51,520 bases of DNA. It comes from an uncultured Planctomycetia bacterium (GTDB lineage Bacteria > Omnitrophota > Gorgyraeia > 2-01-FULL-45-10). A program made the translations under genes and the position numbers. Within the stretch, counting starts at the first letter, position 1, and each line of letters starts with the position of its first letter. This document shows positions 1-51,520 of this stretch, one piece after another. The stretch covers positions 1 to 51,520 of the forward strand of contig CAYSSS010000003.1 in assembly GCA_964433975.1 (NCBI GenBank), in the 5' to 3' direction. The notes beneath the pieces are model-generated. The model did not search any database. It saw only the letters and a program-made list of their open reading frames with translations, and was not told the origin of the DNA.

Positions 1-1
1 C

Positions 2-439
2 GAGATAGTTATAACCGACTTGCATAATTACGGCATGCCGTTTATCCGTTATAAAATAGGTGATTTAGGTGTAGCTACGAATAAAGTATGCTCTTGTGGC
101 AGAGGCCTGCCCCTCATTGATAAAATCGAAGGCAGAGTTCTGGATATAATAAAAACCCCAGATGGGCGAATCATTCCTGGTGAATTTTTTCCACATCTGA
201 TGAAAGAATTCAATGAAGTGAAACAATTTCAGGTTGTCCAGGAATATGCAGACAAATTAGATATAAAGATTGTAAAGGAGAAAGATTTATCTGAGGCGAG
301 ATTAACCCTTATGAAAAACGAAATCCACAAAGTTCTTGGAAAAAAAATATTGGTTGGTATTGATTTTGTTAAAGACATACCGCTGACAAAAACAGGGAAG
401 CTTAGGGTAACATTTTCAAAAGTGTCTACTGACGTGTAA
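2..439 (+). CDS. CapK/PaaK-like adenylate-forming enzyme (phenylacetate-CoA ligase / coenzyme F390 synthetase family), C-terminal fragment; 5' end lies outside the window
   Basis: The frame is open from base 2 (EIVITDLHNYGMPFIRYKIGD...CSCGRGLPLIDKIEGR...). This pattern is typical of the C-terminal half of CapK/PaaK family enzymes common in capsule/EPS loci. The TTG at 20 is only the first start-like codon. Confidence 0.7.
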   Translation, partial: EIVITDLHNYGMPFIRYKIGDLGVATNKVCSCGRGLPLIDKIEGRVLDIIKTPDGRIIPGEFFPHLMKEFNEVKQFQVVQEYADKLDIKIVKEKDLSEARLTLMKNEIHKVLGKKILVGIDFVKDIPLTKTGKLRVTFSKVSTDV

Positions 440-443
440 AGGT

Positions 444-1619
444 GTGAATGAAGTGGATAAAAAAATTAATATAATGCATATAGTCTTCAGCTTAGAGTGT
501 GGTGGACTGGAGAAGGTGGCTATTGACTTGTCTGGAAAACTAAATGATGGCATATTCAATTCCTGCATATGCTGTATCGATGCATTCGGAGAGCTATCGG
601 ATGAAGCAAGGAAAAGAGAGGTAGAAGTTATTTTGGTAAAAAGAAAACCCGGCAAAGATATTATGTTGCCATTTAAGTTAGCGCATCTGGTCAAAGAGAA
701 AAGAATAGATTTAGTCCATACCCATAATATGGGACCACTTTTTTATGGAACATTGGCAAGTAAGCTGGCAGGGGTTCCTGTGATAATGAACACCCGTCAT
801 GGGCGCGAGAAAAAACGCGGAAATTCATATATATGGAATATGAACGATGCAGTTGTTGCAATCTCAGAGGATGCGAAAAAGGAAATGCTTAAATGTAACC
901 GCATAGATATTAAAAAAACTAAAGTAATTCATAATGGCATTGATACAGATAAGTATGCCTGCTTAGAAGATGGCTGCGAAGTTAGAAACGCGTTGAATAT
1001 TAACACTTCAACTTTTGTTGTTGGTACTGTAGCAAGGTTGTCCCCTGAAAAGGATCAGTTTACATTGATTGACGCGTTTTTAAAAGTAATCAATATAATG
1101 GATGATGCAAAACTAGTATTTGTCGGCGATGGGGCATTAAGAGAAGAGTTAATTAATTATGCGAAGAAGCTTGATGTTTACGATAAGATTATATTCTTAG
1201 GTTTTAGGGATAATGTCTTTAAGATTTTACCTACTTTTGATGTTTTTGCACTTTCTTCGCTCACGGAAGGGATTTCGCTGACATTACTGGAAGCCATGGC
1301 GATGAAGAGGCCGGTTGTGGTAACAAATGTCGGCGGTAACCCCGAGGTTGTGGTTGATGGAGTAACGGGCTTTTTAGTGCCGCCAAAAGAGCCAAAGGAG
1401 ATGGCAGGGGCTATCGCAGAGATTCTAAGGAACCCGGAATTATCTCAAAAAATGGGCGAGGCGGGGAGAAAGCGGGTTGAAGAAAAATTTAGTTTAGAAC
1501 TCATGGTAAAAGAATATAAAGATTTGTATAAAGAGTGTTTGGCGAGAAAGGGTATGGGATCAGCGTTAAATCCTAAGTATCATGAAAATATTGATAATCA
1601 CAAACTTATTTCCCAATAG
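444..1619 (+). CDS. Glycosyltransferase family 4 (GT-B fold)
   Basis: 391-aa ORF. N-terminal [15 protein letters not shown] and a C-terminal E-x7-E-like block ([33 protein letters not shown]). Start is uncertain (GTG 444 vs ATG 474). Confidence 0.85.
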
Positions 1620-2808
1620 CATCGAATCGACAAGAGGGATGTTTAATTTTCAGCAATTTAAAGCGCTGGCAAGTTTACCCAGTGTTGAGATTAAAGTTAT
1701 CGCTCCCGTGCCGTGGTTCCCCAGATTGAAGATAAAAAAGGAGTGGTATAGTTTTTCACTTATCCCTAAAAAAGAGACGATATCAGGTTTTGAGGTATAT
1801 CATCCGCGATATGTTGTTATCCCGAAGATATTACGGTTACTCGATGGCTTCGCGTTCTTTTTAGGGATTATGCGAACGGTTAAAGAAGTACAAAAAAAAT
1901 TCTCATTTGAGTGCATTCTGGTGACATGGGCGTATCCTGATGGATTTGGTAGTTTTTTAGCCGCCAAAGTACTTAAGAAACCGGTTATTATAAAAGTGCA
2001 TGGCTCTGATATAAATGTGCATACAAAATCCATGCTTCGTAAAAAAATGATATCTTATGCCCTAAGAAATAGTGATAAGGTTATAGCGGTAAGTAGTGCA
2101 CTAAAGGATCGGATGGTCAGGATCTGCGTGCCATCTGAAAAAATAGTAGTTATACCCAACGGGGTGAATACCGGTCTATTTAAGCCTATGGATCAGACGG
2201 AATGCCGCAGAAAGCTCGAGTTGTCTCTCGATAAGAAGATAGTCTTGTTCGTGGGAAATTTAGTTAAAATCAAAGGAGTGGAGACGTTAGTTAACGCGTT
2301 TGCGGGTTTACGGGTTAGCGGGTTGCTTGTTTTAGTGGGTAATGGACCGCTTGAAGGGACGCTTCGCGCAAAAGTCAAAGAGTTGGGAATGGAAGATCGG
2401 GTAATTTTCGCAGGACGCAAAGCACACGGCGAAATACGGTACTATATGAATGCATGCGACATATTTTGTTTACCCAGCCGCAATGAAGGATGTCCGAATG
2501 TATTGATCGAGGCCGTATCGTGCGGAAAGTACGTTGTTGCGACTAGGGTGGGAGGTATACCGGAGATAATAGAATCGGACAGGACAGGTATAATGGTCGA
2601 ACCCGATAGACCGACACAGCTGGCGGAAGCGATCAATAAGAGCCTTGAAATATCGCGCATTCCGGGAAGGACATCTTCAGAGAGAAGATCATATACGTGG
2701 AAGCAGAGTGCGGAGATGCTCAGCGAGGTATTGAATAATCTACCAAGTGAAAAAATAGACCGAACGGGGGGATTTGAGTTTGCGACTGTTGAGGAAATGC
2801 TGAAATGA
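1582..2808 (+). CDS. Glycosyltransferase family 4
   Basis: 408-aa ORF starting [12 protein letters not shown]-terminal block PSRNEGCPNVLIEAVSCGKYVVATRVGGIPEII. Overlaps the upstream gene by 38 nt. Confidence 0.85.
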   Translation: MKILIITNLFPNSIESTRGMFNFQQFKALASLPSVEIKVIAPVPWFPRLKIKKEWYSFSLIPKKETISGFEVYHPRYVVIPKILRLLDGFAFFLGIMRTVKEVQKKFSFECILVTWAYPDGFGSFLAAKVLKKPVIIKVHGSDINVHTKSMLRKKMISYALRNSDKVIAVSSALKDRMVRICVPSEKIVVIPNGVNTGLFKPMDQTECRRKLELSLDKKIVLFVGNLVKIKGVETLVNAFAGLRVSGLLVLVGNGPLEGTLRAKVKELGMEDRVIFAGRKAHGEIRYYMNACDIFCLPSRNEGCPNVLIEAVSCGKYVVATRVGGIPEIIESDRTGIMVEPDRPTQLAEAINKSLEISRIPGRTSSERRSYTWKQSAEMLSEVLNNLPSEKIDRTGGFEFATVEEMLK

Positions 2809-3995
2809 ACATACTTTACCATCATAGAACGCAGGGCAAGTGGGCCGAAGGAGTTCATATACGCGAGATAACGAAGTCTTTTAGCTCGCTCGGGCATAAT
2901 GTGACCATAGTTTCGCCACCCGGCATAGAGATATATGATGACGAAGTAAGCGGCAGAAGCGGAAGGAAGGGCGTTATTAAAAATATATGGAGCGCGGTGA
3001 GCAGATCTTTACCGCAGTTTATATTTGAAATATCCGAATTATTGTACAACCTATATGCATCTAGCGAAATAGACAGCGTATTGTCGAAAAGCCGAATTGA
3101 TCTTATTTACGAGAGATACGCGTTCTTTTGTACTGCCGGCGTAAAAGCCGCCAAAAAGAGAAGAATTCCTTTTTTTCTCGAGGTCAATGAGGTAAGCGGC
3201 ATAGAAAGACAAAGAGGCCAGGCCATGGTAAGGCTGGCAGGCAGAATAGAGAGATCCGTTTTCGCCGATTGTGACGCCATATTTACAGTGTCAAACTTTT
3301 TAAAGAAAGAGATTCATAAAAGAGGCGTGCCGGAAAGCAAGATATTCGTCTTGCCGAATGCGATAAATGAAAATGACTTTAAAAAGCCCATAAAGAATCC
3401 TGAGATACCCGAAGCTGCGCGCGATAAGACAGTAATAACCTTCGTTGGCCATTTTTCCAAATGGGATAATCTTGACCTGTTTCTTGAGACTTACGCCAAA
3501 CTACTTTATGAGAAGAAAGATATATTTCTCTTTATTGTAGGAGATGGAGAGCTCAGGGCAGATCTGGAAAAGAAGGCGCGCGAGCTTAGAATCGACAAGG
3601 ACATACGTTTTTTCGGAAAGGTACCTCACTCAGAGATTATGTGTATATTAGGTGGCTCCGACATATGTGTAATACCACATTCCAATCCGTTCGGATCTCC
3701 TATAGTGCTTTTTGAGTATATGGCAATGGGTAAGCCTGTAGTGGCTCCGCGCCTTGGCCCGATTGAAGATGTGATAACTGATGGCCATAATGGTGTCATG
3801 TTCGAGCCCGGTAATAAGGATTCGTTACAGAAAGCGCTTGCCGATCTGATTCAGTACCCCAAGAAACGCGAAGCTATCGGAAGAGAAGCGTTGAAAACAG
3901 TGCAGGAAAAGCATACATGGGAAAAGAATGCCCGGAAGATAATTGAGATTGTTTCGGTCTCTTCGTGCCCTCACAATGACGATGGGGATAAATAA
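2805..3995 (+). CDS. Glycosyltransferase family 4
   Basis: 396-aa ORF with an ATGA start/stop overlap with the upstream gene. Block HSNPFGSPIVLFEYMAMGKPVVAPRLGPIEDVITDGHNG. Confidence 0.85.
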   Translation: MNILYHHRTQGKWAEGVHIREITKSFSSLGHNVTIVSPPGIEIYDDEVSGRSGRKGVIKNIWSAVSRSLPQFIFEISELLYNLYASSEIDSVLSKSRIDLIYERYAFFCTAGVKAAKKRRIPFFLEVNEVSGIERQRGQAMVRLAGRIERSVFADCDAIFTVSNFLKKEIHKRGVPESKIFVLPNAINENDFKKPIKNPEIPEAARDKTVITFVGHFSKWDNLDLFLETYAKLLYEKKDIFLFIVGDGELRADLEKKARELRIDKDIRFFGKVPHSEIMCILGGSDICVIPHSNPFGSPIVLFEYMAMGKPVVAPRLGPIEDVITDGHNGVMFEPGNKDSLQKALADLIQYPKKREAIGREALKTVQEKHTWEKNARKIIEIVSVSSCPHNDDGDK

Positions 3996-3998
3996 GGT

Positions 3999-5150
3999 AT
4001 GATTAAATCTATATTCTGGGTTTTAATAGTCTTGATTTTCTATACATATCTTGGCTATCCTTTGATACTTTGGATATTGACTATTTTTTTTTCTAGACCT
4101 ATTAAGAAAGAAAATATCACCCCATCGGTGAGTTTGATAATCTCTGCTTATAATGAAGAGAAATTCATAGAACAAAAGATTAGAAATTGTTTAGAATTAG
4201 ACTATCCAAAAGATAAACTAGAGATAATTATCGCTTCAGATTGCTCGTCGGATAAAACTGATGAAATCGCAGCCTGCTATAAAGATAAAGGAATAAAGCT
4301 TATACGCTTGGATAATAGGGGAGGGAAAACCGCTGTTCAAAATAGGGCATCCGAAGCGGCTGATGGGGAGATATTGATCTTTTCAGACGCGAACTCAATG
4401 TATCAAACGGACGCGATAAGAAATATTGTAAAGGGATTTGCTGATGCATCTGTTGGATGCGTGGGAGGCAAATTTATATATCAGAAACCTAAAGGATCTT
4501 CTTTTGGGGAGGAAAAAAGATTGCTTGGAAAATTCGAGCAGGCCGTCAGAAAAAATGAGGACGACATAACTACGCAAATTGGTGTTAGGGGAGGTTTTTA
4601 CGCTGTAAGGAGTAGTTTATATAGCGCCCTGGAGGTAGATCTGGTAAGCGATTTTGGGCTTCCTTTGAGGGTAATAAAAAAAGGATTCAGAGTAATTTAT
4701 GAACCGAATGCCGTAGCTTATGAAGAGACTGTTTCATCTATAGGGGAAGAGTTTAAAAGAAAAGTCAGGACTATTAGCCAGGGGTGGCCGGTATTATTTA
4801 ATAAGAGATTTGAGTTGAGCTCTTTATTGAATCCGTTTAAGTATGGTTTTATTTCGCTCCAGTTGTTTTCTCATAAGGTACTGAAGTGGGTAGCGCCTGT
4901 TTTTTTGGTAGCACTTTTAGTAATTAATACATGTTTATTTCCCATGGGATACATTTATAAAATTTGTATGGAAATGCAGGTTATTTTTTATATTTTAGCT
5001 GTTACTGGAGCTATGTTGAGAAATAAAAAAAGAAAATTCAAAGTGTTTTATTTGCCATTTTATTTTTGTTTAATGAATCTTGCAGCAATAGTAGGATTTT
5101 GGCAGTTTGCCCATGGTAACGTAAAAGTAGTATGGAATCCCAGACAGTGA
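3999..5150 (+). CDS. Glycosyltransferase family 2, membrane-embedded (N-terminal TM plus C-terminal TM helices)
   Basis: 383 aa. Contains SLIISAYNEE, ASDCSSDKT and IFSDANS (DxD-like) motifs followed by hydrophobic C-terminal helices. Visibly AT-rich. Confidence 0.8.
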   Translation: MIKSIFWVLIVLIFYTYLGYPLILWILTIFFSRPIKKENITPSVSLIISAYNEEKFIEQKIRNCLELDYPKDKLEIIIASDCSSDKTDEIAACYKDKGIKLIRLDNRGGKTAVQNRASEAADGEILIFSDANSMYQTDAIRNIVKGFADASVGCVGGKFIYQKPKGSSFGEEKRLLGKFEQAVRKNEDDITTQIGVRGGFYAVRSSLYSALEVDLVSDFGLPLRVIKKGFRVIYEPNAVAYEETVSSIGEEFKRKVRTISQGWPVLFNKRFELSSLLNPFKYGFISLQLFSHKVLKWVAPVFLVALLVINTCLFPMGYIYKICMEMQVIFYILAVTGAMLRNKKRKFKVFYLPFYFCLMNLAAIVGFWQFAHGNVKVVWNPRQ

Positions 5151-5164
5151 ACGTGAGGTAAAAA

Positions 5165-5692
5165 ATGAAAAAAGAAAATAACCGCTATTTTTTGGAAGTT
5201 TTAAGGTATGGATTCGGTTTAAAGGCACTTAAATCAATGATTCAAAAATACGCCTGGTATGTACATGATCATATAGTGCCCTTAGCACAGATGGAACTTA
5301 AAGATAATATAAGAATACACCCAACCGCATCATTACGCTGTGGTAAGAGCATATTTTTAGGAAAAAACTCTCATATCAACCAGTATTGTTGTATTTGGGC
5401 AAGCCCTAATTCAAAGATCGTATTGGGTGATAACCTGTTAATGGGGCCTGGCGTCAAAATTTTTTCTTCAAACCATGGTCACTTAAAGGATAGTCTCATA
5501 AATTCCCAGGAATGGGTAGAAAAGAACGTAGTCATAGGTAATGATGTTTGGTTAGGTGCAAATGTAGTAGTTATGCCCGGAGTAAAAATCGGAGACGGCG
5601 CTATAATTGCCGCAGGAGCTGTAGTGACTAAAGAAATCCCTTCGTATTCCATTGCCGCGGGAGTTCCGGCCCAAGTAATAAAGTTAAGGTAA
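5165..5692 (+). CDS. Hexapeptide-repeat (left-handed beta-helix) O-acetyltransferase
   Basis: 175 aa. GAGG RBS upstream. Hexapeptide repeats [32 protein letters not shown], typical of the WbbJ/Maa-type acetyltransferase tail. Confidence 0.8.
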
Positions 5693-5696
5693 AAAG

Positions 5697-6848
5697 ATGC
5701 TAAAAAATGTACATATTTGGATTCCAGGTTATATTAAGCAGGCCTTAAAGCCTAAAAGCGGTTTAGCCGCAAAGCGGCCGACACATATTATATTTTGCAT
5801 TGCTGACCATTTTGAGCCGAGGAGGGGGAAGGTGGCAATAGAAAAAGAGCTCGAGCGCGTGGATAAGTGGCTATCGAAATATGAGCCATTAGCTGAACGC
5901 CACTGGGCCGGGGACGGTAAGATACTGCAGTATACGTTCTTTTACCCGATAGATGAGCATACTCCGGAGGTTTTTGAAAAAATATCCCGGTTCTGTGAAA
6001 AAGGTTTCGGAGAGATAGAAGTGCACTTGCATCACGATAATGACACGGAGGCCTCTCTTCGTAAAAAACTTGAGCATGCTAAGGATATCTTCGGTAAACG
6101 TCATTACGGATTTGTACATGGCAACTGGTCTTTGGGCAATTCCAGAAAAGACGGAAAGTGGTGTGGCGTTAATAACGAGCTTGCGGTATTAAAAGAGACC
6201 GGCTGCTACGCAGATTTCACCCTGCCGTCCGCTCCGTCCGAAACGCAGACGCGGAAGATAAACAGCATCTACTACGCGAAAGATACCGGAGCTCCAAAGC
6301 CTCATGATTTTGGTATCGATGTTGAAGTCGGTAAGACACCATTTGATGGCCTTATGTTGATCCAGGGGACTCTATCGTTAAACTGGAAGAGTCGAAAGTT
6401 TGGAGTTATCCCGAAGATCGAAAATAGCGAAATATCTTTTAATAATCCACCTACAGCTGAGCGCATAGATTTATGGATAAAGCAGGGTGTAGGCGTAAAG
6501 GGTAAGCTGGACTGGGTTTTTGTTAAGGTACATACGCATGGGGCGCAGGATGACAATTTAAAAGATGATTATTTTAAAAACCTTGAGGCGATGTTCGATT
6601 GTTTAGAGAAAAAATATGATGACGGTATAAATTTCAAGCTTCATTATGTGACAGCAAGAGAGATGTATAATATCGTAAAGGCTGCCGAAGCGGGCGAGAG
6701 TGGAGATCCGGAAGAATACAGAAACTATTTGATCGTTTCTAATGCTAAAAAAGAGAATGCTTCGGCCCCTTCGGGGCCTAGCAATGACGGATTAACCCCT
6801 TCGGGTACAGTCCCTATTTTTCCTCGAGATGACGAATATGAAAAATAA
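5697..6848 (+). CDS. Uncharacterised protein with His/Asp-rich putative metal-binding motifs (possible polysaccharide deacetylase-like hydrolase)
   Basis: 383-aa ORF tightly packed in the EPS operon. Motifs CIADHFEP, EVHLHHDNDT, GFVHGNW and VKVHTHGAQ. The last ~30 codons read through a hairpin repeat (6755-6790). The function is inferred only. Confidence 0.6.
   Translation: MLKNVHIWIPGYIKQALKPKSGLAAKRPTHIIFCIADHFEPRRGKVAIEKELERVDKWLSKYEPLAERHWAGDGKILQYTFFYPIDEHTPEVFEKISRFCEKGFGEIEVHLHHDNDTEASLRKKLEHAKDIFGKRHYGFVHGNWSLGNSRKDGKWCGVNNELAVLKETGCYADFTLPSAPSETQTRKINSIYYAKDTGAPKPHDFGIDVEVGKTPFDGLMLIQGTLSLNWKSRKFGVIPKIENSEISFNNPPTAERIDLWIKQGVGVKGKLDWVFVKVHTHGAQDDNLKDDYFKNLEAMFDCLEKKYDDGINFKLHYVTAREMYNIVKAAEAGESGDPEEYRNYLIVSNAKKENASAPSGPSNDGLTPSGTVPIFPRDDEYEK
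6755..6790 (+). repeat. Hairpin repeat family, copy a (GAATGCTTCG-GCCCC-TTCG-GGGCC-TAGCAATGACGG)
   Basis: Conserved flanks with a self-complementary core. Lies inside the 3' end of ORF 5697-6848. Confidence 0.7.
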
Positions 6849-8916
6849 AATCATAATATTTGTAATAACATTGATAGCGCTTGGATTTGTGGTGGGATGC
6901 GCTAAGGTGGGTTCGGGGCGGCTTAGTGGCAAACCCGGCCAGCTTTCAAATTTTGAAAATATCAAAATTTGGGATATATCGCCTGAGACCGGATTCGATA
7001 TAAAGCTTTCAGGGGAGTATGTTACAGAGGGGGCGCATTCGCTTAAGGTAGTCTATCCCGTAGGCGGCCTGCCCAGCATCAATACAAAGAAGCTCCCGCG
7101 TGAATGGGGAGAGTATGACTCTTTTGCCTTCGATGTATTCAACCCCCAGGGTAGAGATATAGATTTTGTAGTCCGCCTTGACGATAAATACAAAAAGAGA
7201 GTGAATATCCCGTATATATTGAAGCCTGGGATGAATAATGTGAGTATATCGAAAGGTCTGATTGGCCGCTCAATAAACGCTTCTGAAATATACAGGGTAG
7301 TCCTGTATATAAAAGAGCCAAGGGAACGAGTTACCCTGTATTTTGATAACATGAGACTTGTTGGCATGAAAGATGGCGTTCGTGAGGGTAGTGCCGGAAC
7401 AGTGCAGCAACTCGTGCTTGCAGAATCCCAGGAGATGATAACGAAAGAGACATTTGCTCCCATTGTAATAGAGAGCTTACTGCCTATTAGAGGTTCAATA
7501 AAGGTAAATGCCGCCAGGATAAATGGCCCAATTTCGAAACAAAGGCTTTTTGTCTCAAATGGAGTGCCGTTCTGTCCGGGACAGCTTAAGGATGAGAAGA
7601 ATTTCGCCGTGTTCAACGCGGAAGGTAAAGAGATTCCTATTGCCATGAAGGTTTTGGCGAGATGGCCTCAGGATGGATCGATAAGGTCGCTTCTTGTTCA
7701 GTTCGAGGCCGAAATTCCGCATAAGTATAAGCAGCTTTATATGAGGTGGGGAGAGTCGGGAACCCTGAATGATCAAAAGCCGAAAGACGTTACATGGATA
7801 CTACCTGAAGCAATCCTGCTTCTTCCTCCAGAGTGGTTATCGGCGTCGATGGTTACGGACGAACAGATCCCGTTTGGCAAACAACCTTTTCCTAAATATG
7901 ACGATAATATTGCAAAGGTATACACTAAATTAAAGACTATCAAGTGGACTGATAATGTGGGCAAGGATGGCTATTATGATACGCCGCATGTCTTCTATCA
8001 GATCTTCTCGAGAAGCGGGAATGATGACTATTTTAGATTCGCGCGTAGTGAAGCTGTTCATTATCGTGATGACCAGCTCATCCAGGATGGTCTGGAGAAA
8101 GGCAGAGCATTAGTTTCTTCTAAGACTCGCTATGTATACGTACAGGCGCTCATGGATGATTACCTTTTGACGGGAGACGAGAGGTCACTCAATATGGCAG
8201 GAGCTATGGCAAGATTTCTTATGAAAAGCTTTCCTCCTGAAAAAGGCTTCTATGCCAAAAACGATTCTAAATTTTGGACAGAGAGAGAGGCAGCTTTTCC
8301 GCTTCTGGGCGCTATGAGTTATTATGAGCTCACGGGTGATAAGGAGTGCCTTGAGTATTCCAGTAAACTCGTGCAGAATCTCTATAAGACGCAATACCAG
8401 TGGCCCGGCCGCGGAGGATTCATCCATAACCTTTATTCACATGATACGGAGGAGGGCGCAAGGAAAGATGAGTATGGTGGTTCGCCCTTTATGACAGGCT
8501 TGCTCCTCGAAGGAATAGTAAAATACCATCGTCTTACAAATAGTAATATCGCAAAAGACTCTATATTCAGGGCGCTTGATTGGATCATGAATGAAGGCAT
8601 CTCCTCGGATGGGGACTCCATTAATTATCTGACATGCGATGCGAGGCGATATGAGGGCGTCCCCGATCTTAACTTGCTCGTTGTGCATGCGTTCGGATAT
8701 GGATATATGATAAGCGGCGGTGAGAGGAAGGATTTTCTGAATATGGGCAACAAACTATTCGAGCGCGGTGTAAATAGCGCTTATCTCGGGACGCGCAAGC
8801 ACTTTAATCAAAATTACCGTTCAAGCGGACATTTCTTAAGCTATATAGTGCCTACAAAAGAAAAAGAGATTGCTTCGCCCGCCACCTTCGGTGGCGAGGC
8901 TCGCAATGACGGGTAA
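6838..8916 (+). CDS. Lipoprotein with an N-terminal CBM-like beta-sandwich and a C-terminal alpha-helical domain; putative EPS-processing glycanase/lyase
   Basis: Lipoprotein signal peptide MKNKIIIFVITLIALGFVVGC. N-terminal domain ends ...TLYFDNMRLV, as CBM11-like modules do. The C-terminal region is rich in helical repeats. The last codons (KEIASPATFGGEARNDG) are encoded by a repeat copy. ATG 6838 is preferred over ATG 6829. Confidence 0.6.
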   Translation: MKNKIIIFVITLIALGFVVGCAKVGSGRLSGKPGQLSNFENIKIWDISPETGFDIKLSGEYVTEGAHSLKVVYPVGGLPSINTKKLPREWGEYDSFAFDVFNPQGRDIDFVVRLDDKYKKRVNIPYILKPGMNNVSISKGLIGRSINASEIYRVVLYIKEPRERVTLYFDNMRLVGMKDGVREGSAGTVQQLVLAESQEMITKETFAPIVIESLLPIRGSIKVNAARINGPISKQRLFVSNGVPFCPGQLKDEKNFAVFNAEGKEIPIAMKVLARWPQDGSIRSLLVQFEAEIPHKYKQLYMRWGESGTLNDQKPKDVTWILPEAILLLPPEWLSASMVTDEQIPFGKQPFPKYDDNIAKVYTKLKTIKWTDNVGKDGYYDTPHVFYQIFSRSGNDDYFRFARSEAVHYRDDQLIQDGLEKGRALVSSKTRYVYVQALMDDYLLTGDERSLNMAGAMARFLMKSFPPEKGFYAKNDSKFWTEREAAFPLLGAMSYYELTGDKECLEYSSKLVQNLYKTQYQWPGRGGFIHNLYSHDTEEGARKDEYGGSPFMTGLLLEGIVKYHRLTNSNIAKDSIFRALDWIMNEGISSDGDSINYLTCDARRYEGVPDLNLLVVHAFGYGYMISGGERKDFLNMGNKLFERGVNSAYLGTRKHFNQNYRSSGHFLSYIVPTKEKEIASPATFGGEARNDG
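8868..8912 (+). repeat. Hairpin repeat family, copy b (GATTGCTTCG..GCCACC-TTCG-GTGGC..CTCGCAATGACGG)
   Basis: Same flanks as the other copies, with a different but still self-complementary core. Spans the 3' end of ORF 6838-8916. Confidence 0.8.
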
Positions 8917-8917
8917 A

Positions 8918-9778
8918 ATGAAAATGCAAAACATACTAACCATTGATGTTGAGGATTATTTCCAGGTGGAAAATTTGAAAGAAACAGTAAAGTACTCTGA
9001 TTGGGAAAAGTATGAGTGTAGGGTAATAAAGAACACAGATAAAGTATTGGATATTTTAGATAGATACAGTACAAAAGCAACGTTCTTTGTATTAGGATGG
9101 CTTGCCGAGCGGTATCCGGAGCTTGTAAAAAAAATAGACGGCGCGGGGCATGAGATAGCCAGTCATGGTTACGCACATAATCTGATATATGAGCAGAGCC
9201 AGGAAGATTTTAGAGCTGACCTGAGGAGATCAAAGACGATTCTGGAAAATATAATAAAACATCCGATTGTAGGCTATCGTGCGCCGAGTTATTCAATAAC
9301 GAAAAAATCTGTATGGGCGCTAGATATATTAATGGATGAAGGCTTCGAATATGATTCAAGCCTCTTTCCTATATACCATGATCTAGGAGGACTGCCCGAT
9401 GCGAAAAGATATCCAAACGAAATACGCAACAATAGACACAGTATTATCGAAATACCTATATCTACGGTAAAGATAGTAGGCAAAAATATTCCTTTTTCCG
9501 GAGGAGGGTATTTAAGACTGCTGCCCTACAGACTTATAAGATGGGCCGCAAAACAGGTTAACAGAGAAGGATATCCTGTTGTAATATATCTTCATCCATG
9601 GGAATTCGATAAGGATCAGCCCAGGATAAAGACAGGGAGGATTAAGAGCTTTCGCCATTATGTTAATCTCCATAAGACAGTAGAGAAGTTTAAGAAACTT
9701 TTAAACGATTTTAAATTCACCTCAATAAAGGATTTTCTGAAAAACCAGAGACCGGAGACCCTGTATGAAAAAAATTAA
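8918..9778 (+). CDS. Polysaccharide deacetylase, PEP-CTERM/XrtA-locus subfamily (TIGR03006-like)
   Basis: Starts MKMQNILTIDVEDYFQVENL, which is characteristic of this subfamily. Also GHEIASHGYAH and YRAPSYS. ATG 8918 follows the upstream stop (8914-8916). The longer 8870 start would translate the repeat element. Confidence 0.85.
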   Translation: MKMQNILTIDVEDYFQVENLKETVKYSDWEKYECRVIKNTDKVLDILDRYSTKATFFVLGWLAERYPELVKKIDGAGHEIASHGYAHNLIYEQSQEDFRADLRRSKTILENIIKHPIVGYRAPSYSITKKSVWALDILMDEGFEYDSSLFPIYHDLGGLPDAKRYPNEIRNNRHSIIEIPISTVKIVGKNIPFSGGGYLRLLPYRLIRWAAKQVNREGYPVVIYLHPWEFDKDQPRIKTGRIKSFRHYVNLHKTVEKFKKLLNDFKFTSIKDFLKNQRPETLYEKN

Positions 9779-10607
9779 CTTATCAAAATTAGCCGCGGCG
9801 CTAGCGCTTACGCTCATTGTGTATATTCCCACCATAAACTGGATGGTCGATCGGTGGTTTGCTAAGGAGTCGTACTATAGCCATGGTATCCTTATTCCGC
9901 TCATATCCCTATTCATAATATGGCAGAGAAGGGATGCGCTAAAAAAGATCAAGGTCTCGGGCAGTTTTATGGGATTATGGATCATTGCTATAAGCCTTCT
10001 TGTGCACATCATATGTGCTGCCTTAAGGATCTACTTTTTATCGGGCTTTTCTTTGGTATTCGCAATATACGGGCTAGTTCTATTTACATTTGGCAAAGAT
10101 ATGGTACGCAAACTCATATTTCCCTTATCCTTTCTGCTTTTGATGGTACCGCTGCCGCTTGTTATAATCGGTAATCTTACGGTTAGACTTAAGCTTTTTG
10201 CGGCACAATTATCTACCATCGTGCTCAATAGTATAGGTTTCCGGTGCATATTGGATGGAAGCGTCATAAGAATGCAGTCTTCCTTCGTAGAAGTCGCGGC
10301 GCCATGCAGCGGTCTTCGCTCAATAATATCGCTCGTTACATTGGGACTGCTCTTCGCGTATGTCATGAAGACATCGTTTTTTAAAAAGAGCATACTTTTC
10401 TTATCGTCTATTCCCATAGCCATTGCTACAAATGTGATGAGGATAACCTTAGTCGCCATAGTTAATGATCTCTACGGAGAGAAGGTCGCTATGGGGGCTT
10501 TCCATGATTTTACGGGCTATATGGTCTTTGTGGTGGCATTTCTAGGGCTCTATGGAGTTGCGCAAATTATGGGAGCGAGAGAGTCGGGAGAAGATAATGA
10601 AAATTAA
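9765..10607 (+). CDS. Exosortase (EpsH/Xrt family transpeptidase), short stand-alone form
   Basis: 280 aa, polytopic. Catalytic-type motifs VAAPCSGLRSI (Cys), ATNVMRITLV (Arg) and FHDFTGYMVF (His). Sits next to EpsI and PEP-CTERM genes. Confidence 0.9.
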   Translation: MKKINLSKLAAALALTLIVYIPTINWMVDRWFAKESYYSHGILIPLISLFIIWQRRDALKKIKVSGSFMGLWIIAISLLVHIICAALRIYFLSGFSLVFAIYGLVLFTFGKDMVRKLIFPLSFLLLMVPLPLVIIGNLTVRLKLFAAQLSTIVLNSIGFRCILDGSVIRMQSSFVEVAAPCSGLRSIISLVTLGLLFAYVMKTSFFKKSILFLSSIPIAIATNVMRITLVAIVNDLYGEKVAMGAFHDFTGYMVFVVAFLGLYGVAQIMGARESGEDNEN

Positions 10608-11232
10608 CAAAAATACGGTTGAGTTTGTGGTGTTGATAGCGATGTTGCTGGCGGCGGGCGCGATCTCTATGGGATTATTTAATAGAGAGATGTCTGCAAG
10701 CGACAAGCTGGATGTGCACAAATTTCCGATGAAGATAGGAAAGTGGCAGGGCAGGGAGCTGCCGATCACGGAAAAAGAGTACGACATACTGGAAACACGA
10801 AACCTTATTTCAAGAGAATATGTGAATCCTTCCGGGGATAAGTTATATCTATTGATCATATATTCCGAAACGAACAGGTCCGTATTTCATCCTCCCGAGG
10901 TATGCATGGTAGGAAGCGGCCTTGACATAACTGATAAACAGGTTGAAGAATTTGATGCAGGAAACAAGGCCTTCACGACGAATAAATTGTTCGCTGAGAA
11001 AGGCCAGCACAAAGAGATCATTTTAAATTCTTATAAAGCAGGTAACATGTATACGAGTAATTTCTATCTTCAGCAAACGAGTCTGGCGTTCCATCAGGTC
11101 TTCGGGCGCAACGTACCCGGTGCAACGCTTCGAGTTTCAATGGCCGTCGGGAAAGATCAGAGTGCAACTCTCGCAACTCTCAAGGATTTCCTGAGTAAAT
11201 CTGCTGTTATTCTCGACAAATTGAGCAGTTAA
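10597..11232 (+). CDS. EpsI family exosortase-associated protein
   Basis: MKINKNTVEFVVLIAMLLAAGA signal anchor. FHPPEVCMVGSG matches the EpsI H-x-P-x-x-C motif. ATG 10597 overlaps the exosortase stop by 11 nt. Confidence 0.8.
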   Translation: MKINKNTVEFVVLIAMLLAAGAISMGLFNREMSASDKLDVHKFPMKIGKWQGRELPITEKEYDILETRNLISREYVNPSGDKLYLLIIYSETNRSVFHPPEVCMVGSGLDITDKQVEEFDAGNKAFTTNKLFAEKGQHKEIILNSYKAGNMYTSNFYLQQTSLAFHQVFGRNVPGATLRVSMAVGKDQSATLATLKDFLSKSAVILDKLSS

Positions 11233-11276
11233 CTCCCAACTATCACCGTCCACTCAACTCAACACTCCTTACGCAA

Positions 11277-11324
11277 TTGTCCAATTTTTTACAACCACCT
11301 GTCTAAGATTGTCATGGTTTGTCA
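11277..11324 (+). promoter_or_regulatory. Candidate enhancer (UAS): TTGT-N10-ACAA inverted repeat plus TTGTCA-N4-TTGTCA direct repeat
   Basis: TTGTCCAATTTTTTACAA at 11277-11294 and TTGTCATGGTTTGTCA at 11309-11324. These lie 100-150 bp upstream of the sigma-54 -24/-12 element. Confidence 0.35.
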
Positions 11325-11425
11325 ATGAAGTTCACGTAGACCCAGGATTCCTAACCCATAACTCCTTTATCCATAGTTAGTTAAGAAGCTGAGTATTTCA
11401 TGATTTTACCATTCAGTATGGGTCT

Positions 11426-11442
11426 TGGCACGAATACTGCTT
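11426..11442 (+). promoter_or_regulatory. Sigma-54 (-24/-12) promoter
   Basis: TGGCACGAATACTGCTT against the consensus TGGCACG-N4-TTGCW. GG and GC have correct spacing and there is one mismatch. It sits in a 360-bp gap ahead of the small ORF, sugar transferase and PEP-CTERM genes. A sigma-54 activator is encoded in the same locus. Confidence 0.7.
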
Positions 11443-11477
11443 ATGTAACTTGTGACGGATTGGGAGGAGCGTTTTTT

Positions 11478-11594
11478 ATGAAGAAGATGATGGAGTCACT
11501 GAAAGAGATGCTGGACGGGATTATGCACGAGATAGATGTGTATATGACGATACAGCGGTATCAGCGCAACACAAGAAAGTACAAGAGCGCCTAA
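11478..11594 (+). CDS. 38-codon small ORF (leader peptide or small protein)
   Basis: GGAGGAG lies 8 nt upstream of ATG 11478. Product is MKKMMESLKEMLDGIMHEIDVYMTIQRYQRNTRKYKSA. The TAA stop abuts the transferase ATG in the same frame. Confidence 0.45.
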   Translation: MKKMMESLKEMLDGIMHEIDVYMTIQRYQRNTRKYKSA

Positions 11595-12254
11595 ATGCCA
11601 GAACCAACTACTATCGCACTGGTAAGCACCGGATTTGTGGGGTTCATCACGCAATACGCCAGGAGGCATTTTCGAGAAGTCAAGAAGGCGCTTGACCTCA
11701 GCATGGCCGGAGTCGGTATCGTAATGGCCACTCCTGTAATTTTTCTTGCAGCCATAGTGGTAAAGATCGTATCGCCCGGTCCCGTATTTTTCAAACAGGA
11801 GAGAATGGGCTGGGGAGGAAAGCGTTTTTATATTTACAAGCTGCGGACGATGCGCGTAGACGCGGAAAAAAATACAGGTCCCGTTTGGGCTAAGGAAGAC
11901 GATCCTCGTTTAATAAAATTCGGCAAGCTTATAAGAAAGCTGCATATCGATGAGCTGCCGCAATTATTCAACGTATTGAAGGGTGACATGAGCATGGTAG
12001 GCCCGAGGCCTGAAAGGCCTGTGTTTGTCCAGAAGCTCAGTAAAGAAATTTTAGATTATCGCAAAAGAATGAACGTAAAGCCGGGCATCACGGGTCTAGC
12101 GCAGGTATGGCATAAGTATGATGAGACGATAGCCGATGTTCGCAAGAAGGTAAAGTACGATCTCCTCTATATAAGAGAGATGTGCCTTATGGTGGATGTA
12201 AGGATTTTATTGCGAACTATACTAGTATCGGCTCAAGGAAAAGGGGCTAGGTAG
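11595..12254 (+). CDS. Bacterial sugar transferase (PF02397, PglC/WbaP-C-type phosphoglycosyl transferase) with an N-terminal PEP-motif extension
   Basis: Contains VSPGPVFFKQERMG..FYIYKLRTM, DELPQLFNVLKGDMSMVGPRPE and KPGITGLAQV. The first 26 aa are MPEPTTIALVSTGFVGFITQYARRHF. Confidence 0.9.
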   Translation: MPEPTTIALVSTGFVGFITQYARRHFREVKKALDLSMAGVGIVMATPVIFLAAIVVKIVSPGPVFFKQERMGWGGKRFYIYKLRTMRVDAEKNTGPVWAKEDDPRLIKFGKLIRKLHIDELPQLFNVLKGDMSMVGPRPERPVFVQKLSKEILDYRKRMNVKPGITGLAQVWHKYDETIADVRKKVKYDLLYIREMCLMVDVRILLRTILVSAQGKGAR

Positions 12255-12257
12255 ATT

Positions 12258-12926
12258 ATGAGAAAAATAGTTTGTGCCGGGATCTTATTAGTAGTGAGCG
12301 TGTTTGTTTTTGCTACGGCTGGTTACGCAAATATGTACTATGACTCCCCTGTCCCTGCCGACTTAAACGATTTGGATCACTCAAAGGCATATTATTGGGG
12401 GATATCGCGTAACCTGGCGGCTAACGAGTACATAACAAGCGCATCAATAAGTATCAAAAATATCAATGATTGGGCGATAGAAAGTACAGATTTCTTATAT
12501 ATGGATCTGTTCCAGGATGCGCTCTACGGGACAGGGGTAAAAACTTTCACAGATAATGAAGCTGCGGGCGATTATTTTGCAAATAATATATCTTTATTCG
12601 GGACTATGAACACCCTGGATATTTATTCGGACACAAATGAGTACAGGGAAAAGAAATGGAATAAAAAACATACAAAATATAAATGGGGGCCGTGGATCAA
12701 TCCTTCGGAAGATTACACTTACAATTTTAGCGCTGATGAAATACAGATACTTGCCAATGCTATGGCAGATGGTAATTTTGCGTTCGGATTTGATCCGGAT
12801 TGCCATTATAACAACTGCGGCATAACGTTTAGATTTGATACGAATGTATCGACGCCGGAGCCGGCGACGATGTCGCTTTTAGGGTTAGGATTGTTTGGAC
12901 TATTAGGATTTAAGCGCAAAAAATAA
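12258..12926 (+). CDS. PEP-CTERM sorting-domain protein 1
   Basis: Signal peptide (..FATAGYA/NM). C-terminus TPEPATMSLLGLGLFGLLGFKRKK. Confidence 0.9.
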   Translation: MRKIVCAGILLVVSVFVFATAGYANMYYDSPVPADLNDLDHSKAYYWGISRNLAANEYITSASISIKNINDWAIESTDFLYMDLFQDALYGTGVKTFTDNEAAGDYFANNISLFGTMNTLDIYSDTNEYREKKWNKKHTKYKWGPWINPSEDYTYNFSADEIQILANAMADGNFAFGFDPDCHYNNCGITFRFDTNVSTPEPATMSLLGLGLFGLLGFKRKK

Positions 12927-12967
12927 GAAGGACAATACACTGAAAACCGGAAATAGAGAAGGGTAGC

Positions 12968-13723
12968 ATGAAAAAAATAATAACGCTTTTAAGCTTGATC
13001 GTTGCCGGTTTATTTTTTATGGCTTCTTATGCAAATGCCAGCATAATCGCTAATGGCGACATGAGCGATTGGGGCGTTACTCCGGGCGTCTGGGGTACTC
13101 CTAATATGTGGGTTCCGAACAATGGCGCTATATACAACCCCGAAGACCAAAACACAGACAAGCTCGGGCCTGGTTATGGCGGTCAGAAGTTTGATGCCGA
13201 AGCAATATACTTTGTAAGAGAAAATGGATATGTTTGTGTAGCTATAGTAACCGGACATCCTGCCGGTGGATATGGAGGTCATTATCCCGGAGATGTATTT
13301 TTTAACTTCGGAGCAGGTATGGAATATGGCCTTGAAACCACAGGTACAAATGCGGGAAGGCTTTATAAAAATCCTGTATGGAACATGAGTTCGTACTGGG
13401 GAAGTTTAAATTCCGAGACCACTATGCAAGACGGGACCTGGGAAAAGGATATGGGTTTAGCTGGGTTTGCGTATGCGTTTACCTATGACGGGGCTGGCGT
13501 TAGCAATGATCACTGGGTTATTGAGATGAAAATACCCAATAGCTTTTTCGGCGATAATTGGAATGATAGCGGAACGGTACATTGGACCGAGACATGCGGG
13601 AATGATGCAATTGATCTGGACTTTCCATCTACTCCCGTTCCGGAGCCGGCGACGATGTCGCTTTTGGGGCTTGGATTGGCGGGGTTGATTGGAGCAAGAC
13701 GGAAAAAAATAAGGAGAGAATGA
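12968..13723 (+). CDS. PEP-CTERM sorting-domain protein 2
   Basis: Signal peptide (..MASYANA/SI). C-terminus VPEPATMSLLGLGLAGLIGARRKKIRRE. Confidence 0.9.
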   Translation: MKKIITLLSLIVAGLFFMASYANASIIANGDMSDWGVTPGVWGTPNMWVPNNGAIYNPEDQNTDKLGPGYGGQKFDAEAIYFVRENGYVCVAIVTGHPAGGYGGHYPGDVFFNFGAGMEYGLETTGTNAGRLYKNPVWNMSSYWGSLNSETTMQDGTWEKDMGLAGFAYAFTYDGAGVSNDHWVIEMKIPNSFFGDNWNDSGTVHWTETCGNDAIDLDFPSTPVPEPATMSLLGLGLAGLIGARRKKIRRE

Positions 13724-14601
13724 TGAAAATGGCAGCGCTTCTTGGAGTAATGATAGTCTTGTCAATGCTAGTAGTCATTCCTCCATCATTGTACGCACAA
13801 GCTGATAGCTGTATTATTTCCACAAATGACGACGGAAAGAGTAAGGACGAAACCCTGAGCTTCAAAAACGAAGACCTACTCAAATACGTCCCCTCAACCA
13901 GCATTCTCAGCATGTATCTGGACGCGGATTCGCTATTCAAGAATGATGAGAATATTGATGCGTTACACATCCTATCCGATGGAAGTATTATATTCTCGAC
14001 CGGCGGCGACGGGAAGAGTAAGGACGGAACCCTGAGCTTCAAAAACGAAGACCTACTCAAATACGTCCCATCAACCAGCATTCTCAGCATGTATCTGGAC
14101 GCGGATTCGTTGTTTAAAAATGATGAGAATATCGACGCACTGTATATCTTTTCCGATAACAGCATTATCTTTTCTACCGGCGGCGACGGAAAGAGTAAGG
14201 ACGAAACCCTGAGCTTCAAAAACGAAGACCTACTCAAATACGTCCCCTCAACCAGCATTCTCAGCATGTATCTGGACGCGGATTCGCTATTCAAGAATGA
14301 TGAGAATATTGATGCGTTACACATCCTATCCGATGGAAGTATTATATTCTCGACCGGCGGCGACGGGAAGAGTAAGGACGGAACCCTGAGCTTCAAAAAC
14401 GAAGACCTACTCAAATACGTCCCATCAACCAGCATTCTCAGCATGTATCTGGACGCGGATTCGTTGTTTAAAAATGATGAGAATATTGACGCACTGTATA
14501 TTAACGAAACCAATAAAGTGGTTCCTGAGCCGGCGACGATGTCGCTTTTGGGATTGGGATTAGCGGGATTATTGAGATTCAGAAAGAAGAAGCTGTTATA
14601 A
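13720..14601 (+). CDS. PEP-CTERM sorting-domain protein 3, built from four 59-aa repeats
   Basis: Signal peptide (..PPSLYA/QA). Four copies of DGKSKD(E/G)TLSFKNEDLLKYVPSTSILSMYLDADSLFKNDENIDAL.. C-terminus VPEPATMSLLGLGLAGLLRFRKKKLL. Confidence 0.9.
   Translation: MMKMAALLGVMIVLSMLVVIPPSLYAQADSCIISTNDDGKSKDETLSFKNEDLLKYVPSTSILSMYLDADSLFKNDENIDALHILSDGSIIFSTGGDGKSKDGTLSFKNEDLLKYVPSTSILSMYLDADSLFKNDENIDALYIFSDNSIIFSTGGDGKSKDETLSFKNEDLLKYVPSTSILSMYLDADSLFKNDENIDALHILSDGSIIFSTGGDGKSKDGTLSFKNEDLLKYVPSTSILSMYLDADSLFKNDENIDALYINETNKVVPEPATMSLLGLGLAGLLRFRKKKLL
13831..14501 (+). repeat. Coding tandem repeat: 177-bp unit in two alternating variants, giving a 354-bp super-unit present ~1.9 times
   Basis: GACGGAAAGAGTAAGGACGAAACC recurs at 13831 and 14185 (offset 354). 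The two super-units differ at about one position by eye (aatatCgac vs aatatTgac). Confidence 0.9.
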
Positions 14602-14621
14602 ACAATGAAAGGAGAGAATAG

Positions 14622-15284
14622 ATGAAAGTATTTATAGTTTTAGCTGGAATTGTATTATCTTTGACATTAGCAAGCTCCGCTTATGCAGTGCCGTCTTATA
14701 CCGATCTATGGGATGTGAATACTGGATATATAAACAGTGTGACGGCTCCGGGCGGAATGGATTATCATGGATATAATCCAAATACTGGACTATATGGATC
14801 TAATCCATGGGATGCTTTTGGTGCCACGTATGGGGACGGCGTTTCGGTATTCACAGATGGATATGGACCGGGAACTGTTCACGAGCTTTATTGGACAACT
14901 AATACATATTTAACGATAAAAAGTTTTAACCTATATTCTGGAATGGAAGGGGTAAATAATACAAATAGAATTTTTGATCACTTTATTCTTCAAGCCTACA
15001 ATGGGAGTGGGTGGACAACTTTGTATGATAAAGATATTCCATTTCCTTATGGCTCTGGTACTAGTGGACTTACGCTAGATTTATTAAGCAATGTGGACAA
15101 TGTTATATCGAGCAATTCATTTAGGGCTGGTTTCAGACAAGTTTCAGACTATCAATATGCCGAAGGTCCGAGAGTTATTGAACTCGATGGTTTTGCGTCT
15201 GCGCTAGTTCCCGAGCCAGCGACGATGTCGCTTTTGGGGCTCGGAATGGCTGGGCTATTGAGATTTAGACGGAAGAAGGCATAA
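14622..15284 (+). CDS. PEP-CTERM sorting-domain protein 4
   Basis: Signal peptide (..ASSAYA/VP). C-terminus VPEPATMSLLGLGMAGLLRFRRKKA. Confidence 0.9.
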   Translation: MKVFIVLAGIVLSLTLASSAYAVPSYTDLWDVNTGYINSVTAPGGMDYHGYNPNTGLYGSNPWDAFGATYGDGVSVFTDGYGPGTVHELYWTTNTYLTIKSFNLYSGMEGVNNTNRIFDHFILQAYNGSGWTTLYDKDIPFPYGSGTSGLTLDLLSNVDNVISSNSFRAGFRQVSDYQYAEGPRVIELDGFASALVPEPATMSLLGLGMAGLLRFRRKKA

Positions 15285-15320
15285 ACTTTAATAAATATGA
15301 TAATGAAGGGAGGTGAAACG

Positions 15321-15983
15321 ATGAAGAAAGTGTTAGTTATACTGATAATTGGCTTGGTGCTGGGATGGATGAACATTTCTACCGCGCACGCTATCGTTAT
15401 TGATGGGATAGCGGCAGGCGGTGAATGGGTTGCGCCGTTCAAGATCCATGCCACAGATCCTGCAGAATCAGGGATATTTGATTATCTCGATGTTAAATTG
15501 CTTCTCGCCCAGTGGACAACTCCGGGCGGAGATATATATATACGCACAGATACGGTAATTAAGCCTGAATTTATTAAAGATTCAGGCTATCTGAACGACG
15601 CGTATATGGCCTGGCAATTTGATTTCGACGGTAATGGCTCTGTGGATCTATCGGCTCAACTCATCAAGGAAGTTGATTTCGGTCACGCTGATGGTAATAT
15701 CTATTACTATGTTGGCGGTACCCAATACGATAATGGTGTAACAAAATATTGGGGAAAGGACGACGTCTACGAGGTACTGATACCTGCAGAGAAGGTTCCG
15801 GTATTTAATCCTGGTAAGTTTCAGATGAGGCTCATATCTGAGTCAGCAAGTTCGTCTGGTGATGATAACTTGCCGGATACGGGATGGTCGAAGACAGTGC
15901 CTGAGCCGGGAAGCGCGATGCTTCTGGGTATGGGATTAGTTGGTTTCGTTGGTAGTTTGTTTCGCAGGAAGTTCAACGCATAA
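15321..15983 (+). CDS. PEP-CTERM sorting-domain protein 5 (divergent tail)
   Basis: GGAGG RBS before ATG 15321. Signal peptide MKKVLVILIIGLVLGWMNISTAHA. C-terminus VPEPGSAMLLGMGLVGFVGSLFRRKFNA. Confidence 0.85.
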   Translation: MKKVLVILIIGLVLGWMNISTAHAIVIDGIAAGGEWVAPFKIHATDPAESGIFDYLDVKLLLAQWTTPGGDIYIRTDTVIKPEFIKDSGYLNDAYMAWQFDFDGNGSVDLSAQLIKEVDFGHADGNIYYYVGGTQYDNGVTKYWGKDDVYEVLIPAEKVPVFNPGKFQMRLISESASSSGDDNLPDTGWSKTVPEPGSAMLLGMGLVGFVGSLFRRKFNA

Positions 15984-16009
15984 CCTCGTATTGCGTGTTG
16001 TGTGGATGA

Positions 16010-16048
16010 GATTGCTTCGTCGGCGCTAAAGCGCCTCCTCGCAATGAT
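16010..16048 (+). repeat. Hairpin repeat family, copy c (GATTGCTTCGTC-GGCGC-TAAA-GCGCC-TCCTCGCAATGA); possible operon-end hairpin
   Basis: Intergenic, 27 nt after the stop of the last PEP-CTERM gene. Confidence 0.8.
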
Positions 16049-16261
16049 AGTCTGATGCGATGCGCCATACGGGAGGATGCTTGAACCAGTAGGCATGCTT
16101 ACGTGGTGAGAGCATAAGACCGCAGGTTTTATGTTCTCCCACCGCAATCATAATACTATATTCTGTACTGTGGGGCAGGTGAAGACCTGCCCTGCAGTAT
16201 AATAGGGCTGGCTTTTTCCTTTACTTAACTCAGGTTTAGGGTATAATACCAATCTACTCAT

Positions 16262-17128
16262 ATGAAATATAATATCATAAAAAACTGGGGTGCGTCGCTG
16301 GGATTCATGAAGAAGAATCCTATTGTTATGATGCCTTTTGTCTTCATAGCTTTTATGGAACTCTTAGCGCTGGAATTTTTATATTTCTCTCCCAGGGTAC
16401 CGCTCTCATATATCGCAAATCCCATAATTCGTAAATTTTTCGGCGAAAACTTTATCCATTATCCGTTTGATCTTGTGCTGCTGCCGCGATTGTTCTATTA
16501 TCTGCAAGTGGCGATCTATGCGCTCGTGGGCGCTTTCCTGACCGCCGTGGCAGTGAATATATTCAAGAACTTTAGGGACGGCCTACCGGTCAAGGCGAAG
16601 GCGATGGTGAGAAATGCCCTTAAGAGTTACGCCTCTCTTGTAATCTACGCCCTCTTGGTCAGCGCTCTTATATTTGCTTTACAGAGAGCGGATACATTCA
16701 TCTTTTCAAAAGCCATGAGGCTGCTGGCGCGGATCCTGCCGATATCAATATCACCCGTTTACAAAATAGGTTTTACGCTTCTTTTATTCTTATCAAACAT
16801 TATTATGCAGACTTTTCTCATATGTACCATACCCATTATAGTTATACAGAAGACGTCGATACTAAAAGCCATTACCAGAAGTGTAATACTGGGTGCGCGT
16901 AATTTTTTTACTATCTTCGCTTTGATATTTTTGCCGTTTTTTATATACCTGCCTATAATATTTTTTAAAAGTTTTTCTACGCAGATCATGGATAGGATGT
17001 TTCCAGAAATAAATATATGCATTACGGTGGTTGGGGTACTCGTTACGATATTTCTGGATTCATTCGTTATCTTGTGTGTTTCGCAATTTATAATGGATAG
17101 GAAGAGCGTAGTGGAGAAGGTGGCGTGA
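16262..17128 (+). CDS. Polytopic membrane protein of unknown function
   Basis: 288 aa with about 6-7 hydrophobic helices. I recognise no family. GTGA overlap with the next gene. Confidence 0.7.
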   Translation: MKYNIIKNWGASLGFMKKNPIVMMPFVFIAFMELLALEFLYFSPRVPLSYIANPIIRKFFGENFIHYPFDLVLLPRLFYYLQVAIYALVGAFLTAVAVNIFKNFRDGLPVKAKAMVRNALKSYASLVIYALLVSALIFALQRADTFIFSKAMRLLARILPISISPVYKIGFTLLLFLSNIIMQTFLICTIPIIVIQKTSILKAITRSVILGARNFFTIFALIFLPFFIYLPIIFFKSFSTQIMDRMFPEINICITVVGVLVTIFLDSFVILCVSQFIMDRKSVVEKVA

Positions 17129-18000
17129 AGAAGACGATATGGGCCATGGCCCTGGTGCTAATTACCGTGTACGCGGTTTTTGCCGTAATAGGAGCCCGAG
17201 GTGAGTACTCGGCCGAGAAACTTCTCTATGGCGCTATCAAGATGAATGAGAAGATCACCGCCAACCCTGATGTAGTCCCGCCTAAATTACTCAATGACAT
17301 AGAAAAGAAGATGAATAAGCTGCTGGAAAAGTATCCTGATACCGAAGTTGTAAAGACGGCAAATATAAAATTAGCGGAGTTTTATATAGCATACAAAAAA
17401 TACGATCAGGCGCTCGCTCAGGCCGATAAGATAATTAAAAAGTACGAGAAGAATCCGGCTATATTAAGTATGGCGTATTTTCTTAAAGGGGTCGCCTACG
17501 AGAAGCAGGATAAGTGGCCGAGTGCACTAAAAGAGTATCGCACGATACGCGACAAATATACGGATACGCAATTGGGCATGCAGATGCCCATCTATATAGC
17601 CAACTACTACTCTCGAAAGGGCAGGGAGGCCCAGGCAAAGGAAGCCTATGGTGAAGCGGCGAGATTTTATGAGAAGATCGAAAGAGAGAACAGCAAAAAG
17701 GCCCTAGGTTACATGGCGTCTCTATTTTTGATACAGACATACATAAAAGCCGATAATGTTGAGAGCGCGGGTAGGCAAGTGGAGGAGACTCTTAATAAAT
17801 ATTTTAGTCAAATGGCGATAATGCAGCTGTTACCGCTGGTAGAGAGTATAATCGTGACCAAACTTAATGAGCCGAACAAGGCGGTAGAAATTTATAAAAC
17901 CGTTCTTGCAAAATCCAAGGACGAAAAATTTAACAAAGTACTACAGAAGAGGATAGAAGAGCTATCAAAAGAGGGTTCTGTTAGTATACAAAAAAGTTAG
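17125..18000 (+). CDS. Membrane-anchored TPR-like repeat protein
   Basis: N-terminal anchor MKKTIWAMALVLITVYAVFAVIG followed by helical repeats with TPR-like A/Y/L spacing (AEFYIAYKKYDQALAQADKII, AYFLKGVAYEKQDKWPSALKEY). Confidence 0.7.
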   Translation: MKKTIWAMALVLITVYAVFAVIGARGEYSAEKLLYGAIKMNEKITANPDVVPPKLLNDIEKKMNKLLEKYPDTEVVKTANIKLAEFYIAYKKYDQALAQADKIIKKYEKNPAILSMAYFLKGVAYEKQDKWPSALKEYRTIRDKYTDTQLGMQMPIYIANYYSRKGREAQAKEAYGEAARFYEKIERENSKKALGYMASLFLIQTYIKADNVESAGRQVEETLNKYFSQMAIMQLLPLVESIIVTKLNEPNKAVEIYKTVLAKSKDEKFNKVLQKRIEELSKEGSVSIQKS

Positions 18001-18037
18001 CAAGTTTTCGCTTGATTTATAAGATGGATGTGATAGG

Positions 18038-18322
18038 ATGAATGGAAATAATAATGGCAACGGAAAGACGCGTCTAAAAAAATTGACGCTGATGGGAAGG
18101 AAGTACCGAGGTATCATAAGTGAGATATCCAATCCCATAGATTCGACGAATCGGTTCATAAACCTTGCGTTGAATACAGTTGGGGATAATTCACAAGGAA
18201 GACAGTTCCTTCTGGAATCGAAGCAGGGGATCAGGAAGACGGCGGTTTTACTTAAAAGATTGAATGATTACTCGCAGAAGATAGAGAAAGAGATACTGGA
18301 GATGGCAAAGACAAATGGATAA
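18038..18322 (+). CDS. 94-aa DHp (HisKA)-like protein lacking the phospho-acceptor histidine
   Basis: RGIISEISNPIDSTNRFINLAL resembles the NtrB-type H-box (aHEIrNPL..i..f..L) with Ser28 in the His position. The second helix (GIRKTAVLLKRLNDYSQ) resembles DHp helix 2. There is no ATPase domain. The stop overlaps the activator start by 8 nt. Confidence 0.55.
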   Translation: MNGNNNGNGKTRLKKLTLMGRKYRGIISEISNPIDSTNRFINLALNTVGDNSQGRQFLLESKQGIRKTAVLLKRLNDYSQKIEKEILEMAKTNG

Positions 18323-19694
18323 ATCTCGGGTTCTTATAGTTAGCGGTGATAAGCTTACACAGAGATCCTTATACGAGCTGATATGCCGGCATGGCTATGA
18401 GGCGGCCATTACGCATTCCGTTAATGATGTCATGGCTCATCTCGATGAGAAGCTATGCCATGTCATCCTGGCTGATATAGACGGGGCTGATGACGTAGAG
18501 GTATTGAAGCTCATCAAGGATAAGGGGTATCCTTCTGAGATAATAACGATGGCCTCTCACGCCGATTCAATCGATAATATGAGCGATCTGGGTGCCGATT
18601 GTCTCATAATGCCGGTAGAAGACAAAAAGATACTCTCCTCGATCGAAAAGGCCTTATTAAAGGTATCCCACACCGAATCAAGACAGTCATTCCTGACGAA
18701 ACTACTCCATAAAGAGAGCACATTCCATGATCTAGTTGGGCAGAGCCAGTCCTTTAAAGATATATATTCTCTAGTAGACCGCATATCGAGCTCCAAGGCA
18801 ACGGTCCTTTTGCGCGGTGAGAGCGGCACGGGTAAGAGGATGGTGGCCAGAGCGATACATAAGGCTGACAAGAAGAGACGCGATAAGCCTTTTATGGAGA
18901 TATCCTGCGGGGCTCTTCCGCGCGATATCATCGAAAGCGAGCTCTTCGGCCACACGAAGGGGTCTTTTACGGGAGCCATAAATGAGCGCAAGGGGCGTTT
19001 TGAGTTGGCCCATGGCGGAACGGTCCTACTGGACGATATAGACTCTTTCTCGCTCGACCTGCAGGTAAAGCTCTTAAGGGTGCTCCAGCATAAGGAGTTC
19101 AAAAGGGTAGGGGACCACAAGACGATCAAAGTCGATGTCCGCTTCATAGTATCTACCAACCAGGACCTGGAGAAGGCGATAGCGGAGAAGAAGTTCAGGG
19201 AGGACTTATACTACCGCCTGAACGTCATATCTATCAATATTCCGCCATTAAGAAGCCGCAAAGAAGATCTTCCTCTATTAGTGAATCACTTCATGAGCCT
19301 TTATTCAAAAGAGAACCATAAAAAGATAAAACGCGTCTCTGATGAGACTATGCAGGTGCTGATGAACCACAGCTGGCCTGGAAACGTGAGAGAGCTAGAA
19401 AATATAGTGGAACGCGCCGTTATACTTGATACGGATGGCCTGATAGAGATCGACGATTTGCCTGAGCTATTAGTAGGTAGCACAATAGTCTATGCCGATA
19501 CGAGGATAAACAAGAATACGGGCGATGCCGTATCTTTGAAGGACGCTCTTAAAGAGCCTGAGATGGTATATATATTGAAGGTGATGAAAGAGGTGGGATG
19601 GAACAAAAAGAAGGCCGCCAGAAAATTAGGCGTCAACAGGACAACGCTCTATAATAAATTAAAGAAGTATAATCTTTTAGCCGAAGCAAAATAG
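18315..19694 (+). CDS. Sigma-54-dependent transcriptional activator (NtrC family; PrsR-like) with a degenerate receiver domain
   Basis: Receiver-like N-terminus. AAA+ core with GESGTGK, ELFGH, GSFTGA (GAFTGA loop) and FREDLYYRLNV. C-terminal Fis-type HTH AARKLGVNRTTLYNKLKKY. Confidence 0.9.
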   Translation: MDKSRVLIVSGDKLTQRSLYELICRHGYEAAITHSVNDVMAHLDEKLCHVILADIDGADDVEVLKLIKDKGYPSEIITMASHADSIDNMSDLGADCLIMPVEDKKILSSIEKALLKVSHTESRQSFLTKLLHKESTFHDLVGQSQSFKDIYSLVDRISSSKATVLLRGESGTGKRMVARAIHKADKKRRDKPFMEISCGALPRDIIESELFGHTKGSFTGAINERKGRFELAHGGTVLLDDIDSFSLDLQVKLLRVLQHKEFKRVGDHKTIKVDVRFIVSTNQDLEKAIAEKKFREDLYYRLNVISINIPPLRSRKEDLPLLVNHFMSLYSKENHKKIKRVSDETMQVLMNHSWPGNVRELENIVERAVILDTDGLIEIDDLPELLVGSTIVYADTRINKNTGDAVSLKDALKEPEMVYILKVMKEVGWNKKKAARKLGVNRTTLYNKLKKYNLLAEAK

Positions 19695-19711
19695 ATAAGG
19701 CATAATAAATA

Positions 19712-20773
19712 ATGTTGTACAAAGATCTAAGCTTGGCGGGTCTTGTAAATCTCGAAGATTGGCAGAAGATACAGGATTCTTTCTCCGAAGCCCTCGAAGT
19801 AACCTTAAGGACCGTTTCCCTGGACGGCAAGCTACTCACCAAAATAAGCAGTCCTAGCAGGTACTCCAGCGAAATCATTCCAAAGATCAAAGACCAGGAT
19901 AATTTCTACGGGAACGATAAGCCTGAGGATGTCCAAAAGAAGCTCTCACAGGCCGCCCAGACCGGAGGCAGTATTAAAATGCCTTTCGGCGTGGAAATCT
20001 TTGTAATCCCGATAAAAGCGATCGGCAACAGGGATGTAGCCTATATGACGATAGGGCCGATCATCCTGAAGAGCCGTAAGGCCGATGCCGAATATGCCAA
20101 AGAGGCGCTAGAGGCAGGGATAAATATTGACGAGCTTACAGACGCCCTTATTGATATAAATGTATTTTCCTATAGTAAGGTATATTCTCTTGTAGGCCTT
20201 ATAAAAGACATATTTTCACATATGGCTCAGACAGGCTACCATAAGAAGAGGCTGGGAGAGATAGCTCCCGAGGTCGTAGAGCTCGACCCGCTATTTTCAA
20301 AGTACTATGAAGAGAAGATATTGAGCGCGATGCTTAAGACCTGCTCTTTGGCACTTAACGCGGACTCTGGCTCCGTGATGATAGTGGATAAAGCGACCGG
20401 GACTTTACATATAAGAGCCGCTTCAAAGCTCGATGATAAGATAGTCAATAGGACCAGTATAAAGATAGGGGAGGGGATAGCAGGACTTGCGGCGGCTACA
20501 GCAAAGCCTATTATACTGCCTCAAGACAAGGATAAGAACGGTCTTTCAGCTAAGATGAGAAGGGCCGATATAAGATCATCTATGATATTGCCTTTCAATA
20601 AAGGCGACAGCCATGACGTCTATGGCGTAATAAACCTCAATATCACGCGAAAGAATACCGCTTTTTCGGAAAGAGACATCTCTGTAGTAAAAGAGCTGGT
20701 CAATATGACCAGCATCGCATTAATTCCTCTGTATCAACAGCATCTCAATTCGGATTCTTCGAAAATAAAATAG
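19712..20773 (+). CDS. Sensor protein: PocR-like N-terminal domain plus C-terminal GAF domain, no output domain
   Basis: N-terminus LEDWQKIQDSFSEALEVTLRTVSLDGKLL is PocR-like but lacks the usual Cys residues. The C-terminal ~150 aa are GAF-like (ADSGSVMIVDKATGTLHIRAA..IGEGIAGLAAATAKPIIL..VINLN). Confidence 0.6.
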   Translation: MLYKDLSLAGLVNLEDWQKIQDSFSEALEVTLRTVSLDGKLLTKISSPSRYSSEIIPKIKDQDNFYGNDKPEDVQKKLSQAAQTGGSIKMPFGVEIFVIPIKAIGNRDVAYMTIGPIILKSRKADAEYAKEALEAGINIDELTDALIDINVFSYSKVYSLVGLIKDIFSHMAQTGYHKKRLGEIAPEVVELDPLFSKYYEEKILSAMLKTCSLALNADSGSVMIVDKATGTLHIRAASKLDDKIVNRTSIKIGEGIAGLAAATAKPIILPQDKDKNGLSAKMRRADIRSSMILPFNKGDSHDVYGVINLNITRKNTAFSERDISVVKELVNMTSIALIPLYQQHLNSDSSKIK

Positions 20774-20786
20774 AAAACATCGAATG

Positions 20787-21227
20787 TTAAAAAGAGATGA
20801 TGTCTCTTGATTCCATCTCCTTTCTTTCTTCGGTTGTGGGTAAGATAACATTCTTATCCTGAAGTACATCGGACTGATCTTTTTCAGCATCCATCTCAGG
20901 CGGGTTTTGTTGGGTGTCTTTTTGCTCCGCCTTTCGTTTCAGCCTCTCTTTATCGATTTGGGCGCATAACTCTTTATATGCTGTGCGCCTATCCTCGGCC
21001 TTCTTCGCGCTATCCTCTAATTCTTGTGGTGTTGGAATAGCGTTGGCTGGTATGCTGTAGCTCATGGGCACCCCTCCTTCGGTTGCGCCGGTATCCCACG
21101 CCGGGGACGATGTCGCTCGCGTGCTTATAGGGGTGCTGTCTTTAAGGACGTTTTCCATGTAGACAACCATAAATACAATGAATATTAAGACTATGATGAC
21201 CGCGATAGTAAAGTTTCTGATATTCAT
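20787..21227 (-). CDS. Membrane-anchored charged protein of unknown function (last gene of the pseudopilin operon)
   Basis: 146 aa. N-terminal TM IAVIIVLIFIVFMVVY, then a Lys/Glu-rich tail. Confidence 0.55.
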   Translation of the reverse strand: MNIRNFTIAVIIVLIFIVFMVVYMENVLKDSTPISTRATSSPAWDTGATEGGVPMSYSIPANAIPTPQELEDSAKKAEDRRTAYKELCAQIDKERLKRKAEQKDTQQNPPEMDAEKDQSDVLQDKNVILPTTEERKEMESRDIISF

Positions 21228-21245
21228 TTAAGGATCGCTCCCATT

Positions 21246-22514
21246 TTAGTACTCTTCCCACAGGACTTTTAGATAGACTATCCTGCCGTTACTGTCTCTC
21301 GATGGTGGAAAATATACCGGAGCCGCGAAAGCCAGCCTCTCATCATAATTATAGTCCTTGGTGTATCCGCTGATCCTGTCCCCTGTAGTGGCGTTAAATG
21401 TGCCTATAGGACCTCTTCTTTTCTGAGTGATGCCACCTAATATTGTCAAGGTCCCTTTGAGACCGAAAGTATAGTCCGCTACCGCGAAAGAACTATTTAA
21501 CGCTACTATATAAGCGTCGATCTCGATATTGAATGGAGCAGAGGAGTCGACATAGACATTATTCTGAGATACAAGCGCAAGCATGTCGGTGCTCGCGGGG
21601 TTTGTTTCTGGGTCATTGGCATACAATATGTTATTGACAACATAGATATTGTTGTTGGTCCCGACAGTTAGCTGACCGTTGAGTACGCCGGATATGTCCA
21701 CGTAGCCGTCATTAACAAAAAGAGCGTTATTCGTAGGCAATGGGACATTATAATTGACCCAGCTGTTATTGAAATTTGTAACGTTTATAGTCCCATCGGA
21801 GAGCAGCGTTACTATTGAATTTCCGGTTAAATACAACCCACCGGTTTGCTGTGCCGCGGTTTTTAAGGGAGTTATCAGGTCCATTGATGTCGGCAAAGAT
21901 ATGGAGGGAGCGCCAAGAGTAAGAGAACCCATGAAATCTGGATCGTCTTCCGGGGGGCCTCCGTGATAATAATTGATTTCAGGGTCGGTGCTGGATACAG
22001 GGCCGTTGAATGTAGGGTCTCCCGAAATATTTAGCTGGTCGTTGCTATGGAACGGACCGTTCAGAACGTCCCCGGTTATGAACCATATCGGCCTTAGGCC
22101 CCACCAGTAAAGCAGATCCTCGTTGTTGCTTAAATACCCGAACCTGGCGCACGATATCTGCCTGAGAGTCAAAGAGACGCTTTTGCTCATGCCTTTATAT
22201 ATGCCAGTGGAATATAACCTATATATAGGGAAGATGCCGCCCTGTATTTGCGATGCTGTAACCGAATATGTCCCGGATAAACCGCTTGCGAGCGTAAATG
22301 TTCCGGATGTAGAGCCGGTATTTCCTTCACGCAGGTCCATAAATTTTTTGGCGAGCCCCGCTTCAGCGATTTGGTGCGCTCTTATAGCGTTACAGGTCGA
22401 ATATGCCGCGGAGAGGTCATTTGAGCTGATAAGAAAGATAGCGCCTATGATGAATATGATAAGCGACGTTACGAGCATTGTGAAGAGCAGCGCGAAGCCT
22501 TTTTGTCTTTTCAT
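21246..22514 (-). CDS. Large PilX-like minor pseudopilin
   Basis: 422 aa. N-terminus MKRQKGFALLFTMLVTSLIIFIIGAIF is a PilX-N-type hydrophobic segment without Glu5. Sits in an operon with two classical prepilins. Confidence 0.65.
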   Translation of the reverse strand: MKRQKGFALLFTMLVTSLIIFIIGAIFLISSNDLSAAYSTCNAIRAHQIAEAGLAKKFMDLREGNTGSTSGTFTLASGLSGTYSVTASQIQGGIFPIYRLYSTGIYKGMSKSVSLTLRQISCARFGYLSNNEDLLYWWGLRPIWFITGDVLNGPFHSNDQLNISGDPTFNGPVSSTDPEINYYHGGPPEDDPDFMGSLTLGAPSISLPTSMDLITPLKTAAQQTGGLYLTGNSIVTLLSDGTINVTNFNNSWVNYNVPLPTNNALFVNDGYVDISGVLNGQLTVGTNNNIYVVNNILYANDPETNPASTDMLALVSQNNVYVDSSAPFNIEIDAYIVALNSSFAVADYTFGLKGTLTILGGITQKRRGPIGTFNATTGDRISGYTKDYNYDERLAFAAPVYFPPSRDSNGRIVYLKVLWEEY

Positions 22515-22521
22515 AATTAAT

Positions 22522-23058
22522 CTATTTTGGCGTATTTCTTAAATTGACATATGTTGACAGTGACCCAGAAACAGTGCCGCCGCCTATTTGTCTGGAAACA
22601 GAAATGTAGATTCCCACGGTCTCGTTATCGACATACTCAACCGGCTTCCAAAAACGCAGCGTGATGCTTGCGTCAGTGGGGGCGGTATATAGAGTTCTTT
22701 GCGATGGAAATAGTATGGGGCTTGCATAGACCACGGATTTACCGTTTAGAAAGTATCTTCTTGACTGGTTATCCGTACCGGTAAAGTCTATCTCGCTTCC
22801 CGTGGGGTTGACAACCGGAATGGTGAAAGATACAGCGCGGCGCAGCCCGGACATATCCGAACCTTCCTGTCTGCCGCGTATAATTTTTTGAAGAAGAACA
22901 TTCACATCTCTTTGCAGGTTTGCCGCTTCAAGGGTGGTGGTAAATATTGTCCTTGAGGTTATGAAGGTGCCATAGACAGATCCAAGTAATAGCACGGCCA
23001 CAACGCTCGCAACCAGAATCTCCGTTAACGTAAATCCGCTGTCTTTTGGTCTCATCAA
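22522..23058 (-). CDS. Prepilin-type N-terminal cleavage/methylation domain protein (minor pseudopilin, PilW-like)
   Basis: KDSG/FTLTEILVASVVAVLLLG is a canonical G/FTLxE prepilin signal. Confidence 0.8.
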   Translation of the reverse strand: MMRPKDSGFTLTEILVASVVAVLLLGSVYGTFITSRTIFTTTLEAANLQRDVNVLLQKIIRGRQEGSDMSGLRRAVSFTIPVVNPTGSEIDFTGTDNQSRRYFLNGKSVVYASPILFPSQRTLYTAPTDASITLRFWKPVEYVDNETVGIYISVSRQIGGGTVSGSLSTYVNLRNTPK

Positions 23059-23063
23059 ATATC

Positions 23064-23489
23064 CTAATTAGCCTGTGGATCGTTGGCGATATAGGTCCCG
23101 AGATACTCCCTGAACGTCTTGGTCTTTCCAAACAATAATTCGTTCCACCTGAGCTCAACAACCACTTTCTTATAGTACTGGGAAGGACTGGTGACGGTTA
23201 CCACCTGCGTCCCAGTAAAGTCATCTGTATAATTGTCGGGAGTGCCCCTCGAGTCGATGCTGACTGTTGATGTAGCGCTAATAATACTGGCGAAGGGTTT
23301 CCTGCGTAGATCTTCTATGGCTCTTTGCATAACATGGATAGACTGGACCTTGTGCCTTGCCAGGGAAGAGCCGATCTTGCTCATTACCATGACTTCGACA
23401 GTCGCCAGCCATACAAGCGTCAGAAGCGCAACGCTTAAGACAACTTCAGTCAGAGTTAATCCCGACCTATAACTACGTTTTGAACTCAT
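23064..23489 (-). CDS. Prepilin-type N-terminal cleavage/methylation domain protein (minor pseudopilin, PilV/GspH-like)
   Basis: YRSG/LTLTEVVLSVALLTLVWL prepilin signal. 141 aa. Confidence 0.8.
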   Translation of the reverse strand: MSSKRSYRSGLTLTEVVLSVALLTLVWLATVEVMVMSKIGSSLARHKVQSIHVMQRAIEDLRRKPFASIISATSTVSIDSRGTPDNYTDDFTGTQVVTVTSPSQYYKKVVVELRWNELLFGKTKTFREYLGTYIANDPQAN

Positions 23490-23541
23490 AATAAAAGTAT
23501 ATAGAGCTTGGTAGGGAAAGGCAAGATAAATTTTATATTAA

Positions 23542-23570
23542 TTGACTATATGTGAAGCGCGTGATATACT
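23542..23570 (+). promoter_or_regulatory. Sigma-70-type promoter for the DUF134 gene
   Basis: TTGACT (23542-23547), 17-nt spacer, TATACT (23565-23570). A second TATAAT lies at 23601-23606. Confidence 0.5.
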
Positions 23571-23588
23571 TTTGAGTAAATACTCAAA
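23571..23588. promoter_or_regulatory. Perfect palindrome TTTGAGTA-AA-TACTCAAA (candidate operator)
   Basis: 8+2+8 perfect inverted repeat immediately downstream of the -10 box. Confidence 0.45.
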
Positions 23589-23628
23589 ACATAACCTGTG
23601 TATAATTTTTCTAAAATAGGTATTTTAA

Positions 23629-23925
23629 ATGATAGGCAGACCGATAAAGTCCAGAATCGTGCTAAAGAACCCTGACACAAAGCAGTTCAGTCCCAGGGGC
23701 CATAGGGGCAGGCCCGGGTATAATGAGCTGAAGGTAGAGGAGTTTGAAGCGGTAAGGCTGATAGATCATATAGGCCTGAAACAGGCCGAGGCGGCCCAAT
23801 CTATGGGCATAAGCCAGCAGACATTCTCAAGGGTCTTGAGGAATGCCAGGAAGAGCCTGGCAGAAGCCCTGGTACTGGGGCATATAATCAAGGTAAGCGG
23901 GGGAGTCTTCAGAATTGAAAAATAG
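23629..23925 (+). CDS. DUF134 (UPF0251) family putative DNA-binding protein
   Basis: MIGRPIKSRIV...FSPRG...LKVEEFEAVRLIDHIGLKQAEAAQSMGISQQTFSRVLRNARKSLAEAL is a family-typical pattern. Confidence 0.85.
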   Translation: MIGRPIKSRIVLKNPDTKQFSPRGHRGRPGYNELKVEEFEAVRLIDHIGLKQAEAAQSMGISQQTFSRVLRNARKSLAEALVLGHIIKVSGGVFRIEK

Positions 23926-24070
23926 TCTCAAAGTAGCGGTTCTTATAGCGCTACTAATACTTACCGCCATATCAATGTCCGGATGCGTTTCAATCCCAAT
24001 CCCGAGTTCATTACCACTGCCTAACAACATCCCTATCCTAAGCATGTTCATCTGATGTCCTAAGTTAACA

Positions 24071-24099
24071 TTGACATATTGCATCTCGTGAGGTATATT
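24071..24099 (+). promoter_or_regulatory. Sigma-70-type promoter placed for a leaderless or near-leaderless transcript of the LAGLIDADG gene
   Basis: TTGACA (24071-24076), 17-nt spacer, TATATT (24094-24099). ATG 24106 lies 6 nt after the -10 box and no SD is visible. Confidence 0.45.
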
Positions 24100-24105
24100 T
24101 CAGAT

Positions 24106-24978
24106 ATGACAAGAGATTTAAGATTAAGGTTGAACAGGGATGAATTACACAGGTTATATCTAGTAGAGAAGAGGTCTCTCGAGGATATAGCTCGATTATA
24201 CGGGACATCCAGGGTTGCTGTCTGGAAATATTGTAAATCTGAGCGCATTACAAGACGCGACAGATCTGACGCGAGATTAGAGGCGCAGAAAAGGGGAAAA
24301 GTTTCTCAGGGTTATTTTGATATTAATGAGAACTTTTTTAGTTCATGGTCCTCGGAAATGGCTTATATTTTAGGTTTAATCGCTACGGACGGCTGTGTTT
24401 CTAAGTCTGGTTCCGTGTCGCTTTGTATCAATGATAAGGATCTGTTGGAAAAGGTTAAAAATGTTATGGGTTCAGCCCATACAATAAAATATTATGGTCA
24501 TCAGAAGGGACTATATAGTTTTAATTTTTCAAGACAAAAGTTATGCGCCGATTTAAAGCAACTCGGAATCCTTCCTAATAAAAGTCTTAATATACGATTT
24601 CCCGATGTTCCGGATGCCTTTTTGGTTGACTTTGTCAGAGGAGTTTTTGATGGAGACGGATCGGTATTCTTTGAAAAAAGGAGTCCAAAATTTCCGCTAA
24701 GGGCAAGCTTTATTAGTAGTTCTAAGGAGTTTATTGTTACGTTAGAATCTAAGCTTAGGGCATTGGGGATGCCTCAGAAAAACATTTGGCAACAACCAAC
24801 TAAAAACAGTATTTCATTTATCTTAAGGTATGCCCATAAAGATAGTGCTAAATTATTCAAAATTCTTTATCAAAATCTAACAAAAAATAGCATATTTTTA
24901 ATTCGAAAATATGAGCGTTTTTTACAGGGCATTCAACAATCTGAGGGAAGTCAACCAAAAACAGGAGGGGCTATTTAA
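24106..24978 (+). CDS. Free-standing double-motif LAGLIDADG homing-endonuclease-like protein with an N-terminal HTH
   Basis: Two LAGLIDADG motifs (AYILGLIATDGCV and FVRGVFDGDGSVF). N-terminal HTH-like segment RSLEDIARLYGTSRVAVWKY. The TTG 24079 start would lie inside the promoter. Confidence 0.8.
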   Translation: MTRDLRLRLNRDELHRLYLVEKRSLEDIARLYGTSRVAVWKYCKSERITRRDRSDARLEAQKRGKVSQGYFDINENFFSSWSSEMAYILGLIATDGCVSKSGSVSLCINDKDLLEKVKNVMGSAHTIKYYGHQKGLYSFNFSRQKLCADLKQLGILPNKSLNIRFPDVPDAFLVDFVRGVFDGDGSVFFEKRSPKFPLRASFISSSKEFIVTLESKLRALGMPQKNIWQQPTKNSISFILRYAHKDSAKLFKILYQNLTKNSIFLIRKYERFLQGIQQSEGSQPKTGGAI

Positions 24979-25191
24979 ATGGAAAAACAGCCGAATCAAG
25001 CTGAGGTAGTGCTTGAGGAATTAATAGACTTTTGGCGGTATCATAAAGGATTTGATGCAAATATCTCCGGTTTCGCAAAATATGTCGGTGTTTCCAGAGA
25101 TACGGTCTATCGCTGGTTAAATCGTAAAGCCCATCCTAAAGAGAAGAAAATCATACTAATCAAAGAATGGCTAGCTGATAAAGCAAGATAA
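24979..25191 (+). CDS. Small HTH protein (excisionase/MerR-like HTH_17 type)
   Basis: 70 aa. ISGFAKYVGVSRDTVYRWLNRKAHP. The ATG immediately follows the upstream TAA. Confidence 0.6.
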   Translation: MEKQPNQAEVVLEELIDFWRYHKGFDANISGFAKYVGVSRDTVYRWLNRKAHPKEKKIILIKEWLADKAR

Positions 25192-25362
25192 TCAGTCCTT
25201 TAAAGACAGGTTGATCTATCTGAGCTCACATCGTACACTGCTTCCTATAATATATCTTATGTAAACTACGACTAGTGAAAGTAATGGCCGTAATACCCTG
25301 CGGTACAATGAGTTACGTACTTTGTCTAATTGTATGTGGATAACGTTAATTTTTGCAGAATT

Positions 25363-25836
25363 TTATTGCTTTGAGGATTTATTAGGGTTCAGCCTGCCTA
25401 TTTGTTCCTGCAGGGTTCCCATGGGGCATATTGCGCACCAGCCTCGGGACTTGAAGATCAATGCCAGGATTATGGCTATTATGGTGGTCATCAGACAGAC
25501 GCTTACGAATATAGCCCCTATGGCCATTAAACTACCGCCTGAAACAGCTATTCTATAGGCCAAGAATGACATTAAAAGGCCTAGTATAAGCCATCTAAAC
25601 CATAGCCTTGAAAAGACTTTTGGGGTCGGTTTATTAGGGCTTATTTTTGCCATTCCCAGGTCTAAAAACGCGCCTCTTGGACATAGGTTCCAGCACCAAA
25701 ACCGGCCTTTAAAAAACGATAATGAAAGAAAGAACGCCATCATCGCCACTACCAGATATCCGAGGATTGGGTAAAACAGGCCGCCTATCACTATCAAAGG
25801 TAGGAACCAAACCATTATAATTTGGGTCTTTTTCAA
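25363..25836 (-). CDS. Membrane protein with two C-x-x-x-C-P motifs (NapH/polyferredoxin-like '4Fe-4S binding' family)
   Basis: GRFWCWNLCPRGAF and SRGWCAICPMGTL, with four TM helices. TTG start has GGAGAGG 6 nt upstream. Confidence 0.6.
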   Translation of the reverse strand: MKKTQIIMVWFLPLIVIGGLFYPILGYLVVAMMAFFLSLSFFKGRFWCWNLCPRGAFLDLGMAKISPNKPTPKVFSRLWFRWLILGLLMSFLAYRIAVSGGSLMAIGAIFVSVCLMTTIIAIILALIFKSRGWCAICPMGTLQEQIGRLNPNKSSKQ

Positions 25837-25934
25837 CTTATACCTCTCCCCCGCTGCTTTATAGCCTCTCCCCCGGCCATTATTTGCTATCTAAAGGGGG
25901 CAAAATAGGTCCTTTAAATCTTTAGTGAATACCG

Positions 25935-26603
25935 TTATTTTGATTTGATCGCCAGGACTTTAACCAGGTCCGCGGCGTCTTCTATCTTGTCCGTTACGCC
26001 TTCCAAGTACTCCCCCAATTGATATGACAATAGCAGGGTTGCGGGGTCAAGCTTGGCATGTATTATAGAGCCAATAACCACCCTTTTTTGGTCATCTGCC
26101 TGGTGCTCTATATTATCAACTATATCGCAGTCTTCCAGGGCCTTTTTAAGGTCGTTCTTAGCCAAGGAATGTATGCCATCCCTCAGCTTTGTTATAGATT
26201 CCACGATGAGATCCGTGGCTACAGAGAGATTGCCAAGGACATCATCCGGGAGTTTCTGCTCAATAAATCCCAGCAAACGTGCTGCCCCATTAGTCCAATC
26301 CGCGATCCTATCCAGCGTCTTAACGAAATGCATAAGATCCTCGCGATCCGGAGGCAGTAGAAGCCCTTTTGATAATTCATCAACCATCTTTGACCTTAAA
26401 ATATCGGCTTTATGCTCGCTCTCGGCAACGTTGGCTATCGCCACGATCTTCGCCTGAACGTCTCCCTTTGCAAAAGCCTTAATAGCCTCATCGAAGAACT
26501 TGACTGTCTGGTAGGTCTCCTCAACGTGTTTTTGCGAGTCCTCCAGTATGGATTTCTCCTCAGCCATTCCGAGCCAGCCTAAAATATTCCTCATCTCTTT
26601 CAT
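25935..26603 (-). CDS. DUF47 / PhoU-like phosphate transport regulator (TIGR00153 family)
   Basis: 222-aa helical protein immediately downstream of the PiT transporter, which is the classical pairing. EHKADILR and EHQADDQKR repeats. Confidence 0.8.
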   Translation of the reverse strand: MKEMRNILGWLGMAEEKSILEDSQKHVEETYQTVKFFDEAIKAFAKGDVQAKIVAIANVAESEHKADILRSKMVDELSKGLLLPPDREDLMHFVKTLDRIADWTNGAARLLGFIEQKLPDDVLGNLSVATDLIVESITKLRDGIHSLAKNDLKKALEDCDIVDNIEHQADDQKRVVIGSIIHAKLDPATLLLSYQLGEYLEGVTDKIEDAADLVKVLAIKSK

Positions 26604-26615
26604 TTTCGTTCCTCC

Positions 26616-27596
26616 TTATACGATTTTTATGAAGATCATAATGATCTTTAAAACACCAAAACTTATTACTCCTGAAATAAAAGGTGTGGCGAGCCACGAT
26701 ATCACTATATCCCTTAATATACGGACATTTATGACCCTGATCCCCCTTACCAACCCAACACCGAAGATGGCTCCAACTATGGAATGGCTTGTAGAGACGG
26801 GCACTCCCAAGAGCGTATACATGTTTACATTTATGGAGCTGGCCAGCTGAGCCGAAAAAGCCATTATAGGAAGCAGTTGAGTGATCTCAGAACCAACTGT
26901 CTCAATAACTTTATATCCCCATGTAGTTATGCCGATCACTATGGCCAATCCGCCTAATGCTATGCTGAGTGTAGGAGATAATATTTTTGCTCCCACCATT
27001 ACACCGGTGGCATTTGCGACATCATTACCACCCCATGTAAAGGCCACATAGCATCCGCTCAAGATTATTAGTATGCTCATCACCCTTTTGAAGTGCCTTC
27101 TGGGTATTATAGCGTACAATACGACTTTAAATATTCTATAAAAAATATACCCCAGGATAGCGGCACCTATAGGGGTGCAGAACCAGCATATAAAGATATC
27201 TATAAGTACCTTGGCATTAAGTGGCGCGTGTATTGCGATGCCGGCTCCGGCAACGGCACCGACAATGGAATGGCTGGTCGATATCGGCATCTTCCAGTAG
27301 GTTGCCAGCACTACCCAGGCGCACGCCCCGAAAGACGCCACTAAAGCTATGTACGTGGCGCTCTCCTTGCTGAGCAGGTTCATCGGTACGATGCCCTTGC
27401 CGATGGTCTTTGCTACGTGAGAACCCTGCAGAGTCGCCCCGAGGTATCCGAATATGCATATCAGGATTATGGCCTGCGTTAATGTGAGGACTTTTGAACC
27501 GACGGCGGTGCCTAGCGAATTGGCGGCGTCGTTCGCGCCTATCGACCAGCCGACAGCCAGGCCCATGAGAACCGTTAATATTATAATTGCAAGCAT
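26616..27596 (-). CDS. Inorganic phosphate transporter, PiT (PHO4) family
   Basis: Duplicated GANDAANS / GGNDVANATG signature. 326 aa, polytopic. Confidence 0.9.
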   Translation of the reverse strand: MLAIIILTVLMGLAVGWSIGANDAANSLGTAVGSKVLTLTQAIILICIFGYLGATLQGSHVAKTIGKGIVPMNLLSKESATYIALVASFGACAWVVLATYWKMPISTSHSIVGAVAGAGIAIHAPLNAKVLIDIFICWFCTPIGAAILGYIFYRIFKVVLYAIIPRRHFKRVMSILIILSGCYVAFTWGGNDVANATGVMVGAKILSPTLSIALGGLAIVIGITTWGYKVIETVGSEITQLLPIMAFSAQLASSINVNMYTLLGVPVSTSHSIVGAIFGVGLVRGIRVINVRILRDIVISWLATPFISGVISFGVLKIIMIFIKIV

Positions 27597-27660
27597 CGCA
27601 AATGATTATAGGTACAACCACCAACCGTGTCAAGGAAAGATTGCCTGTCTTTATGGCTTA

Positions 27661-28206
27661 TCATATTATTAACTTAGACGGCACAGAAAATATTTTTCCA
27701 CCCAGATGGTGAAGCAATCTTGGTCCGTTCTTTTCGGGATGCCATCTATCGGTGAATATGCTTTTTTCTGCTTCCGCGTATACTATGTCACCGAGTATTA
27801 CGTTATATTTTTTCAAGAGTCGCTCCTCCTTGCGCAATTTGCACTCGATGATGCCTATGGCGGATTTTAACCGCGGGGATTTTACACGTTTGCCTGCCTC
27901 TTTTATGAGCCCGAACTCTTCAAATTTATCTATTTTCTTGCCCGAGACGCTTCCCAGCTTACATATCATTTGTGACATATCGCTGGAAGGTATATTGATC
28001 ACAAAATCGCCGGTTTCTAGTATAGCCTTGTGTATAAAATGGCCCTTCCATATCTCCAGCGCTACTATAGGAGGGTCGTCTGATATTGGCATGTGCCATG
28101 CTATCGGCGTAAGCCCTGCCCTCCCCTTCAATAGAGAGCTCACCAATACCAACGGCCCCGGACCTATGAGCCTGTACGCGATAGTCAAATCAACGGATCT
28201 TCTCAT
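27661..28206 (-). CDS. Flavin reductase-like FMN-binding domain protein
   Basis: IGPGPLVLVSS...TPIAWHMPISDDPP pattern of the flavin reductase (DIM6/NTAB) family. ATGA overlap with the upstream gene. Confidence 0.7.
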   Translation of the reverse strand: MRRSVDLTIAYRLIGPGPLVLVSSLLKGRAGLTPIAWHMPISDDPPIVALEIWKGHFIHKAILETGDFVINIPSSDMSQMICKLGSVSGKKIDKFEEFGLIKEAGKRVKSPRLKSAIGIIECKLRKEERLLKKYNVILGDIVYAEAEKSIFTDRWHPEKNGPRLLHHLGGKIFSVPSKLII

Positions 28207-28754
28207 CTTGATACCAAAAACATGTGGTAACCATACGATATGGCGATCATGGCCATTACAAGTACGATTAGTGACAGCACTATATTTCTCTGCTGGGACG
28301 TGGTCTTTGCATCAAGATGCGGCGCTACCAGATGTTTCCTTTTTGTGACATAGGCCCATTGCGCGTAGAGTATTAAGAAGACTATCAGGATATTGCACTC
28401 AAACGCAACGACCGGCGCGAAAAAATGCGGATGGTCACTGAGCATCATGGTAGAGAAAGGTATCAGGCAGACGAACATGAACCATGCGATATTTATGAAC
28501 ACCAGGGGAGGGTCTATATACGCTATAAATTGGAATTGCCAATGATGCGCCAGCCAAAGCACTCCCAGCAGCATAAAACTGATAGCGTACGAGACGAAGT
28601 CATTCCAAAGTCCGGCGAGCATCCCCAGGTAGTCGGCTTCCTTTATGAACTTATCGAGCTTGAACATTTCGCTCATGCTGACTATCATGATAGTCATGAC
28701 TATGGCGAATATACCGTCCGTGAGAGCTTCTATCCGGTTCGTCTTTAGTTTCAT
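28203..28754 (-). CDS. TMEM175 (DUF1211) family potassium channel
   Basis: RIEALTDGIFAIVMTIMI signature helix. GGAGGA lies 6 nt upstream of ATG 28754, which is preferred over TTG 28772. Confidence 0.8.
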   Translation of the reverse strand: MKLKTNRIEALTDGIFAIVMTIMIVSMSEMFKLDKFIKEADYLGMLAGLWNDFVSYAISFMLLGVLWLAHHWQFQFIAYIDPPLVFINIAWFMFVCLIPFSTMMLSDHPHFFAPVVAFECNILIVFLILYAQWAYVTKRKHLVAPHLDAKTTSQQRNIVLSLIVLVMAMIAISYGYHMFLVSR

Positions 28755-28768
28755 GTTGCTTCCTCCGA

Positions 28769-29542
28769 TCAAAACGCGATCTTTAATTTAAAACCGAGCA
28801 CATTTGCATTGAGCCATTTGTTCGGATTTTTTACCGAGAGTTTTACAGCTTGCCACATATAGTAAATGTCCAATTTTGTATTCTTGACCAAGTTCATGCC
28901 AAGTCCGGACTGGAGCCTGTTTTGATTTATATCGCCCGGCACTCCTCCGAAAACGATAAATACCTCATCCGACAGGTAAGGCTGGATCTCGAACCTGGTG
29001 AATTTCCAGGGCGCATTTACGGTGAGTTTATTGCGGTACCTCCAGAAATCGGCTTTATGGTCGAAATTGTTGAACTCCATCTTGCCGCGGTTATCAAATT
29101 TAAATCCTTCTATTTCCCATGCCAACGTTCCGGTCATGTAGGGACAGTAATCCTCCATCATGTTGTTATTGAATCTCGTTAGCTTTGGGTCGGCCGAGCT
29201 GAATAATTCGTATATTTGGCGATAGCCTGCGCCGATATTTATGTGCTTGTTGATGTCATAGAAGAGCCCGGCATCGTAGTGGAAATAATAAAATTTGGTT
29301 ACGTCGTTATTCCAGCGGAACTCTTCCTCAAGGATGATCTTGAAGTTTTTTACGACATTGAACTCTTCGACATCGGTATTCCATATCTGAAAATCGCCGT
29401 TTTTGAATGTTGCCGCGTACGCGTTAAAGGCCATCGATGCTATAAGTGTCGCAATCAGCAAAATTTTTTTTGCCACCAACCGCCTCCCAAGTCGATATGA
29501 TAACACATAAAGATTATATGTCAACCGATTCCATAGGCTCAT
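28769..29542 (-). CDS. Secreted beta-rich protein, possibly a DUF2490-type outer-membrane protein
   Basis: Signal-like N-terminal segment (LIATLIASMAFNAYA). Alternating aromatic/polar strands and a C-terminal ..FKLKIAF. Confidence 0.4.
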   Translation of the reverse strand: MSLWNRLTYNLYVLSYRLGRRLVAKKILLIATLIASMAFNAYAATFKNGDFQIWNTDVEEFNVVKNFKIILEEEFRWNNDVTKFYYFHYDAGLFYDINKHINIGAGYRQIYELFSSADPKLTRFNNNMMEDYCPYMTGTLAWEIEGFKFDNRGKMEFNNFDHKADFWRYRNKLTVNAPWKFTRFEIQPYLSDEVFIVFGGVPGDINQNRLQSGLGMNLVKNTKLDIYYMWQAVKLSVKNPNKWLNANVLGFKLKIAF

Positions 29543-29569
29543 TGTATTTCTGCTCTTTTGTGATATAAT
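29542..29569 (+). promoter_or_regulatory. Sigma-70 promoter with an extended -10 box for glgC
   Basis: TTGTAT (29542-29547), 16-nt spacer including TGA, TATAAT (29564-29569), so TGATATAAT. An AAGGA RBS precedes ATG 29595. Confidence 0.45.
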
Positions 29570-29594
29570 CTACTCATAAAGAAAAGGACTAAAA

Positions 29595-30830
29595 ATGAAG
29601 AATGTTATAGCGATGATATTGGGTGGTGGACAGGGTAAAAGGCTATTTCCCCTGACGATGTACAGGTCCAAACCGGCCGTTCCGATAGGCGGAAAATACC
29701 GCCTCATAGACATACCCATAAGCAACTGCCTGCATTCCGATATCAAGAATATATATGTTCTTACCCAATTCAACTCGGAATCGCTCAATAACCACATAAA
29801 TAACACCTACAGGTTCGACTATTTTTCACGAGCCTTTGTCAGGATCCTCGCGGCCGAACAGACGCTCCAGGGAGCAAACTGGTTCCAGGGGACTGCCGAC
29901 GCCGTCCGGAAAAATATTTTGCATCTTAATCTGAAGAGCGAAGACCAGGATATACTGATACTTTCCGGGGATCACATCTACGATATGGATTATCGCGAGC
30001 TGGTACATTTTCATAAGAGTAAGAAAGCCGACTTTACTGTATCGGTCGTTCCGGCATGCCATGAAGAAGTTCATGAGCTAGGTATATTGAAACTGGGAAA
30101 GGCAGGCAGGATACTCAAATTCAAGGAGAAGCCATCCACCCCTGCCGAGATGAGAGATCTTAAATCGAGGCCCGATCCGAATCGTCCTTATACGGCGTCG
30201 ATGGGGGTATATCTATTCAAGGCAAGCGTTCTTAAAGAGGCGCTAAAAGGCAATGATATAGATTTCGGGCGTGAAGTGATACCTCATTCCATAAAGAAGT
30301 TTAAAGGGTTCGGGTACATATTCGAAGGTTACTGGAAAGACGTGGGTACTATAAGCGCGTTCTATGAAGCCAATCTTGATATCGCCGCGTCCAAGCCGCA
30401 CATGTCTTTTCTTTACAAAGGGCGAGTATTTACCCGCCCGCGCTTCTTAACGTCCCCCAGGATAATGGATTGCCGTATAGAGAATTCGCTTATAGGCGAA
30501 GGCTGCATCATAGGCTCCGGTGAGATCAAGAATTCCACGGTTGGGTTAAGAAGCATTACGGGTAAAAACTGTAAGATCTCCAAGAGCGTCCTGATGGGAG
30601 CCGATTATTATGAAGGAGCCTCTATCCCAAAGGGTATGCTCAGGATAGGCATAGGTGATGGCGCCGTCATAGAGAATGCCATCATCGATAAGAACGCGAG
30701 GATCGGTAAGAACGTAGTGATAAAGAATTCGAACAATCTTAAGAATTACGACGGCGATTGCTACTTTATAAGAGATGGTATCGTGGTCATACCGAAGAAT
30801 GCCACTGTCAAGGACGGGACGAAGATTTAG
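29595..30830 (+). CDS. glgC: Glucose-1-phosphate adenylyltransferase
   Basis: AMILGGGQGKRLFPLTMYRSKPAVPIGGKYRLIDIPISNC..YVLTQFNSESLNNH followed by a C-terminal beta-helix. Confidence 0.9.
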   Translation: MKNVIAMILGGGQGKRLFPLTMYRSKPAVPIGGKYRLIDIPISNCLHSDIKNIYVLTQFNSESLNNHINNTYRFDYFSRAFVRILAAEQTLQGANWFQGTADAVRKNILHLNLKSEDQDILILSGDHIYDMDYRELVHFHKSKKADFTVSVVPACHEEVHELGILKLGKAGRILKFKEKPSTPAEMRDLKSRPDPNRPYTASMGVYLFKASVLKEALKGNDIDFGREVIPHSIKKFKGFGYIFEGYWKDVGTISAFYEANLDIAASKPHMSFLYKGRVFTRPRFLTSPRIMDCRIENSLIGEGCIIGSGEIKNSTVGLRSITGKNCKISKSVLMGADYYEGASIPKGMLRIGIGDGAVIENAIIDKNARIGKNVVIKNSNNLKNYDGDCYFIRDGIVVIPKNATVKDGTKI

Positions 30831-31708
30831 ATTGCTTCGTCGGCCTTTAGCCTCCTCGCAATGACGGTTTTAATCTTTTCAATTGTCCCTGTTTTGTCGA
30901 GCGCCCACGAGGGCGCAATGTGATCGTCTTTACTCCCCTGCCCTGTCAGCCGCTGTACGATCATATCAGAGGGTAAATTACTTAAGAATTCACGAGCCAG
31001 CTCTACGTATTCATCCTGCTCGAGAAGCTTAATCTTCCCTTCCTTGAACAATTCTTCCAATCTGCTCCCCTTTAGTATATGTAATAGATGTATCTTTACC
31101 CCTTCTATCTCAAGCTCGAATAGCTTCTTCGCGGTAGCTATCATATCTATTCTCGTTTCACCGGGTAGCCCCAAAATAACATGCGCGCATACGGGGATAT
31201 CGTATTCCTTGGTCAGCTTTACGGCATTAGAAAAATCATCGAATGTATGGCCGCGATTGATCGATATTAAGGTTTTATCGTGAATTGATTGCAGGCCGTA
31301 CTCTAACCAGACCTCATATCTATCCTTATACGAGGCGATCAGTTCAAGTTTCTCGCGATCTATTGCATCGGGCCGGGTGCCTATGGATATCCCCACTATT
31401 TCATCGAATCCCGTTACCTGATCGTATACCTTTTTCAATCGATCCGCAGGCGCGTACGTATTTGTATGCGCCTGAAAATAGGCTATGAATTTTTTGGCGC
31501 CCTCTTCTTCTTTCAGATATTCGATCCTGGTCTTAAGCTGTTCTTGGATGGGAAGCGCCGGATTTACATAAGAAGCGCGTGAGCCTTTGCTGTTGCAGTA
31601 TACGCATCCGCCGCTATCCAGATTTGGACAGGAGAATCCGGCGTCAAGCGCTATCCTGTATACCTTACAGCCGTATTTCTGTCGTAAATAATCGTTATAA
31701 AGAATCAT
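30827..31708 (-). CDS. Radical SAM protein, TIGR01212 (YhcC-like) family
   Basis: YRIALDAGFSCPNLDSGGCVYCN cluster. ATG 31708 overlaps the mnmG stop (ATGA). The longer 31765 start would translate a repeat copy. Confidence 0.85.
   Translation of the reverse strand: MILYNDYLRQKYGCKVYRIALDAGFSCPNLDSGGCVYCNSKGSRASYVNPALPIQEQLKTRIEYLKEEEGAKKFIAYFQAHTNTYAPADRLKKVYDQVTGFDEIVGISIGTRPDAIDREKLELIASYKDRYEVWLEYGLQSIHDKTLISINRGHTFDDFSNAVKLTKEYDIPVCAHVILGLPGETRIDMIATAKKLFELEIEGVKIHLLHILKGSRLEELFKEGKIKLLEQDEYVELAREFLSNLPSDMIVQRLTGQGSKDDHIAPSWALDKTGTIEKIKTVIARRLKADEAI
30830..30867 (+). repeat. Hairpin repeat family, copy d (GATTGCTTCGTCGGCCTTTAGCCTCCTCGCAATGACGG)
   Basis: Lies at the convergent junction of glgC (+) and the radical SAM gene (-). 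It is translated as the radical SAM C-terminal tail (..RRLKADEAI). Confidence 0.8.
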
Positions 31709-33531
31709 TGAGATTGCTTCGCTCCCTTTGGTCGCTCGCAATGACGACGAAGTTTTTCGATCCATATCATCAATATCGATATCGCTGCAGGGGTGACGCC
31801 CGAGACGCGTGATGCCTGACCAAGATTCAGCGGCCTTATATCGGAGAGCTTCTCTTTTATCTCGCTGGATAGGCCGTTGATCGCTTTATAGTCGATATTC
31901 GCCGGCACTCTTATCCTCTCCAGCTTATCGAACCTTCCGACGTCGCTGGTCTGCCTCCTGATGAATCCCTCGTATTTGATCTCTATCTCCACTTCATCCA
32001 TCTCGTCGGGCTCAAGGAGCACCTTGCTCTCTTCGAGAGATACGGTCTGCCTGTATGTCGCGTCCGGACGCCTGATGATCTTTTCCAGGCGACCACCTTT
32101 GAGTCTTTTTATCTCATTCTCTATATTTTCTTTCTTCTTCATAACCGCACTATATATCTCTTTATCGACCAGACCTGCCTTGTATCCTATTGGCGTAAGC
32201 CGTAAGTCGGCATTATCTTCTCTGAGTATAAGGCGGTATTCTACGCGTGAGGTGAACATTCTGTAGGGCTCTCTCGTCCCTTTCGTTACAAGGTCATCGA
32301 TCAGGACGCCTATGTAGGCCTGGGAACGGTCCAATATAAGCGGCTCCTTGCCTTTTATTTTTAAAGAGGCGTTTATCCCGGCCATAAGCCCCAGGGAGGC
32401 GGCTTCTTCATAGCCTGTAGTGCCGTTTATCTGGCCCGCCAGATAGAGCCCGGGAATCGCCTTTGTCTCCAATGTAGGAAGAAGCTGCGTCGGGTCCACG
32501 TAGTCATATTCTATGCCGTAGCCGGGCCTGACTATTACAGCGTTCTCCAGTCCTTCTATGGAGTGGACTATATCCTGTTGTACATCGATGGGTAGGCTCG
32601 TCGATATACCGTTCGGGTAGTATTCATTGGTGTTGAGGCCTTCGGGTTCGATGAATATATGGTGCCTGTCGCGGGCCGGGAACCTATATATCTTATCCTC
32701 TATGGACGGACAGTATCGTACGCCCGTTCCTTTTATTTTGCCGGTGAATAATGGCGACCTGTCGAGGTTGGATCGTATTATTTCGTGGGTCTTGGCATTT
32801 GTGTATGTTATGTAGCAAGGCAGCTGATCCTTGATCATTCTCTTTGTCTGGAATGAAAAAGGCCTTATATCCGTATCGCCATTTTGCATTATAAGCTTGT
32901 CGAAATTTATGGTCCTGCCGTCTAAGCGCGCGCAGGTTCCGGTCTTAAGCCTGCCCATGGAGAGTCCAAGGCCTTTTAGCGATATAGAGAGCTTTTTTGA
33001 AGGCCCCTCCCCAATCCTGCCGCCATCGAAATGCTCCAATCCTATATGCATAAGGCCGTTCAAGAAGGTGCCGGGAGTTATGATAAGGGCTTTACAGTAT
33101 AAGACCTCCCCTAAGGAGGTCTTTATCCCGTTTACGGCGCCGCCTTTTACAAGGATCTCCTCGGCAAGGGCCTCTTTTACATCGAGGCCAGGCTGGCTTT
33201 CAATGATAGATTTCATGAAGAGGCGGTATGCGTGACGGTCAACTTGCGCCCTGGTGGACCTTACCGCAGGACCTTTTCGCGTGTTCAGGAGCCTGAACTG
33301 TATAGCTGTGGCATCAGTGGCCTTCGCCATCTGTCCGCCCAGGGCGTCCAGCTCTTTTACGAGCTGTCCTTTAGCCAGGCCGCCTATAGCCGGGTTGCAG
33401 GACATGTGGCCTATCGTATCGGCATTCATGGTAAGTAAAAGCGCCTTACAACCAAGCCTTGCCGAAGCCAGGCTTGCCTCGCATCCCGCATGACCTGCCC
33501 CTATAACTATGCAATCGTAATTTGAAGCCAT
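31705..33531 (-). CDS. mnmG: tRNA uridine 5-carboxymethylaminomethyl modification enzyme MnmG (GidA)
   Basis: YDCIVIGAGHAGCEA, GHMSCNPAIGG, GVRYCPSIEDK and YLAGQINGTTGYEEAA. Confidence 0.95.
   Translation of the reverse strand: MASNYDCIVIGAGHAGCEASLASARLGCKALLLTMNADTIGHMSCNPAIGGLAKGQLVKELDALGGQMAKATDATAIQFRLLNTRKGPAVRSTRAQVDRHAYRLFMKSIIESQPGLDVKEALAEEILVKGGAVNGIKTSLGEVLYCKALIITPGTFLNGLMHIGLEHFDGGRIGEGPSKKLSISLKGLGLSMGRLKTGTCARLDGRTINFDKLIMQNGDTDIRPFSFQTKRMIKDQLPCYITYTNAKTHEIIRSNLDRSPLFTGKIKGTGVRYCPSIEDKIYRFPARDRHHIFIEPEGLNTNEYYPNGISTSLPIDVQQDIVHSIEGLENAVIVRPGYGIEYDYVDPTQLLPTLETKAIPGLYLAGQINGTTGYEEAASLGLMAGINASLKIKGKEPLILDRSQAYIGVLIDDLVTKGTREPYRMFTSRVEYRLILREDNADLRLTPIGYKAGLVDKEIYSAVMKKKENIENEIKRLKGGRLEKIIRRPDATYRQTVSLEESKVLLEPDEMDEVEIEIKYEGFIRRQTSDVGRFDKLERIRVPANIDYKAINGLSSEIKEKLSDIRPLNLGQASRVSGVTPAAISILMIWIEKLRRHCERPKGAKQSQ
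31712..31747 (+). repeat. Hairpin repeat family, copy e (GATTGCTTCGCTCCCTTTGGTCGCTCGCAATGACGA)
   Basis: Lies at the mnmG / radical SAM junction and is translated as the mnmG C-terminal tail (..RHCERPKGAKQSQ). The core is less clearly self-complementary. Confidence 0.7.
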
Positions 33532-33573
33532 CCTACCTTGCCTTTTTGACTAAATTAGTGTATACTTGTTAGT

Positions 33574-33645
33574 GGATGACAACAGCATATTAGCCCGTTC
33601 TCGGGTTGAAAGGTACAAGTTACCTACAATGAGCTGTTGCCATCC
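33574..33645 (-). ncRNA. Candidate 72-nt structured RNA (three-way junction) in the mnmG leader
   Basis: A 13-bp closing stem GGATGACAACAGC / GCTGTTGCCATCC encloses two 4-bp hairpins (CCCG-N4-CGGG and GGTA-N5-TACC). The single non-Watson-Crick position is G.U only on the - strand. Confidence 0.3.
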
Positions 33646-33646
33646 T

Positions 33647-33711
33647 TTTTATTTGCCCTTCGACTTTGCTCAGGACAAATAACCCTGAGCCTGCCGAAGG
33701 GTTTTATTTGC
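33647..33711. mobile_element. MITE-like 45-bp palindromic element flanked by a 10-bp direct repeat
   Basis: TTTTATTTGC (33647-33656), then CCTTCGACTTTGCTCAGG..CCTGAGCCTGCCGAAGGG, then TTTTATTTGC (33702-33711). Nested inverted repeats CCTTCG/CGAAGG and GCTCAGG/CCTGAGC. Confidence 0.5.
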
Positions 33712-33737
33712 TCTTTTGCAGGTACTTTTGAGGCGGG

Positions 33738-34385
33738 TTATCTCTTGTAGAACCTATCTATAGCGGCCATTACCTCTCGCGGAGTATCTACCACGGTGAA
33801 TAGCTTCAGATCCACTTTGTCTATCGTCCCCTGCGGTAGTAGAACGTTCTTTATCCATGAGATCAGCCCCTTCCAGTACTCTCTACCTACCAATATCACC
33901 GGAAAAGGGTCAACCCGCTTTGTCTGGACCAGCGTTATAGCTTCAAATAGCTCATCGAGCGTTCCAAAACCACCGGGAAATACCACGAACGCTTTCGAAT
34001 ACTTGGCGAACATCACCTTCCTGCAGAAGAAGTATTTAAAGTCTATCAACCTCGTAACATACTTATTCGGTCTTTGCACGATAGGTATAAGTATATTGAG
34101 CCCTATCGAATCGCCGCCGGCCCTCTTCGCGCCCTTATTTCCGGCCTCCATGATGCCGCTGCCGGCCCCCGTTATTACGGAATAGCCGTTCTTGGCGAGC
34201 AGATAGGCGGTATTCTCGGCTATCTTGTAGTATCTCTTGGTAGATTTCTTATGCTTTGCGGAACCGAATATTGAAACGGCTTTCTTGATATTTGAAAGCT
34301 CTTCAAAGCCGTCAACGAACTCGCTCATTATGCGGAATATTCGCCACGGATCTTCTTTTATGAAATCCTGCTTAAGGTAGGTCAT
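33738..34385 (-). CDS. LOG family protein (TIGR00730; nucleotide 5'-monophosphate phosphoribohydrolase)
   Basis: ITGAGSGIMEAGNKGA and PGGFGTLDELFE motifs. Confidence 0.9.
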   Translation of the reverse strand: MTYLKQDFIKEDPWRIFRIMSEFVDGFEELSNIKKAVSIFGSAKHKKSTKRYYKIAENTAYLLAKNGYSVITGAGSGIMEAGNKGAKRAGGDSIGLNILIPIVQRPNKYVTRLIDFKYFFCRKVMFAKYSKAFVVFPGGFGTLDELFEAITLVQTKRVDPFPVILVGREYWKGLISWIKNVLLPQGTIDKVDLKLFTVVDTPREVMAAIDRFYKR

Positions 34386-34389
34386 AATA

Positions 34390-35520
34390 TTAAAGTGTCT
34401 TTATCGAGTCGTAGGACCCGAATGGATTCTGCTCTTTTTCCGCGTTCTGGGCGTCCAGGAGCCACTCGCCGTCAACCACGAACTTATACCTGTATTTCCC
34501 CGGAGTAAGGGCGAAATTCCCCTGCCAGCTTCCATCGTTGAGTTTTGCCAGACGGCTGGCCTCATTCATCTTCCAGTGATTAAAGTCTCCCACCACGTAT
34601 ACTTCTTTAGCTTCGGGCGCACTTATCGAGAAGATGGTGCCCCTATTAACAGGTTCTTCCGTAGGCTCTATTGCAGGTATTCTGGGAGTAACCGGTAAAG
34701 CCGCTTCTTCCTGTTTGTAGGCGACTTCCGCCAGCGCCTGTTTAAACTCTTCCGCACCCGCCATCCTTACGACTTCCTGTGCCAGGGAGATATGATCACG
34801 CGCGCCGTTAGATTTGGCGTCGAGTTGCAGCACAGATATCCCCTTCGCCACAGATCTTCTTAGCGTGACATTCAGCCTTATTACCGTTTCAAGAAGTTGA
34901 TCCTTGAAGAACGCCTTTATCTCGTTCAGCATTATTTCGGAATACTTGAGCCTTCTGTCGTAAAGAGTGGCCAGGGCTCTTACCTGCGGAGTATGGTTTA
35001 TCTTAACCTTAATAAGTTCTACCATGCCCAGCAGTTTTCCTACGCCCATAAGCGAGAAGGCGCCCATATCCACAGGGACTATGACAAGATCAGCCGCCCT
35101 GAGCGCGTTAAATGTCAGAAATCCGAGGCTTGGCGGGCAGTCGATTATCGTATATTCGTAATTGAGCTGGCCCGCGTATATCGATTCGAATAACTTCGAT
35201 ACCGCGCCCTCCGTGTCTTTCAATTCCTGCTCCAGTGTGCTTAAGAGTATATTGGAAGGTATCATGTCCAGGTTATCGGATACGTTGACCACGCAGTGGC
35301 CGATGCCGCGCCTCTTTTCTTGATTATCCGTGAGAACATTGTAGATCGATTTGTCCTGAGGCGCGTTTGATAATCCCAAGCCGAATGTCGCGTGTGCCTG
35401 CGGATCAAGATCTATCAGAAGGACCCTTCTTCCCAGATGCGCGATGGCGCTTGAAAGATTTATTGCTGTCGTGGTCTTGCCGCAGCCGCCCTTTTGATTC
35501 GCTATAGCTACTATTCTCAT
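34390..35520 (-). CDS. ParA/Soj-family ATPase fused to a C-terminal AMPK-beta-type glycogen-binding domain (CBM48)
   Basis: Deviant Walker A NQKGGCGKTT and LIDLDPQ. The C-terminal ~85 aa are FSISAPEAKEVYVVGDFNHWK...GSWQGNFALTPGKYRYKFVVDGEWLLD. Confidence 0.85.
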   Translation of the reverse strand: MRIVAIANQKGGCGKTTTAINLSSAIAHLGRRVLLIDLDPQAHATFGLGLSNAPQDKSIYNVLTDNQEKRRGIGHCVVNVSDNLDMIPSNILLSTLEQELKDTEGAVSKLFESIYAGQLNYEYTIIDCPPSLGFLTFNALRAADLVIVPVDMGAFSLMGVGKLLGMVELIKVKINHTPQVRALATLYDRRLKYSEIMLNEIKAFFKDQLLETVIRLNVTLRRSVAKGISVLQLDAKSNGARDHISLAQEVVRMAGAEEFKQALAEVAYKQEEAALPVTPRIPAIEPTEEPVNRGTIFSISAPEAKEVYVVGDFNHWKMNEASRLAKLNDGSWQGNFALTPGKYRYKFVVDGEWLLDAQNAEKEQNPFGSYDSIKTL

Positions 35521-35555
35521 CTGCGAGTCCTCCCTTTCACTAAAACATACATTAA

Positions 35556-35620
35556 ATATACCCTATAAGAGCAGAAACTACAAATGTTTTCTGGCAGATC
35601 TCTACTTTTATAGGGTATAT
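35556..35620. repeat. 13-bp perfect inverted repeat ATATACCCTATAA / TTATAGGGTATAT separated by 39 nt
   Basis: Read directly from the sequence. Lies between the purL stop and the ParA-CBM48 start. An inner 6-bp stem CAGAAA/TTTCTG is also present. Confidence 0.8.
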
Positions 35621-35649
35621 CTCTCGCCTCATGATACCTCAGAGTAAAA

Positions 35650-37881
35650 CTAATTCCCTAATCTTGAAGAGATAGCGTTTCTCCATGTATCGCTCAATGT
35701 CTTTACGTCCTGATCAATCAGGACGGCTTTTCCGCAGCTGATAGTCAGTTTTTTACCATCGACATTGCCCAATATTTTGCAGGAGACGGAATATTTTTTT
35801 GCTATTTCCTTCAGATTGTTCAAATTATCTTTCTCGACAGAAACGACTATTCTGGAAGGCGCTTCGCCAAAGAGAAGCGCGTCTTGCCTTACGTCGCTTG
35901 AGTCTAATTGTATATTAGCTCCCGACAGCTTGTTTTTATTTGTGATGCACGACTCCACTAGCGTTACAGCCAATCCACCCTCTGAACAATCATGAGAGGA
36001 GCTGATAACGCCTCTCTGGGCGGCCTCCAGGCAGGCTTGTTGAACCGCTTTTTCTTTCGATATGTCTATCTGGGGATTACCCTTCTTTAAGCCGTGTATC
36101 AGATACAGGTATTCGCTGCCCGAGAGGTCTGAACTATTTTCACCGAGAAGGACTATTACGTCGCCGTCTTTTTTGAAATCCTGGGTGACGCATTTTGCTG
36201 CATCCTCGATGAGGCCCACTACTCCGATCATCGGCGTTGGGTCTATCGCTCCCTTTGGGTTCTCATTGTAGAAGCTTACATTGCCGCTGATGACGGGTAT
36301 GTCCAAGCCTTTGCATCCTGCCGAAATCCCTTCTACACATTTTTCGAACTGCCAGTAGTTTTCCGGCTTCATCGGGTTTCCGAAATTGAGCCCGTCTGTT
36401 ATAGCGAGAGGCCTGCCCCCGGCACATACCACATTCCTCGCCGCTTCGGCAACTGCCATCATCGCGCCGATATAAGGATTAAGGTAGCAGAACCTGCCGT
36501 TGCAGTCGACGCTTATTGCTATAGCTTTTTTTGTACCCACGATCCTTATAACAGCGGCGTCCGAACCCGCGTTAACCACCACATCGTCCTTATTCACAAA
36601 TGTGAATTTTTTATAAGCAGATTCCTTGCTCGCGATGCTCGGGGAATCGAGCAGTTTCAAAAGAGCCTCGTTGAAATCACTGGGCTCCTTTAAGGATTTG
36701 TAGTCTATCTTCTGGGAGTCTTTTAAATACGCTGGCTCCTTTGTTTCTCTTGTGTAAAGCGGCGCCTTTTTTGTGAGCAGTTCAGCCGACACCTCGCAGA
36801 CCACAACTCCTTTTTCTTTGACCCTCATCATCTTATCGTCTGTTACCTTACCTATCTTCACCGCATTTATTTTCCATTTCTTTAATACGGCTAAAGCATC
36901 ATCCTCTTTGCCGCTCTTTAGAATGGCGAGCATCCTTTCCTGCGACTCGGACAATAGGATCTCATAAGGGGTCATGTTTTTTTCTCGTTGGGGTACCAGA
37001 GCCACGTCGATTTCTATGCCGGTTCCGCTTCTTGTTGCTGTTTCGCATGAAGAGCATGTGAGGCCCGCGGCTCCCATGTCCTGCATTCCTGCAACAAGAC
37101 CTTTTTCTATCAATTCAAGACACGCCTTTCTCAGGCGCTTCCCAAGCTCCGGATCGCCTATAGCAACGGCACTTTTAGAGGACGACGATTCTTCCGTTAT
37201 CTCCTGCGAAGCGAAGCTTGCGCCGCCGACACCATCTCTGCCCGTATCGCCGCCTATGTAATAGACGGGGTTGCCGATACCGCTTGCGGTCCCCCTCATG
37301 ATATCTTTCTTGTTTACGATCCCTACAACGAAGGCGTTGACAAGCGGGTTTCCTTCATAGCTTTCATCAAAATATGCCTCGCCTCCTACGGCGCTGACCT
37401 CGGCGGTGTTGGCGTAATGCGCGAGCCCTCTGATCACCTCTTTAAACAAATATTTGACCTTTTCGTTCCGAAGATTCCCGAACCTTAGGGCCCCCAGCAC
37501 GGCCACCGGTCTTGCGCCCGTGGTGAATATGTCCCTGACGCATCCGCCTATTCCGGTAGCGGAAGCCTCGAAAGGTTCAACGGCGGAAGGATGATTGTGC
37601 GATTCTATCTTGAACGAAACCCCCCAGCCGTCCCCCAAGTCGACTATGCCGGAGTTTTCTTCGCCCGCACCTACGAGCACATCCTTGCCTTTTGTCGGAA
37701 ATAATTTAAATAATCTTCTTGAATTTTTGTAACTACAGTGCTCAGACCACATCGCGGAAAAGACGCCGAGTTCCGTGACATTAGGTTCCCTTCCGAGCAA
37801 TTTTTTTATTTCACCGAACTCTTCTTCACTAAGCCCCATCTCTTTAGCTAAATCAGTGTTAACCTTGATCGTTGCCAACAT
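35650..37881 (-). CDS. purL: Phosphoribosylformylglycinamidine synthase subunit PurL (FGAM synthase II)
   Basis: 743 aa. EHCSYKNS, ESHNHPSAVEPF and GNPLVNAFVVG are typical small-type PurL motifs. Confidence 0.95.
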   Translation of the reverse strand: MLATIKVNTDLAKEMGLSEEEFGEIKKLLGREPNVTELGVFSAMWSEHCSYKNSRRLFKLFPTKGKDVLVGAGEENSGIVDLGDGWGVSFKIESHNHPSAVEPFEASATGIGGCVRDIFTTGARPVAVLGALRFGNLRNEKVKYLFKEVIRGLAHYANTAEVSAVGGEAYFDESYEGNPLVNAFVVGIVNKKDIMRGTASGIGNPVYYIGGDTGRDGVGGASFASQEITEESSSSKSAVAIGDPELGKRLRKACLELIEKGLVAGMQDMGAAGLTCSSCETATRSGTGIEIDVALVPQREKNMTPYEILLSESQERMLAILKSGKEDDALAVLKKWKINAVKIGKVTDDKMMRVKEKGVVVCEVSAELLTKKAPLYTRETKEPAYLKDSQKIDYKSLKEPSDFNEALLKLLDSPSIASKESAYKKFTFVNKDDVVVNAGSDAAVIRIVGTKKAIAISVDCNGRFCYLNPYIGAMMAVAEAARNVVCAGGRPLAITDGLNFGNPMKPENYWQFEKCVEGISAGCKGLDIPVISGNVSFYNENPKGAIDPTPMIGVVGLIEDAAKCVTQDFKKDGDVIVLLGENSSDLSGSEYLYLIHGLKKGNPQIDISKEKAVQQACLEAAQRGVISSSHDCSEGGLAVTLVESCITNKNKLSGANIQLDSSDVRQDALLFGEAPSRIVVSVEKDNLNNLKEIAKKYSVSCKILGNVDGKKLTISCGKAVLIDQDVKTLSDTWRNAISSRLGN

Positions 37882-37906
37882 CTAACCCCTCCTTGTTTTT
37901 TAGTTG

Positions 37907-39448
37907 CTACTCCCATTCGATGGTTGCGGGCGGTTTGGAGCTTATGTCGTAAACGACTCTGTTTACGCCTTTTACTTCATTTATGATCCTGTTCGAAATC
38001 TTCCCTACGACGTTGTAGGGTATTTTCGCCCAATCCGCAGTCATTCCATCGACACTCGTCACAGCTCTTAATGCTACCACATTTTCATAAGTCCTTTCGT
38101 CGCCCATCACGCCGACAGATTTTATGGGAAGAAGCACCGCGAACGCCTGCCAGATCTCATCGTACAGGCCCTCGTTCCGTATGGAGGATATGAACCTGTC
38201 GTCAACTTCCCTTAATATATCGCATCTCTCCTTCGTGACCTCCCCTATGATCCTGACCGCCAGCCCCGGCCCCGGGAACGGATGGCGTCCCAGGACATTC
38301 TGATGCATCCCGAGCTCTCTGCCGACTTTTCTCACTTCATCTTTAAAGAGGTACTTTAAGGGCTCGACCAGTTTCATGCGCATTCTCTTAGGTAATCCAC
38401 CTACATTATGGTGTGTCTTTATCGTGGCGCTCGGCCCTCCGAAAGCGGAACATGATTCGATAAGGTCCGGATAGAGCGTTCCCTGAGCGAGATATTCCAC
38501 AGAACCTATTCTTTTGGCCTCCCGTTCGAATACCCTGATGAAGATCTTTCCTATTATCTTTCTCTTCTTCTCCGGATCTATCGCGCCTTTCAGGCCGTCT
38601 AAGAACTCTTTTGAGGCGTCAACGCACTTAAGGTTTATCTTGAAATGTTTCTGGAATATCTCTCTAACGCGCCTCGCCTCACTCTTTCGCAGCAGGCCGT
38701 TGTCGACGAATATGCATACGAGCCTGTGGCCTATCGCCCTATTGATGAGGATCGCGGCTACGGAAGAGTCGACTCCCCCGGAGAGGCCCAATACCACCTT
38801 CCCCTTACCCACGGTCCTCTTTATTTCAGAAACGGTCTCTTTCACGAAAGACTTCATCGACCATTCGCTCTTGGCGCGGCAGATATCTTTAAGGAAATTG
38901 CCGATTATGGTCTTGCCGAACTTGGTATGAGCGACCTCGGGATGAAACTGGACTCCATAGAGCCTCTTTTCAAAATTGGCGAAGCCGGCTACGGGAGTAT
39001 TCTTCGATGAAGCTATGCGTTTGAAACCTTTAGGCATCCTCTTCACTTTGTCGCCATGGCTCATCCAGGTGACGCTTTCCTGCGGGACGCCCTTGAAGAG
39101 GTTCTTATGGTTTGAGACCGAGAGACTCGCTCTTCCGTACTCTCTCGAGCGCGACCTCGCTACTTCACCTCCCAGTATCCTGGTCATGAGCTGCATTCCG
39201 TAGCATATCCCCAGGACCGGTATCCCTAAGGAAAATATTCGCGTATCGCATGTCGGAGCCCCGGGCGCGTAGACGCTGGCCGGGCCGCCGGACAAAATTA
39301 TCCCTTTGGTCTCCTGCCTGTCTATCGAGCTTATATTTATCATGGGAGGGACTATCTCGCAGAATACATTGAGCTCGCGGACCTTGCGCGCTATCAATTG
39401 GTTATATTGCGAGCCGAAATCCAGTATTAAGATCTTTTCTTTAGGCAT
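37907..39448 (-). CDS. guaA: GMP synthase (glutamine-hydrolysing)
   Basis: GATase domain (GICYGMQ, QFHPE), N-type ATP-PPase SGGVDSSV, and C-terminus PPATIEWE. Confidence 0.95.
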
Positions 39449-40855
39449 CTACATTCCTTTGCAGAGTTTACGCTCGAGCGCTTTTTTAGACGGCGTCTTG
39501 CAGATCTTGGTCGGGTAGCTCCCGGTGAAGCACGCCGTGCAGAACTCTTCCTTAGCTAACAACATGGAGCTAAGCATCCCGTCCAGGCTCAAATATTTTA
39601 AACTGTCGACTCCGATGAACTGGCGTATCTCTTCGATCGATCGATTTGCCGCGATGAGCTCTTTCTTCGTCGGAAAATCGATGCCGTAGAAGCACGGCGA
39701 TATCAGCGGAGGACAGCTTACGCGCATATGTATCTCGCTCACCCCAGCCTCTCTTAGAGCCCTGACGCGGCTTCGTGAAGTTGTGCCCCGGACTATCGAA
39801 TCCTCGACTATTATTATCTTCTTCCCCTTAAGGACATCCTTTATCGGATTCAACTTTACCCTCACCTTGAAATCTCTGATGAGCTGGCTCGGCTGAATAA
39901 AAGTTCTGCCTATGTAGTGGTTTCTGACATACGCCATCTCCAGCGGCAGCCCGGAGCCTTCGGCGTAACCCAAGGCCGCGTAATTACCCGAGTCGGGTAT
40001 CGGCATGACAAAATCCGCGTCTACGGGATGTTCTTTAGCGAGCGCCTTGCCAAGGTTTTTCCTGGCCATATATACGCTCTTGGTAAAGATGTTGCTGTCG
40101 GGTCTTGAGAAGTAAATGTATTCGAATATGCAGAACGCGTGCCTGGGAAGAAGGGTTGTATCAGGCGCCTTGAGCGACGTAAGACCGTTCTTATCTATGA
40201 TTACTACTTCGCCGGGCTCGATATCTCTTATATAGGCCGCCCCTATCATGTCAAAGGCGCAGGTTTCGCTCGCTACTACATACGCGCCGTCGATCTTGCC
40301 AAGGCATAGCGGCCGAAAACCAAGAGGATCCCTCATGGCGTAGATGGCATCGTTTATCATAAGGACGAAAGAGTAAGCGCCTTCGAGCTTTGAGAACATA
40401 GGCACTATCTTCTCCCTGTAATTATTCTTATGGTCCTTCACGAGGTAGTGGACTATCAATTCAGAGTCCATCGTGGTCTGCAATATGGATCCGGAATCTT
40501 CAAGCTCGTTGCTCAATTCTACTGAGTTGGTGAGATTACCGTTATGGGCTACGGCTATGAATCCTTTTTTGTGATTTATGAGAAGAGGCTGGACGTTCTT
40601 GGTTACGCTGGAGCCGGTGGTGGAGTATCTGACGTGGCCTATTGCGACAGGCCCTTTCAGCTTCTTCAAGATCTCCTCGTTGAATACGCTGCCGACTAAG
40701 CCCATCCCTTTATGCAGATGCACCTTTTTGTAGTCGTAGCTCGCTATTCCGGCAGACTCTTCACCCCTGTGCTGGAGAGCATATAGAGCTAGATACGCAA
40801 GTCTAGCCGCATCTTTATGGCCGTGTATGCCTACTACCCCGCAATATTCTTTCAT
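39449..40855 (-). CDS. purF: Amidophosphoribosyltransferase
   Basis: N-terminal MKEYCGVVGI (Ntn Cys), VAHNGNLTN, and PRTase loop IIIVEDSIVRGTT. Confidence 0.95.
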   Translation of the reverse strand: MKEYCGVVGIHGHKDAARLAYLALYALQHRGEESAGIASYDYKKVHLHKGMGLVGSVFNEEILKKLKGPVAIGHVRYSTTGSSVTKNVQPLLINHKKGFIAVAHNGNLTNSVELSNELEDSGSILQTTMDSELIVHYLVKDHKNNYREKIVPMFSKLEGAYSFVLMINDAIYAMRDPLGFRPLCLGKIDGAYVVASETCAFDMIGAAYIRDIEPGEVVIIDKNGLTSLKAPDTTLLPRHAFCIFEYIYFSRPDSNIFTKSVYMARKNLGKALAKEHPVDADFVMPIPDSGNYAALGYAEGSGLPLEMAYVRNHYIGRTFIQPSQLIRDFKVRVKLNPIKDVLKGKKIIIVEDSIVRGTTSRSRVRALREAGVSEIHMRVSCPPLISPCFYGIDFPTKKELIAANRSIEEIRQFIGVDSLKYLSLDGMLSSMLLAKEEFCTACFTGSYPTKICKTPSKKALERKLCKGM

Positions 40856-40919
40856 GATAGTCTTTAGCCCATTTAGCTTTAAGCTATAAGCTGTAGGTTT
40901 TAAGCTTAAAGCATACAGC

Positions 40920-43900
40920 TTACGGCTTACAGCTTTTTTTATGGTACTCCTGCAACGATCTTACAGATATCTTAGGTTTCTTGATAAGATTCTCTATTCC
41001 GTTGACGGTAGCCTGAGCGCCGGAGACCGTTGTTATAAGAGGAATATTGTAGAGGGTAGCCAGGCTCCTTATCTTAATCCCGTCCTCTTTGGTAGCTCTT
41101 CCTGAGGGCGTATTTATGATGAGCGAGATCTTACCGTCTTTAAGAAGGTCTATGGCGTTTGGCCTTCCCTCGTGAAGCTTGGGCAATACCTGGACGTCTA
41201 TATCATTACTCTTCAGCGCATCCGCGGTGCCCGACGTTGCCAATATCTTGAAGCCGAGATCCGCGAGCTTCTTGGCGACGAATACTATGTTCCTCTTGTC
41301 CTGATTCTTAACGCTTATGAATACATTGCCTTTTTTCGGAAGCTTCTGCCCTGCCGCTATCTGGCTCTTTGCGTAGGCTGAGCCGAATGTCGCGTCTATG
41401 CCCATTACCTCTCCGGTAGATTTCATTTCGGGGCCTAAAATAGCGTCTACCCCCGGGAACCTGATGAACGGAAAGACCGACTCCTTCACAGTGACGAAGT
41501 TTATGGCCTTCTCTTTTGTGAAGCCGAGCTCTTTTAAGCTCTTGCCGAGCATTATCTTTGTGGCGAGATTTGCCAGAGGTACGCCGATCGCCTTGCTCAC
41601 GAACGGAACGGTTCTCGATGCCCTGGGGTTGACCTCAAGGATATAGACTACGTTATTCTTTACGGCATACTGTATATTCATCAGGCCTTTCACCTTAAGC
41701 TCTTTAGCCATCGCGTAGGTGTTCTTCTTTATCGTTTCTATTATGTCTTTACCCAATGTATGCGTGGGCAGCACCATGGCGCTGTCCCCCGAATGGATCC
41801 CGGCCTCTTCGATATGCTCCAGGATCCCCCCTATAACGCATGTTTCGCCATCCGCTATGGCATCGACATCGACCTCTATCGCGTCCTCGAGGAATTTGTC
41901 TACCAGGATCGGCCTTTCCGGAGACGCTTCCACGGCCTTTTCCATATAATCGGATAGGCTCTTCTCGTCGTAGACTATCTCCATAGCTCTGCCGCCGAGA
42001 ACGAACGACGGCCTTACGACTACAGGATAGCCTATCTTTTCAGCCACGGCTTTCGCTTCATCGCATGAAGTAGCCGTGCCGTTATCCGGCTGGATCAGCT
42101 TTAATTTTTTCAACATCTGCTGAAAACGTTTTCTGTCTTCCGCTATGTCGATTGAGTCGGGGCTTGTCCCTAAGATATTCAATCCCGCCTTATGGAGCGG
42201 CCCGGATATATTGAGCGGCGTCTGGCCTCCGAACTGGACTATGGCGCCTATTGGCTTTTCGATATCTACGATGTTGAGCACATCTTCCACAGTTAGCGGC
42301 TCGAAATAGAGTTTGTCAGACGTATCATAATCTGTCGATACCGTCTCGGGGTTGCAGTTTATCATTATGCTCTCATAGCCCTCTTCTCTTAAAGCGTAAG
42401 ACGCATGGCAGCAGCAGTAGTCGAACTCTATGCCCTGCCCTATTCTATTCGGTCCGCCGCCGAGGATAAGGACCTTCTTCTTGCCTGAAGGTATCGTCTC
42501 GCTCTTCGTTTCGTAGGTGGAGTAGTAGTATGGCCTCTTGGCCTTGAACTCACCGCCGCACGTATCGACCAGTTTATAGGCCGGGCTTATCTTAGCTTTA
42601 GATCTATTCTGTCTCACTTTATTCTCCGTTGAGTTTACCAGGAAGGCTATTTGGGTATCCGAAAAACCGAACTTCTTCGCCTTTAAAAGAAGCTCTTCCG
42701 GTATCTTTATGTCCGCGTCCTTATCTTTGTTCCTGAATCGCTTTAATTGTTCTTCGACCTCAACCAATTCTCTTAAATTATCTATGAACCATTTATCGAT
42801 CTTGGACAGGTCATATATCTCTTCATTTGAAAGGCCCATCTTCAGGGCGTATCTTATATAGAAGAGCCTGTCGTCGTTTGGTGTTCTTATCTTCTCTTTG
42901 ATCTCGTCGATCATATCCTGTGAAGGCGTCGTTAACATTTCGTCCGTGATCTTGTCGCGTCCATCCGCGCCGAAACCGAAGCGCTTGGCTTCCGTCGACC
43001 TTATGCCCTTCTGCAGCGCCTCTTTGAAATTTCTTCCGATCGACATAGCTTCCCCGACGGCTTTCATGGACGTATTGAGCACGCGCGAAGTGCCGGGGAA
43101 TTTTTCGAACGCGAACCTGCATATCTTGAAGACGCAGTAGTCTACCGTCGGCTCAAAGAATGAGGTCGTCTTGCCGGTGATCTCATTAAGGACCTCGGGA
43201 AGCGTAAGGCCAACCGCCAACTTTGTCGCGACCCTGGCTATGGGGAAACCGGTTGCTTTTGAAGCGAGCGCCGAACTTCTGGATAGCCTCGGATTAACCT
43301 CTATTATGACGATCTCGCCGTTATCCGGATTTTGGGCGAATTGGATGTTGGCCCCGCCACCAGTTATCCCGATCTTACGGATAATCTTCTTCGAAAGGTT
43401 GACGAATTGCGCGTACTCTTCAGCGGTGAGGGTCTGGGATGGCGCCACCACTATGCTGTCGCCGGTGTGAACTCCCATGGGATCGACGTTCTCCATCGAT
43501 GTGATCATTATGACATTGTCCACACAATCCCTCATAACCTCGAACTCTATCTCTTTCCATCCCAGGACGGATTGCTCCACAAGTATCTGATGTACCGGGC
43601 TCATATCGAGGCCCTTGGCAAGAGCGATTTCGAGCTCTTCTTTGTTGTACGCGATGGCTCCGCCAGATCCACCCATGGTATAAGCCGGCCTTAATATGAG
43701 AGGGAAGCCGATACCAAGGCCTATCTTCATTCCCTCTTCTATGCTCCTCGCTATTCCGCTCTTGGGAGTGCCCACGCCGATCTCGTGCATCGCCTTTTTA
43801 AAGAGCTCCCTGTCCTCCGCGCGAGAGATCGCGCTGACATCGGCGCCTATGGATTCCACCCCGTACTTCTTTAAGACTCCTTCCTTCATCAGGAAGTATG

Positions 43901-44195
43901 CCAGGTTCAGGCCTGTCTGGCCGCCGAGAGTGGGCAGTATCGCGTCCGGCCGCTCCTTCTTTATTATCTCGGTGACCGCATCGATCGTCAGAGGCTCTAT
44001 GTAGGTAACATCAGCCATATTGGGATCCGTCATAATTGTAGCCGGATTTGAATTAATGAGTATGATGAAGTAGCCCTCTTCCCTAAGCGCTTTACATGCC
44101 TGTGAACCCGAGTAGTCGAATTCGCAGGCCTGCCCTATTATTATTGGGCCTGAGCCTATCATCAGGATCTTGTGTATGTCTTTACGCTTTGGCAT
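40920..44195 (-). CDS. carB: Carbamoyl-phosphate synthase large subunit
   Basis: 1091 aa with duplicated ATP-grasp halves ([14 protein letters not shown] / [14 protein letters not shown]) and a C-terminal MGS-like domain. Confidence 0.95.
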
Positions 44196-45312
44196 ATTCC
44201 ACCTCCCTGGAAGATCTTACGGTATCCTTGGTTTTTGAGGGTTTGCCGGCGATCTTCAGGAACTTTGTAAAGGCGCCATTGACTTCGTCGAATCCAGGGC
44301 TCACGGGATTATATTGGACGGATATGAACTTCAACCGCTTGCTCTCCATCTCTTCTATTGAGTTGTCGTTTACATTGCGCATTGAAACTGTCACATTCTT
44401 TTTTGATTTAACCGAACCCTCGTCTATCACATATGAGTGATTCTGGACCGTTATCTCTCCCTTAAAACTATCTTTAGATTTTATGGGATAATTTGATCCA
44501 TGATGGCCGACCTTCATCTTGACGAGCTTAGCTCCGAGCGCCAGGCCTATGACCTCATGCCCGGTTGCCACGCCCATCATCGGTATCTTGCCGAGCAGTT
44601 CTTTTATGGTGAGAGCTACTTCACCGATCGCGGGATCGCTTTCCGGGCCATTAGATATTATCAGCCCGTCCGGTTTCAGGGCCAGGATCTCCTTGGCTTT
44701 GGTATTGTAAGGCAGGAGCGTTAGATTGCAGCCGAGCGTAACGAGTTGTTTTATAAAGCTGTTTTTCATGCCGAGGTCTAAGACGGCTATATTGGCGCCT
44801 GATGGCCTGCCTTTTATCTCGGTGGGACTCTTAACGGATATATCTTTTATGGCCTCGCGAGAGCGTTTCTTTTGACTTTTAAGCTTCTTCAACAGCTCAT
44901 CCGGGTTCGAATCCTTTGTGGAGACTATACCGAGCATCTCGCCTTTATCTCTTATCGTTATGGCAAGCGTTCTCGTATCTATGTCGCTTATGGTTATAAC
45001 ATCCTCTCTCTTAAGGAACTCTTCAAGTGGCCCTTCAGCCTGCCAGTTTGAATATATGCGTGAGGATTCCTTTATGATAAGGCCGGATATCCAGCACTTC
45101 TTTGATTCGTTGAACTTCTTCGCTACGCCGTAATTGCCTATTAAGGGATAGGTAAGCACGAGTATCTTCCCGGCATTGGTCGGGTCGGTCGCCATCTCCT
45201 GGTACCCGACAACGGCGGTATTAAGTACCACCTCGCCTATCTTCTCCCCTTCCGACCCCACGGAGATCCCCTCAAAAACACTGCCGTCTTCCAGCACCAG
45301 CTTTGCCTTCAT
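44182..45312 (-). CDS. carA: Carbamoyl-phosphate synthase small subunit
   Basis: 376 aa. [10 protein letters not shown] near the N-terminus. Class I GATase tail (GVATGHE variant, VQYNPV/HPE-like). Overlaps the carB start by 14 nt. Confidence 0.9.
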
Positions 45313-45479
45313 ATCACTCTCCCTTTAAATAAATATAGCCAGCGAAGACGACAGTCCCCCTGGCCACAATTTTTACGTTGCTCAACATGCTACTTGCTAT
45401 ATCTTTTTGCTGCTCCTCTGCGATAGGCATCCATATTTTCCATATCAGACTATGATTTTAGCATGCCTGACTGAGTATG

Positions 45480-47003
45480 TCAAGTTACAAAGAGATTGCG
45501 GGAGGAGAATTTGCCATCGGTAGTGAGGTTAAGTCCAAGCATCTTTAGCCCCACCTCATCTCCAGGTGAAGGTATATGAGTTATATGCATTTCGCAGCCT
45601 TTTAATTCGACCAACTTTTTCATGGCGATCTCGGCCGTATGATTGGCAGAAGCGCTTATTGAGAGCGCTATAAGCGTCTCTTCCAGGTCAAGGCTCTCAG
45701 GATCTCCCTTAAGGATATCTTCTCTCAGCTTAGAGATCTGGTTTATTATCTGAGGCGAGAGCAGCAAGATCTCATCTGGAATATTCGCTAGGACCTTTAT
45801 GGCGTTCAGGATCAGGCTTGATGAAGCGTTCATCAAAGCGCAGTTCTTCCCCGTTATCAAGCGGCCATCCTTTAATTCTAGCGCGGCTCCGCAGTAGATG
45901 CCGGCGAAACCTTTGCCGTTCTTCTCGGCGTCTTCGGCCGCCTTTCTAGAGACCTCTACCACTTTTCTATCCGTAACTTTTACACTCATGCCCTCCATTA
46001 ACATAGATGCCCTGTCAACGGTCTCCCTCTTTTCTATGCCCAGTACATACTCGGCATTGTACCTGAAGTATCTTCTTATCAACTCCTGCTTAGCCGCCTC
46101 CTGGACCACGGCATCGTTAACTATTCCGAAGCCTGCCCTGTTGACTCCCATATCCGTCGGAGAATTGTACGTGGGCAGATTCGCATCTTTTTTCAATATC
46201 CTGGTAAGAATAAGCTTTAATATTGGGAAACTCTCCACGTCACGGTTGTAGTTTATGGCCGCCTCTTTATACTGCGCCAGGTGAAACGGGTCCACGAGAT
46301 TAAAGTCCTGTATATCCGCTGTGGCCGCCTCATACGCAACATTGACGGGGTGCTTTAACAGCAGGTTCCATATCGGGAACGTTTCGAATTTGGCGTACCC
46401 GGAGTTAACGCCGCGTTTGTGATCATGGTACAGCTGTGAAAGGCATATCGAAAGCTTCCCGCTGTTGGGGCCCGGAGCCGTAACTACTACTATAGGCTTA
46501 CTCGTCTCGATGTACTCATTTTTGCCGAATCCGCCTTCGCTTACCACGAGGTCTATATCGGAGGGATATTTTTCTATGGGGTAATGCAGATAGACCTTTA
46601 CGCCTCTGCGCTCGAGCTTATTTTTAAATATGACGGCGGAAGGCTGATTCGCGAAACGGGTTATAGTAACGGCGAGTATGTCGAGCCCCCATTTTCTTAA
46701 GTCATCGATCAACTTGAATGTCGCGGCATCGTATGTTATGCCGAAGTCGCCTCGCACCCTTCCGCTCTCTATGTCGCCCGCATATATACCGAGTACTATA
46801 TCGATCTTATCCTTGAGTGACTGGAGCAGCCTTATTTTGACGTTGGGATCGTATCCGGGCAGGACCCTTGCGGCGTGGTAATCAAAACATAGTTTGCCAC
46901 CGAACTCCAGATACATCTTATTGTCAAATTTTTTGACTCGATTAAGAATAGCCGCCGTCTGTTCTTTTAAATACTTTTCGTTATCGAAACCGGTCTTTCT
47001 CAT
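45480..47003 (-). CDS. DUF1846 (UPF0371) family protein
   Basis: MRKTGFDNEKYLKEQTAAILNRV... is the family-typical N-terminus. AGGAGA RBS before ATG 47003, which is preferred over the 47075 start overlapping the upstream gene. Confidence 0.8.
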   Translation of the reverse strand: MRKTGFDNEKYLKEQTAAILNRVKKFDNKMYLEFGGKLCFDYHAARVLPGYDPNVKIRLLQSLKDKIDIVLGIYAGDIESGRVRGDFGITYDAATFKLIDDLRKWGLDILAVTITRFANQPSAVIFKNKLERRGVKVYLHYPIEKYPSDIDLVVSEGGFGKNEYIETSKPIVVVTAPGPNSGKLSICLSQLYHDHKRGVNSGYAKFETFPIWNLLLKHPVNVAYEAATADIQDFNLVDPFHLAQYKEAAINYNRDVESFPILKLILTRILKKDANLPTYNSPTDMGVNRAGFGIVNDAVVQEAAKQELIRRYFRYNAEYVLGIEKRETVDRASMLMEGMSVKVTDRKVVEVSRKAAEDAEKNGKGFAGIYCGAALELKDGRLITGKNCALMNASSSLILNAIKVLANIPDEILLLSPQIINQISKLREDILKGDPESLDLEETLIALSISASANHTAEIAMKKLVELKGCEMHITHIPSPGDEVGLKMLGLNLTTDGKFSSRNLFVT

Positions 47004-47005
47004 CT

Positions 47006-47380
47006 CTATTCTCCTGATATGAACTTGCGGAAATCTGCCATCGCCTGCCTGAATGTCTCCTGGTTGGACTGCCAATCCTTGTATTTAGGCGTCTCTGTGA
47101 CCCATTCTTCGAATAACGCCCACCTGAGTTTGGCGGCATCGGCCTGTTCTGCAGATAGCCCGAGATTACCCTTTATTACCGGCTGCATGCTTGGAAGGTT
47201 GGCCTTACCCCTGTAATTACTTATGGGAGTTACTTTGCCGGTAAGCATATTATACTTCGAGGGGATCTTCATTCCCGCTATCTCGTAATTAACGACCCGC
47301 GTGAATATCGATTTATATGACGTTACGATAAGGGCAACGACGGCTATTATTATGACCGCCGGGATAAAGATCTTCTTCAT
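47006..47380 (-). CDS. Small membrane-anchored protein of unknown function
   Basis: 124 aa. N-terminal anchor MKKIFIPAVIIIAVVALIV. Tightly packed with its neighbours. Confidence 0.55.
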   Translation of the reverse strand: MKKIFIPAVIIIAVVALIVTSYKSIFTRVVNYEIAGMKIPSKYNMLTGKVTPISNYRGKANLPSMQPVIKGNLGLSAEQADAAKLRWALFEEWVTETPKYKDWQSNQETFRQAMADFRKFISGE

Positions 47381-47395
47381 GCGCTCCTCCTCTGA

Positions 47396-48139
47396 CTAAT
47401 TTTGGAACTCCATTTTATACAAACTATCGTTGGTGCCGGTAACCCACAGGTATCTTCCCTCCCAGGCTATCCCTGTAGTTTTTCGGGCCGGGGACTTTAT
47501 ATATCCTGTTATCTCCAATTTTTCTATGTCTATCCTGTATATGCGTCTGGCATACCAGCAGCTGACCCACATATCTTTACCGTCCCATGCCAGATGCGCC
47601 GGCTCAAGGATCCTGCCGATCTCCGCTGTGCTTAAGATATTCATATCGGCATCCATCTTAAGAAGATGGAATTTGGTTCCCGTAAGAGACCGTGTCCATG
47701 TCACTATAAATAGGTTAGAGCCGGTCCATGCCGCACCAGCCGGGTGCGCCGGCTCCACGGACTTCTGCGCCAGCGCGTACATGTTATCACCCTCTATCTC
47801 CGCTGTATATACTTTTTTTGCGTCCCAGTCGGTTACAAAGAAGATCGCCTCATCTCTCGGGGTTATTGCCTCCGTGAAGGAGCCCGCCGGTACTATCTTC
47901 CTGATTATCTCCTTGGAGAGCGTGTCCACGACCCACGTATCGCCCTTCTTCCCATTACAAACCCATATATCTTTTCCGTCGGAATAAAGCCCTTCATGGT
48001 ACCATTTTGGTATCTTTATCTTTGCGACCGCCTTAGCCTTTATCCGGTGGTAGTCCTTGGACAGTGTAAAGCCCGAAAGCGCAAATACCATGATAACCAG
48101 CAGGATAAACTTAAAAGCTCTCAAGAGATCTATCCCCAA
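47396..48139 (-). CDS. Secreted beta-propeller protein, glutamine cyclotransferase-like
   Basis: Signal anchor. YHEGLYSDGKDIWVCNGKKGDTWVVD and LAWDGKDMWVSCWYARRIYRIDIEKLEITGYI resemble QC-family blades. Weak, pattern-level evidence only. Confidence 0.4.
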   Translation of the reverse strand: MGIDLLRAFKFILLVIMVFALSGFTLSKDYHRIKAKAVAKIKIPKWYHEGLYSDGKDIWVCNGKKGDTWVVDTLSKEIIRKIVPAGSFTEAITPRDEAIFFVTDWDAKKVYTAEIEGDNMYALAQKSVEPAHPAGAAWTGSNLFIVTWTRSLTGTKFHLLKMDADMNILSTAEIGRILEPAHLAWDGKDMWVSCWYARRIYRIDIEKLEITGYIKSPARKTTGIAWEGRYLWVTGTNDSLYKMEFQN

Positions 48140-48143
48140 TATG

Positions 48144-48833
48144 TTAGAATTTGTAATATGCTCCCGCGCTTAAGGAAGTTTCGTCTATGAAATGGCCTTC
48201 AACGCTTATGTATGTATTCAGAGTCATCTTTATATCGCAGCCGATCACCGCGCCTCCATAATATCTTGGCGAGCGGTTCTTCCTGTCTATATCATTCGTC
48301 TTCTGTATCAGGTTTCCGTACGACACTTTACCGCCCGCGAAAGGAGTAAAGATCCCTATGTCTTTTGAAGAGACCAAAGATACCTGCCAGTCTTCATAGA
48401 TCGCCATGCGTTTATCGCCGTTCACATATCTATTGGCCGGGTGGGTGCTCGTATGCTGGAAGCCGGTTACGACACGCACCTTATTTGCCGCATCATCAAT
48501 AACTCTCAATCTGAATCCATAACCTCCGGCAAAGCCGTTGCTATGCTGGACCGTAGGGTGCACTCCGCCTTTCTCTCTTACATTGCCGAACCCTATCTTT
48601 CCGTCCAGCGTAAGCCAGTTGAATACTCCGTAAGAGAGCGTATAATAGTTCTGGAAGCTTCGGACGTTTCCGTAGGATTTGACGAGATCGTGCTTGAATA
48701 TGCTGTTATTTTGATAGCCGGTTATATACCCGCCTTTGTATGGTATATTTGTGCCATCAGTGGGTGCCGCGAAGAGAGAGTATGCGGTGAAGAGGATAGC
48801 TGCTATTAAACCATATACCTTTATATTCCGCAT
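48144..48833 (-). CDS. Outer-membrane beta-barrel protein
   Basis: Signal peptide (..YSLFA/AP). Alternating beta-strand pattern and a C-terminal aromatic signature ..GAYYKF. Confidence 0.6.
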   Translation of the reverse strand: MRNIKVYGLIAAILFTAYSLFAAPTDGTNIPYKGGYITGYQNNSIFKHDLVKSYGNVRSFQNYYTLSYGVFNWLTLDGKIGFGNVREKGGVHPTVQHSNGFAGGYGFRLRVIDDAANKVRVVTGFQHTSTHPANRYVNGDKRMAIYEDWQVSLVSSKDIGIFTPFAGGKVSYGNLIQKTNDIDRKNRSPRYYGGAVIGCDIKMTLNTYISVEGHFIDETSLSAGAYYKF

Positions 48834-48923
48834 ATGGAGCTGTATTCTACTACATTGTTTATCATAAGTCGAGTAATAATACGGTGTGTGCGCTCTCTTT
48901 TCATGTTTTGTGCTTAAATTTTA

Positions 48924-50285
<1,362 letters not shown>

Positions 50286-50311
50286 TTAACTTTATTATCA
50301 AAAATCAACTC

Positions 50312-50345
50312 AAAATAAAAAAGAAGTCCCGGTCTTTCCAGGGAC
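50312..50345 (-). terminator. Rho-independent terminator after the gltD-like gene
   Basis: On the - strand: GTCCCTGGAAAGACCGGGAC followed by TTCTTTTTTATTTT. Confidence 0.65.
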
Positions 50346-50399
50346 ATCTTTGTCCTTAACATATTCAGATTATAGCTGTTTGACGCTCTTTTGTCAAGA

Positions 50400-51520
50400 C
50401 TATTTTGCTTTGAGCTGCTCCAATATACCTAAAGCCGCTTTCTTCGCCATGCCCATAGCCTCTATGACGGTGCCCTCTCCCCCGACGATATCTCCGCCGG
50501 CGTAAACTCCCTTTATGGAAGTTTCCATAGTTTCTTTATTGACTATCAGGTCTCCGTATTTATCCGTCTTTAATTCCGGCGTTACGCTGATGAGTATCTG
50601 GTTGGCCTTCAATCCGACCGCTATAACAGCTATGTCGCAGTCTATGTCGAATTCGCTTCCCTCGATCGGCACGGGACGTCTCCGTCCTGAGCTGTCGGGC
50701 TTTCCGAGCTTGCATTCTAGGCATCTCATCTTCTTGACAAATCCGTCATCATCCCCTAAGAATTCCACGGGCTGCATGAGAAATTTAAACTTAATCCCCT
50801 CTTCCCTGGCATGCTCAATTTCGAGCCTGCGCGCGGGCATCTCCACTTCGGTTCTCCTATATATGATGGTTGTATCAGAAGCTTGCATGGTCATGTTCTG
50901 AAGCCGTAGAGCCGCCCTTGCGGCATCCATCGCGGTATTGCCGCCTCCTATAACAAGGACCCTCTTACCTATGTTAACGGGGGTATGGTATTCCGGGAAT
51001 TTGTACGCGGACATAAGATTTATTCTCGTTAGAAATTCGTTTGCGGAATATATATTGCAGAGGTTCTCACCGGGTATCCCGAGGAACGACGGTATCCCCG
51101 CGCCAAGGCCCAGGAATACCGCGCAGAAGCCTTCGGACAGGAGCTCATCGAGCGTCTTTGTCCTGCCTATGATGAAGTTTCCGACAAACTCAACACCTAT
51201 TCTTTTTAGATAGTCGATCTCAAAGTCCAGTATGTCTCTTGGCATCCTGAACGGCGGAATGCCGTACCTCAAGACCCCTCCGGGCTTCTGAAGAGCCTCA
51301 AATATGGTAACCTTTACACCGTACCTCGCAAGTTCTCCCGCACAGCATAATCCCGCAGGACCGGAGCCGACTATCGCGACCTTATATCCGGAAAGCGTTT
51401 TGTCAGAAGCTTTTGGCATTTCTACCTTATTATTCATGCCGTAATCGCCGGTAAAGCGTTCCAGAAAATGTATATTTATCGCTTCTTTGGATGCGAAGAC
51501 GGATCCCTTCTTGGTGAGGA
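50400..51520 (-). CDS. Glutamate synthase small-chain-like NADPH oxidoreductase (GltD/NfnB/SudA family); 5' end lies outside the window
   Basis: VAIVGSGPAGL, VIGGGNTAMD and YAGGD motifs. The frame stays open upstream of ATG 51437 to the window edge (..LERFTGDYG..), so the N-terminal Fe-S domain is cut off. Confidence 0.85.
   Translation of the reverse strand, partial: LTKKGSVFASKEAINIHFLERFTGDYGMNNKVEMPKASDKTLSGYKVAIVGSGPAGLCCAGELARYGVKVTIFEALQKPGGVLRYGIPPFRMPRDILDFEIDYLKRIGVEFVGNFIIGRTKTLDELLSEGFCAVFLGLGAGIPSFLGIPGENLCNIYSANEFLTRINLMSAYKFPEYHTPVNIGKRVLVIGGGNTAMDAARAALRLQNMTMQASDTTIIYRRTEVEMPARRLEIEHAREEGIKFKFLMQPVEFLGDDDGFVKKMRCLECKLGKPDSSGRRRPVPIEGSEFDIDCDIAVIAVGLKANQILISVTPELKTDKYGDLIVNKETMETSIKGVYAGGDIVGGEGTVIEAMGMAKKAALGILEQLKAK

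What the first reader, a model, noticed from the sequence alone, without database searches (positions are those of the whole stretch)
11595..11681. PEP-CTERM-like sorting module at the N-terminus of the priming sugar transferase
The PF02397 sugar transferase begins MPEPTTIALVSTGFVGFITQYARRHFREVKK. That is PEP, then about 17 hydrophobic residues, then a basic patch. This is the same three-part architecture as the C-terminal sorting signals of the five genes just downstream (VPEPATMSLLGLGLAGLLRFRKKK), and the residues are nearly the same (PEP-[AT]T-[MI]-[SA]-L-[LV]).

Small PglC-type transferases normally start close to the K/R-x-x-D re-entrant helix, which here is VKKALDLSMAGVG. The PEP segment is therefore an extra N-terminal helix. 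An N-out, positive-inside topology would put the PEP motif on the same membrane face as in genuine exosortase substrates.

This could be a docking or pseudo-substrate module that ties glycan initiation to the exosortase. It could also be a fossil of a fusion with the 3' end of a PEP-CTERM gene. I do not know of a description of this arrangement.
Basis: partly seen in the sequence, partly recalled or inferred. Interest (0 to 1): 0.8.

Follow-up and report, generated by a model that had tools for sequence, protein, structure and literature searches.

The report
Exosortase sorting tag fused onto priming glycosyltransferase
The enzyme that starts exopolysaccharide synthesis in this locus carries, in front of its normal membrane anchor, a conserved copy of the tag that normally sits at the tail of exosortase-sorted proteins. 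This suggests, without proving it, a physical link between sugar-chain initiation and protein sorting.

Summary
ORF 11595-12254 is an intact PglC-type phosphoglycosyl transferase (PGT). Its first ~28 residues (MPEP, 18 mostly hydrophobic residues, RRHFREVKK) form an extra helix that resembles a PEP-CTERM sorting domain.

It is not chance. It is the only non-C-terminal hit to PEP-CTERM models in the window. PEP is exact in 111 of 120 close homologues.

- The window form derives from a precise 123-nt in-frame deletion. Closest relatives have signal peptide, ~10-aa linker, PEP, helix, basic patch, then PGT.
- More distant relatives (Omnitrophota, Elusimicrobiota, Planctomycetota) are full fusions. 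Signal peptide plus 180-260 aa cargo, homologous to this window's free PEP-CTERM proteins, runs through the PEP tag straight into the PGT.
- PEP always lies 32 residues before the Asp of K-R-x-x-D.

Module-bearing PGTs sit in exosortase/EpsI/PEP-CTERM loci (7/10 against 5/79 control PGT loci).

Best reading: a captured sorting signal that serves as PGT anchor and exosortase-recognition handle. This is inferred, not shown. Against it, a PEP-less sister clade keeps the same locus, and the window helix is only weakly hydrophobic.

I found no published description. I rate it a new variant of a known kind.

The parts
11595..11606 (+). Initiator Met followed directly by the Pro-Glu-Pro signature (MPEP).
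   Evidence: Sequence. PEP is exact in 111/120 close homologues and 25/27 of the 219-aa forms. It lies exactly 32 residues before the Asp of K-R-x-x-D in 91/108 non-redundant helix-preceded PGTs.
11607..11660 (+). An 18-residue, mostly hydrophobic helix (TTIALVSTGFVGFITQYA). This is the presumed transmembrane part of the PEP-CTERM-like module.
   Evidence: AlphaFold2 gives helix 4-24 at pLDDT 80-86. G-x-x-G is conserved (G-21 and G-18). Kyte-Doolittle hydrophobicity is only 1.1-1.3 over 17 residues.
11661..11687 (+). Basic patch RRHFREVKK (5 K/R, 1 acidic). It joins the module to the re-entrant helix, and its last two residues (KK) are the K-K of the K-K-x-x-D motif.
   Evidence: Sequence. R-11 is 88% conserved and K-4 is 90% conserved.
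11682..12254 (+). PglC-type monotopic phosphoglycosyl transferase core. It comprises the K-K-x-x-D re-entrant helix with a Thr-Pro break, the SPGPVFF segment, the Asp-Glu dyad in IDELPQL, and PRPERP.
   Evidence: PF02397 at 214.8 bits. PDB PglC 8e37 at E 1.1e-33. Foldseek TMt 0.72-0.75. D119, E120 and PRPER are invariant.
11478..11594 (+). Conserved 38-aa upstream ORF. It is translationally coupled to the PGT (TAAATG) and is fused in-frame to the PGT in the 283-293 aa homologues.
   Evidence: There is no family hit.
11426..11441 (+). Sigma-54-type promoter element (TGGCACGAATACTGCT) in front of the small ORF, the PGT and the PEP-CTERM genes.
   Evidence: It is conserved in L001, L003, L005 and L098.
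11310..11324 (+). Conserved TGTCATGGTTTGTCA repeat. It is a candidate enhancer-binding site.
9765..10607 (+). Exosortase (XrtA-like). This is the presumed partner of the module.
   Evidence: PF09721 at E 3.6e-64. TIGR02602 at 180.8 bits, above its cut-off. XrtA at 183 bits against a cut-off of 208.
10552..11232 (+). EpsI, the exosortase-associated protein.
   Evidence: TIGR02914 at 77.9 bits, above the cut-off of 42.8.
12258..15983 (+). Five genuine PEP-CTERM cargo genes: 12258-12926, 12968-13723, 13720-14601, 14622-15284 and 15297-15983.
   Evidence: The first two are homologous to the N-terminal cargo domains of the fusion proteins P0161 and P0165.

Best explanation
The first ~28 residues of the priming PGT are a true evolutionary derivative of a PEP-CTERM sorting domain. 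A small PglC-type PGT captured it as its N-terminal transmembrane anchor.

**Layout.** In the ancestral layout, a signal peptide carries the N-terminus across the inner membrane. PEP then sits at the outer face, the helix returns through the membrane, and the basic patch stays inside. The re-entrant helix and catalytic domain follow on the cytoplasmic face.

**Proposed function.** I propose the module is an exosortase-recognition handle.
- In relatives that carry a full cargo domain, it would be cut like any PEP-CTERM signal. That would release the cargo and leave the PGT next to the exosortase.
- In cargo-less forms such as this one, it would act as a minimal substrate or pseudo-substrate that tethers the PGT to the exosortase/EpsI complex.
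- Either way, initiation of the Und-P-linked glycan and processing of PEP-CTERM proteins would be co-localised and co-regulated from one sigma-54 operon.

**The window gene.** It is the most reduced version. A precise deletion removed the signal peptide and linker and left Met-PEP.

**Shown:**
- homology to PEP-CTERM domains and conservation of PEP;
- invariant spacing between PEP and the re-entrant helix;
- the existence of cargo fusions;
- association with exosortase loci;
- the deletion that produced the window form;
- an intact PGT fold.

**Inferred:**
- membrane topology of the window form;
- binding or cleavage by the exosortase;
- any functional coupling.
For: 1. **PEP-CTERM models recognise the segment.**
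 - TIGR02595 gives 15.5 and 17.5 bits here and 20.4 bits (above the cut-off of 16) in homologue P0062. It hits 94/120 homologues at E<=0.1.
 - A local tail HMM separates the PGT modules (6.7-22.9 bits) from all background ORFs (<=3.2 bits).

2. **Selection acts on PEP itself.**
 - In 120 homologues of 69-89% identity, the signal peptide and 10-aa linker vary freely, yet P41/E42/P43 are >=90% conserved.
 - In a non-redundant set, P/E/P carry 3.3-3.6 bits, as much as the K-R of the catalytic-domain motif.

3. **Spacing is fixed.** PEP is at -32 from the Asp in 91 of 92 cases, with no indels.

4. **Full fusions exist and are conserved.**
 - P0143 (458 aa) has homologues at 64-65% identity over 98-99% of its length.
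 - 17 of the 112 hits new to that search carry more than 100 aa of cargo.
 - The cargo of P0165 matches window ORF 12968-13723 end to end (E 1e-17). The cargo of P0161 matches 12258-12926 (E 9e-14).

5. **Context.**
 - Exosortase plus EpsI lie within 10 kb in 7/10 module loci against 5/79 control PGT loci. Fisher p = 1e-5, or p = 0.01 if related loci are collapsed.
 - 79 of 80 diverse PGT loci lack the module.

6. **Minimal forms recur.**
 - Met-PEP forms occur in lineages less than 50% identical to each other and in Brocadiia.
 - The window clade kept PEP in 25/27 members after the deletion.

7. **Some modules track their own genome's tails.** L010 matches 10/14 residues, L015 8/14 and L012 7/14. 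Overall the own-locus mean is 5.9 against 4.8 for other loci, permutation p ~0.02.

8. **Structure.** There is a separate helix 4-24 before the PglC-like core.
Against: - A sister clade has lost PEP (…LFPWAVSGSF…) but keeps both helices. It still sits between PEP-CTERM genes and exosortase/EpsI. PEP is therefore not indispensable for a PGT in such a locus.
- The window helix is only weakly hydrophobic (KD ~1.1-1.3) and now lacks a signal peptide. Whether its four-residue N-terminus reaches the outer face is uncertain.
- In Omnitrophota the module differs from genuine tails (STG against LGLG). It scores below or near curated cut-offs, and own-locus covariation is absent in that clade.
- Six of 117 close homologues have PE[ASV] in place of PEP.
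- Three module loci show no exosortase within ~10 kb (L009, L014, L015).
- No experiment or co-fold was possible. AlphaFold2 of the long form is poorly confident around PEP (pLDDT 35-47).
- My collected set was gathered with PEP-containing profiles, so the 84% figure is an upper bound.
Confidence: 0.55

Rival explanations
1. The module is an inherited anchor only. It descends from a PEP-CTERM domain through an old gene fusion but now serves purely as an extra membrane helix for the PGT. PEP is kept for local structural reasons, such as a helix cap or interface positioning, or through slow decay. There is no functional contact with the exosortase.
For: - A PEP-less clade sits in the same exosortase locus and keeps the helix.
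- The Omnitrophota module has drifted away from genuine tails and is not in their DNA repeat family.
- HMM scores are marginal.
- PE[ASV] variants occur.
Against: - P, E and P are as conserved as catalytic-domain motif residues across sequences that share under 40% identity in the module, while neighbouring helix positions vary.
- PEP was retained after a deletion that removed everything in front of it.
- Met-PEP forms arose repeatedly.
- Several different cargo domains are joined at exactly this point.
- In L010, L012 and L015 the module resembles the genome's own tails.
Confidence: 0.27
2. Processing acts as a switch. The module is a genuine cleaved substrate in all forms, and cleavage by the exosortase activates, or is required for the maturation of, the PGT. 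Glycan initiation would then start only when the sorting machinery is active.
For: - Cargo::PEP::PGT fusions must be cut if the cargo is to leave the membrane.
- Exosortases are described as cleaving PEP-CTERM signals (abstract of bioRxiv 10.1101/2023.06.07.544157, listed).
Against: - In the window form only Met precedes PEP, so cleavage would remove at most a few residues. It is hard to see how that could gate activity.
- The PEP-less clade functions without it.
- The PglC fold needs no N-terminal processing (established knowledge of PglC).
Confidence: 0.1
3. The finding is an annotation artefact. Translation starts at GTG 11637 or later, and the 'PEP segment' is untranslated leader that resembles a tail by chance.
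For: The Shine-Dalgarno sequence before ATG 11595 is weak (aagagcgcc).
Against: - The segment lies inside the ORF in the longer homologues: 72 of the 120 close homologues have PEP 19-53 residues into the protein (most of them the 258-261 aa forms) and 12 have it 66 or more residues in.
- The TAAATG stop-start junction is conserved.
- Synonymous changes occur between the window and L001 within codons 2-14.
- All 27 forms of 219 aa keep the frame open from MPE[PA].
- No Shine-Dalgarno sequence precedes GTG 11637.
Confidence: 0.03

Closest known systems
PEP-CTERM sorting domain (TIGR02595 / PF07589) of exosortase substrates (Haft et al. 2006, PMC1569441)
   Same: - It has the same three-part build: PEP, a ~17-18 residue helix with G-x-x-G, and a basic cluster.
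- It is recognised by the same HMMs.
- It is encoded in an exosortase/EpsI locus.
- In relatives it follows a signal peptide and even the same cargo families.
   Different: - It is not C-terminal. A ~190-residue cytoplasmic enzyme follows the basic patch.
[quoted passage not shown]
- Here the internal copy is strongly conserved.
- The window copy also lacks any signal peptide or cargo.
Small monotopic phosphoglycosyl transferases, PglC type (PDB 8e37, 8g1n; PF02397)
   Same: It has the same catalytic core, re-entrant helix, Asp-Glu dyad and fold (E 1e-33; Foldseek TMt 0.72-0.75).
   Different: PglC starts about 9 residues before the K/R-x-x-D motif. This protein has about 20 more residues that form a separate helix headed by PEP.
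TIGR03013 (EpsB_2), the PGT of XrtA/PEP-CTERM systems, and other large WbaP/WcaJ-type PGTs
   Same: - It has the same locus role, as priming transferase of an exosortase-linked EPS cluster. The XrtA-system deacetylase TIGR03006 is present at 384.8 bits.
- The catalytic half aligns at 262 bits.
   Different: The large PGTs carry ~240 N-terminal residues (four helices plus a cytoplasmic domain). Here that region is replaced by the single PEP-headed helix, and the score is below the family cut-off (262 against 393).
Sortase/LPXTG with lipid II, and the T9SS PorU sortase attaching cargo to a glycolipid linking sugar (PMC7468200)
   Same: These are a conceptual precedent. A C-terminal signal is cut by a transpeptidase, and the cargo is joined to a polyprenol- or lipid-linked glycan.
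   Different: No such chemistry is known for exosortase. The link here is only a gene fusion and synteny. Nothing was tested.

Membership tests
PEP-CTERM sorting domain (TIGR02595 / PF07589) | Near-invariant Pro-Glu-Pro motif at the start of the domain | tested here: met
   Residues 2-4 are PEP. PEP is exact in 111/120 homologues.
PEP-CTERM sorting domain (TIGR02595 / PF07589) | Hydrophobic transmembrane stretch directly after PEP, followed by a basic cluster | tested here: met
   There are 18 uncharged residues and then RRHFREVKK. AlphaFold2 gives helix 4-24. Hydrophobicity is lower than in genuine tails.
PEP-CTERM sorting domain (TIGR02595 / PF07589) | HMM score at or above the curated cut-off | tested here: inconclusive
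   TIGR02595 gives 15.5 bits in the whole protein against a cut-off of 16, and 17.5 bits on the peptide alone. PF07589 gives 14.9 and 18.0 bits against 20.7. Homologue P0062 scores 20.4 bits, above 16.
PEP-CTERM sorting domain (TIGR02595 / PF07589) | Position at the extreme C-terminus (median of 3 residues after the domain) | tested here: not met
   About 190 residues follow. The domain is N-terminal here and internal in homologues.
PEP-CTERM sorting domain (TIGR02595 / PF07589) | N-terminal signal peptide on the same protein | tested here: not met
   It is absent in the window, removed by the 123-nt deletion. It is present in the 258-aa and cargo-bearing relatives.
PEP-CTERM sorting domain (TIGR02595 / PF07589) | Co-occurrence with an exosortase | tested here: met
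   An exosortase lies 1 kb upstream. Among module loci 7/10 have one, against 5/79 controls.
PEP-CTERM sorting domain (TIGR02595 / PF07589) | Recognition or cleavage by the exosortase | not testable with these tools
   This needs biochemistry or a multimer co-fold.
Monotopic phosphoglycosyl transferase, small PglC type (PF02397) | PF02397 catalytic domain with the Asp-Glu dyad and PRP motif | tested here: met
   PF02397 scores 214.8 bits. D119-E120 and P137-R-P-E-R are invariant.
Monotopic phosphoglycosyl transferase, small PglC type (PF02397) | Re-entrant membrane helix headed by K/R-x-x-D with a Ser/Thr-Pro break | tested here: met
   KKALD…ATPV aligns with PglC residues 10 onward. P47 is invariant. 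AlphaFold2 draws it as one helix, residues 26-59.
Monotopic phosphoglycosyl transferase, small PglC type (PF02397) | No transmembrane segment before the re-entrant helix | tested here: not met
   An extra helix spans residues 4-24. Small control PGTs have only 5-25 in-frame codons between the nearest upstream stop and the start of the match, which lies at or shortly before the motif (L018, L082, L088).
TIGR03013 XrtA/PEP-CTERM-system glycosyltransferase (EpsB_2) | Full-length match above the cut-off (393 bits), including the ~240-residue N-terminal region | tested here: not met
   The score is 261.9 bits, and only profile positions 242-443 match.
TIGR03013 XrtA/PEP-CTERM-system glycosyltransferase (EpsB_2) | Location in an XrtA-type locus | tested here: met
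   The TIGR03006 deacetylase scores 384.8 bits against a cut-off of 276. EpsI, an XrtA-like exosortase and a sigma-54 activator are present.

The most novel reading that the evidence does not exclude
The PEP::PGT union exists because the exosortase and the priming transferase work on the same molecule. In this reading, the exosortase transfers PEP-CTERM cargo onto the polyprenol-linked glycan that this PGT initiates. A free amine might be supplied by the adjacent XrtA-system deacetylase.

This would be analogous to sortase with lipid II, or PorU with the A-LPS linking sugar. The PGT's own PEP helix would hold it in the exosortase's substrate groove so that acceptor synthesis and transpeptidation are channelled.

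Cargo::PEP::PGT fusions would then be self-delivering precursors that bring one cargo and one initiating enzyme to each exosortase.
Probability: 0.15. Interest if true: 0.9.

Novelty: new variant of a known kind. Interest (0 to 1): 0.68.

Why it matters
What exosortases attach their substrates to, and why they are always embedded in exopolysaccharide loci, has been open since 2006.

A conserved, multi-phylum fusion of the sorting signal to the enzyme that starts glycan synthesis gives a concrete, testable handle:
- One partner is defined (the PGT helix).
- Natural full-length cargo::PEP::PGT precursors exist, and their cleavage can be followed.
- Natural minimal (Met-PEP) and PEP-less variants serve as controls.

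It also shows that PEP-CTERM domains can be functional-looking and conserved away from the C-terminus. Current annotation rules and the original description treat that case as non-functional.

Finally, it defines a fourth N-terminal architecture for monotopic PGTs.

Tried and rejected
- **Short-profile homologue search.** I searched with the 72-column module profile A3. It returned only short PGT fragments and no taxonomy, and it cost one capped search.
- **Genome scan with A4.** It returned mostly generic PGTs. It was useful as a control set and gave one Brocadiia module locus, but it is not a census.
- **Small-ORF tail hypothesis.** I first thought the window's small-ORF tail (RKYKSA) was the remnant of the signal-peptide n-region (RKIKSA) of 260-aa relatives. 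The DNA alignment showed this to be coincidence. The deletion lies wholly inside the PGT ORF.
- **Recent gene conversion.** I rejected conversion from the neighbouring tails, because the PGT module is not in their DNA repeat family.
- **AlphaFold2 of the 258-aa form.** It was too uncertain around PEP (pLDDT 35-47) to say anything about the hairpin.
- **Rfam.** It found no RNA family in the window.
- **Literature searches.** None found a description of a PEP-CTERM/PGT fusion.
Full report
**Observation**

ORF 11595..12254 (+) encodes 219 aa beginning MPEPTTIALVSTGFVGFITQYARRHFREVKKALDLSMAGVG.
- Pfam PF02397 covers residues 30-211 (E 8.7e-64).
- The closest solved structures are Campylobacter concisus PglC (8e37/8g1n). 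Window residue 29 aligns with PglC residue 10.
- AlphaFold2 of the window protein (pLDDT 86) gives helix 4-24, a break at residue 25, then helix 26-59 and a PglC-like core.
- Foldseek aligns 182 columns to PglC, with TM-score 0.72-0.75 normalised to PglC.

The PGT is therefore intact, and it carries one extra N-terminal helix headed by PEP.

**Is it more than chance?**
- TIGR02595 matches residues 2-18 at 15.5 bits in the whole protein (cut-off 16) and 17.5 bits on the peptide alone. PF07589 gives 14.9 and 18.0 bits (gathering 20.7).
- These scores are marginal on their own, so I built an HMM from 14 non-redundant genuine tails of this and related loci. I scored it against all 997 six-frame ORFs of at least 50 aa.
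- After the tails themselves, the only hits are the PGT N-termini (22.9, 16.2 for the window, 15.2 and 6.7 bits). The best unrelated ORF reaches 3.2 bits.
- Of 80 diverse PGT loci drawn from GTDB genomes, 79 have no such segment.

**Homologues change the picture**

The 120 closest proteins (69-89% identity, named Omnitrophota where named) come in three main N-terminal forms; a few others have shorter or longer called N-termini.
- 219 aa, starting MPEP like the window.
- About 258 aa: a signal-peptide-like helix ending C/A-Y-A-Q, a ~10-residue variable linker, then [AV]PEP, helix, basic patch and PGT.
- 283-293 aa: the same, preceded by 'MKK…IDVYLxIQRYxR'.

PEP is exact in 111 of 120 and PE[ASV] in six. 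Three are calls truncated at an internal Met. The signal peptide and linker vary freely while P, E and P are at least 90% conserved. TIGR02595 hits 94 of 120 at E<=0.1, and P0062 scores 20.4 bits, above the curated cut-off. Several homologues already carry a precomputed PF07589+PF02397 annotation.

**Origin of the window form**

I aligned the DNA of the window, L001 (219-type) and L098 (the closest 260-type).
- All three keep the stop codon of a small upstream ORF abutting the PGT start (TAAATG).
- The 219-type lacks exactly 123 nt, codons 2-42. That is the whole signal peptide and linker, between the ATG and the CCN-GAR-CCN of PEP.
- After that deletion, 25 of 27 descendants still read MPEP and two read MPEA.
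- This, the conserved coupling junction, synonymous differences in codons 2-14, and the absence of a Shine-Dalgarno sequence before GTG 11637 rule out the alternative start.

**Beyond the close family**

I searched a profile of the N-terminal 122 positions against 1.84 billion representatives. It found the PEP, helix, basic patch and re-entrant-helix arrangement in about 47 of the best 150 clusters.
- Some are Met-PEP forms less than 50% identical to each other (P0146, P0158, P0162, P0213, P0237).
- Others are large proteins in which a signal peptide and 180-260 residues precede PEP (P0143, P0147, P0153, P0161, P0165 and others).
- The N-terminal domain of P0165 aligns end to end, signal peptide to PEP, with window ORF 12968-13723 (E 1e-17). 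That of P0161 aligns with 12258-12926 (E 9e-14).
- These proteins are therefore genuine PEP-CTERM cargo proteins whose sorting domain runs straight into a PGT.
- They are not assembly accidents. P0143 has homologues at 64-65% identity over 98-99% of its length. Of the 112 hits new to that search, 104 carry the module: 17 with more than 100 aa in front, 76 with 51-100 aa and 11 with 50 or fewer.
- P0161 is annotated Elusimicrobiota. A Brocadiia (Planctomycetota) genome has …GPMPEPATLTLLGTGF… beside a PEP-CTERM gene ending VPEPATLTLLGLGL.
- In a non-redundant set of 108 helix-preceded PGTs, PEP lies exactly 32 residues before the Asp of K-R-x-x-D in 91 and at -33 in one. P/E/P carry 3.3-3.6 bits each. 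That set was gathered with PEP-containing profiles, so the fraction is an upper bound.

**Context**

Synteny is conserved: glycosyltransferases, exosortase, EpsI, the 38-aa ORF, the PGT, 2-5 PEP-CTERM genes, a ~288-aa membrane protein, a TPR protein, a sigma-54 activator, and a PocR/GAF protein.
- In L010 the order is exosortase, EpsI, two PEP-CTERM genes, then the cargo::PEP::PGT fusion.
- A distant Met-PEP form (L012) sits 6 kb from exosortase/EpsI.
- An exosortase lies within the flanks of 7 of 10 module loci against 5 of 79 control loci. Fisher p = 1e-5, or p = 0.01 when related loci are collapsed to lineages.
- The window deacetylase is the XrtA-system marker TIGR03006 (384.8 bits against 276). 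The exosortase falls just short of the XrtA cut-off (183 against 208).

**Mechanism**

The topology demanded by the long forms is signal peptide out, PEP at the outer face, helix back in, basic patch inside, then the cytoplasmic re-entrant helix. This is exactly that of a genuine exosortase substrate.

Exosortases are described as cleaving PEP-CTERM (abstract of bioRxiv 10.1101/2023.06.07.544157, listed; model in PMC1569441). In the cargo fusions the module must be cut if the cargo is to leave the membrane.

For cargo-less forms, the retention of PEP at fixed register argues for continued recognition. The most economical reading is a handle that keeps the priming PGT at the exosortase. I hold this at about 0.55.

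**Evidence against, stated plainly**
- A sister clade has replaced PEP by …LFPWAVSGSF…. It still sits between PEP-CTERM genes and exosortase/EpsI, so the motif is dispensable in at least one lineage.
- The window helix has a Kyte-Doolittle mean of only 1.1-1.3 and no signal peptide. Its insertion with the N-terminus out is plausible (five K/R on the C-flank) but unproven.
- Within Omnitrophota the module has its own flavour (ALxSTGF). It does not belong to the DNA repeat family shared by the five tails. It shows no own-locus covariation; the overall covariation (5.9 against 4.8 of 14, p ~0.02) is carried by L010, L012 and L015.
- An anchor-only reading therefore keeps about 0.27.

**Comparison with what is known**
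- Haft et al. [quoted passage not shown]
- Six literature searches found no description of a PEP-CTERM/PGT fusion or of any exosortase-PGT contact.
- The catalytic part is an ordinary PglC-type monotopic PGT and the locus is an ordinary XrtA-like EPS locus.
- What is new is the conserved placement of the sorting signal in front of the PGT, the family of cargo::PEP::PGT precursors, and their reduction series down to Met-PEP.
- I file it as a new variant of a known kind, not as a member of the PEP-CTERM family in the strict sense. The C-terminal position was tested and not met. The HMM threshold test was inconclusive.

**Verdict**

Interest is 0.68.

Noticed in passing
window 11478-11594 (+): A conserved 38-aa ORF (MKKMMESLKEMLDGIMHEIDVYMTIQRYQRNTRKYKSA) has a strong Shine-Dalgarno sequence (GGGAGGAG). 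Its stop codon abuts the PGT start (TAAATG). It is a separate ORF in the 219- and 258-aa forms, and is fused in-frame to the PGT in the 283-293 aa forms. A similar N-terminus (MKEFNDLLDAWKDYLRYHLYSK) heads the PEP-less clade; I compared it by eye only. It has no Pfam or NCBIfam hit and its function is unknown.
   Followed up: partly
window 11426-11441 and 11310-11324 (+): A sigma-54-type promoter (TGGCACGAATACTGCT) and an upstream TGTCATGGTTTGTCA repeat lie ahead of the small ORF/PGT/PEP-CTERM operon. Both are conserved in L001, L003, L005 and L098. This fits the sigma-54 activator at 18315-19694 and the known RpoN control of PEP-CTERM genes.
   Followed up: partly
window 16262-17128 and 17125-18000 (+): A 288-aa multi-helix membrane protein with no family hit, and a TPR protein, follow the PGT/PEP-CTERM block in every related locus. 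This includes Elusimicrobiota L009, L010, L012 and the PEP-less L095. They look like an undescribed core pair of this exosortase system.
   Followed up: no
window 13807-14460 (+), inside ORF 13720-14601: The third PEP-CTERM gene contains tandem 177-nt (59-aa) repeats at 87-97% identity.
   Followed up: no
window 12837-12922, 13622-13707, 14506-14591, 15192-15277, 15897-15946: The PEP-CTERM tails of the five cargo genes share a DNA-level repeat (GAGCCGGCGACGATGTCGCTTTTGGG). This suggests concerted evolution or gene conversion among the tails. The PGT module is not part of this repeat family.
   Followed up: partly
L095-L097 (protein P0456) and P0451, P0474, P0486, P0501, P0184: A sister clade of PGTs keeps both N-terminal helices but has lost PEP (…LFPWAVSGSF…). 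It still lies between PEP-CTERM genes and exosortase/EpsI. It is a natural negative control for any functional test.
   Followed up: partly
P0183 (463 aa) and P0272 (500 aa), from the representative search: P0183 is a PGT ORF that runs on into a signal peptide, a domain and a PEP-CTERM tail. This is either PGT and the downstream cargo gene merged, or a lost stop codon. P0272 has a degenerate HEP helix followed by a second cargo and PEP helix before the PGT, so it is a tandem fusion.
   Followed up: no
window 8870-9778 (+): The polysaccharide deacetylase directly upstream of the exosortase is the XrtA-system marker TIGR03006 (384.8 bits, cut-off 276). The exosortase itself falls just below the XrtA cut-off (183 against 208), and scores similarly to XrtW and XrtD over their exosortase parts, far below those cut-offs. 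The exosortase subtype may be unclassified.
   Followed up: partly
L027, L045, L052 (Gemmatimonadales loci from the genome scan): In these control loci an exosortase ORF starts immediately after, or overlapping the end of, a PGT gene that lacks the PEP module. This is a different way of linking the same two genes.
   Followed up: no

Follow-up and report, generated by a model that had tools for sequence, protein, structure and literature searches.

What controls a sigma-54 activator when the gene in front of it encodes a fragment of histidine kinase? Three consecutive genes of an uncultured Omnitrophota bacterium raise this question. They lie in a window of 51,520 nucleotides, the whole stretch of DNA analysed here, which includes a cell-surface polysaccharide locus with exosortase and PEP-CTERM genes.

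RESULTS

Organization of the locus

Three consecutive plus-strand reading frames were verified at 18038-18322 (94 aa, here called the stub), 18315-19694 (459 aa, the activator) and 19712-20773 (353 aa, the PocR-GAF protein). The stub and activator genes share an 8-nt overlap, ATGGATAA, as a preliminary description of the sequence had noted. Upstream lie the first two genes of a conserved five-gene block (Table 1). The membrane protein encoded by the first found no family match in Pfam or NCBIfam scans; a gene of ~283-289 aa occupies its position in the relatives L001, L003 and L005, and it is 27% identical to its counterpart in L020, a locus with an intact kinase (see below). The protein encoded by the second matches TPR_19, TPR_21 and TPR_14, gives no match to PrsT (TIGR02917) and is syntenic in all relatives examined (L001, L003, L005); its equivalents in kinase-type loci are longer (475-485 aa). 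The stub belongs to a family of 188 clusters. Conservation of the three-gene arrangement in relatives, which the preliminary description had put forward for checking, extends to every locus examined: a receiver-bearing reading frame follows the stub wherever the locus reaches far enough, and 24 unique complete modules of stub, activator and PocR-GAF were recovered.

Table 1. Features of the regulatory module and its surroundings (positions in the window)
Feature	Position	Strand	Basis or remark
Sigma-54 promoter-like site TGGCACGAATACTGCT	11426..11441	+	one mismatch to TGGCAC-N5-TTGCW
Multi-pass membrane protein, 288 aa	16262..17128	+	conserved gene 1 of five-gene block
TPR protein with N-terminal anchor, 291 aa	17125..18000	+	conserved gene 2 of five-gene block
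His-less DHp-only protein (stub), 94 aa; predicted helices 8-47 and 52-93	18038..18322	+	profile, BLASTP, hhalign, AlphaFold2
Codon AGT, Ser28, on phospho-acceptor His column	18119..18121	+	alignments to kinases
Pseudo-receiver domain of activator, about residues 1-118	18315..18668	+	HMMER and MAFFT alignments
S10 and G11 in place of acidic pair	18342-18347	+	receiver alignments
D54, acceptor Asp retained	18474-18476	+	receiver alignments
A80 in place of Thr	18552-18554	+	receiver alignments
M99 in place of Lys, Pro100 kept	18609-18611	+	receiver alignments
Sigma-54 interaction AAA+ domain and lid	18732..19475	+	Sigma54_activat 225.1 bits, AAA_lid_14 98 bits
Walker A, GESGTGK	18816-18836	+	motif reading
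GAFTGA loop, reads GSFTGA	18960-18977	+	motif reading
Walker B, VLLDDID, DD instead of DE	19023-19043	+	motif reading
Fis-type HTH_8 DNA-binding domain, residues 413-452	19551..19670	+	HTH_8 54.2 bits
PocR-GAF protein, no output domain	19712..20773	+	Pfam
PocR domain, residues 11-176	19742-20239	+	60.9 bits (cut-off 23.9)
GAF domain, residues 201-337	20312-20722	+	GAF_2 52.1 bits (cut-off 28.6)

The stub is related to kinase DHp domains and lacks the acceptor histidine

The preliminary description had read the stub as DHp-like, with Ser28 at the position of the phospho-acceptor His, and had proposed Pfam HisKA (PF00512) as a check. Neither HisKA nor any other Pfam or NCBIfam model matches the protein at E<=1, and with the limit relaxed to E<=10 HisKA still recognizes none of the 37 aligned members of the family; since this model misses the whole family, the check returns negative despite the DHp homology that other comparisons support. 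A stub-family profile searched against 1.84e9 proteins retrieved GAF-HisKA-HATPase_c kinases with E-values down to ~1e-11, and its match coincided with the Pfam HisKA region in 10/10 kinases checked. BLASTP aligned the stub to kinase P0137 over 68 ungapped residues (34% identity, E 6e-14), setting Ser28 opposite His217. Comparison by hhalign with 23 kinase DHp segments gave a probability of 99.6% and E 1.7e-23 over 71 ungapped columns. Based on the profile search and these two alignments, whose registers agree on Ser28, the 94-aa protein is a homologue of the histidine kinase DHp (HisKA) domain without the acceptor His, and both earlier readings stand.

An AlphaFold2 model of the stub is a two-helix hairpin (pLDDT 85.1). 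Its best Foldseek matches in the PDB are histidine kinases, with ZraS at TM 0.70 and rmsd 1.1 A; the E-values of ~0.1 are expected for a simple hairpin, and structure alone cannot decide so simple a fold. Searches of PDB sequences with phmmer and profiles returned insignificant matches only; ZraS (E 0.66) was nevertheless aligned in the correct register.

How general is the loss of the histidine? Across the family (n=130) the acceptor column holds N94, S21, D7, G4, H1, T1, E1 and K1. The single His (P0018) compares with 174/175 among long kinases, and none is found in 44 unique stub-receiver pairs. Of the H-E-x-x-N motif the window stub retains E29 and N32; in the family, position +1 is E in 103/130 and position +4 is N or S in 120/130.

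Members of all 188 clusters are intact, at 76-124 aa, and 23 columns are invariant across sequences down to ~50% identity. Many of these residues lie in two places: in PIDSTNRFINLAL, which directly follows the His column, and where helix 2 begins. Synonymous sites of the stub are saturated (pS 0.71-0.95 versus pN 0.08-0.32); against the nearest relative dN/dS is 0.04, and the median for 14 unsaturated pairs is 0.10. Mean pairwise identity in the 24 complete modules is 0.62 for the stub core, 0.56 for PocR-GAF and 0.44 for the pseudo-receiver. No frameshifted GAF or ATPase debris was found flanking the stub. We reject a pseudogene on the strength of the invariant columns, of the substitution pattern and of a conservation above that of both partners; purifying selection on the stub is strong.

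The receiver of the activator has lost its phosphorylation pocket

Receiver columns were assigned from HMMER alignments to CpxR, PmrA and YycF and from a MAFFT alignment with CheY (reference positions D12 and D13 for the acidic pair, D57 for the acceptor, T87 and K109), all of which agree. They uphold the residues that had been picked out by eye: the acceptor Asp is kept, and the acidic pair, Thr and Lys are replaced (Table 1). In addition, the beta3-alpha3 loop is shorter by two residues. Pfam Response_reg (PF00072), a further search that had been suggested, scores 23.0 bits on the activator, under its 30.2-bit cut-off, and PDB receivers match residues 4-126 at E 2e-6 to 1e-3, a homologous but divergent domain. 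Among 44 unique stub-type receivers both acidic residues are retained in 2, and 43 have the shortened loop; the acceptor Asp is present in 38, the other six carrying S, E or G. Residue counts are A18/T15/S11 at the Thr column and R25/K17/M2 at the Lys column. A further homologue search that used just the receiver as query yielded only 4 proteins and contributed nothing more. Judged by these columns, the pocket is gone and the receiver can no longer bind the metal needed for phosphorylation. The most conserved element is alpha1 (0.78 versus 0.41-0.50 for alpha2-alpha4, within secondary-structure limits that we take to be those of CheY), which reads QRSLYEL in the window and QKSLYEL in most relatives.

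The remainder of the activator looks working, because Walker A, the GSFTGA loop and HTH_8 are present. The DD of Walker B recurs in 12/13 tabulated stub-type activators (the window and 11 others; L012 is unread), and the kinase-type activators of L006 and L020 have DE. Such a variant might leave the ATPase altered or weak. In PspF the substitution E108D reduces ATPase activity and transcription is still activated (PMC4132715).

The PocR-GAF protein is shared with intact-kinase loci

The third protein had been described as a PocR-like and GAF sensor without output domain, and this proved right: both domains exceed their cut-offs (Table 1) and the Pfam scan gave no further domain. The gene also follows the activator in the intact-kinase loci L020 and L021, and L006 shows its start. 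Against the orthologue in a kinase-type locus the window protein scores E 5e-33, against the kinase's GAF only 2e-6, and it has no similarity to kinase P0137. A detached kinase GAF is rejected on both counts, the company of intact kinases and the far better match to their PocR-GAF. The earlier picture of one kinase split into DHp and GAF subunits fails with it. By synteny and similarity, PocR-GAF is an older third component common to stub-type and kinase-type modules, and the kinase's own GAF and ATPase domains have simply been lost.

Searches for an ATPase domain gave a consistent result. As previously stated for the window, Pfam found no HATPase_c in its gene-like reading frames of >=120 aa and four opposite-strand frames. 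A CA (ATPase) profile built from 80 sister kinases reached 5 bits at best in a six-frame search of the window, versus 168.6 bits in the control locus L020. The relatives L001, L003 and L005, whose contigs measure 104-268 kb, have no kinase ATPase domain in the 10 kb that flank the locus on each side, the L005 flank stopping at the contig end 4.5 kb downstream.

Other Omnitrophota carry the intact version

Three loci of other Omnitrophota, L006, L020 (GCA_001804055.1) and L021, have the order Bac_transf ... TPR - kinase - activator - PocR-GAF, and six window proteins all match L020 proteins in the same order. The genomic position is the same, beside Bac_transf, PEP-CTERM and exosortase genes, and both the PocR-GAF gene and the upstream sigma-54 promoter are present. 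The activator is 44% identical to that of the window and the DHp 32-34%, with the common motif PLD..R(Y/F)xNLAL...(Y/F)LL. In all three loci the His is accompanied by the receiver residues E-D, D, T and K and by an unshortened loop. By comparison, the window lacks the GAF domain, ATPase domain and His of the kinase, and the acidic pair, two loop residues, Thr and Lys of the receiver; a coiled-coil-like linker is replaced in its activator, Walker B has DD, not DE, and the TPR protein is shorter. Since an intact kinase, a canonical receiver and PocR-GAF are collinear in these other Omnitrophota, the window is, on comparative grounds, the derived state: the kinase was cut to a His-less DHp and the receiver decayed along with it. 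Omnitrophota also encode paralogous kinases with very similar H-boxes, e.g. P0149, P0143 and P0222.

A candidate promoter

The promoter-like site of Table 1 is intergenic and lies upstream of Bac_transf, the first gene of the PEP-CTERM row. Matches to the sigma-54 consensus in the whole window (16 versus 17 expected) are not above chance; this site alone gains weight, because its position is conserved across loci. The exact TGGCAC-N5-YTGCW occurs once each, on the plus strand, in 7 fetched loci (6 independent): upstream of Bac_transf in L001, L020 and L021, at the called start of Bac_transf in L006, upstream of the membrane-protein gene in L005 and L010, and in L011. The site is likely a target, still putative, of the activator.

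DISCUSSION

Based on these comparisons, we propose that exosortase/PEP-CTERM loci of the window type carry a derived, phosphotransfer-dead module of three proteins in which the stub exerts control by docking on the pseudo-receiver, an account to which we give somewhat better than even credence. The ancestral form, which survives in other Omnitrophota, combines a soluble GAF-HisKA-HATPase_c kinase, an NtrC-family sigma-54 activator whose receiver is canonical, and PocR-GAF as accessory protein. In the window lineage the kinase gene was reduced to the DHp hairpin and the acceptor His lost; the receiver lost the acidic pair and two loop residues, with Thr and Lys also gone in the window, and the helical linker that leads to the AAA+ domain gave way to another. 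The stub would still dimerise into a four-helix bundle and dock on helix alpha1 of the pseudo-receiver, via the surface used by its kinase ancestor. In co-crystal structures of kinases with their regulators, the DHp face after the His and at the start of helix 2 meets receiver alpha1. We infer the docking surface because many of the invariant stub residues and the conserved alpha1 lie on these same faces, although conservation of alpha1 is also expected if it serves receiver homodimers only. Binding of the stub would set whether the activator assembles into an active ring, PocR-GAF, the sole remaining ligand-binding module, would supply the signal, and the output would be sigma-54 transcription from the promoter at 11426-11441, which precedes the sugar-transferase and PEP-CTERM genes. 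We lean towards the stub being a brake, relieved by PocR-GAF, rather than an assistant. That a His-less DHp-only protein has become the dedicated stoichiometric regulator of its former substrate, with the old docking interface as a switch that reads PocR-GAF, seems to us evenly poised between right and wrong.

What other readings could account for the module? The preliminary description had suggested phosphorylation-independent control with the stub and the sensor as separate parts of a split kinase. Its first half remains the best reading, given the His-less DHp, the dead pocket and the missing ATPase domain, and the activator is probably controlled by protein contact; the split-kinase half does not survive. 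Retention of Asp54 or its equivalent in 38/44 receivers and, for the most part, of E-x-x-N/S from the kinase phosphatase motif in the stubs leaves some room for residual phospho-chemistry, and two receivers that keep both acidic residues weigh against a wholly phosphotransfer-dead state. Asp54 might then still be phosphorylated, by an orphan kinase elsewhere or by acetyl phosphate, with the stub as a dedicated phosphatase or phosphatase co-factor acting through E-x-x-N, and the acceptor-column His of P0018 would fit such a scheme. We find it improbable, given that the other 42 receivers lack a complete metal-binding pair, that nearly all have the shortened loop, that the window receiver has also lost Thr and Lys, that six receivers have exchanged the Asp itself and that neither the window nor, as far as contigs reach, the 10-kb flanks of three relatives contain a kinase.

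A less remote alternative, which we still hold unlikely, is that the stub acts mainly elsewhere: in dominant-negative mixed dimers with the DHp of a paralogous kinase, on the AAA+ domain of the activator, or as an adaptor of PocR-GAF. DHp domains dimerise by nature, the H-boxes of the paralogous kinases are very similar, and in-trans inhibitors of AAA+ activators exist, PspA binding PspF being one. Such a target would leave unexplained why a receiver frame follows the stub wherever the locus is long enough and 24 unique complete modules exist, why the two genes overlap in the window, why many invariant stub residues lie on the regulator-docking face and alpha1 is the most conserved receiver element, and why the receiver was kept instead of deleted. 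The shortness of the ORF, its lack of family annotation and the variable acceptor column (N, S, D, G) might also suggest a functionless kinase remnant beside an activator that is constitutive or under PocR-GAF alone. This is effectively refuted by the intact length and invariant columns of the 188 clusters, by a pN that stays low at saturated synonymous sites, by conservation exceeding that of receiver and PocR-GAF and by the clean flanks of the stub. Docking on the pseudo-receiver remains our preferred account.

Control of this kind has relatives among known systems. Kinase-derived NifL controls the sigma-54 activator NifA by stoichiometric contact, not phosphotransfer, and the contact proposed here is similar; NifL, however, retains its PAS sensors and a GHKL domain that binds ATP, whereas the stub is DHp only, and the regulatory domain of NifA is a GAF instead of a pseudo-receiver. 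In Pseudomonas, the sigma-54 activator FleQ governs polysaccharide genes and has a receiver-like domain that is not phosphorylated, but FleN, the partner that controls it, is a ParA-like ATPase. DivL of Caulobacter, a His-less pseudokinase that signals by binding a regulator, retains the full kinase architecture. In Caulobacter crescentus FliX, a small trans-acting partner, directly binds and controls FlbD, a sigma-54 activator without cognate kinase whose degenerate receiver lacks key phosphorylation residues (PMC3096577). The stub differs in being demonstrably a kinase DHp; the FlbD-FliX pair controls flagellar rather than surface polysaccharide genes, and the window activator scores 298 bits against the FlbD model (cut-off 750 bits). 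DesK activates DesR allosterically without phosphoryl transfer, its DHp docking on the alpha1-alpha5 surface (PMC4251995). Such a docking effect is the proposed sole remaining function of the stub; in DesK, a complete working kinase, it adds to normal phosphotransfer, and DesR is of the NarL type, not a sigma-54 activator.

The preliminary framing by PrsK and PrsR was loose. The PrsK/PrsR/PrsT system of proteobacterial PEP-CTERM loci is comparable in that its sigma-54 activator and TPR protein, together with a sigma-54 promoter, are linked to genes for exosortase, PEP-CTERM proteins and polysaccharide (PMC1569441). However, PrsK is a transmembrane kinase and the sister Omnitrophota kinase is soluble, the window TPR protein has no PrsT match, and the equivalog cut-offs of NCBIfam are unmet. 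We rejected PrsR (TIGR02915) for the activator (332.6 bits versus 502.6, residues 91-454 only; sister activator 407.8 bits) and PrsK (TIGR02916) for the sister kinase (105.6 bits versus 300, transmitter part only). The best matches of the two are AtoS/AtoC-like and ZraS/ZraR-like.

Literature searches returned no description of the stub family, nor of any sigma-54 activator that has a DHp-only partner. What is new is the context, the collinear intact-kinase counterpart in other Omnitrophota. All 188 clusters are unnamed or annotated "hypothetical protein", and as standard profile libraries miss the family, counts of two-component proteins in Omnitrophota omit it.

What are the implications for two-component signalling? 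Most descriptions present these systems as devices for phosphotransfer. In this module both partners appear to have shed the phospho-chemistry: the kinase its His and ATPase domain, the receiver its metal pocket. The DHp hairpin and the receiver fold have nevertheless been maintained by selection for so long that synonymous sites are saturated, which argues that docking itself carries regulatory information, with an experimental parallel in DesK-DesR. As both versions, intact and reduced, are found at the same locus in related Omnitrophota, domain swaps could separate the effect of docking from that of phosphorylation. If our account is true, the two versions would form a before-and-after pair, within one phylum, for what a DHp domain does to a receiver besides phosphotransfer.

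A DHp-like protein with the phospho-acceptor histidine replaced

Profile, sequence and structure comparisons indicate that the 94-aa protein encoded immediately 5′ of the activator gene, here called the stub, is a histidine kinase DHp domain minus its phospho-acceptor histidine. The preliminary description had recognised the likeness and proposed a Pfam HisKA search as a check. That search returned nothing: the protein has no Pfam or NCBIfam match at E<=1, HisKA matched none of 37 aligned family members even at E<=10, and PDB sequence searches with the stub gave insignificant matches only. The stub family comprises 188 clusters, all of 76-124 aa, with GIINELxxPIDSTNRFINLAL...NSQGRQFLLESKQGIRKT at the centre of its 23 invariant columns. 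When its profile was searched against 1.84 billion representative proteins, 168 were matched at E<=1e-3, and those that are not short are 250-700 aa long and match in mid-protein. All ten long matches that were checked are kinases or kinase fragments in which the Pfam HisKA region coincides with the profile match (GAF in nine, a recognisable HATPase_c in eight). In P0137, the intact kinase of the relative locus L006, the profile matches residues 197-270, with GAF at 34-171, HisKA at 209-271 and HATPase_c at 317-420. BLASTP aligns the stub with P0137 over 68 ungapped residues (34% identity, E 6e-14), setting S28-E29-I-S-N32-P33 against H217-E-L-N-N-P; hhalign of the family with 23 kinase DHp segments (probability 99.6%, E 1.7e-23, 71 ungapped columns) brings the invariant kinase His onto the N/S column of the family. 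Both place Ser28 (codon AGT, 18119-18121) at the acceptor position, as originally read from the sequence. The AlphaFold2 model is a two-helix hairpin (pLDDT 85.1), for which Foldseek ranks kinases top (ZraS, TM 0.70, rmsd 1.1 A), but with E about 0.1. Among 130 family members the acceptor column holds N94, S21, D7, G4 and one each of H, T, E and K; it is His in 174 of 175 long kinases with the same motif. The one His among these 130 belongs to P0018, a 97-aa protein (GIIHEISNPID) on a 500-bp contig too short to include the receiver; it may reflect either a reversion or an intermediate state.

No kinase ATPase domain accompanies the stub, as the preliminary description had stated. Pfam finds no HATPase_c in the scanned window ORFs of at least 120 aa, and an ATPase (CA) profile from 80 sister kinases, applied to the complete six-frame set of 875 window segments, scored at best 5 bits versus 168.6 bits in a control locus. 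The matching DHp profile has a single window match, at 18023-18319 (59.5 bits, E 1e-17); no frameshifted kinase debris is therefore left.

The stub itself is functional. Its 72-codon core shows saturation at synonymous sites (pS 0.71-0.95; pN 0.08-0.32), and dN/dS is 0.04 against the closest relative, with a median of 0.10 over 14 unsaturated pairs. This selection rules out a dead remnant. A receiver-bearing reading frame follows the stub in every locus that extends far enough, and the three-gene arrangement recurs as 24 unique complete stub–activator–PocR-GAF modules. Mean pairwise identities among these modules are 0.62 (stub), 0.44 (pseudo-receiver), 0.75 (AAA+ domain), 0.67 (DNA-binding end) and 0.56 (PocR-GAF).

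Features of the module and its surroundings in the window
Feature	Position	Strand	Remarks
Sigma-54 promoter-like site	11426-11441	+	TGGCACGAATACTGCT; upstream of Bac_transf
38-codon ORF	11479-11595		between sigma-54-like site and Bac_transf
PEP-CTERM protein gene	13720-14601	+	apparent internal repeat
Terminator-like hairpin	16189-16208	+	followed by good sigma-70-like promoter, TTTACT-16-TATAAT (10/12), the two within 16189-16247
Stub gene	18038-18322	+	94 aa
Activator gene	18315-19694	+	459 aa
Replaced linker of activator	about 18650-18735		residues about 113-140; compared over loci L001-L062
Walker B of activator	19023-19043		residues 237-243, VLLDDID
PocR-GAF gene	19712-20773	+	353 aa
Four-gene row	20787-23489	-
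LAGLIDADG_3 homing-endonuclease-like ORF	24079-24978	+	free-standing

Joint decay of kinase and receiver

The activator has Sigma54_activat (225.1 bits), AAA_lid_14 (98 bits) and HTH_8 (54.2 bits) domains, and its N-terminal Response_reg match is sub-threshold (23.0 versus 30.2 bits). We interpret this N-terminal domain as a pseudo-receiver. Concordant HMMER alignments to CpxR, PmrA and YycF and MAFFT alignments with CheY upheld the substitutions initially noted by eye: the Mg2+-binding acidic pair has become S10-G11, the Thr column is A80 and the Lys column M99 with the next Pro kept, and the acceptor Asp, D54, is present. In addition, two residues are missing from the beta3-alpha3 loop.

Comparison across loci argues that kinase and receiver decayed together. 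The three loci with an intact GAF-HisKA-HATPase_c kinase (kinase-type) have the H-box His, and their receivers have E-D, D, T, K and the full D-x-R-L-P loop. In 44 unique stub-receiver pairs from genomes and metagenomes (stub-type), no stub has the His, two receivers keep both acidic residues and 43 have a shortened beta3-alpha3 loop. The acceptor Asp is kept in 38 (S, E or G in the others), the Thr column is A18 / T15 / S11 and the Lys column R25 / K17 / M2. The window receiver is among the most degenerate of the set.

Three more changes follow the same split. The receiver-to-AAA+ linker of kinase-type activators, a coiled-coil-like F(E/D)xR(K/E)(L/I)xxENxxLK, is replaced in stub-type activators, mostly by a Pro-containing segment, a hint that repression through receiver dimers, the usual mode, has been abandoned. 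Walker B has DD in place of the usual DE in the window's activator and in 11 further stub-type ones (L012 is unreadable), and DE in kinase-type L006 and L020 (L021 was not read). The loop that contacts sigma-54 reads G(A/S)FTGA in stub-type and GAFTSA in kinase-type activators. The activator should still work with its DD Walker B, by analogy, because PspF with the equivalent E108D change was reported to activate transcription on duplex DNA in a wild-type-like manner, with reduced ATPase (PMC4132715).

Intact modules and genomic setting

Intact modules occur in other Omnitrophota, the phylum of all named members of the kinase family. L006 has the order Bac_transf, small genes, PEP-CTERM, TPR, kinase P0137, sigma-54 activator and the start of a PocR-like gene; L020 (Omnitrophica RIFCSPHIGHO2_02_FULL_46_11) and L021 share it with the PocR-GAF gene complete, and L021 has exosortase and EpsI upstream and rpoN downstream. 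All six proteins of the window block find their best matches in L020, in identical order: Bac_transf (55% identity), membrane protein (27%), TPR (28%), stub against the kinase DHp (32%, E 8e-12), activator (44%) and PocR-GAF (24%, E 5e-33). As first described, the window's third protein is a PocR-like plus GAF protein with no further Pfam domain (PocR 60.9 bits, GAF_2 52.1 bits). The preliminary description saw it as a separate subunit of a two-component module taken apart. It is no released kinase GAF, since it stands beside intact kinases in L020 and L021 and resembles their GAF no more than generically. As intact-kinase loci carry it in the same order, PocR-GAF is an older third component.

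Upstream of the module lie glycosyltransferases, a polysaccharide deacetylase, exosortase, EpsI, the sugar transferase Bac_transf, five PEP-CTERM proteins, a membrane protein and a TPR protein, the last separated from the stub gene by 37 nt; the remaining window genes are housekeeping. NCBIfam models do not assign the module to PrsK/PrsR, the framing adopted at first, although it plays an analogous role at the exosortase locus (PMC1569441). The tabulated PEP-CTERM protein has odd low-complexity Pfam matches, and its gene contains identical promoter-like matches 354 bp apart (13962, 14316). A hairpin and a sigma-70-like promoter stand immediately 5′ of the membrane-protein gene, so separate transcription of the five-gene regulatory block may also be possible. 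The minus-strand row 3′ of the module comprises a gene with a prepilin-type N-methylation motif, a gene with a sub-threshold DUF4900 match and two genes with no family match; L001 shows the row in synteny with the module, and L009 shows part of it. The LAGLIDADG_3 ORF follows the module at a distance of a few kb, and a distant relative has one in the same setting (L005, 13922-14707). The GC skew reverses sign near 26 kb, at the cumulative skew peak, and genes turn from the + to the - strand over about 20.8-25 kb, a convergent, terminus-like pattern over about 20.8-26 kb. Relatives with names are Candidatus Omnitrophota in every case. Several public bins with the Omnitrophota-specific module (L008, L009, L012, L016) bear the title "uncultured Planctomycetia bacterium", probably a wrong taxonomic label.

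A model for control of the activator

What has become of the signalling route? Phosphotransfer between the stub and activator partners is gone and the three proteins have been kept together. Residual phosphorylation may persist, with the stub as a phosphatase, as the retained Asp and E-x-x-N/S motif would allow, but this is hard to square with the missing metal ligands. The stub may also act on other partners, such as paralogous kinases or the AAA+ domain, a reading opposed by the constant pairing of stub with activator gene and by their 8-nt overlap in the window (ATGGATAA).

We favour control of the activator by partner proteins, a phosphorylation-independent mode already known for sigma-54 activators. 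NifL controls NifA. FlbD, an activator with a degenerate receiver, is controlled by FliX (PMC3096577), and DesK can activate DesR without phosphorylation via the alpha1-alpha5 face (PMC4251995). In the literature searched, we found no conserved pairing of a DHp-only, His-less stub with a pseudo-receiver that has an intact ancestor-like module in sister lineages. A likely target of the activator is the candidate sigma-54 promoter upstream of Bac_transf. Six other independent loci of both stub- and kinase-type (L001, L005/L010, L006, L011, L020 and L021) each have a single exact match to the pattern, on the + strand, and in five of the six (L011 aside) it is located at the called start of the operon's first gene or a short way upstream of it. 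In our model the stub would form a DHp-type dimer that docks on the pseudo-receiver. DHp helix 1/2 residues and receiver alpha1 are the contacting faces in solved kinase-regulator complexes. Many invariant stub residues lie in helix 1 just past the former His and where helix 2 begins, and alpha1 (L.QKSLYEL) is the most conserved receiver element (0.78 versus 0.41-0.50 for alpha2-alpha4). Stub binding would control assembly of the AAA+ ring, and PocR-GAF, the sole ligand-binding module left, would supply the input.

Follow-up and report, generated by a model that had tools for sequence, protein, structure and literature searches.

Bacteria generally use ParA/MinD ATPases to put large objects in place, among them chromosomes, plasmids, carboxysomes, chemoreceptor arrays and the division site. 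What would such an ATPase do with a glycogen-binding module at its own C-terminus? The question is raised by one gene in a 51,520-nucleotide stretch of DNA (the window) from an uncultured member of the Omnitrophota. The open reading frame lies on the minus strand at 34390..35520 and encodes 376 amino acids plus a stop codon: a ParA ATPase, a linker and a CBM48 module. A Shine-Dalgarno sequence, GGGAGG (35529..35534, minus strand), is found 8 nt 5' of the ATG at 35520. A first-pass annotation of the locus had recognised the fusion and read it as nucleoid-based positioning of glycogen without an adaptor. Both domains are borne out by Pfam profiles with scores far beyond chance, and the C-terminal end of the translation matches the residues quoted in that annotation. 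Of its interpretation, the domain identities, the sugar-binding residues and the absence of parB and parS stand, while the nucleoid basis and the adaptor-free design have lost ground. We propose that the fusion may tether glycogen (alpha-glucan) particles under the control of ATP and so organise or partition them, a reading to which we give a probability of roughly 0.4.

The ATPase domain covers amino acids 1-255 (34756..35520, minus strand). Over amino acids 1-176 it matches Pfam AAA_31 with an E value of 1.2e-51 (175.6 bits, gathering score 27), and it also matches CbiA (E 5e-20, 72.1 bits, gathering score 25.4). A phmmer search of the PDB puts M. xanthus ParA first among the solved relatives (8RAY, E 2e-42). 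Soj of T. thermophilus (1WCV/2BEK) and of H. pylori (6IUB) are further relatives; the E values of all these matches, over amino acids 2-252, run from 2e-42 to 4e-35. The deviant Walker A motif xKGGxxGK[ST] is present as KGGCGKTT at amino acids 10-17 (35470..35493, minus strand; signature lysine K10). Motif 2 (DxDPQ) is present as DLDPQ at amino acids 37-41, so that both motifs are where the first reading had seen them, and the Walker B aspartate is there as well. Residues K10, K15, T16, D37, D39 and D127 are invariant in all 79 family members from which we counted residue conservation. The three aspartates pair with D58, D60 and D145 of M. xanthus ParA in the 8RAY alignment, whose residue numbering we anchored on D58/D60/N64. 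By its sequence, the domain is a Soj-type ParA with intact catalytic motifs. The C-terminus is a CBM48 and holds no amphipathic membrane-targeting helix as in MinD, and NCBIfam minD_bact reaches 45.8 bits against a cutoff of 212.9. The BY-kinase and BcsQ profiles also stay below their cutoffs (cellulose_yhjQ 71.9 against 157.85 bits, eps_fam 29.6 against 108 bits, pepcterm_TyrKin 25.9 against 230.65 bits).

The C-terminal module covers amino acids 293-376 (34393..34644, minus strand). Pfam AMPK1_CBM matches amino acids 303-360 (E 2e-11, 44.3 bits, gathering score 26.8) and CBM_48 matches too (E 4e-7, 30.6 bits, gathering score 22.4). The homologues from Thermodesulfobacteriota and Binatia also have a CBM48 match above the gathering score. 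The full-length AF2 model gave a poor CBM (pLDDT 55-75), and we used instead a model of the domain alone, computed from a deeper alignment (pLDDT 92.8). The top Foldseek match of this model is AMPK beta1 (1Z0M; TM 0.80/0.90, rmsd 1.3 A, 28% identity). Among the best 50 matches, 43 are AMPK beta chains or yeast Sip2 and seven are SEX4 and a feruloyl-esterase CBM48.

In AMPK beta1, residues W100, K126, W133, L146, G147, T148 and N150 contact carbohydrate, and mutation of W100, K126 or W133 abolishes or weakens glycogen binding (PMC6274970). A PDB profile alignment pairs these last three with W316, K346 and W353 of the fusion protein, which are kept in 79, 76 and 78 of the 79 members. Conservation extends to F/Y367 (77/79), G368 (78/79), T/G/S369 and D371 (76/79); the window's own protein has F367, G368, S369 and D371. 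The module is thus, judged by sequence and model, an AMPK-beta-type CBM48 with predicted glycogen-contact residues. The first-pass annotation had asked for a structure prediction and a look at the aromatic residues, and had feared a generic Ig-like/E-set fold. Instead, the AMPK beta fold is predicted, W316 and W353 are retained and the sugar residues are conserved across the 79 homologues.

The module might bind something other than storage alpha-glucan, either a different glycan or a protein. AMPK L146 is replaced by Phe/Tyr and N150 by Asp in the fusion family, and the fold matches include the CBM48 of a feruloyl esterase with bound xylobiose (8BF3, 6RZN). However, the equivalents of W100, K126 and W133 hardly vary, and the top matches, in sequence as in fold, all bind alpha-glucans: AMPK beta, SNF1 Sip2, SEX4, LSF1, GlgB and pullulanase. 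Furthermore, the fusion protein is cytoplasmic, and glycogen is the obvious polymeric glucan there. We consider a different ligand very unlikely.

How are the two domains connected? The linker comprises amino acids 256-292 (34645..34755, minus strand). In the full-length AF2 model a helix spans residues 238-269, followed by pLDDT values below 50 for residues 270-293. Past about residue 269 the modelled linker is probably a disordered tether. Across the family the linker can be as short as a few residues or longer than 60, and no conservation is seen in its sequence. Such free variation of length and sequence fits a tether rather than an allosteric joint.

The linker bears directly on a sensory role, in which the CBM reports glycogen status as it does in AMPK and sequesters or modulates the ParA domain for chromosome segregation, replication or division-site control. 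In structure the CBM comes closest, after all, to a glycogen-sensing domain, that of AMPK beta, and the ParA domain is nearest to chromosomal ParA/Soj proteins. Its conserved ParB-peptide groove (see below) could still contact a ParB encoded elsewhere. Yet the unconserved linker leaves no fixed CBM-ATPase interface to be seen, and the full-length model has low confidence at this interface. A sensory role is also at odds with the loss of the DNA-binding arginine (see below) and with the lack of any parB or parS in 87 sources. We regard it as distinctly improbable.

At least 139 species genomes carry the fusion; most of them are Omnitrophota, and three phylum labels are represented. At least 120 full-length homologue clusters share the domain architecture. 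Across these species, at least 139 in number, the fusion family is under purifying selection. NCBI labels the protein 'AAA family ATPase' and JGI 'chromosome partitioning protein'. In our tree the Thermodesulfobacteriota and Binatia copies branch as one clade from within the Omnitrophota, which suggests that an accessory gene was acquired horizontally.

Such an acquisition speaks against an ordinary chromosomal Soj with a chance extra domain. The same is true of one MAG that carries two paralogues (L074 and L076, 72% identical). The NCBIfam ParA_partition equivalog is not reached either, at 103.9 bits against a cutoff of 180. It is true that the best solved relatives are chromosomal ParAs, and that in one clade mnmG (gidA), a frequent neighbour of parAB, is found two genes downstream. 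But no parB adjoins the fusion gene in any of 85 loci. We searched neighbourhoods of 10 kb on each side of each homologue. Among 1279 neighbour ORFs from 87 sources, none matches the ParB box II regular expression GERRxRA and none is a second deviant-Walker-A protein. The window itself contains no ParB-like ORF and no parS consensus with up to three mismatches, and the exact parS sequence TGTTNCACGTGAAACA is absent from 86 related loci. A parB/parS pair, which the first-pass annotation had named as the mark of an ordinary Soj, hence occurs neither in the window nor in these 86 loci. With the canonical DNA-binding arginine lost as well, an ordinary Soj is a highly improbable explanation.

The gene that does follow the fusion gene belongs to the LOG/Lysine_decarbox family (33738..34385, minus strand; Pfam), in keeping with the earlier remark that no parB follows. 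It is separated by a 4-nt spacer and is the downstream neighbour in 40 related loci. No terminator-like site is seen on the minus strand between the two genes, which are probably co-transcribed. A scan for promoters and terminators gave the same counts as shuffled sequence, and tRNA and Rfam scans of the window were empty.

Is there a genomic link to glycogen? The glgC gene for ADP-glucose pyrophosphorylase (29595..30830, plus strand; Pfam NTP_transferase and LbH_GLGC) is convergent with the fusion gene and lies 3.6 kb from its stop codon, close to the 4 kb first reported. It holds the same position in 23 syntenic Omnitrophota loci, all of one clade. There it sits within a large block of syntenic housekeeping genes (carB-purF-guaA-purL ... 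mnmG), and in other clades it is absent near the gene. For these reasons its proximity is weak functional evidence. A regular-expression screen for GlgA, GlgP and GlgC near homologues missed even the known glgC and is uninformative. Omnitrophota MAGs commonly encode glycogen synthesis (PMC8542988).

The nucleoid is one weakened part of the first reading. In M. xanthus ParA the mutation R238E abolishes non-specific DNA binding (PMC12462528). On the 8RAY alignment R238 pairs with T219 of the fusion protein and not with R215. The position is non-basic in 78 of the 79 members, and 77 have A, T, S or D (A36/T24/S11/D6/K1/V1). Since this arginine is replaced across the family, nucleoid binding is uncertain. 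The protein may still bind DNA, as other basic residues nearby are conserved (R190 in 76/79, R215 in 72/79, K/R221 in 79/79).

The second weakened part is the absence of an adaptor. The N-terminal peptide of ParB docks in a groove of M. xanthus ParA (PMC12462528). Residues L150/L152/L155/L187/L192 of this groove correspond to L132/F134/F137/L169/I174 here, all conserved, with position 174 being I or L across the 79 members. Y81 and E117 correspond to Y60 and E99, also conserved. The groove differs from that of M. xanthus at V116, which is Gln here, and at D110, which is Leu. In addition, most lineages have a candidate partner gene beside the fusion gene. One such gene, c1, lies directly upstream in 44 Omnitrophota loci and in at least three unrelated genomic contexts. 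Another, c13, lies downstream in 14 of 15 Thermodesulfobacteriota/Binatia loci. The conserved groove and these neighbours make an adaptor-free design doubtful. In the window a McdAB-like partner protein is not found: the c1 and c13 HMMs match none of its six-frame ORFs (best E 0.02, 9 bits), and neither gene is nearby in the closest relatives, the window's own clade. The Thermodesulfobacteriota clade lacks c1 too.

What kind of protein is c1? Neither c1 nor c13 has a significant match in Pfam or NCBIfam, and the c1 profile finds nothing in the PDB. Below threshold, c1 resembles CBM30 (E 0.018) and c13 resembles the C-terminus of LivG (24 bits, below the gathering score). Predictions make c1 a bitopic membrane protein with a cytoplasmic N-terminus. 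This N-terminus, M-S-K-[IT]-[IL]-E-x-L, fits four of five positions in ParB's motif for binding ParA, L11-x-R13-x-L15-x-x-L18-I19 (PMC12462528); the resemblance is short.

The predicted membrane nature of c1 fits poorly with a nucleoid ratchet. Alternatively, the fusion could work at the envelope. The c1 N-terminus would recruit and switch the ParA-CBM dimer, and glycogen or nascent alpha-glucan would be anchored or organised at the envelope instead of on the nucleoid. BcsQ, which belongs to the ParA/MinD family and organises cellulose synthase, provides an analogy. The lost arginine, the conserved groove, the ParB-like c1 N-terminus, the recurrence of c1 in unrelated contexts and its presence on shared contigs with ParA-CBM homologues all point the same way. 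Such an organiser is however hard to extend to the window, its closest relatives or the Thermodesulfobacteriota clade, none of which has c1. The motif resemblance on which it draws is short, and the topology and fold of c1 are predictions with no Pfam, NCBIfam or PDB match behind them. We think it unlikely. It is likewise rather doubtful that ParA-CBM48 and c1 form a new two-component positioning system, consisting of a Soj-derived ATPase that lacks the canonical arginine and has its own glycogen module, and of a ParB-like peptide on a membrane protein that switches it. If they did, a ParA/MinD ATPase would for the first time have a polysaccharide, glycogen, as its cargo, with the envelope serving as matrix or activator in place of a nucleoid with a cargo-bound adaptor.

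How would the ATP-switched glycogen tether work? On binding ATP the ParA domains would form a sandwich dimer and so bring two CBM48 modules into one particle-binding unit. Paired modules would attach strongly to multivalent glycogen in the ATP form only. The dimer would sit on a cellular matrix, by default the nucleoid for Soj-like ParAs, and here nucleoid contact might be made via R190, R215 and K/R221, the canonical arginine being missing. A partner peptide in the conserved groove would then set off ATP hydrolysis, followed by release. For most Omnitrophota the candidate is the N-terminus of the membrane protein c1, and for Thermodesulfobacteriota it is c13. Repeated cycles could disperse glycogen granules in the cell or divide them among the daughters, and sharing would count most in very small cells with few granules.

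In favour of the tether we counted the domain identities, the invariant ATPase motifs, the AMPK-equivalent W/K/W, the variable linker, purifying selection, the absent parB and parS, the conserved groove, the nearby glgC and glycogen synthesis in Omnitrophota. Against it we counted the lost R238-equivalent, the lack of an adjacent activating partner in the window or its closest relatives, the housekeeping block around glgC, CBM48 domains for other glycans (feruloyl esterase, xylobiose) and the predicted membrane location of c1.

If the proposal holds, ParA/MinD ATPases gain a new class of cargo, with cargo recognition built into the ATPase itself. It would also open to direct test how bacteria that are very small and uncultured divide their energy reserves between daughter cells, and cell biology would gain a glycogen tether that is simple, genetically encoded and switchable by ATP. 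Should the protein turn out to be a glycogen-binding ATPase with another function, it would still define a conserved unannotated family, and the NCBI and JGI names would deserve correction. We found no earlier description of a ParA-CBM48 fusion and no paper linking ParA to glycogen in the searched literature. A review of ParA/MinD ATPase cargoes lists no storage polysaccharide (PMC9178275).

Compared to chromosomal ParA/Soj (8RAY, 1WCV/2BEK, 6IUB), the fusion shares the fold, the deviant Walker A, DxDPQ and Walker B motifs, and the peptide groove with its Y/E site. It differs in having no parB/parS partner nearby, in the replaced R238, in the added linker and CBM48, and in scoring below the ParA_partition cutoff. 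McdA/McdB, PpfA, ParC, PomZ, MipZ and BcsQ resemble it as ParA/MinD ATPases outside parAB, apparently with non-DNA cargo. McdA/McdB-type systems also resemble most fusion lineages in having a small partner gene beside the ATPase. In sequence McdA is a weaker match (53 bits, against 149 bits for ParA). In those systems a separate adaptor reads the cargo, whereas here the cargo module is inside the ATPase and the presumed cargo is a polysaccharide. The CBM of AMPK beta (1Z0M/1Z0N, 4YEF) has the same fold and the equivalents of W100/K126/W133/G147/T148. Apart from the substitutions at L146 and N150, it differs in packing on a kinase, while the fusion's CBM hangs on a free linker to a P-loop ATPase. 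Storage granules are handled in a related manner by PhaM, which tethers granules of PHB to the nucleoid. This protein is no ATPase, is unrelated in sequence and serves another polymer, but as in our proposal a segregating scaffold takes the storage granule along, so that both daughters share in it. In plants, PTST proteins (a coiled coil plus CBM48) direct starch-granule initiation. They are eukaryotic and without an ATPase switch; like the proposed tether, they are non-catalytic CBM48 proteins that decide the site of an alpha-glucan granule.

The ParA-CBM gene is an ORF of 376 aa on the minus strand (34390..35520), and in the window sequence a ribosome-binding site, GGGAGG, lies 8 nt 5' of its ATG. 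The first-pass annotation read it as a ParA ATPase fused to a CBM48 module, and its observation is fully confirmed. The KGGCGKTT and DLDPQ motifs and the quoted C-terminal string are all present. In Pfam, AAA_31 (aa 1-176, E 1.2e-51) and CbiA (aa 4-229) cover the ATPase. AMPK1_CBM (aa 303-360, E 2e-11, 44.3 bits against a gathering score of 26.8) and CBM_48 (aa 292-353, 30.6 bits against 22.4) cover the C-terminus. No parB directly follows the gene: a LOG/Lysine_decarbox-family gene lies 3' of it after a 4-nt spacer. glgC is indeed close, at 29595..30830 on the opposite strand.

Among solved structures, aa 2-252 match 8RAY (E 2e-42), the chromosomal ParA of M. xanthus (PMC12462528). T. thermophilus Soj (1WCV/2BEK) and H. 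pylori Soj (6IUB) are further matches; McdA, ParF and MinD score far lower. K10, K15, T16, D37, D39 and D127 are invariant across 79 non-redundant homologues. Judged by its sequence, the ATPase looks like an active, chromosomal-type (Soj) ParA. It falls below every NCBIfam equivalog cutoff (ParA_partition, 103.9 bits vs 180).

When the PDB is searched with a profile built from the last 91 aa, the top matches are the carbohydrate-binding modules of AMPK beta1 and beta2 (E about 1e-7), followed by pullulanase, LSF1, GlgB, Sip2 and SEX4. The AlphaFold model of the domain (44-sequence alignment, mean pLDDT 92.8) aligns structurally with 1Z0M, the glycogen-binding domain of AMPK beta1, at TM 0.80/0.90 and an rmsd of 1.3 A. 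AMPK beta chains or yeast Sip2 make up 43 of its first 50 Foldseek hits; the other 7 are SEX4 and feruloyl-esterase CBM48. The profile alignment maps the AMPK beta1 contacts onto the fusion, with conservation counted in the 79 homologues: W100 is W316 (79/79), K126 is K346 (76/79), W133 is W353 (78/79), L146 is F367 (F/Y in 77/79), G147 is G368 (78/79), T148 is S369 (T/G/S) and N150 is D371 (76/79). In AMPK, the W100G and K126Q mutants no longer bind glycogen, and W133L and G147R bind it more weakly (PMC6274970). Since the contact residues and the AMPK-type fold are kept, the domain is not the generic Ig-like fold without sugar residues that the first-pass annotation had weighed. Sequence and model identify an AMPK-beta-type CBM48 with a predicted intact glycogen-binding site.

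The full-length model prolongs the final ParA helix to about aa 269; pLDDT is below 50 over aa 270-293. Family-wide, the stretch joining the two domains is anywhere from a few residues to >60 long and unconserved in sequence. It looks like a tether, not a fixed regulatory interface. An AMPK-like glycogen sensor feeding ParA output would suit the kinship of the module but not such a linker, and is unlikely.

A word-indexed protein search with the fusion returns at least 120 clusters (55-100% identity), all full length with its architecture, bar one N-terminally truncated entry. Named entries read 'AAA family ATPase [Candidatus Omnitrophota]' or 'chromosome partitioning protein'. Scanning one genome per GTDB species, we find relatives in 139 genomes, mainly Omnitrophota; the Omnitrophota synteny also occurs in MAGs labelled 'uncultured Planctomycetia'. 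Fifteen loci belong to Thermodesulfobacteriota/Syntrophales/Syntrophorhabdales and one Binatia MAG, with 51-57% identity over the full length and unchanged Pfam architecture. In a neighbour-joining tree these 15 copies form a single clade inside Omnitrophota diversity, a placement consistent with one horizontal transfer. MAG BS750m-G80 carries two paralogues, 72% identical (L074, JADHYN010000005.1; L076, JADHYN010000003.1).

An exhaustive search of 1.84 billion representatives with a CBM-only profile sets the ParA-linked CBMs apart as a tight cluster scoring about 135-145 bits per domain, against about 45-80 for the remaining CBM48 proteins, many of which have 3-18 tandem copies. Related AMPK-type modules occur in 11,807 bacterial proteins at E<=1e-3 (P0121-P0270 among them), including a large class of ~480 aa in which the module is repeated four times in tandem, and giant proteins with as many as 18 copies.

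To compare neighbourhoods, ORFs were called and clustered in 87 sources. In the window's clade the fusion lies inside a conserved housekeeping block, carB-purF-guaA-purL-(purQ)-[fusion]-(small membrane ORF)-LOG-mnmG-radical SAM, with glgC convergent. The closeness of glgC is kept in 23 loci of this clade and belongs to the block. Other Omnitrophota clades have tilS, rmuC, uvrD, PFOR and similar neighbours, and no glycogen gene among the ORFs beside the fusion. Given the conserved contact residues, a CBM48 ligand other than glycogen is quite improbable. None of the 87 sources holds a ParB-box protein, a second deviant-Walker-A protein or parS. A plain chromosomal Soj, which the ATPase resembles most, is hence very improbable.

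Several other features of the window were recorded. Its purL (35650-37881, minus; 743 aa) has no PurS fusion, and no purQ separates it from the ParA-CBM gene; most syntenic relatives (cf. L001, L003, L005) have a 950-1000 aa PurS-PurL fusion, then purQ. A large exopolysaccharide/PEP-CTERM locus (444-18000, plus) contains three GT4 and one GT2 glycosyltransferases, a hexapeptide transferase, a polysaccharide deacetylase (DUF3473), a DUF3485/EpsI-like protein, a TPR protein, the exosortase EpsH (9765-10607, plus), a sugar transferase (11595-12254, plus) and at least four PEP-CTERM proteins (12258-15284, plus). Beyond this locus lie a sigma-54 activator (18315-19694) and a PocR-GAF sensor (19712-20773). 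At about 21000-26000 the genes change from the plus to the minus strand, and the cumulative GC skew has its maximum at about 25-26 kb; this may be a convergent, terminus-like region or just operon structure. At 24-26 kb, GC is 0.396, lower only in the first 6 kb, and this stretch contains a stand-alone ORF bearing a LAGLIDADG_3 domain (24079-24978, plus). A DUF1846 protein (45480-47075, minus) is followed by two conserved ORFs of 247 and 229 aa (47396-48833, minus) with no Pfam match. The equivalent end of L003 has unannotated ORFs of similar size, 241 and 229 aa.

In M. xanthus, the ParB N-terminal helix (L11, R13, L15, L18, I19) binds into a hydrophobic pocket of ParA (V116, L150, L152, L155, L187, L192), R13 touches ParA Y81/E82/D110/E117, and ParA R238E lacks non-specific DNA binding (PMC12462528). 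We mapped these residues onto the fusion through the 8RAY alignment, with numbering anchored on D58, D60 and N64, and counted conservation in the 79 homologues. In the pocket, V116 is Q98 (Gln 75/79), L150, L152 and L155 are the invariant L132, F134 and F137, L187 is L169 (78/79) and L192 is I174 (I/L 72/79). At the R13 site, Y81 is Y60 (78/79), E82 is N61 (Asn 69/79), D110 is L92 (Leu 62/79) and E117 is E99 (79/79). With its pocket conserved, the protein still looks built for an activating peptide. R238 corresponds to T219 (A/T/S/D/V in 78/79). Therefore canonical nucleoid binding is not to be assumed, and the 'nucleoid-based' part of the first-pass proposal is weakened. Conserved basic residues lie near T219: R190 (76/79), R215 (72/79) and K/R221 (79/79). 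We take R190 and T219 to be the counterparts of B. subtilis Soj R189 and R218.

Two candidate partners, c1 and c13, accompany the fusion regardless of the wider genomic context. c1 (230-310 aa) is encoded immediately 5' of the fusion in 44 Omnitrophota loci (e.g. L005:9287-9997; also L060, L061, L080), and is the upstream neighbour in most Omnitrophota across unrelated contexts. Its N-terminus is conserved as M-S-K-[IT]-[IL]-E-x-L-[KR] and agrees with 4/5 positions of the ParB ParA-binding motif. The protein also has the motif [LI]-A-x-[TI]-Y-F, a single hydrophobic helix predicted to span the membrane and a C-terminal domain rich in beta structure, with no match in Pfam, NCBIfam or PDB. c13 (145-190 aa; basic N-terminus MPFIRKRR) lies directly downstream in 14/15 Thermodesulfobacteriota/Binatia loci (L033, L036-L042, L045, L046, L052-L055; e.g. 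L037:11181-11618). By its sequence pattern we read its domain as FN3-like; the motif LEEVxNNxEVxDAYLG, conserved at its C-terminus, gives a weak match (24 bits) to the C-terminus of LivG/UrtD. Neither gene is found near the fusion in the window and its nearest relatives (L007-L013), and an HMM search for both over the whole window is negative. In the MAG with two paralogues, c1 precedes one copy and not the other, and therefore could act in trans. A membrane-linked organiser driven by c1 would draw on its helix and ParB-like N-terminus; given the window's clade, this reading is doubtful.

We favour an ATP-cycled ParA-CBM that distributes or partitions glycogen granules, at a probability of roughly 40%. 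glgC gives the window organism capacity for glycogen synthesis, which is widespread in Omnitrophota (PMC8542988). ATP-dependent dimerisation would pair two CBMs, so we propose a stronger grip on multivalent glycogen. The dimer would be held on a matrix, nucleoid or envelope, until a partner peptide stimulates hydrolysis and releases it; repeated cycling would then distribute or partition the granules. The weak links are the choice of matrix and the partner missing from the window's clade.

Known ParA-family cargoes and functions include chromosomes, plasmids, flagella, carboxysomes, the divisome, chemotaxis arrays, cellulose synthase and a genomic island; glycogen is missing from this list (PMC9178275). 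In the full-text literature searched, within one library's coverage, no paper ties ParA to glycogen. Compared with ParABS, the fusion fails on the partner, parS, the DNA-binding Arg and the NCBIfam cutoff. Its closest functional likeness is to orphan ParA cargo systems such as McdAB. Unlike McdAB, however, the fusion carries its own cargo-binding module, and its presumed cargo differs in nature.
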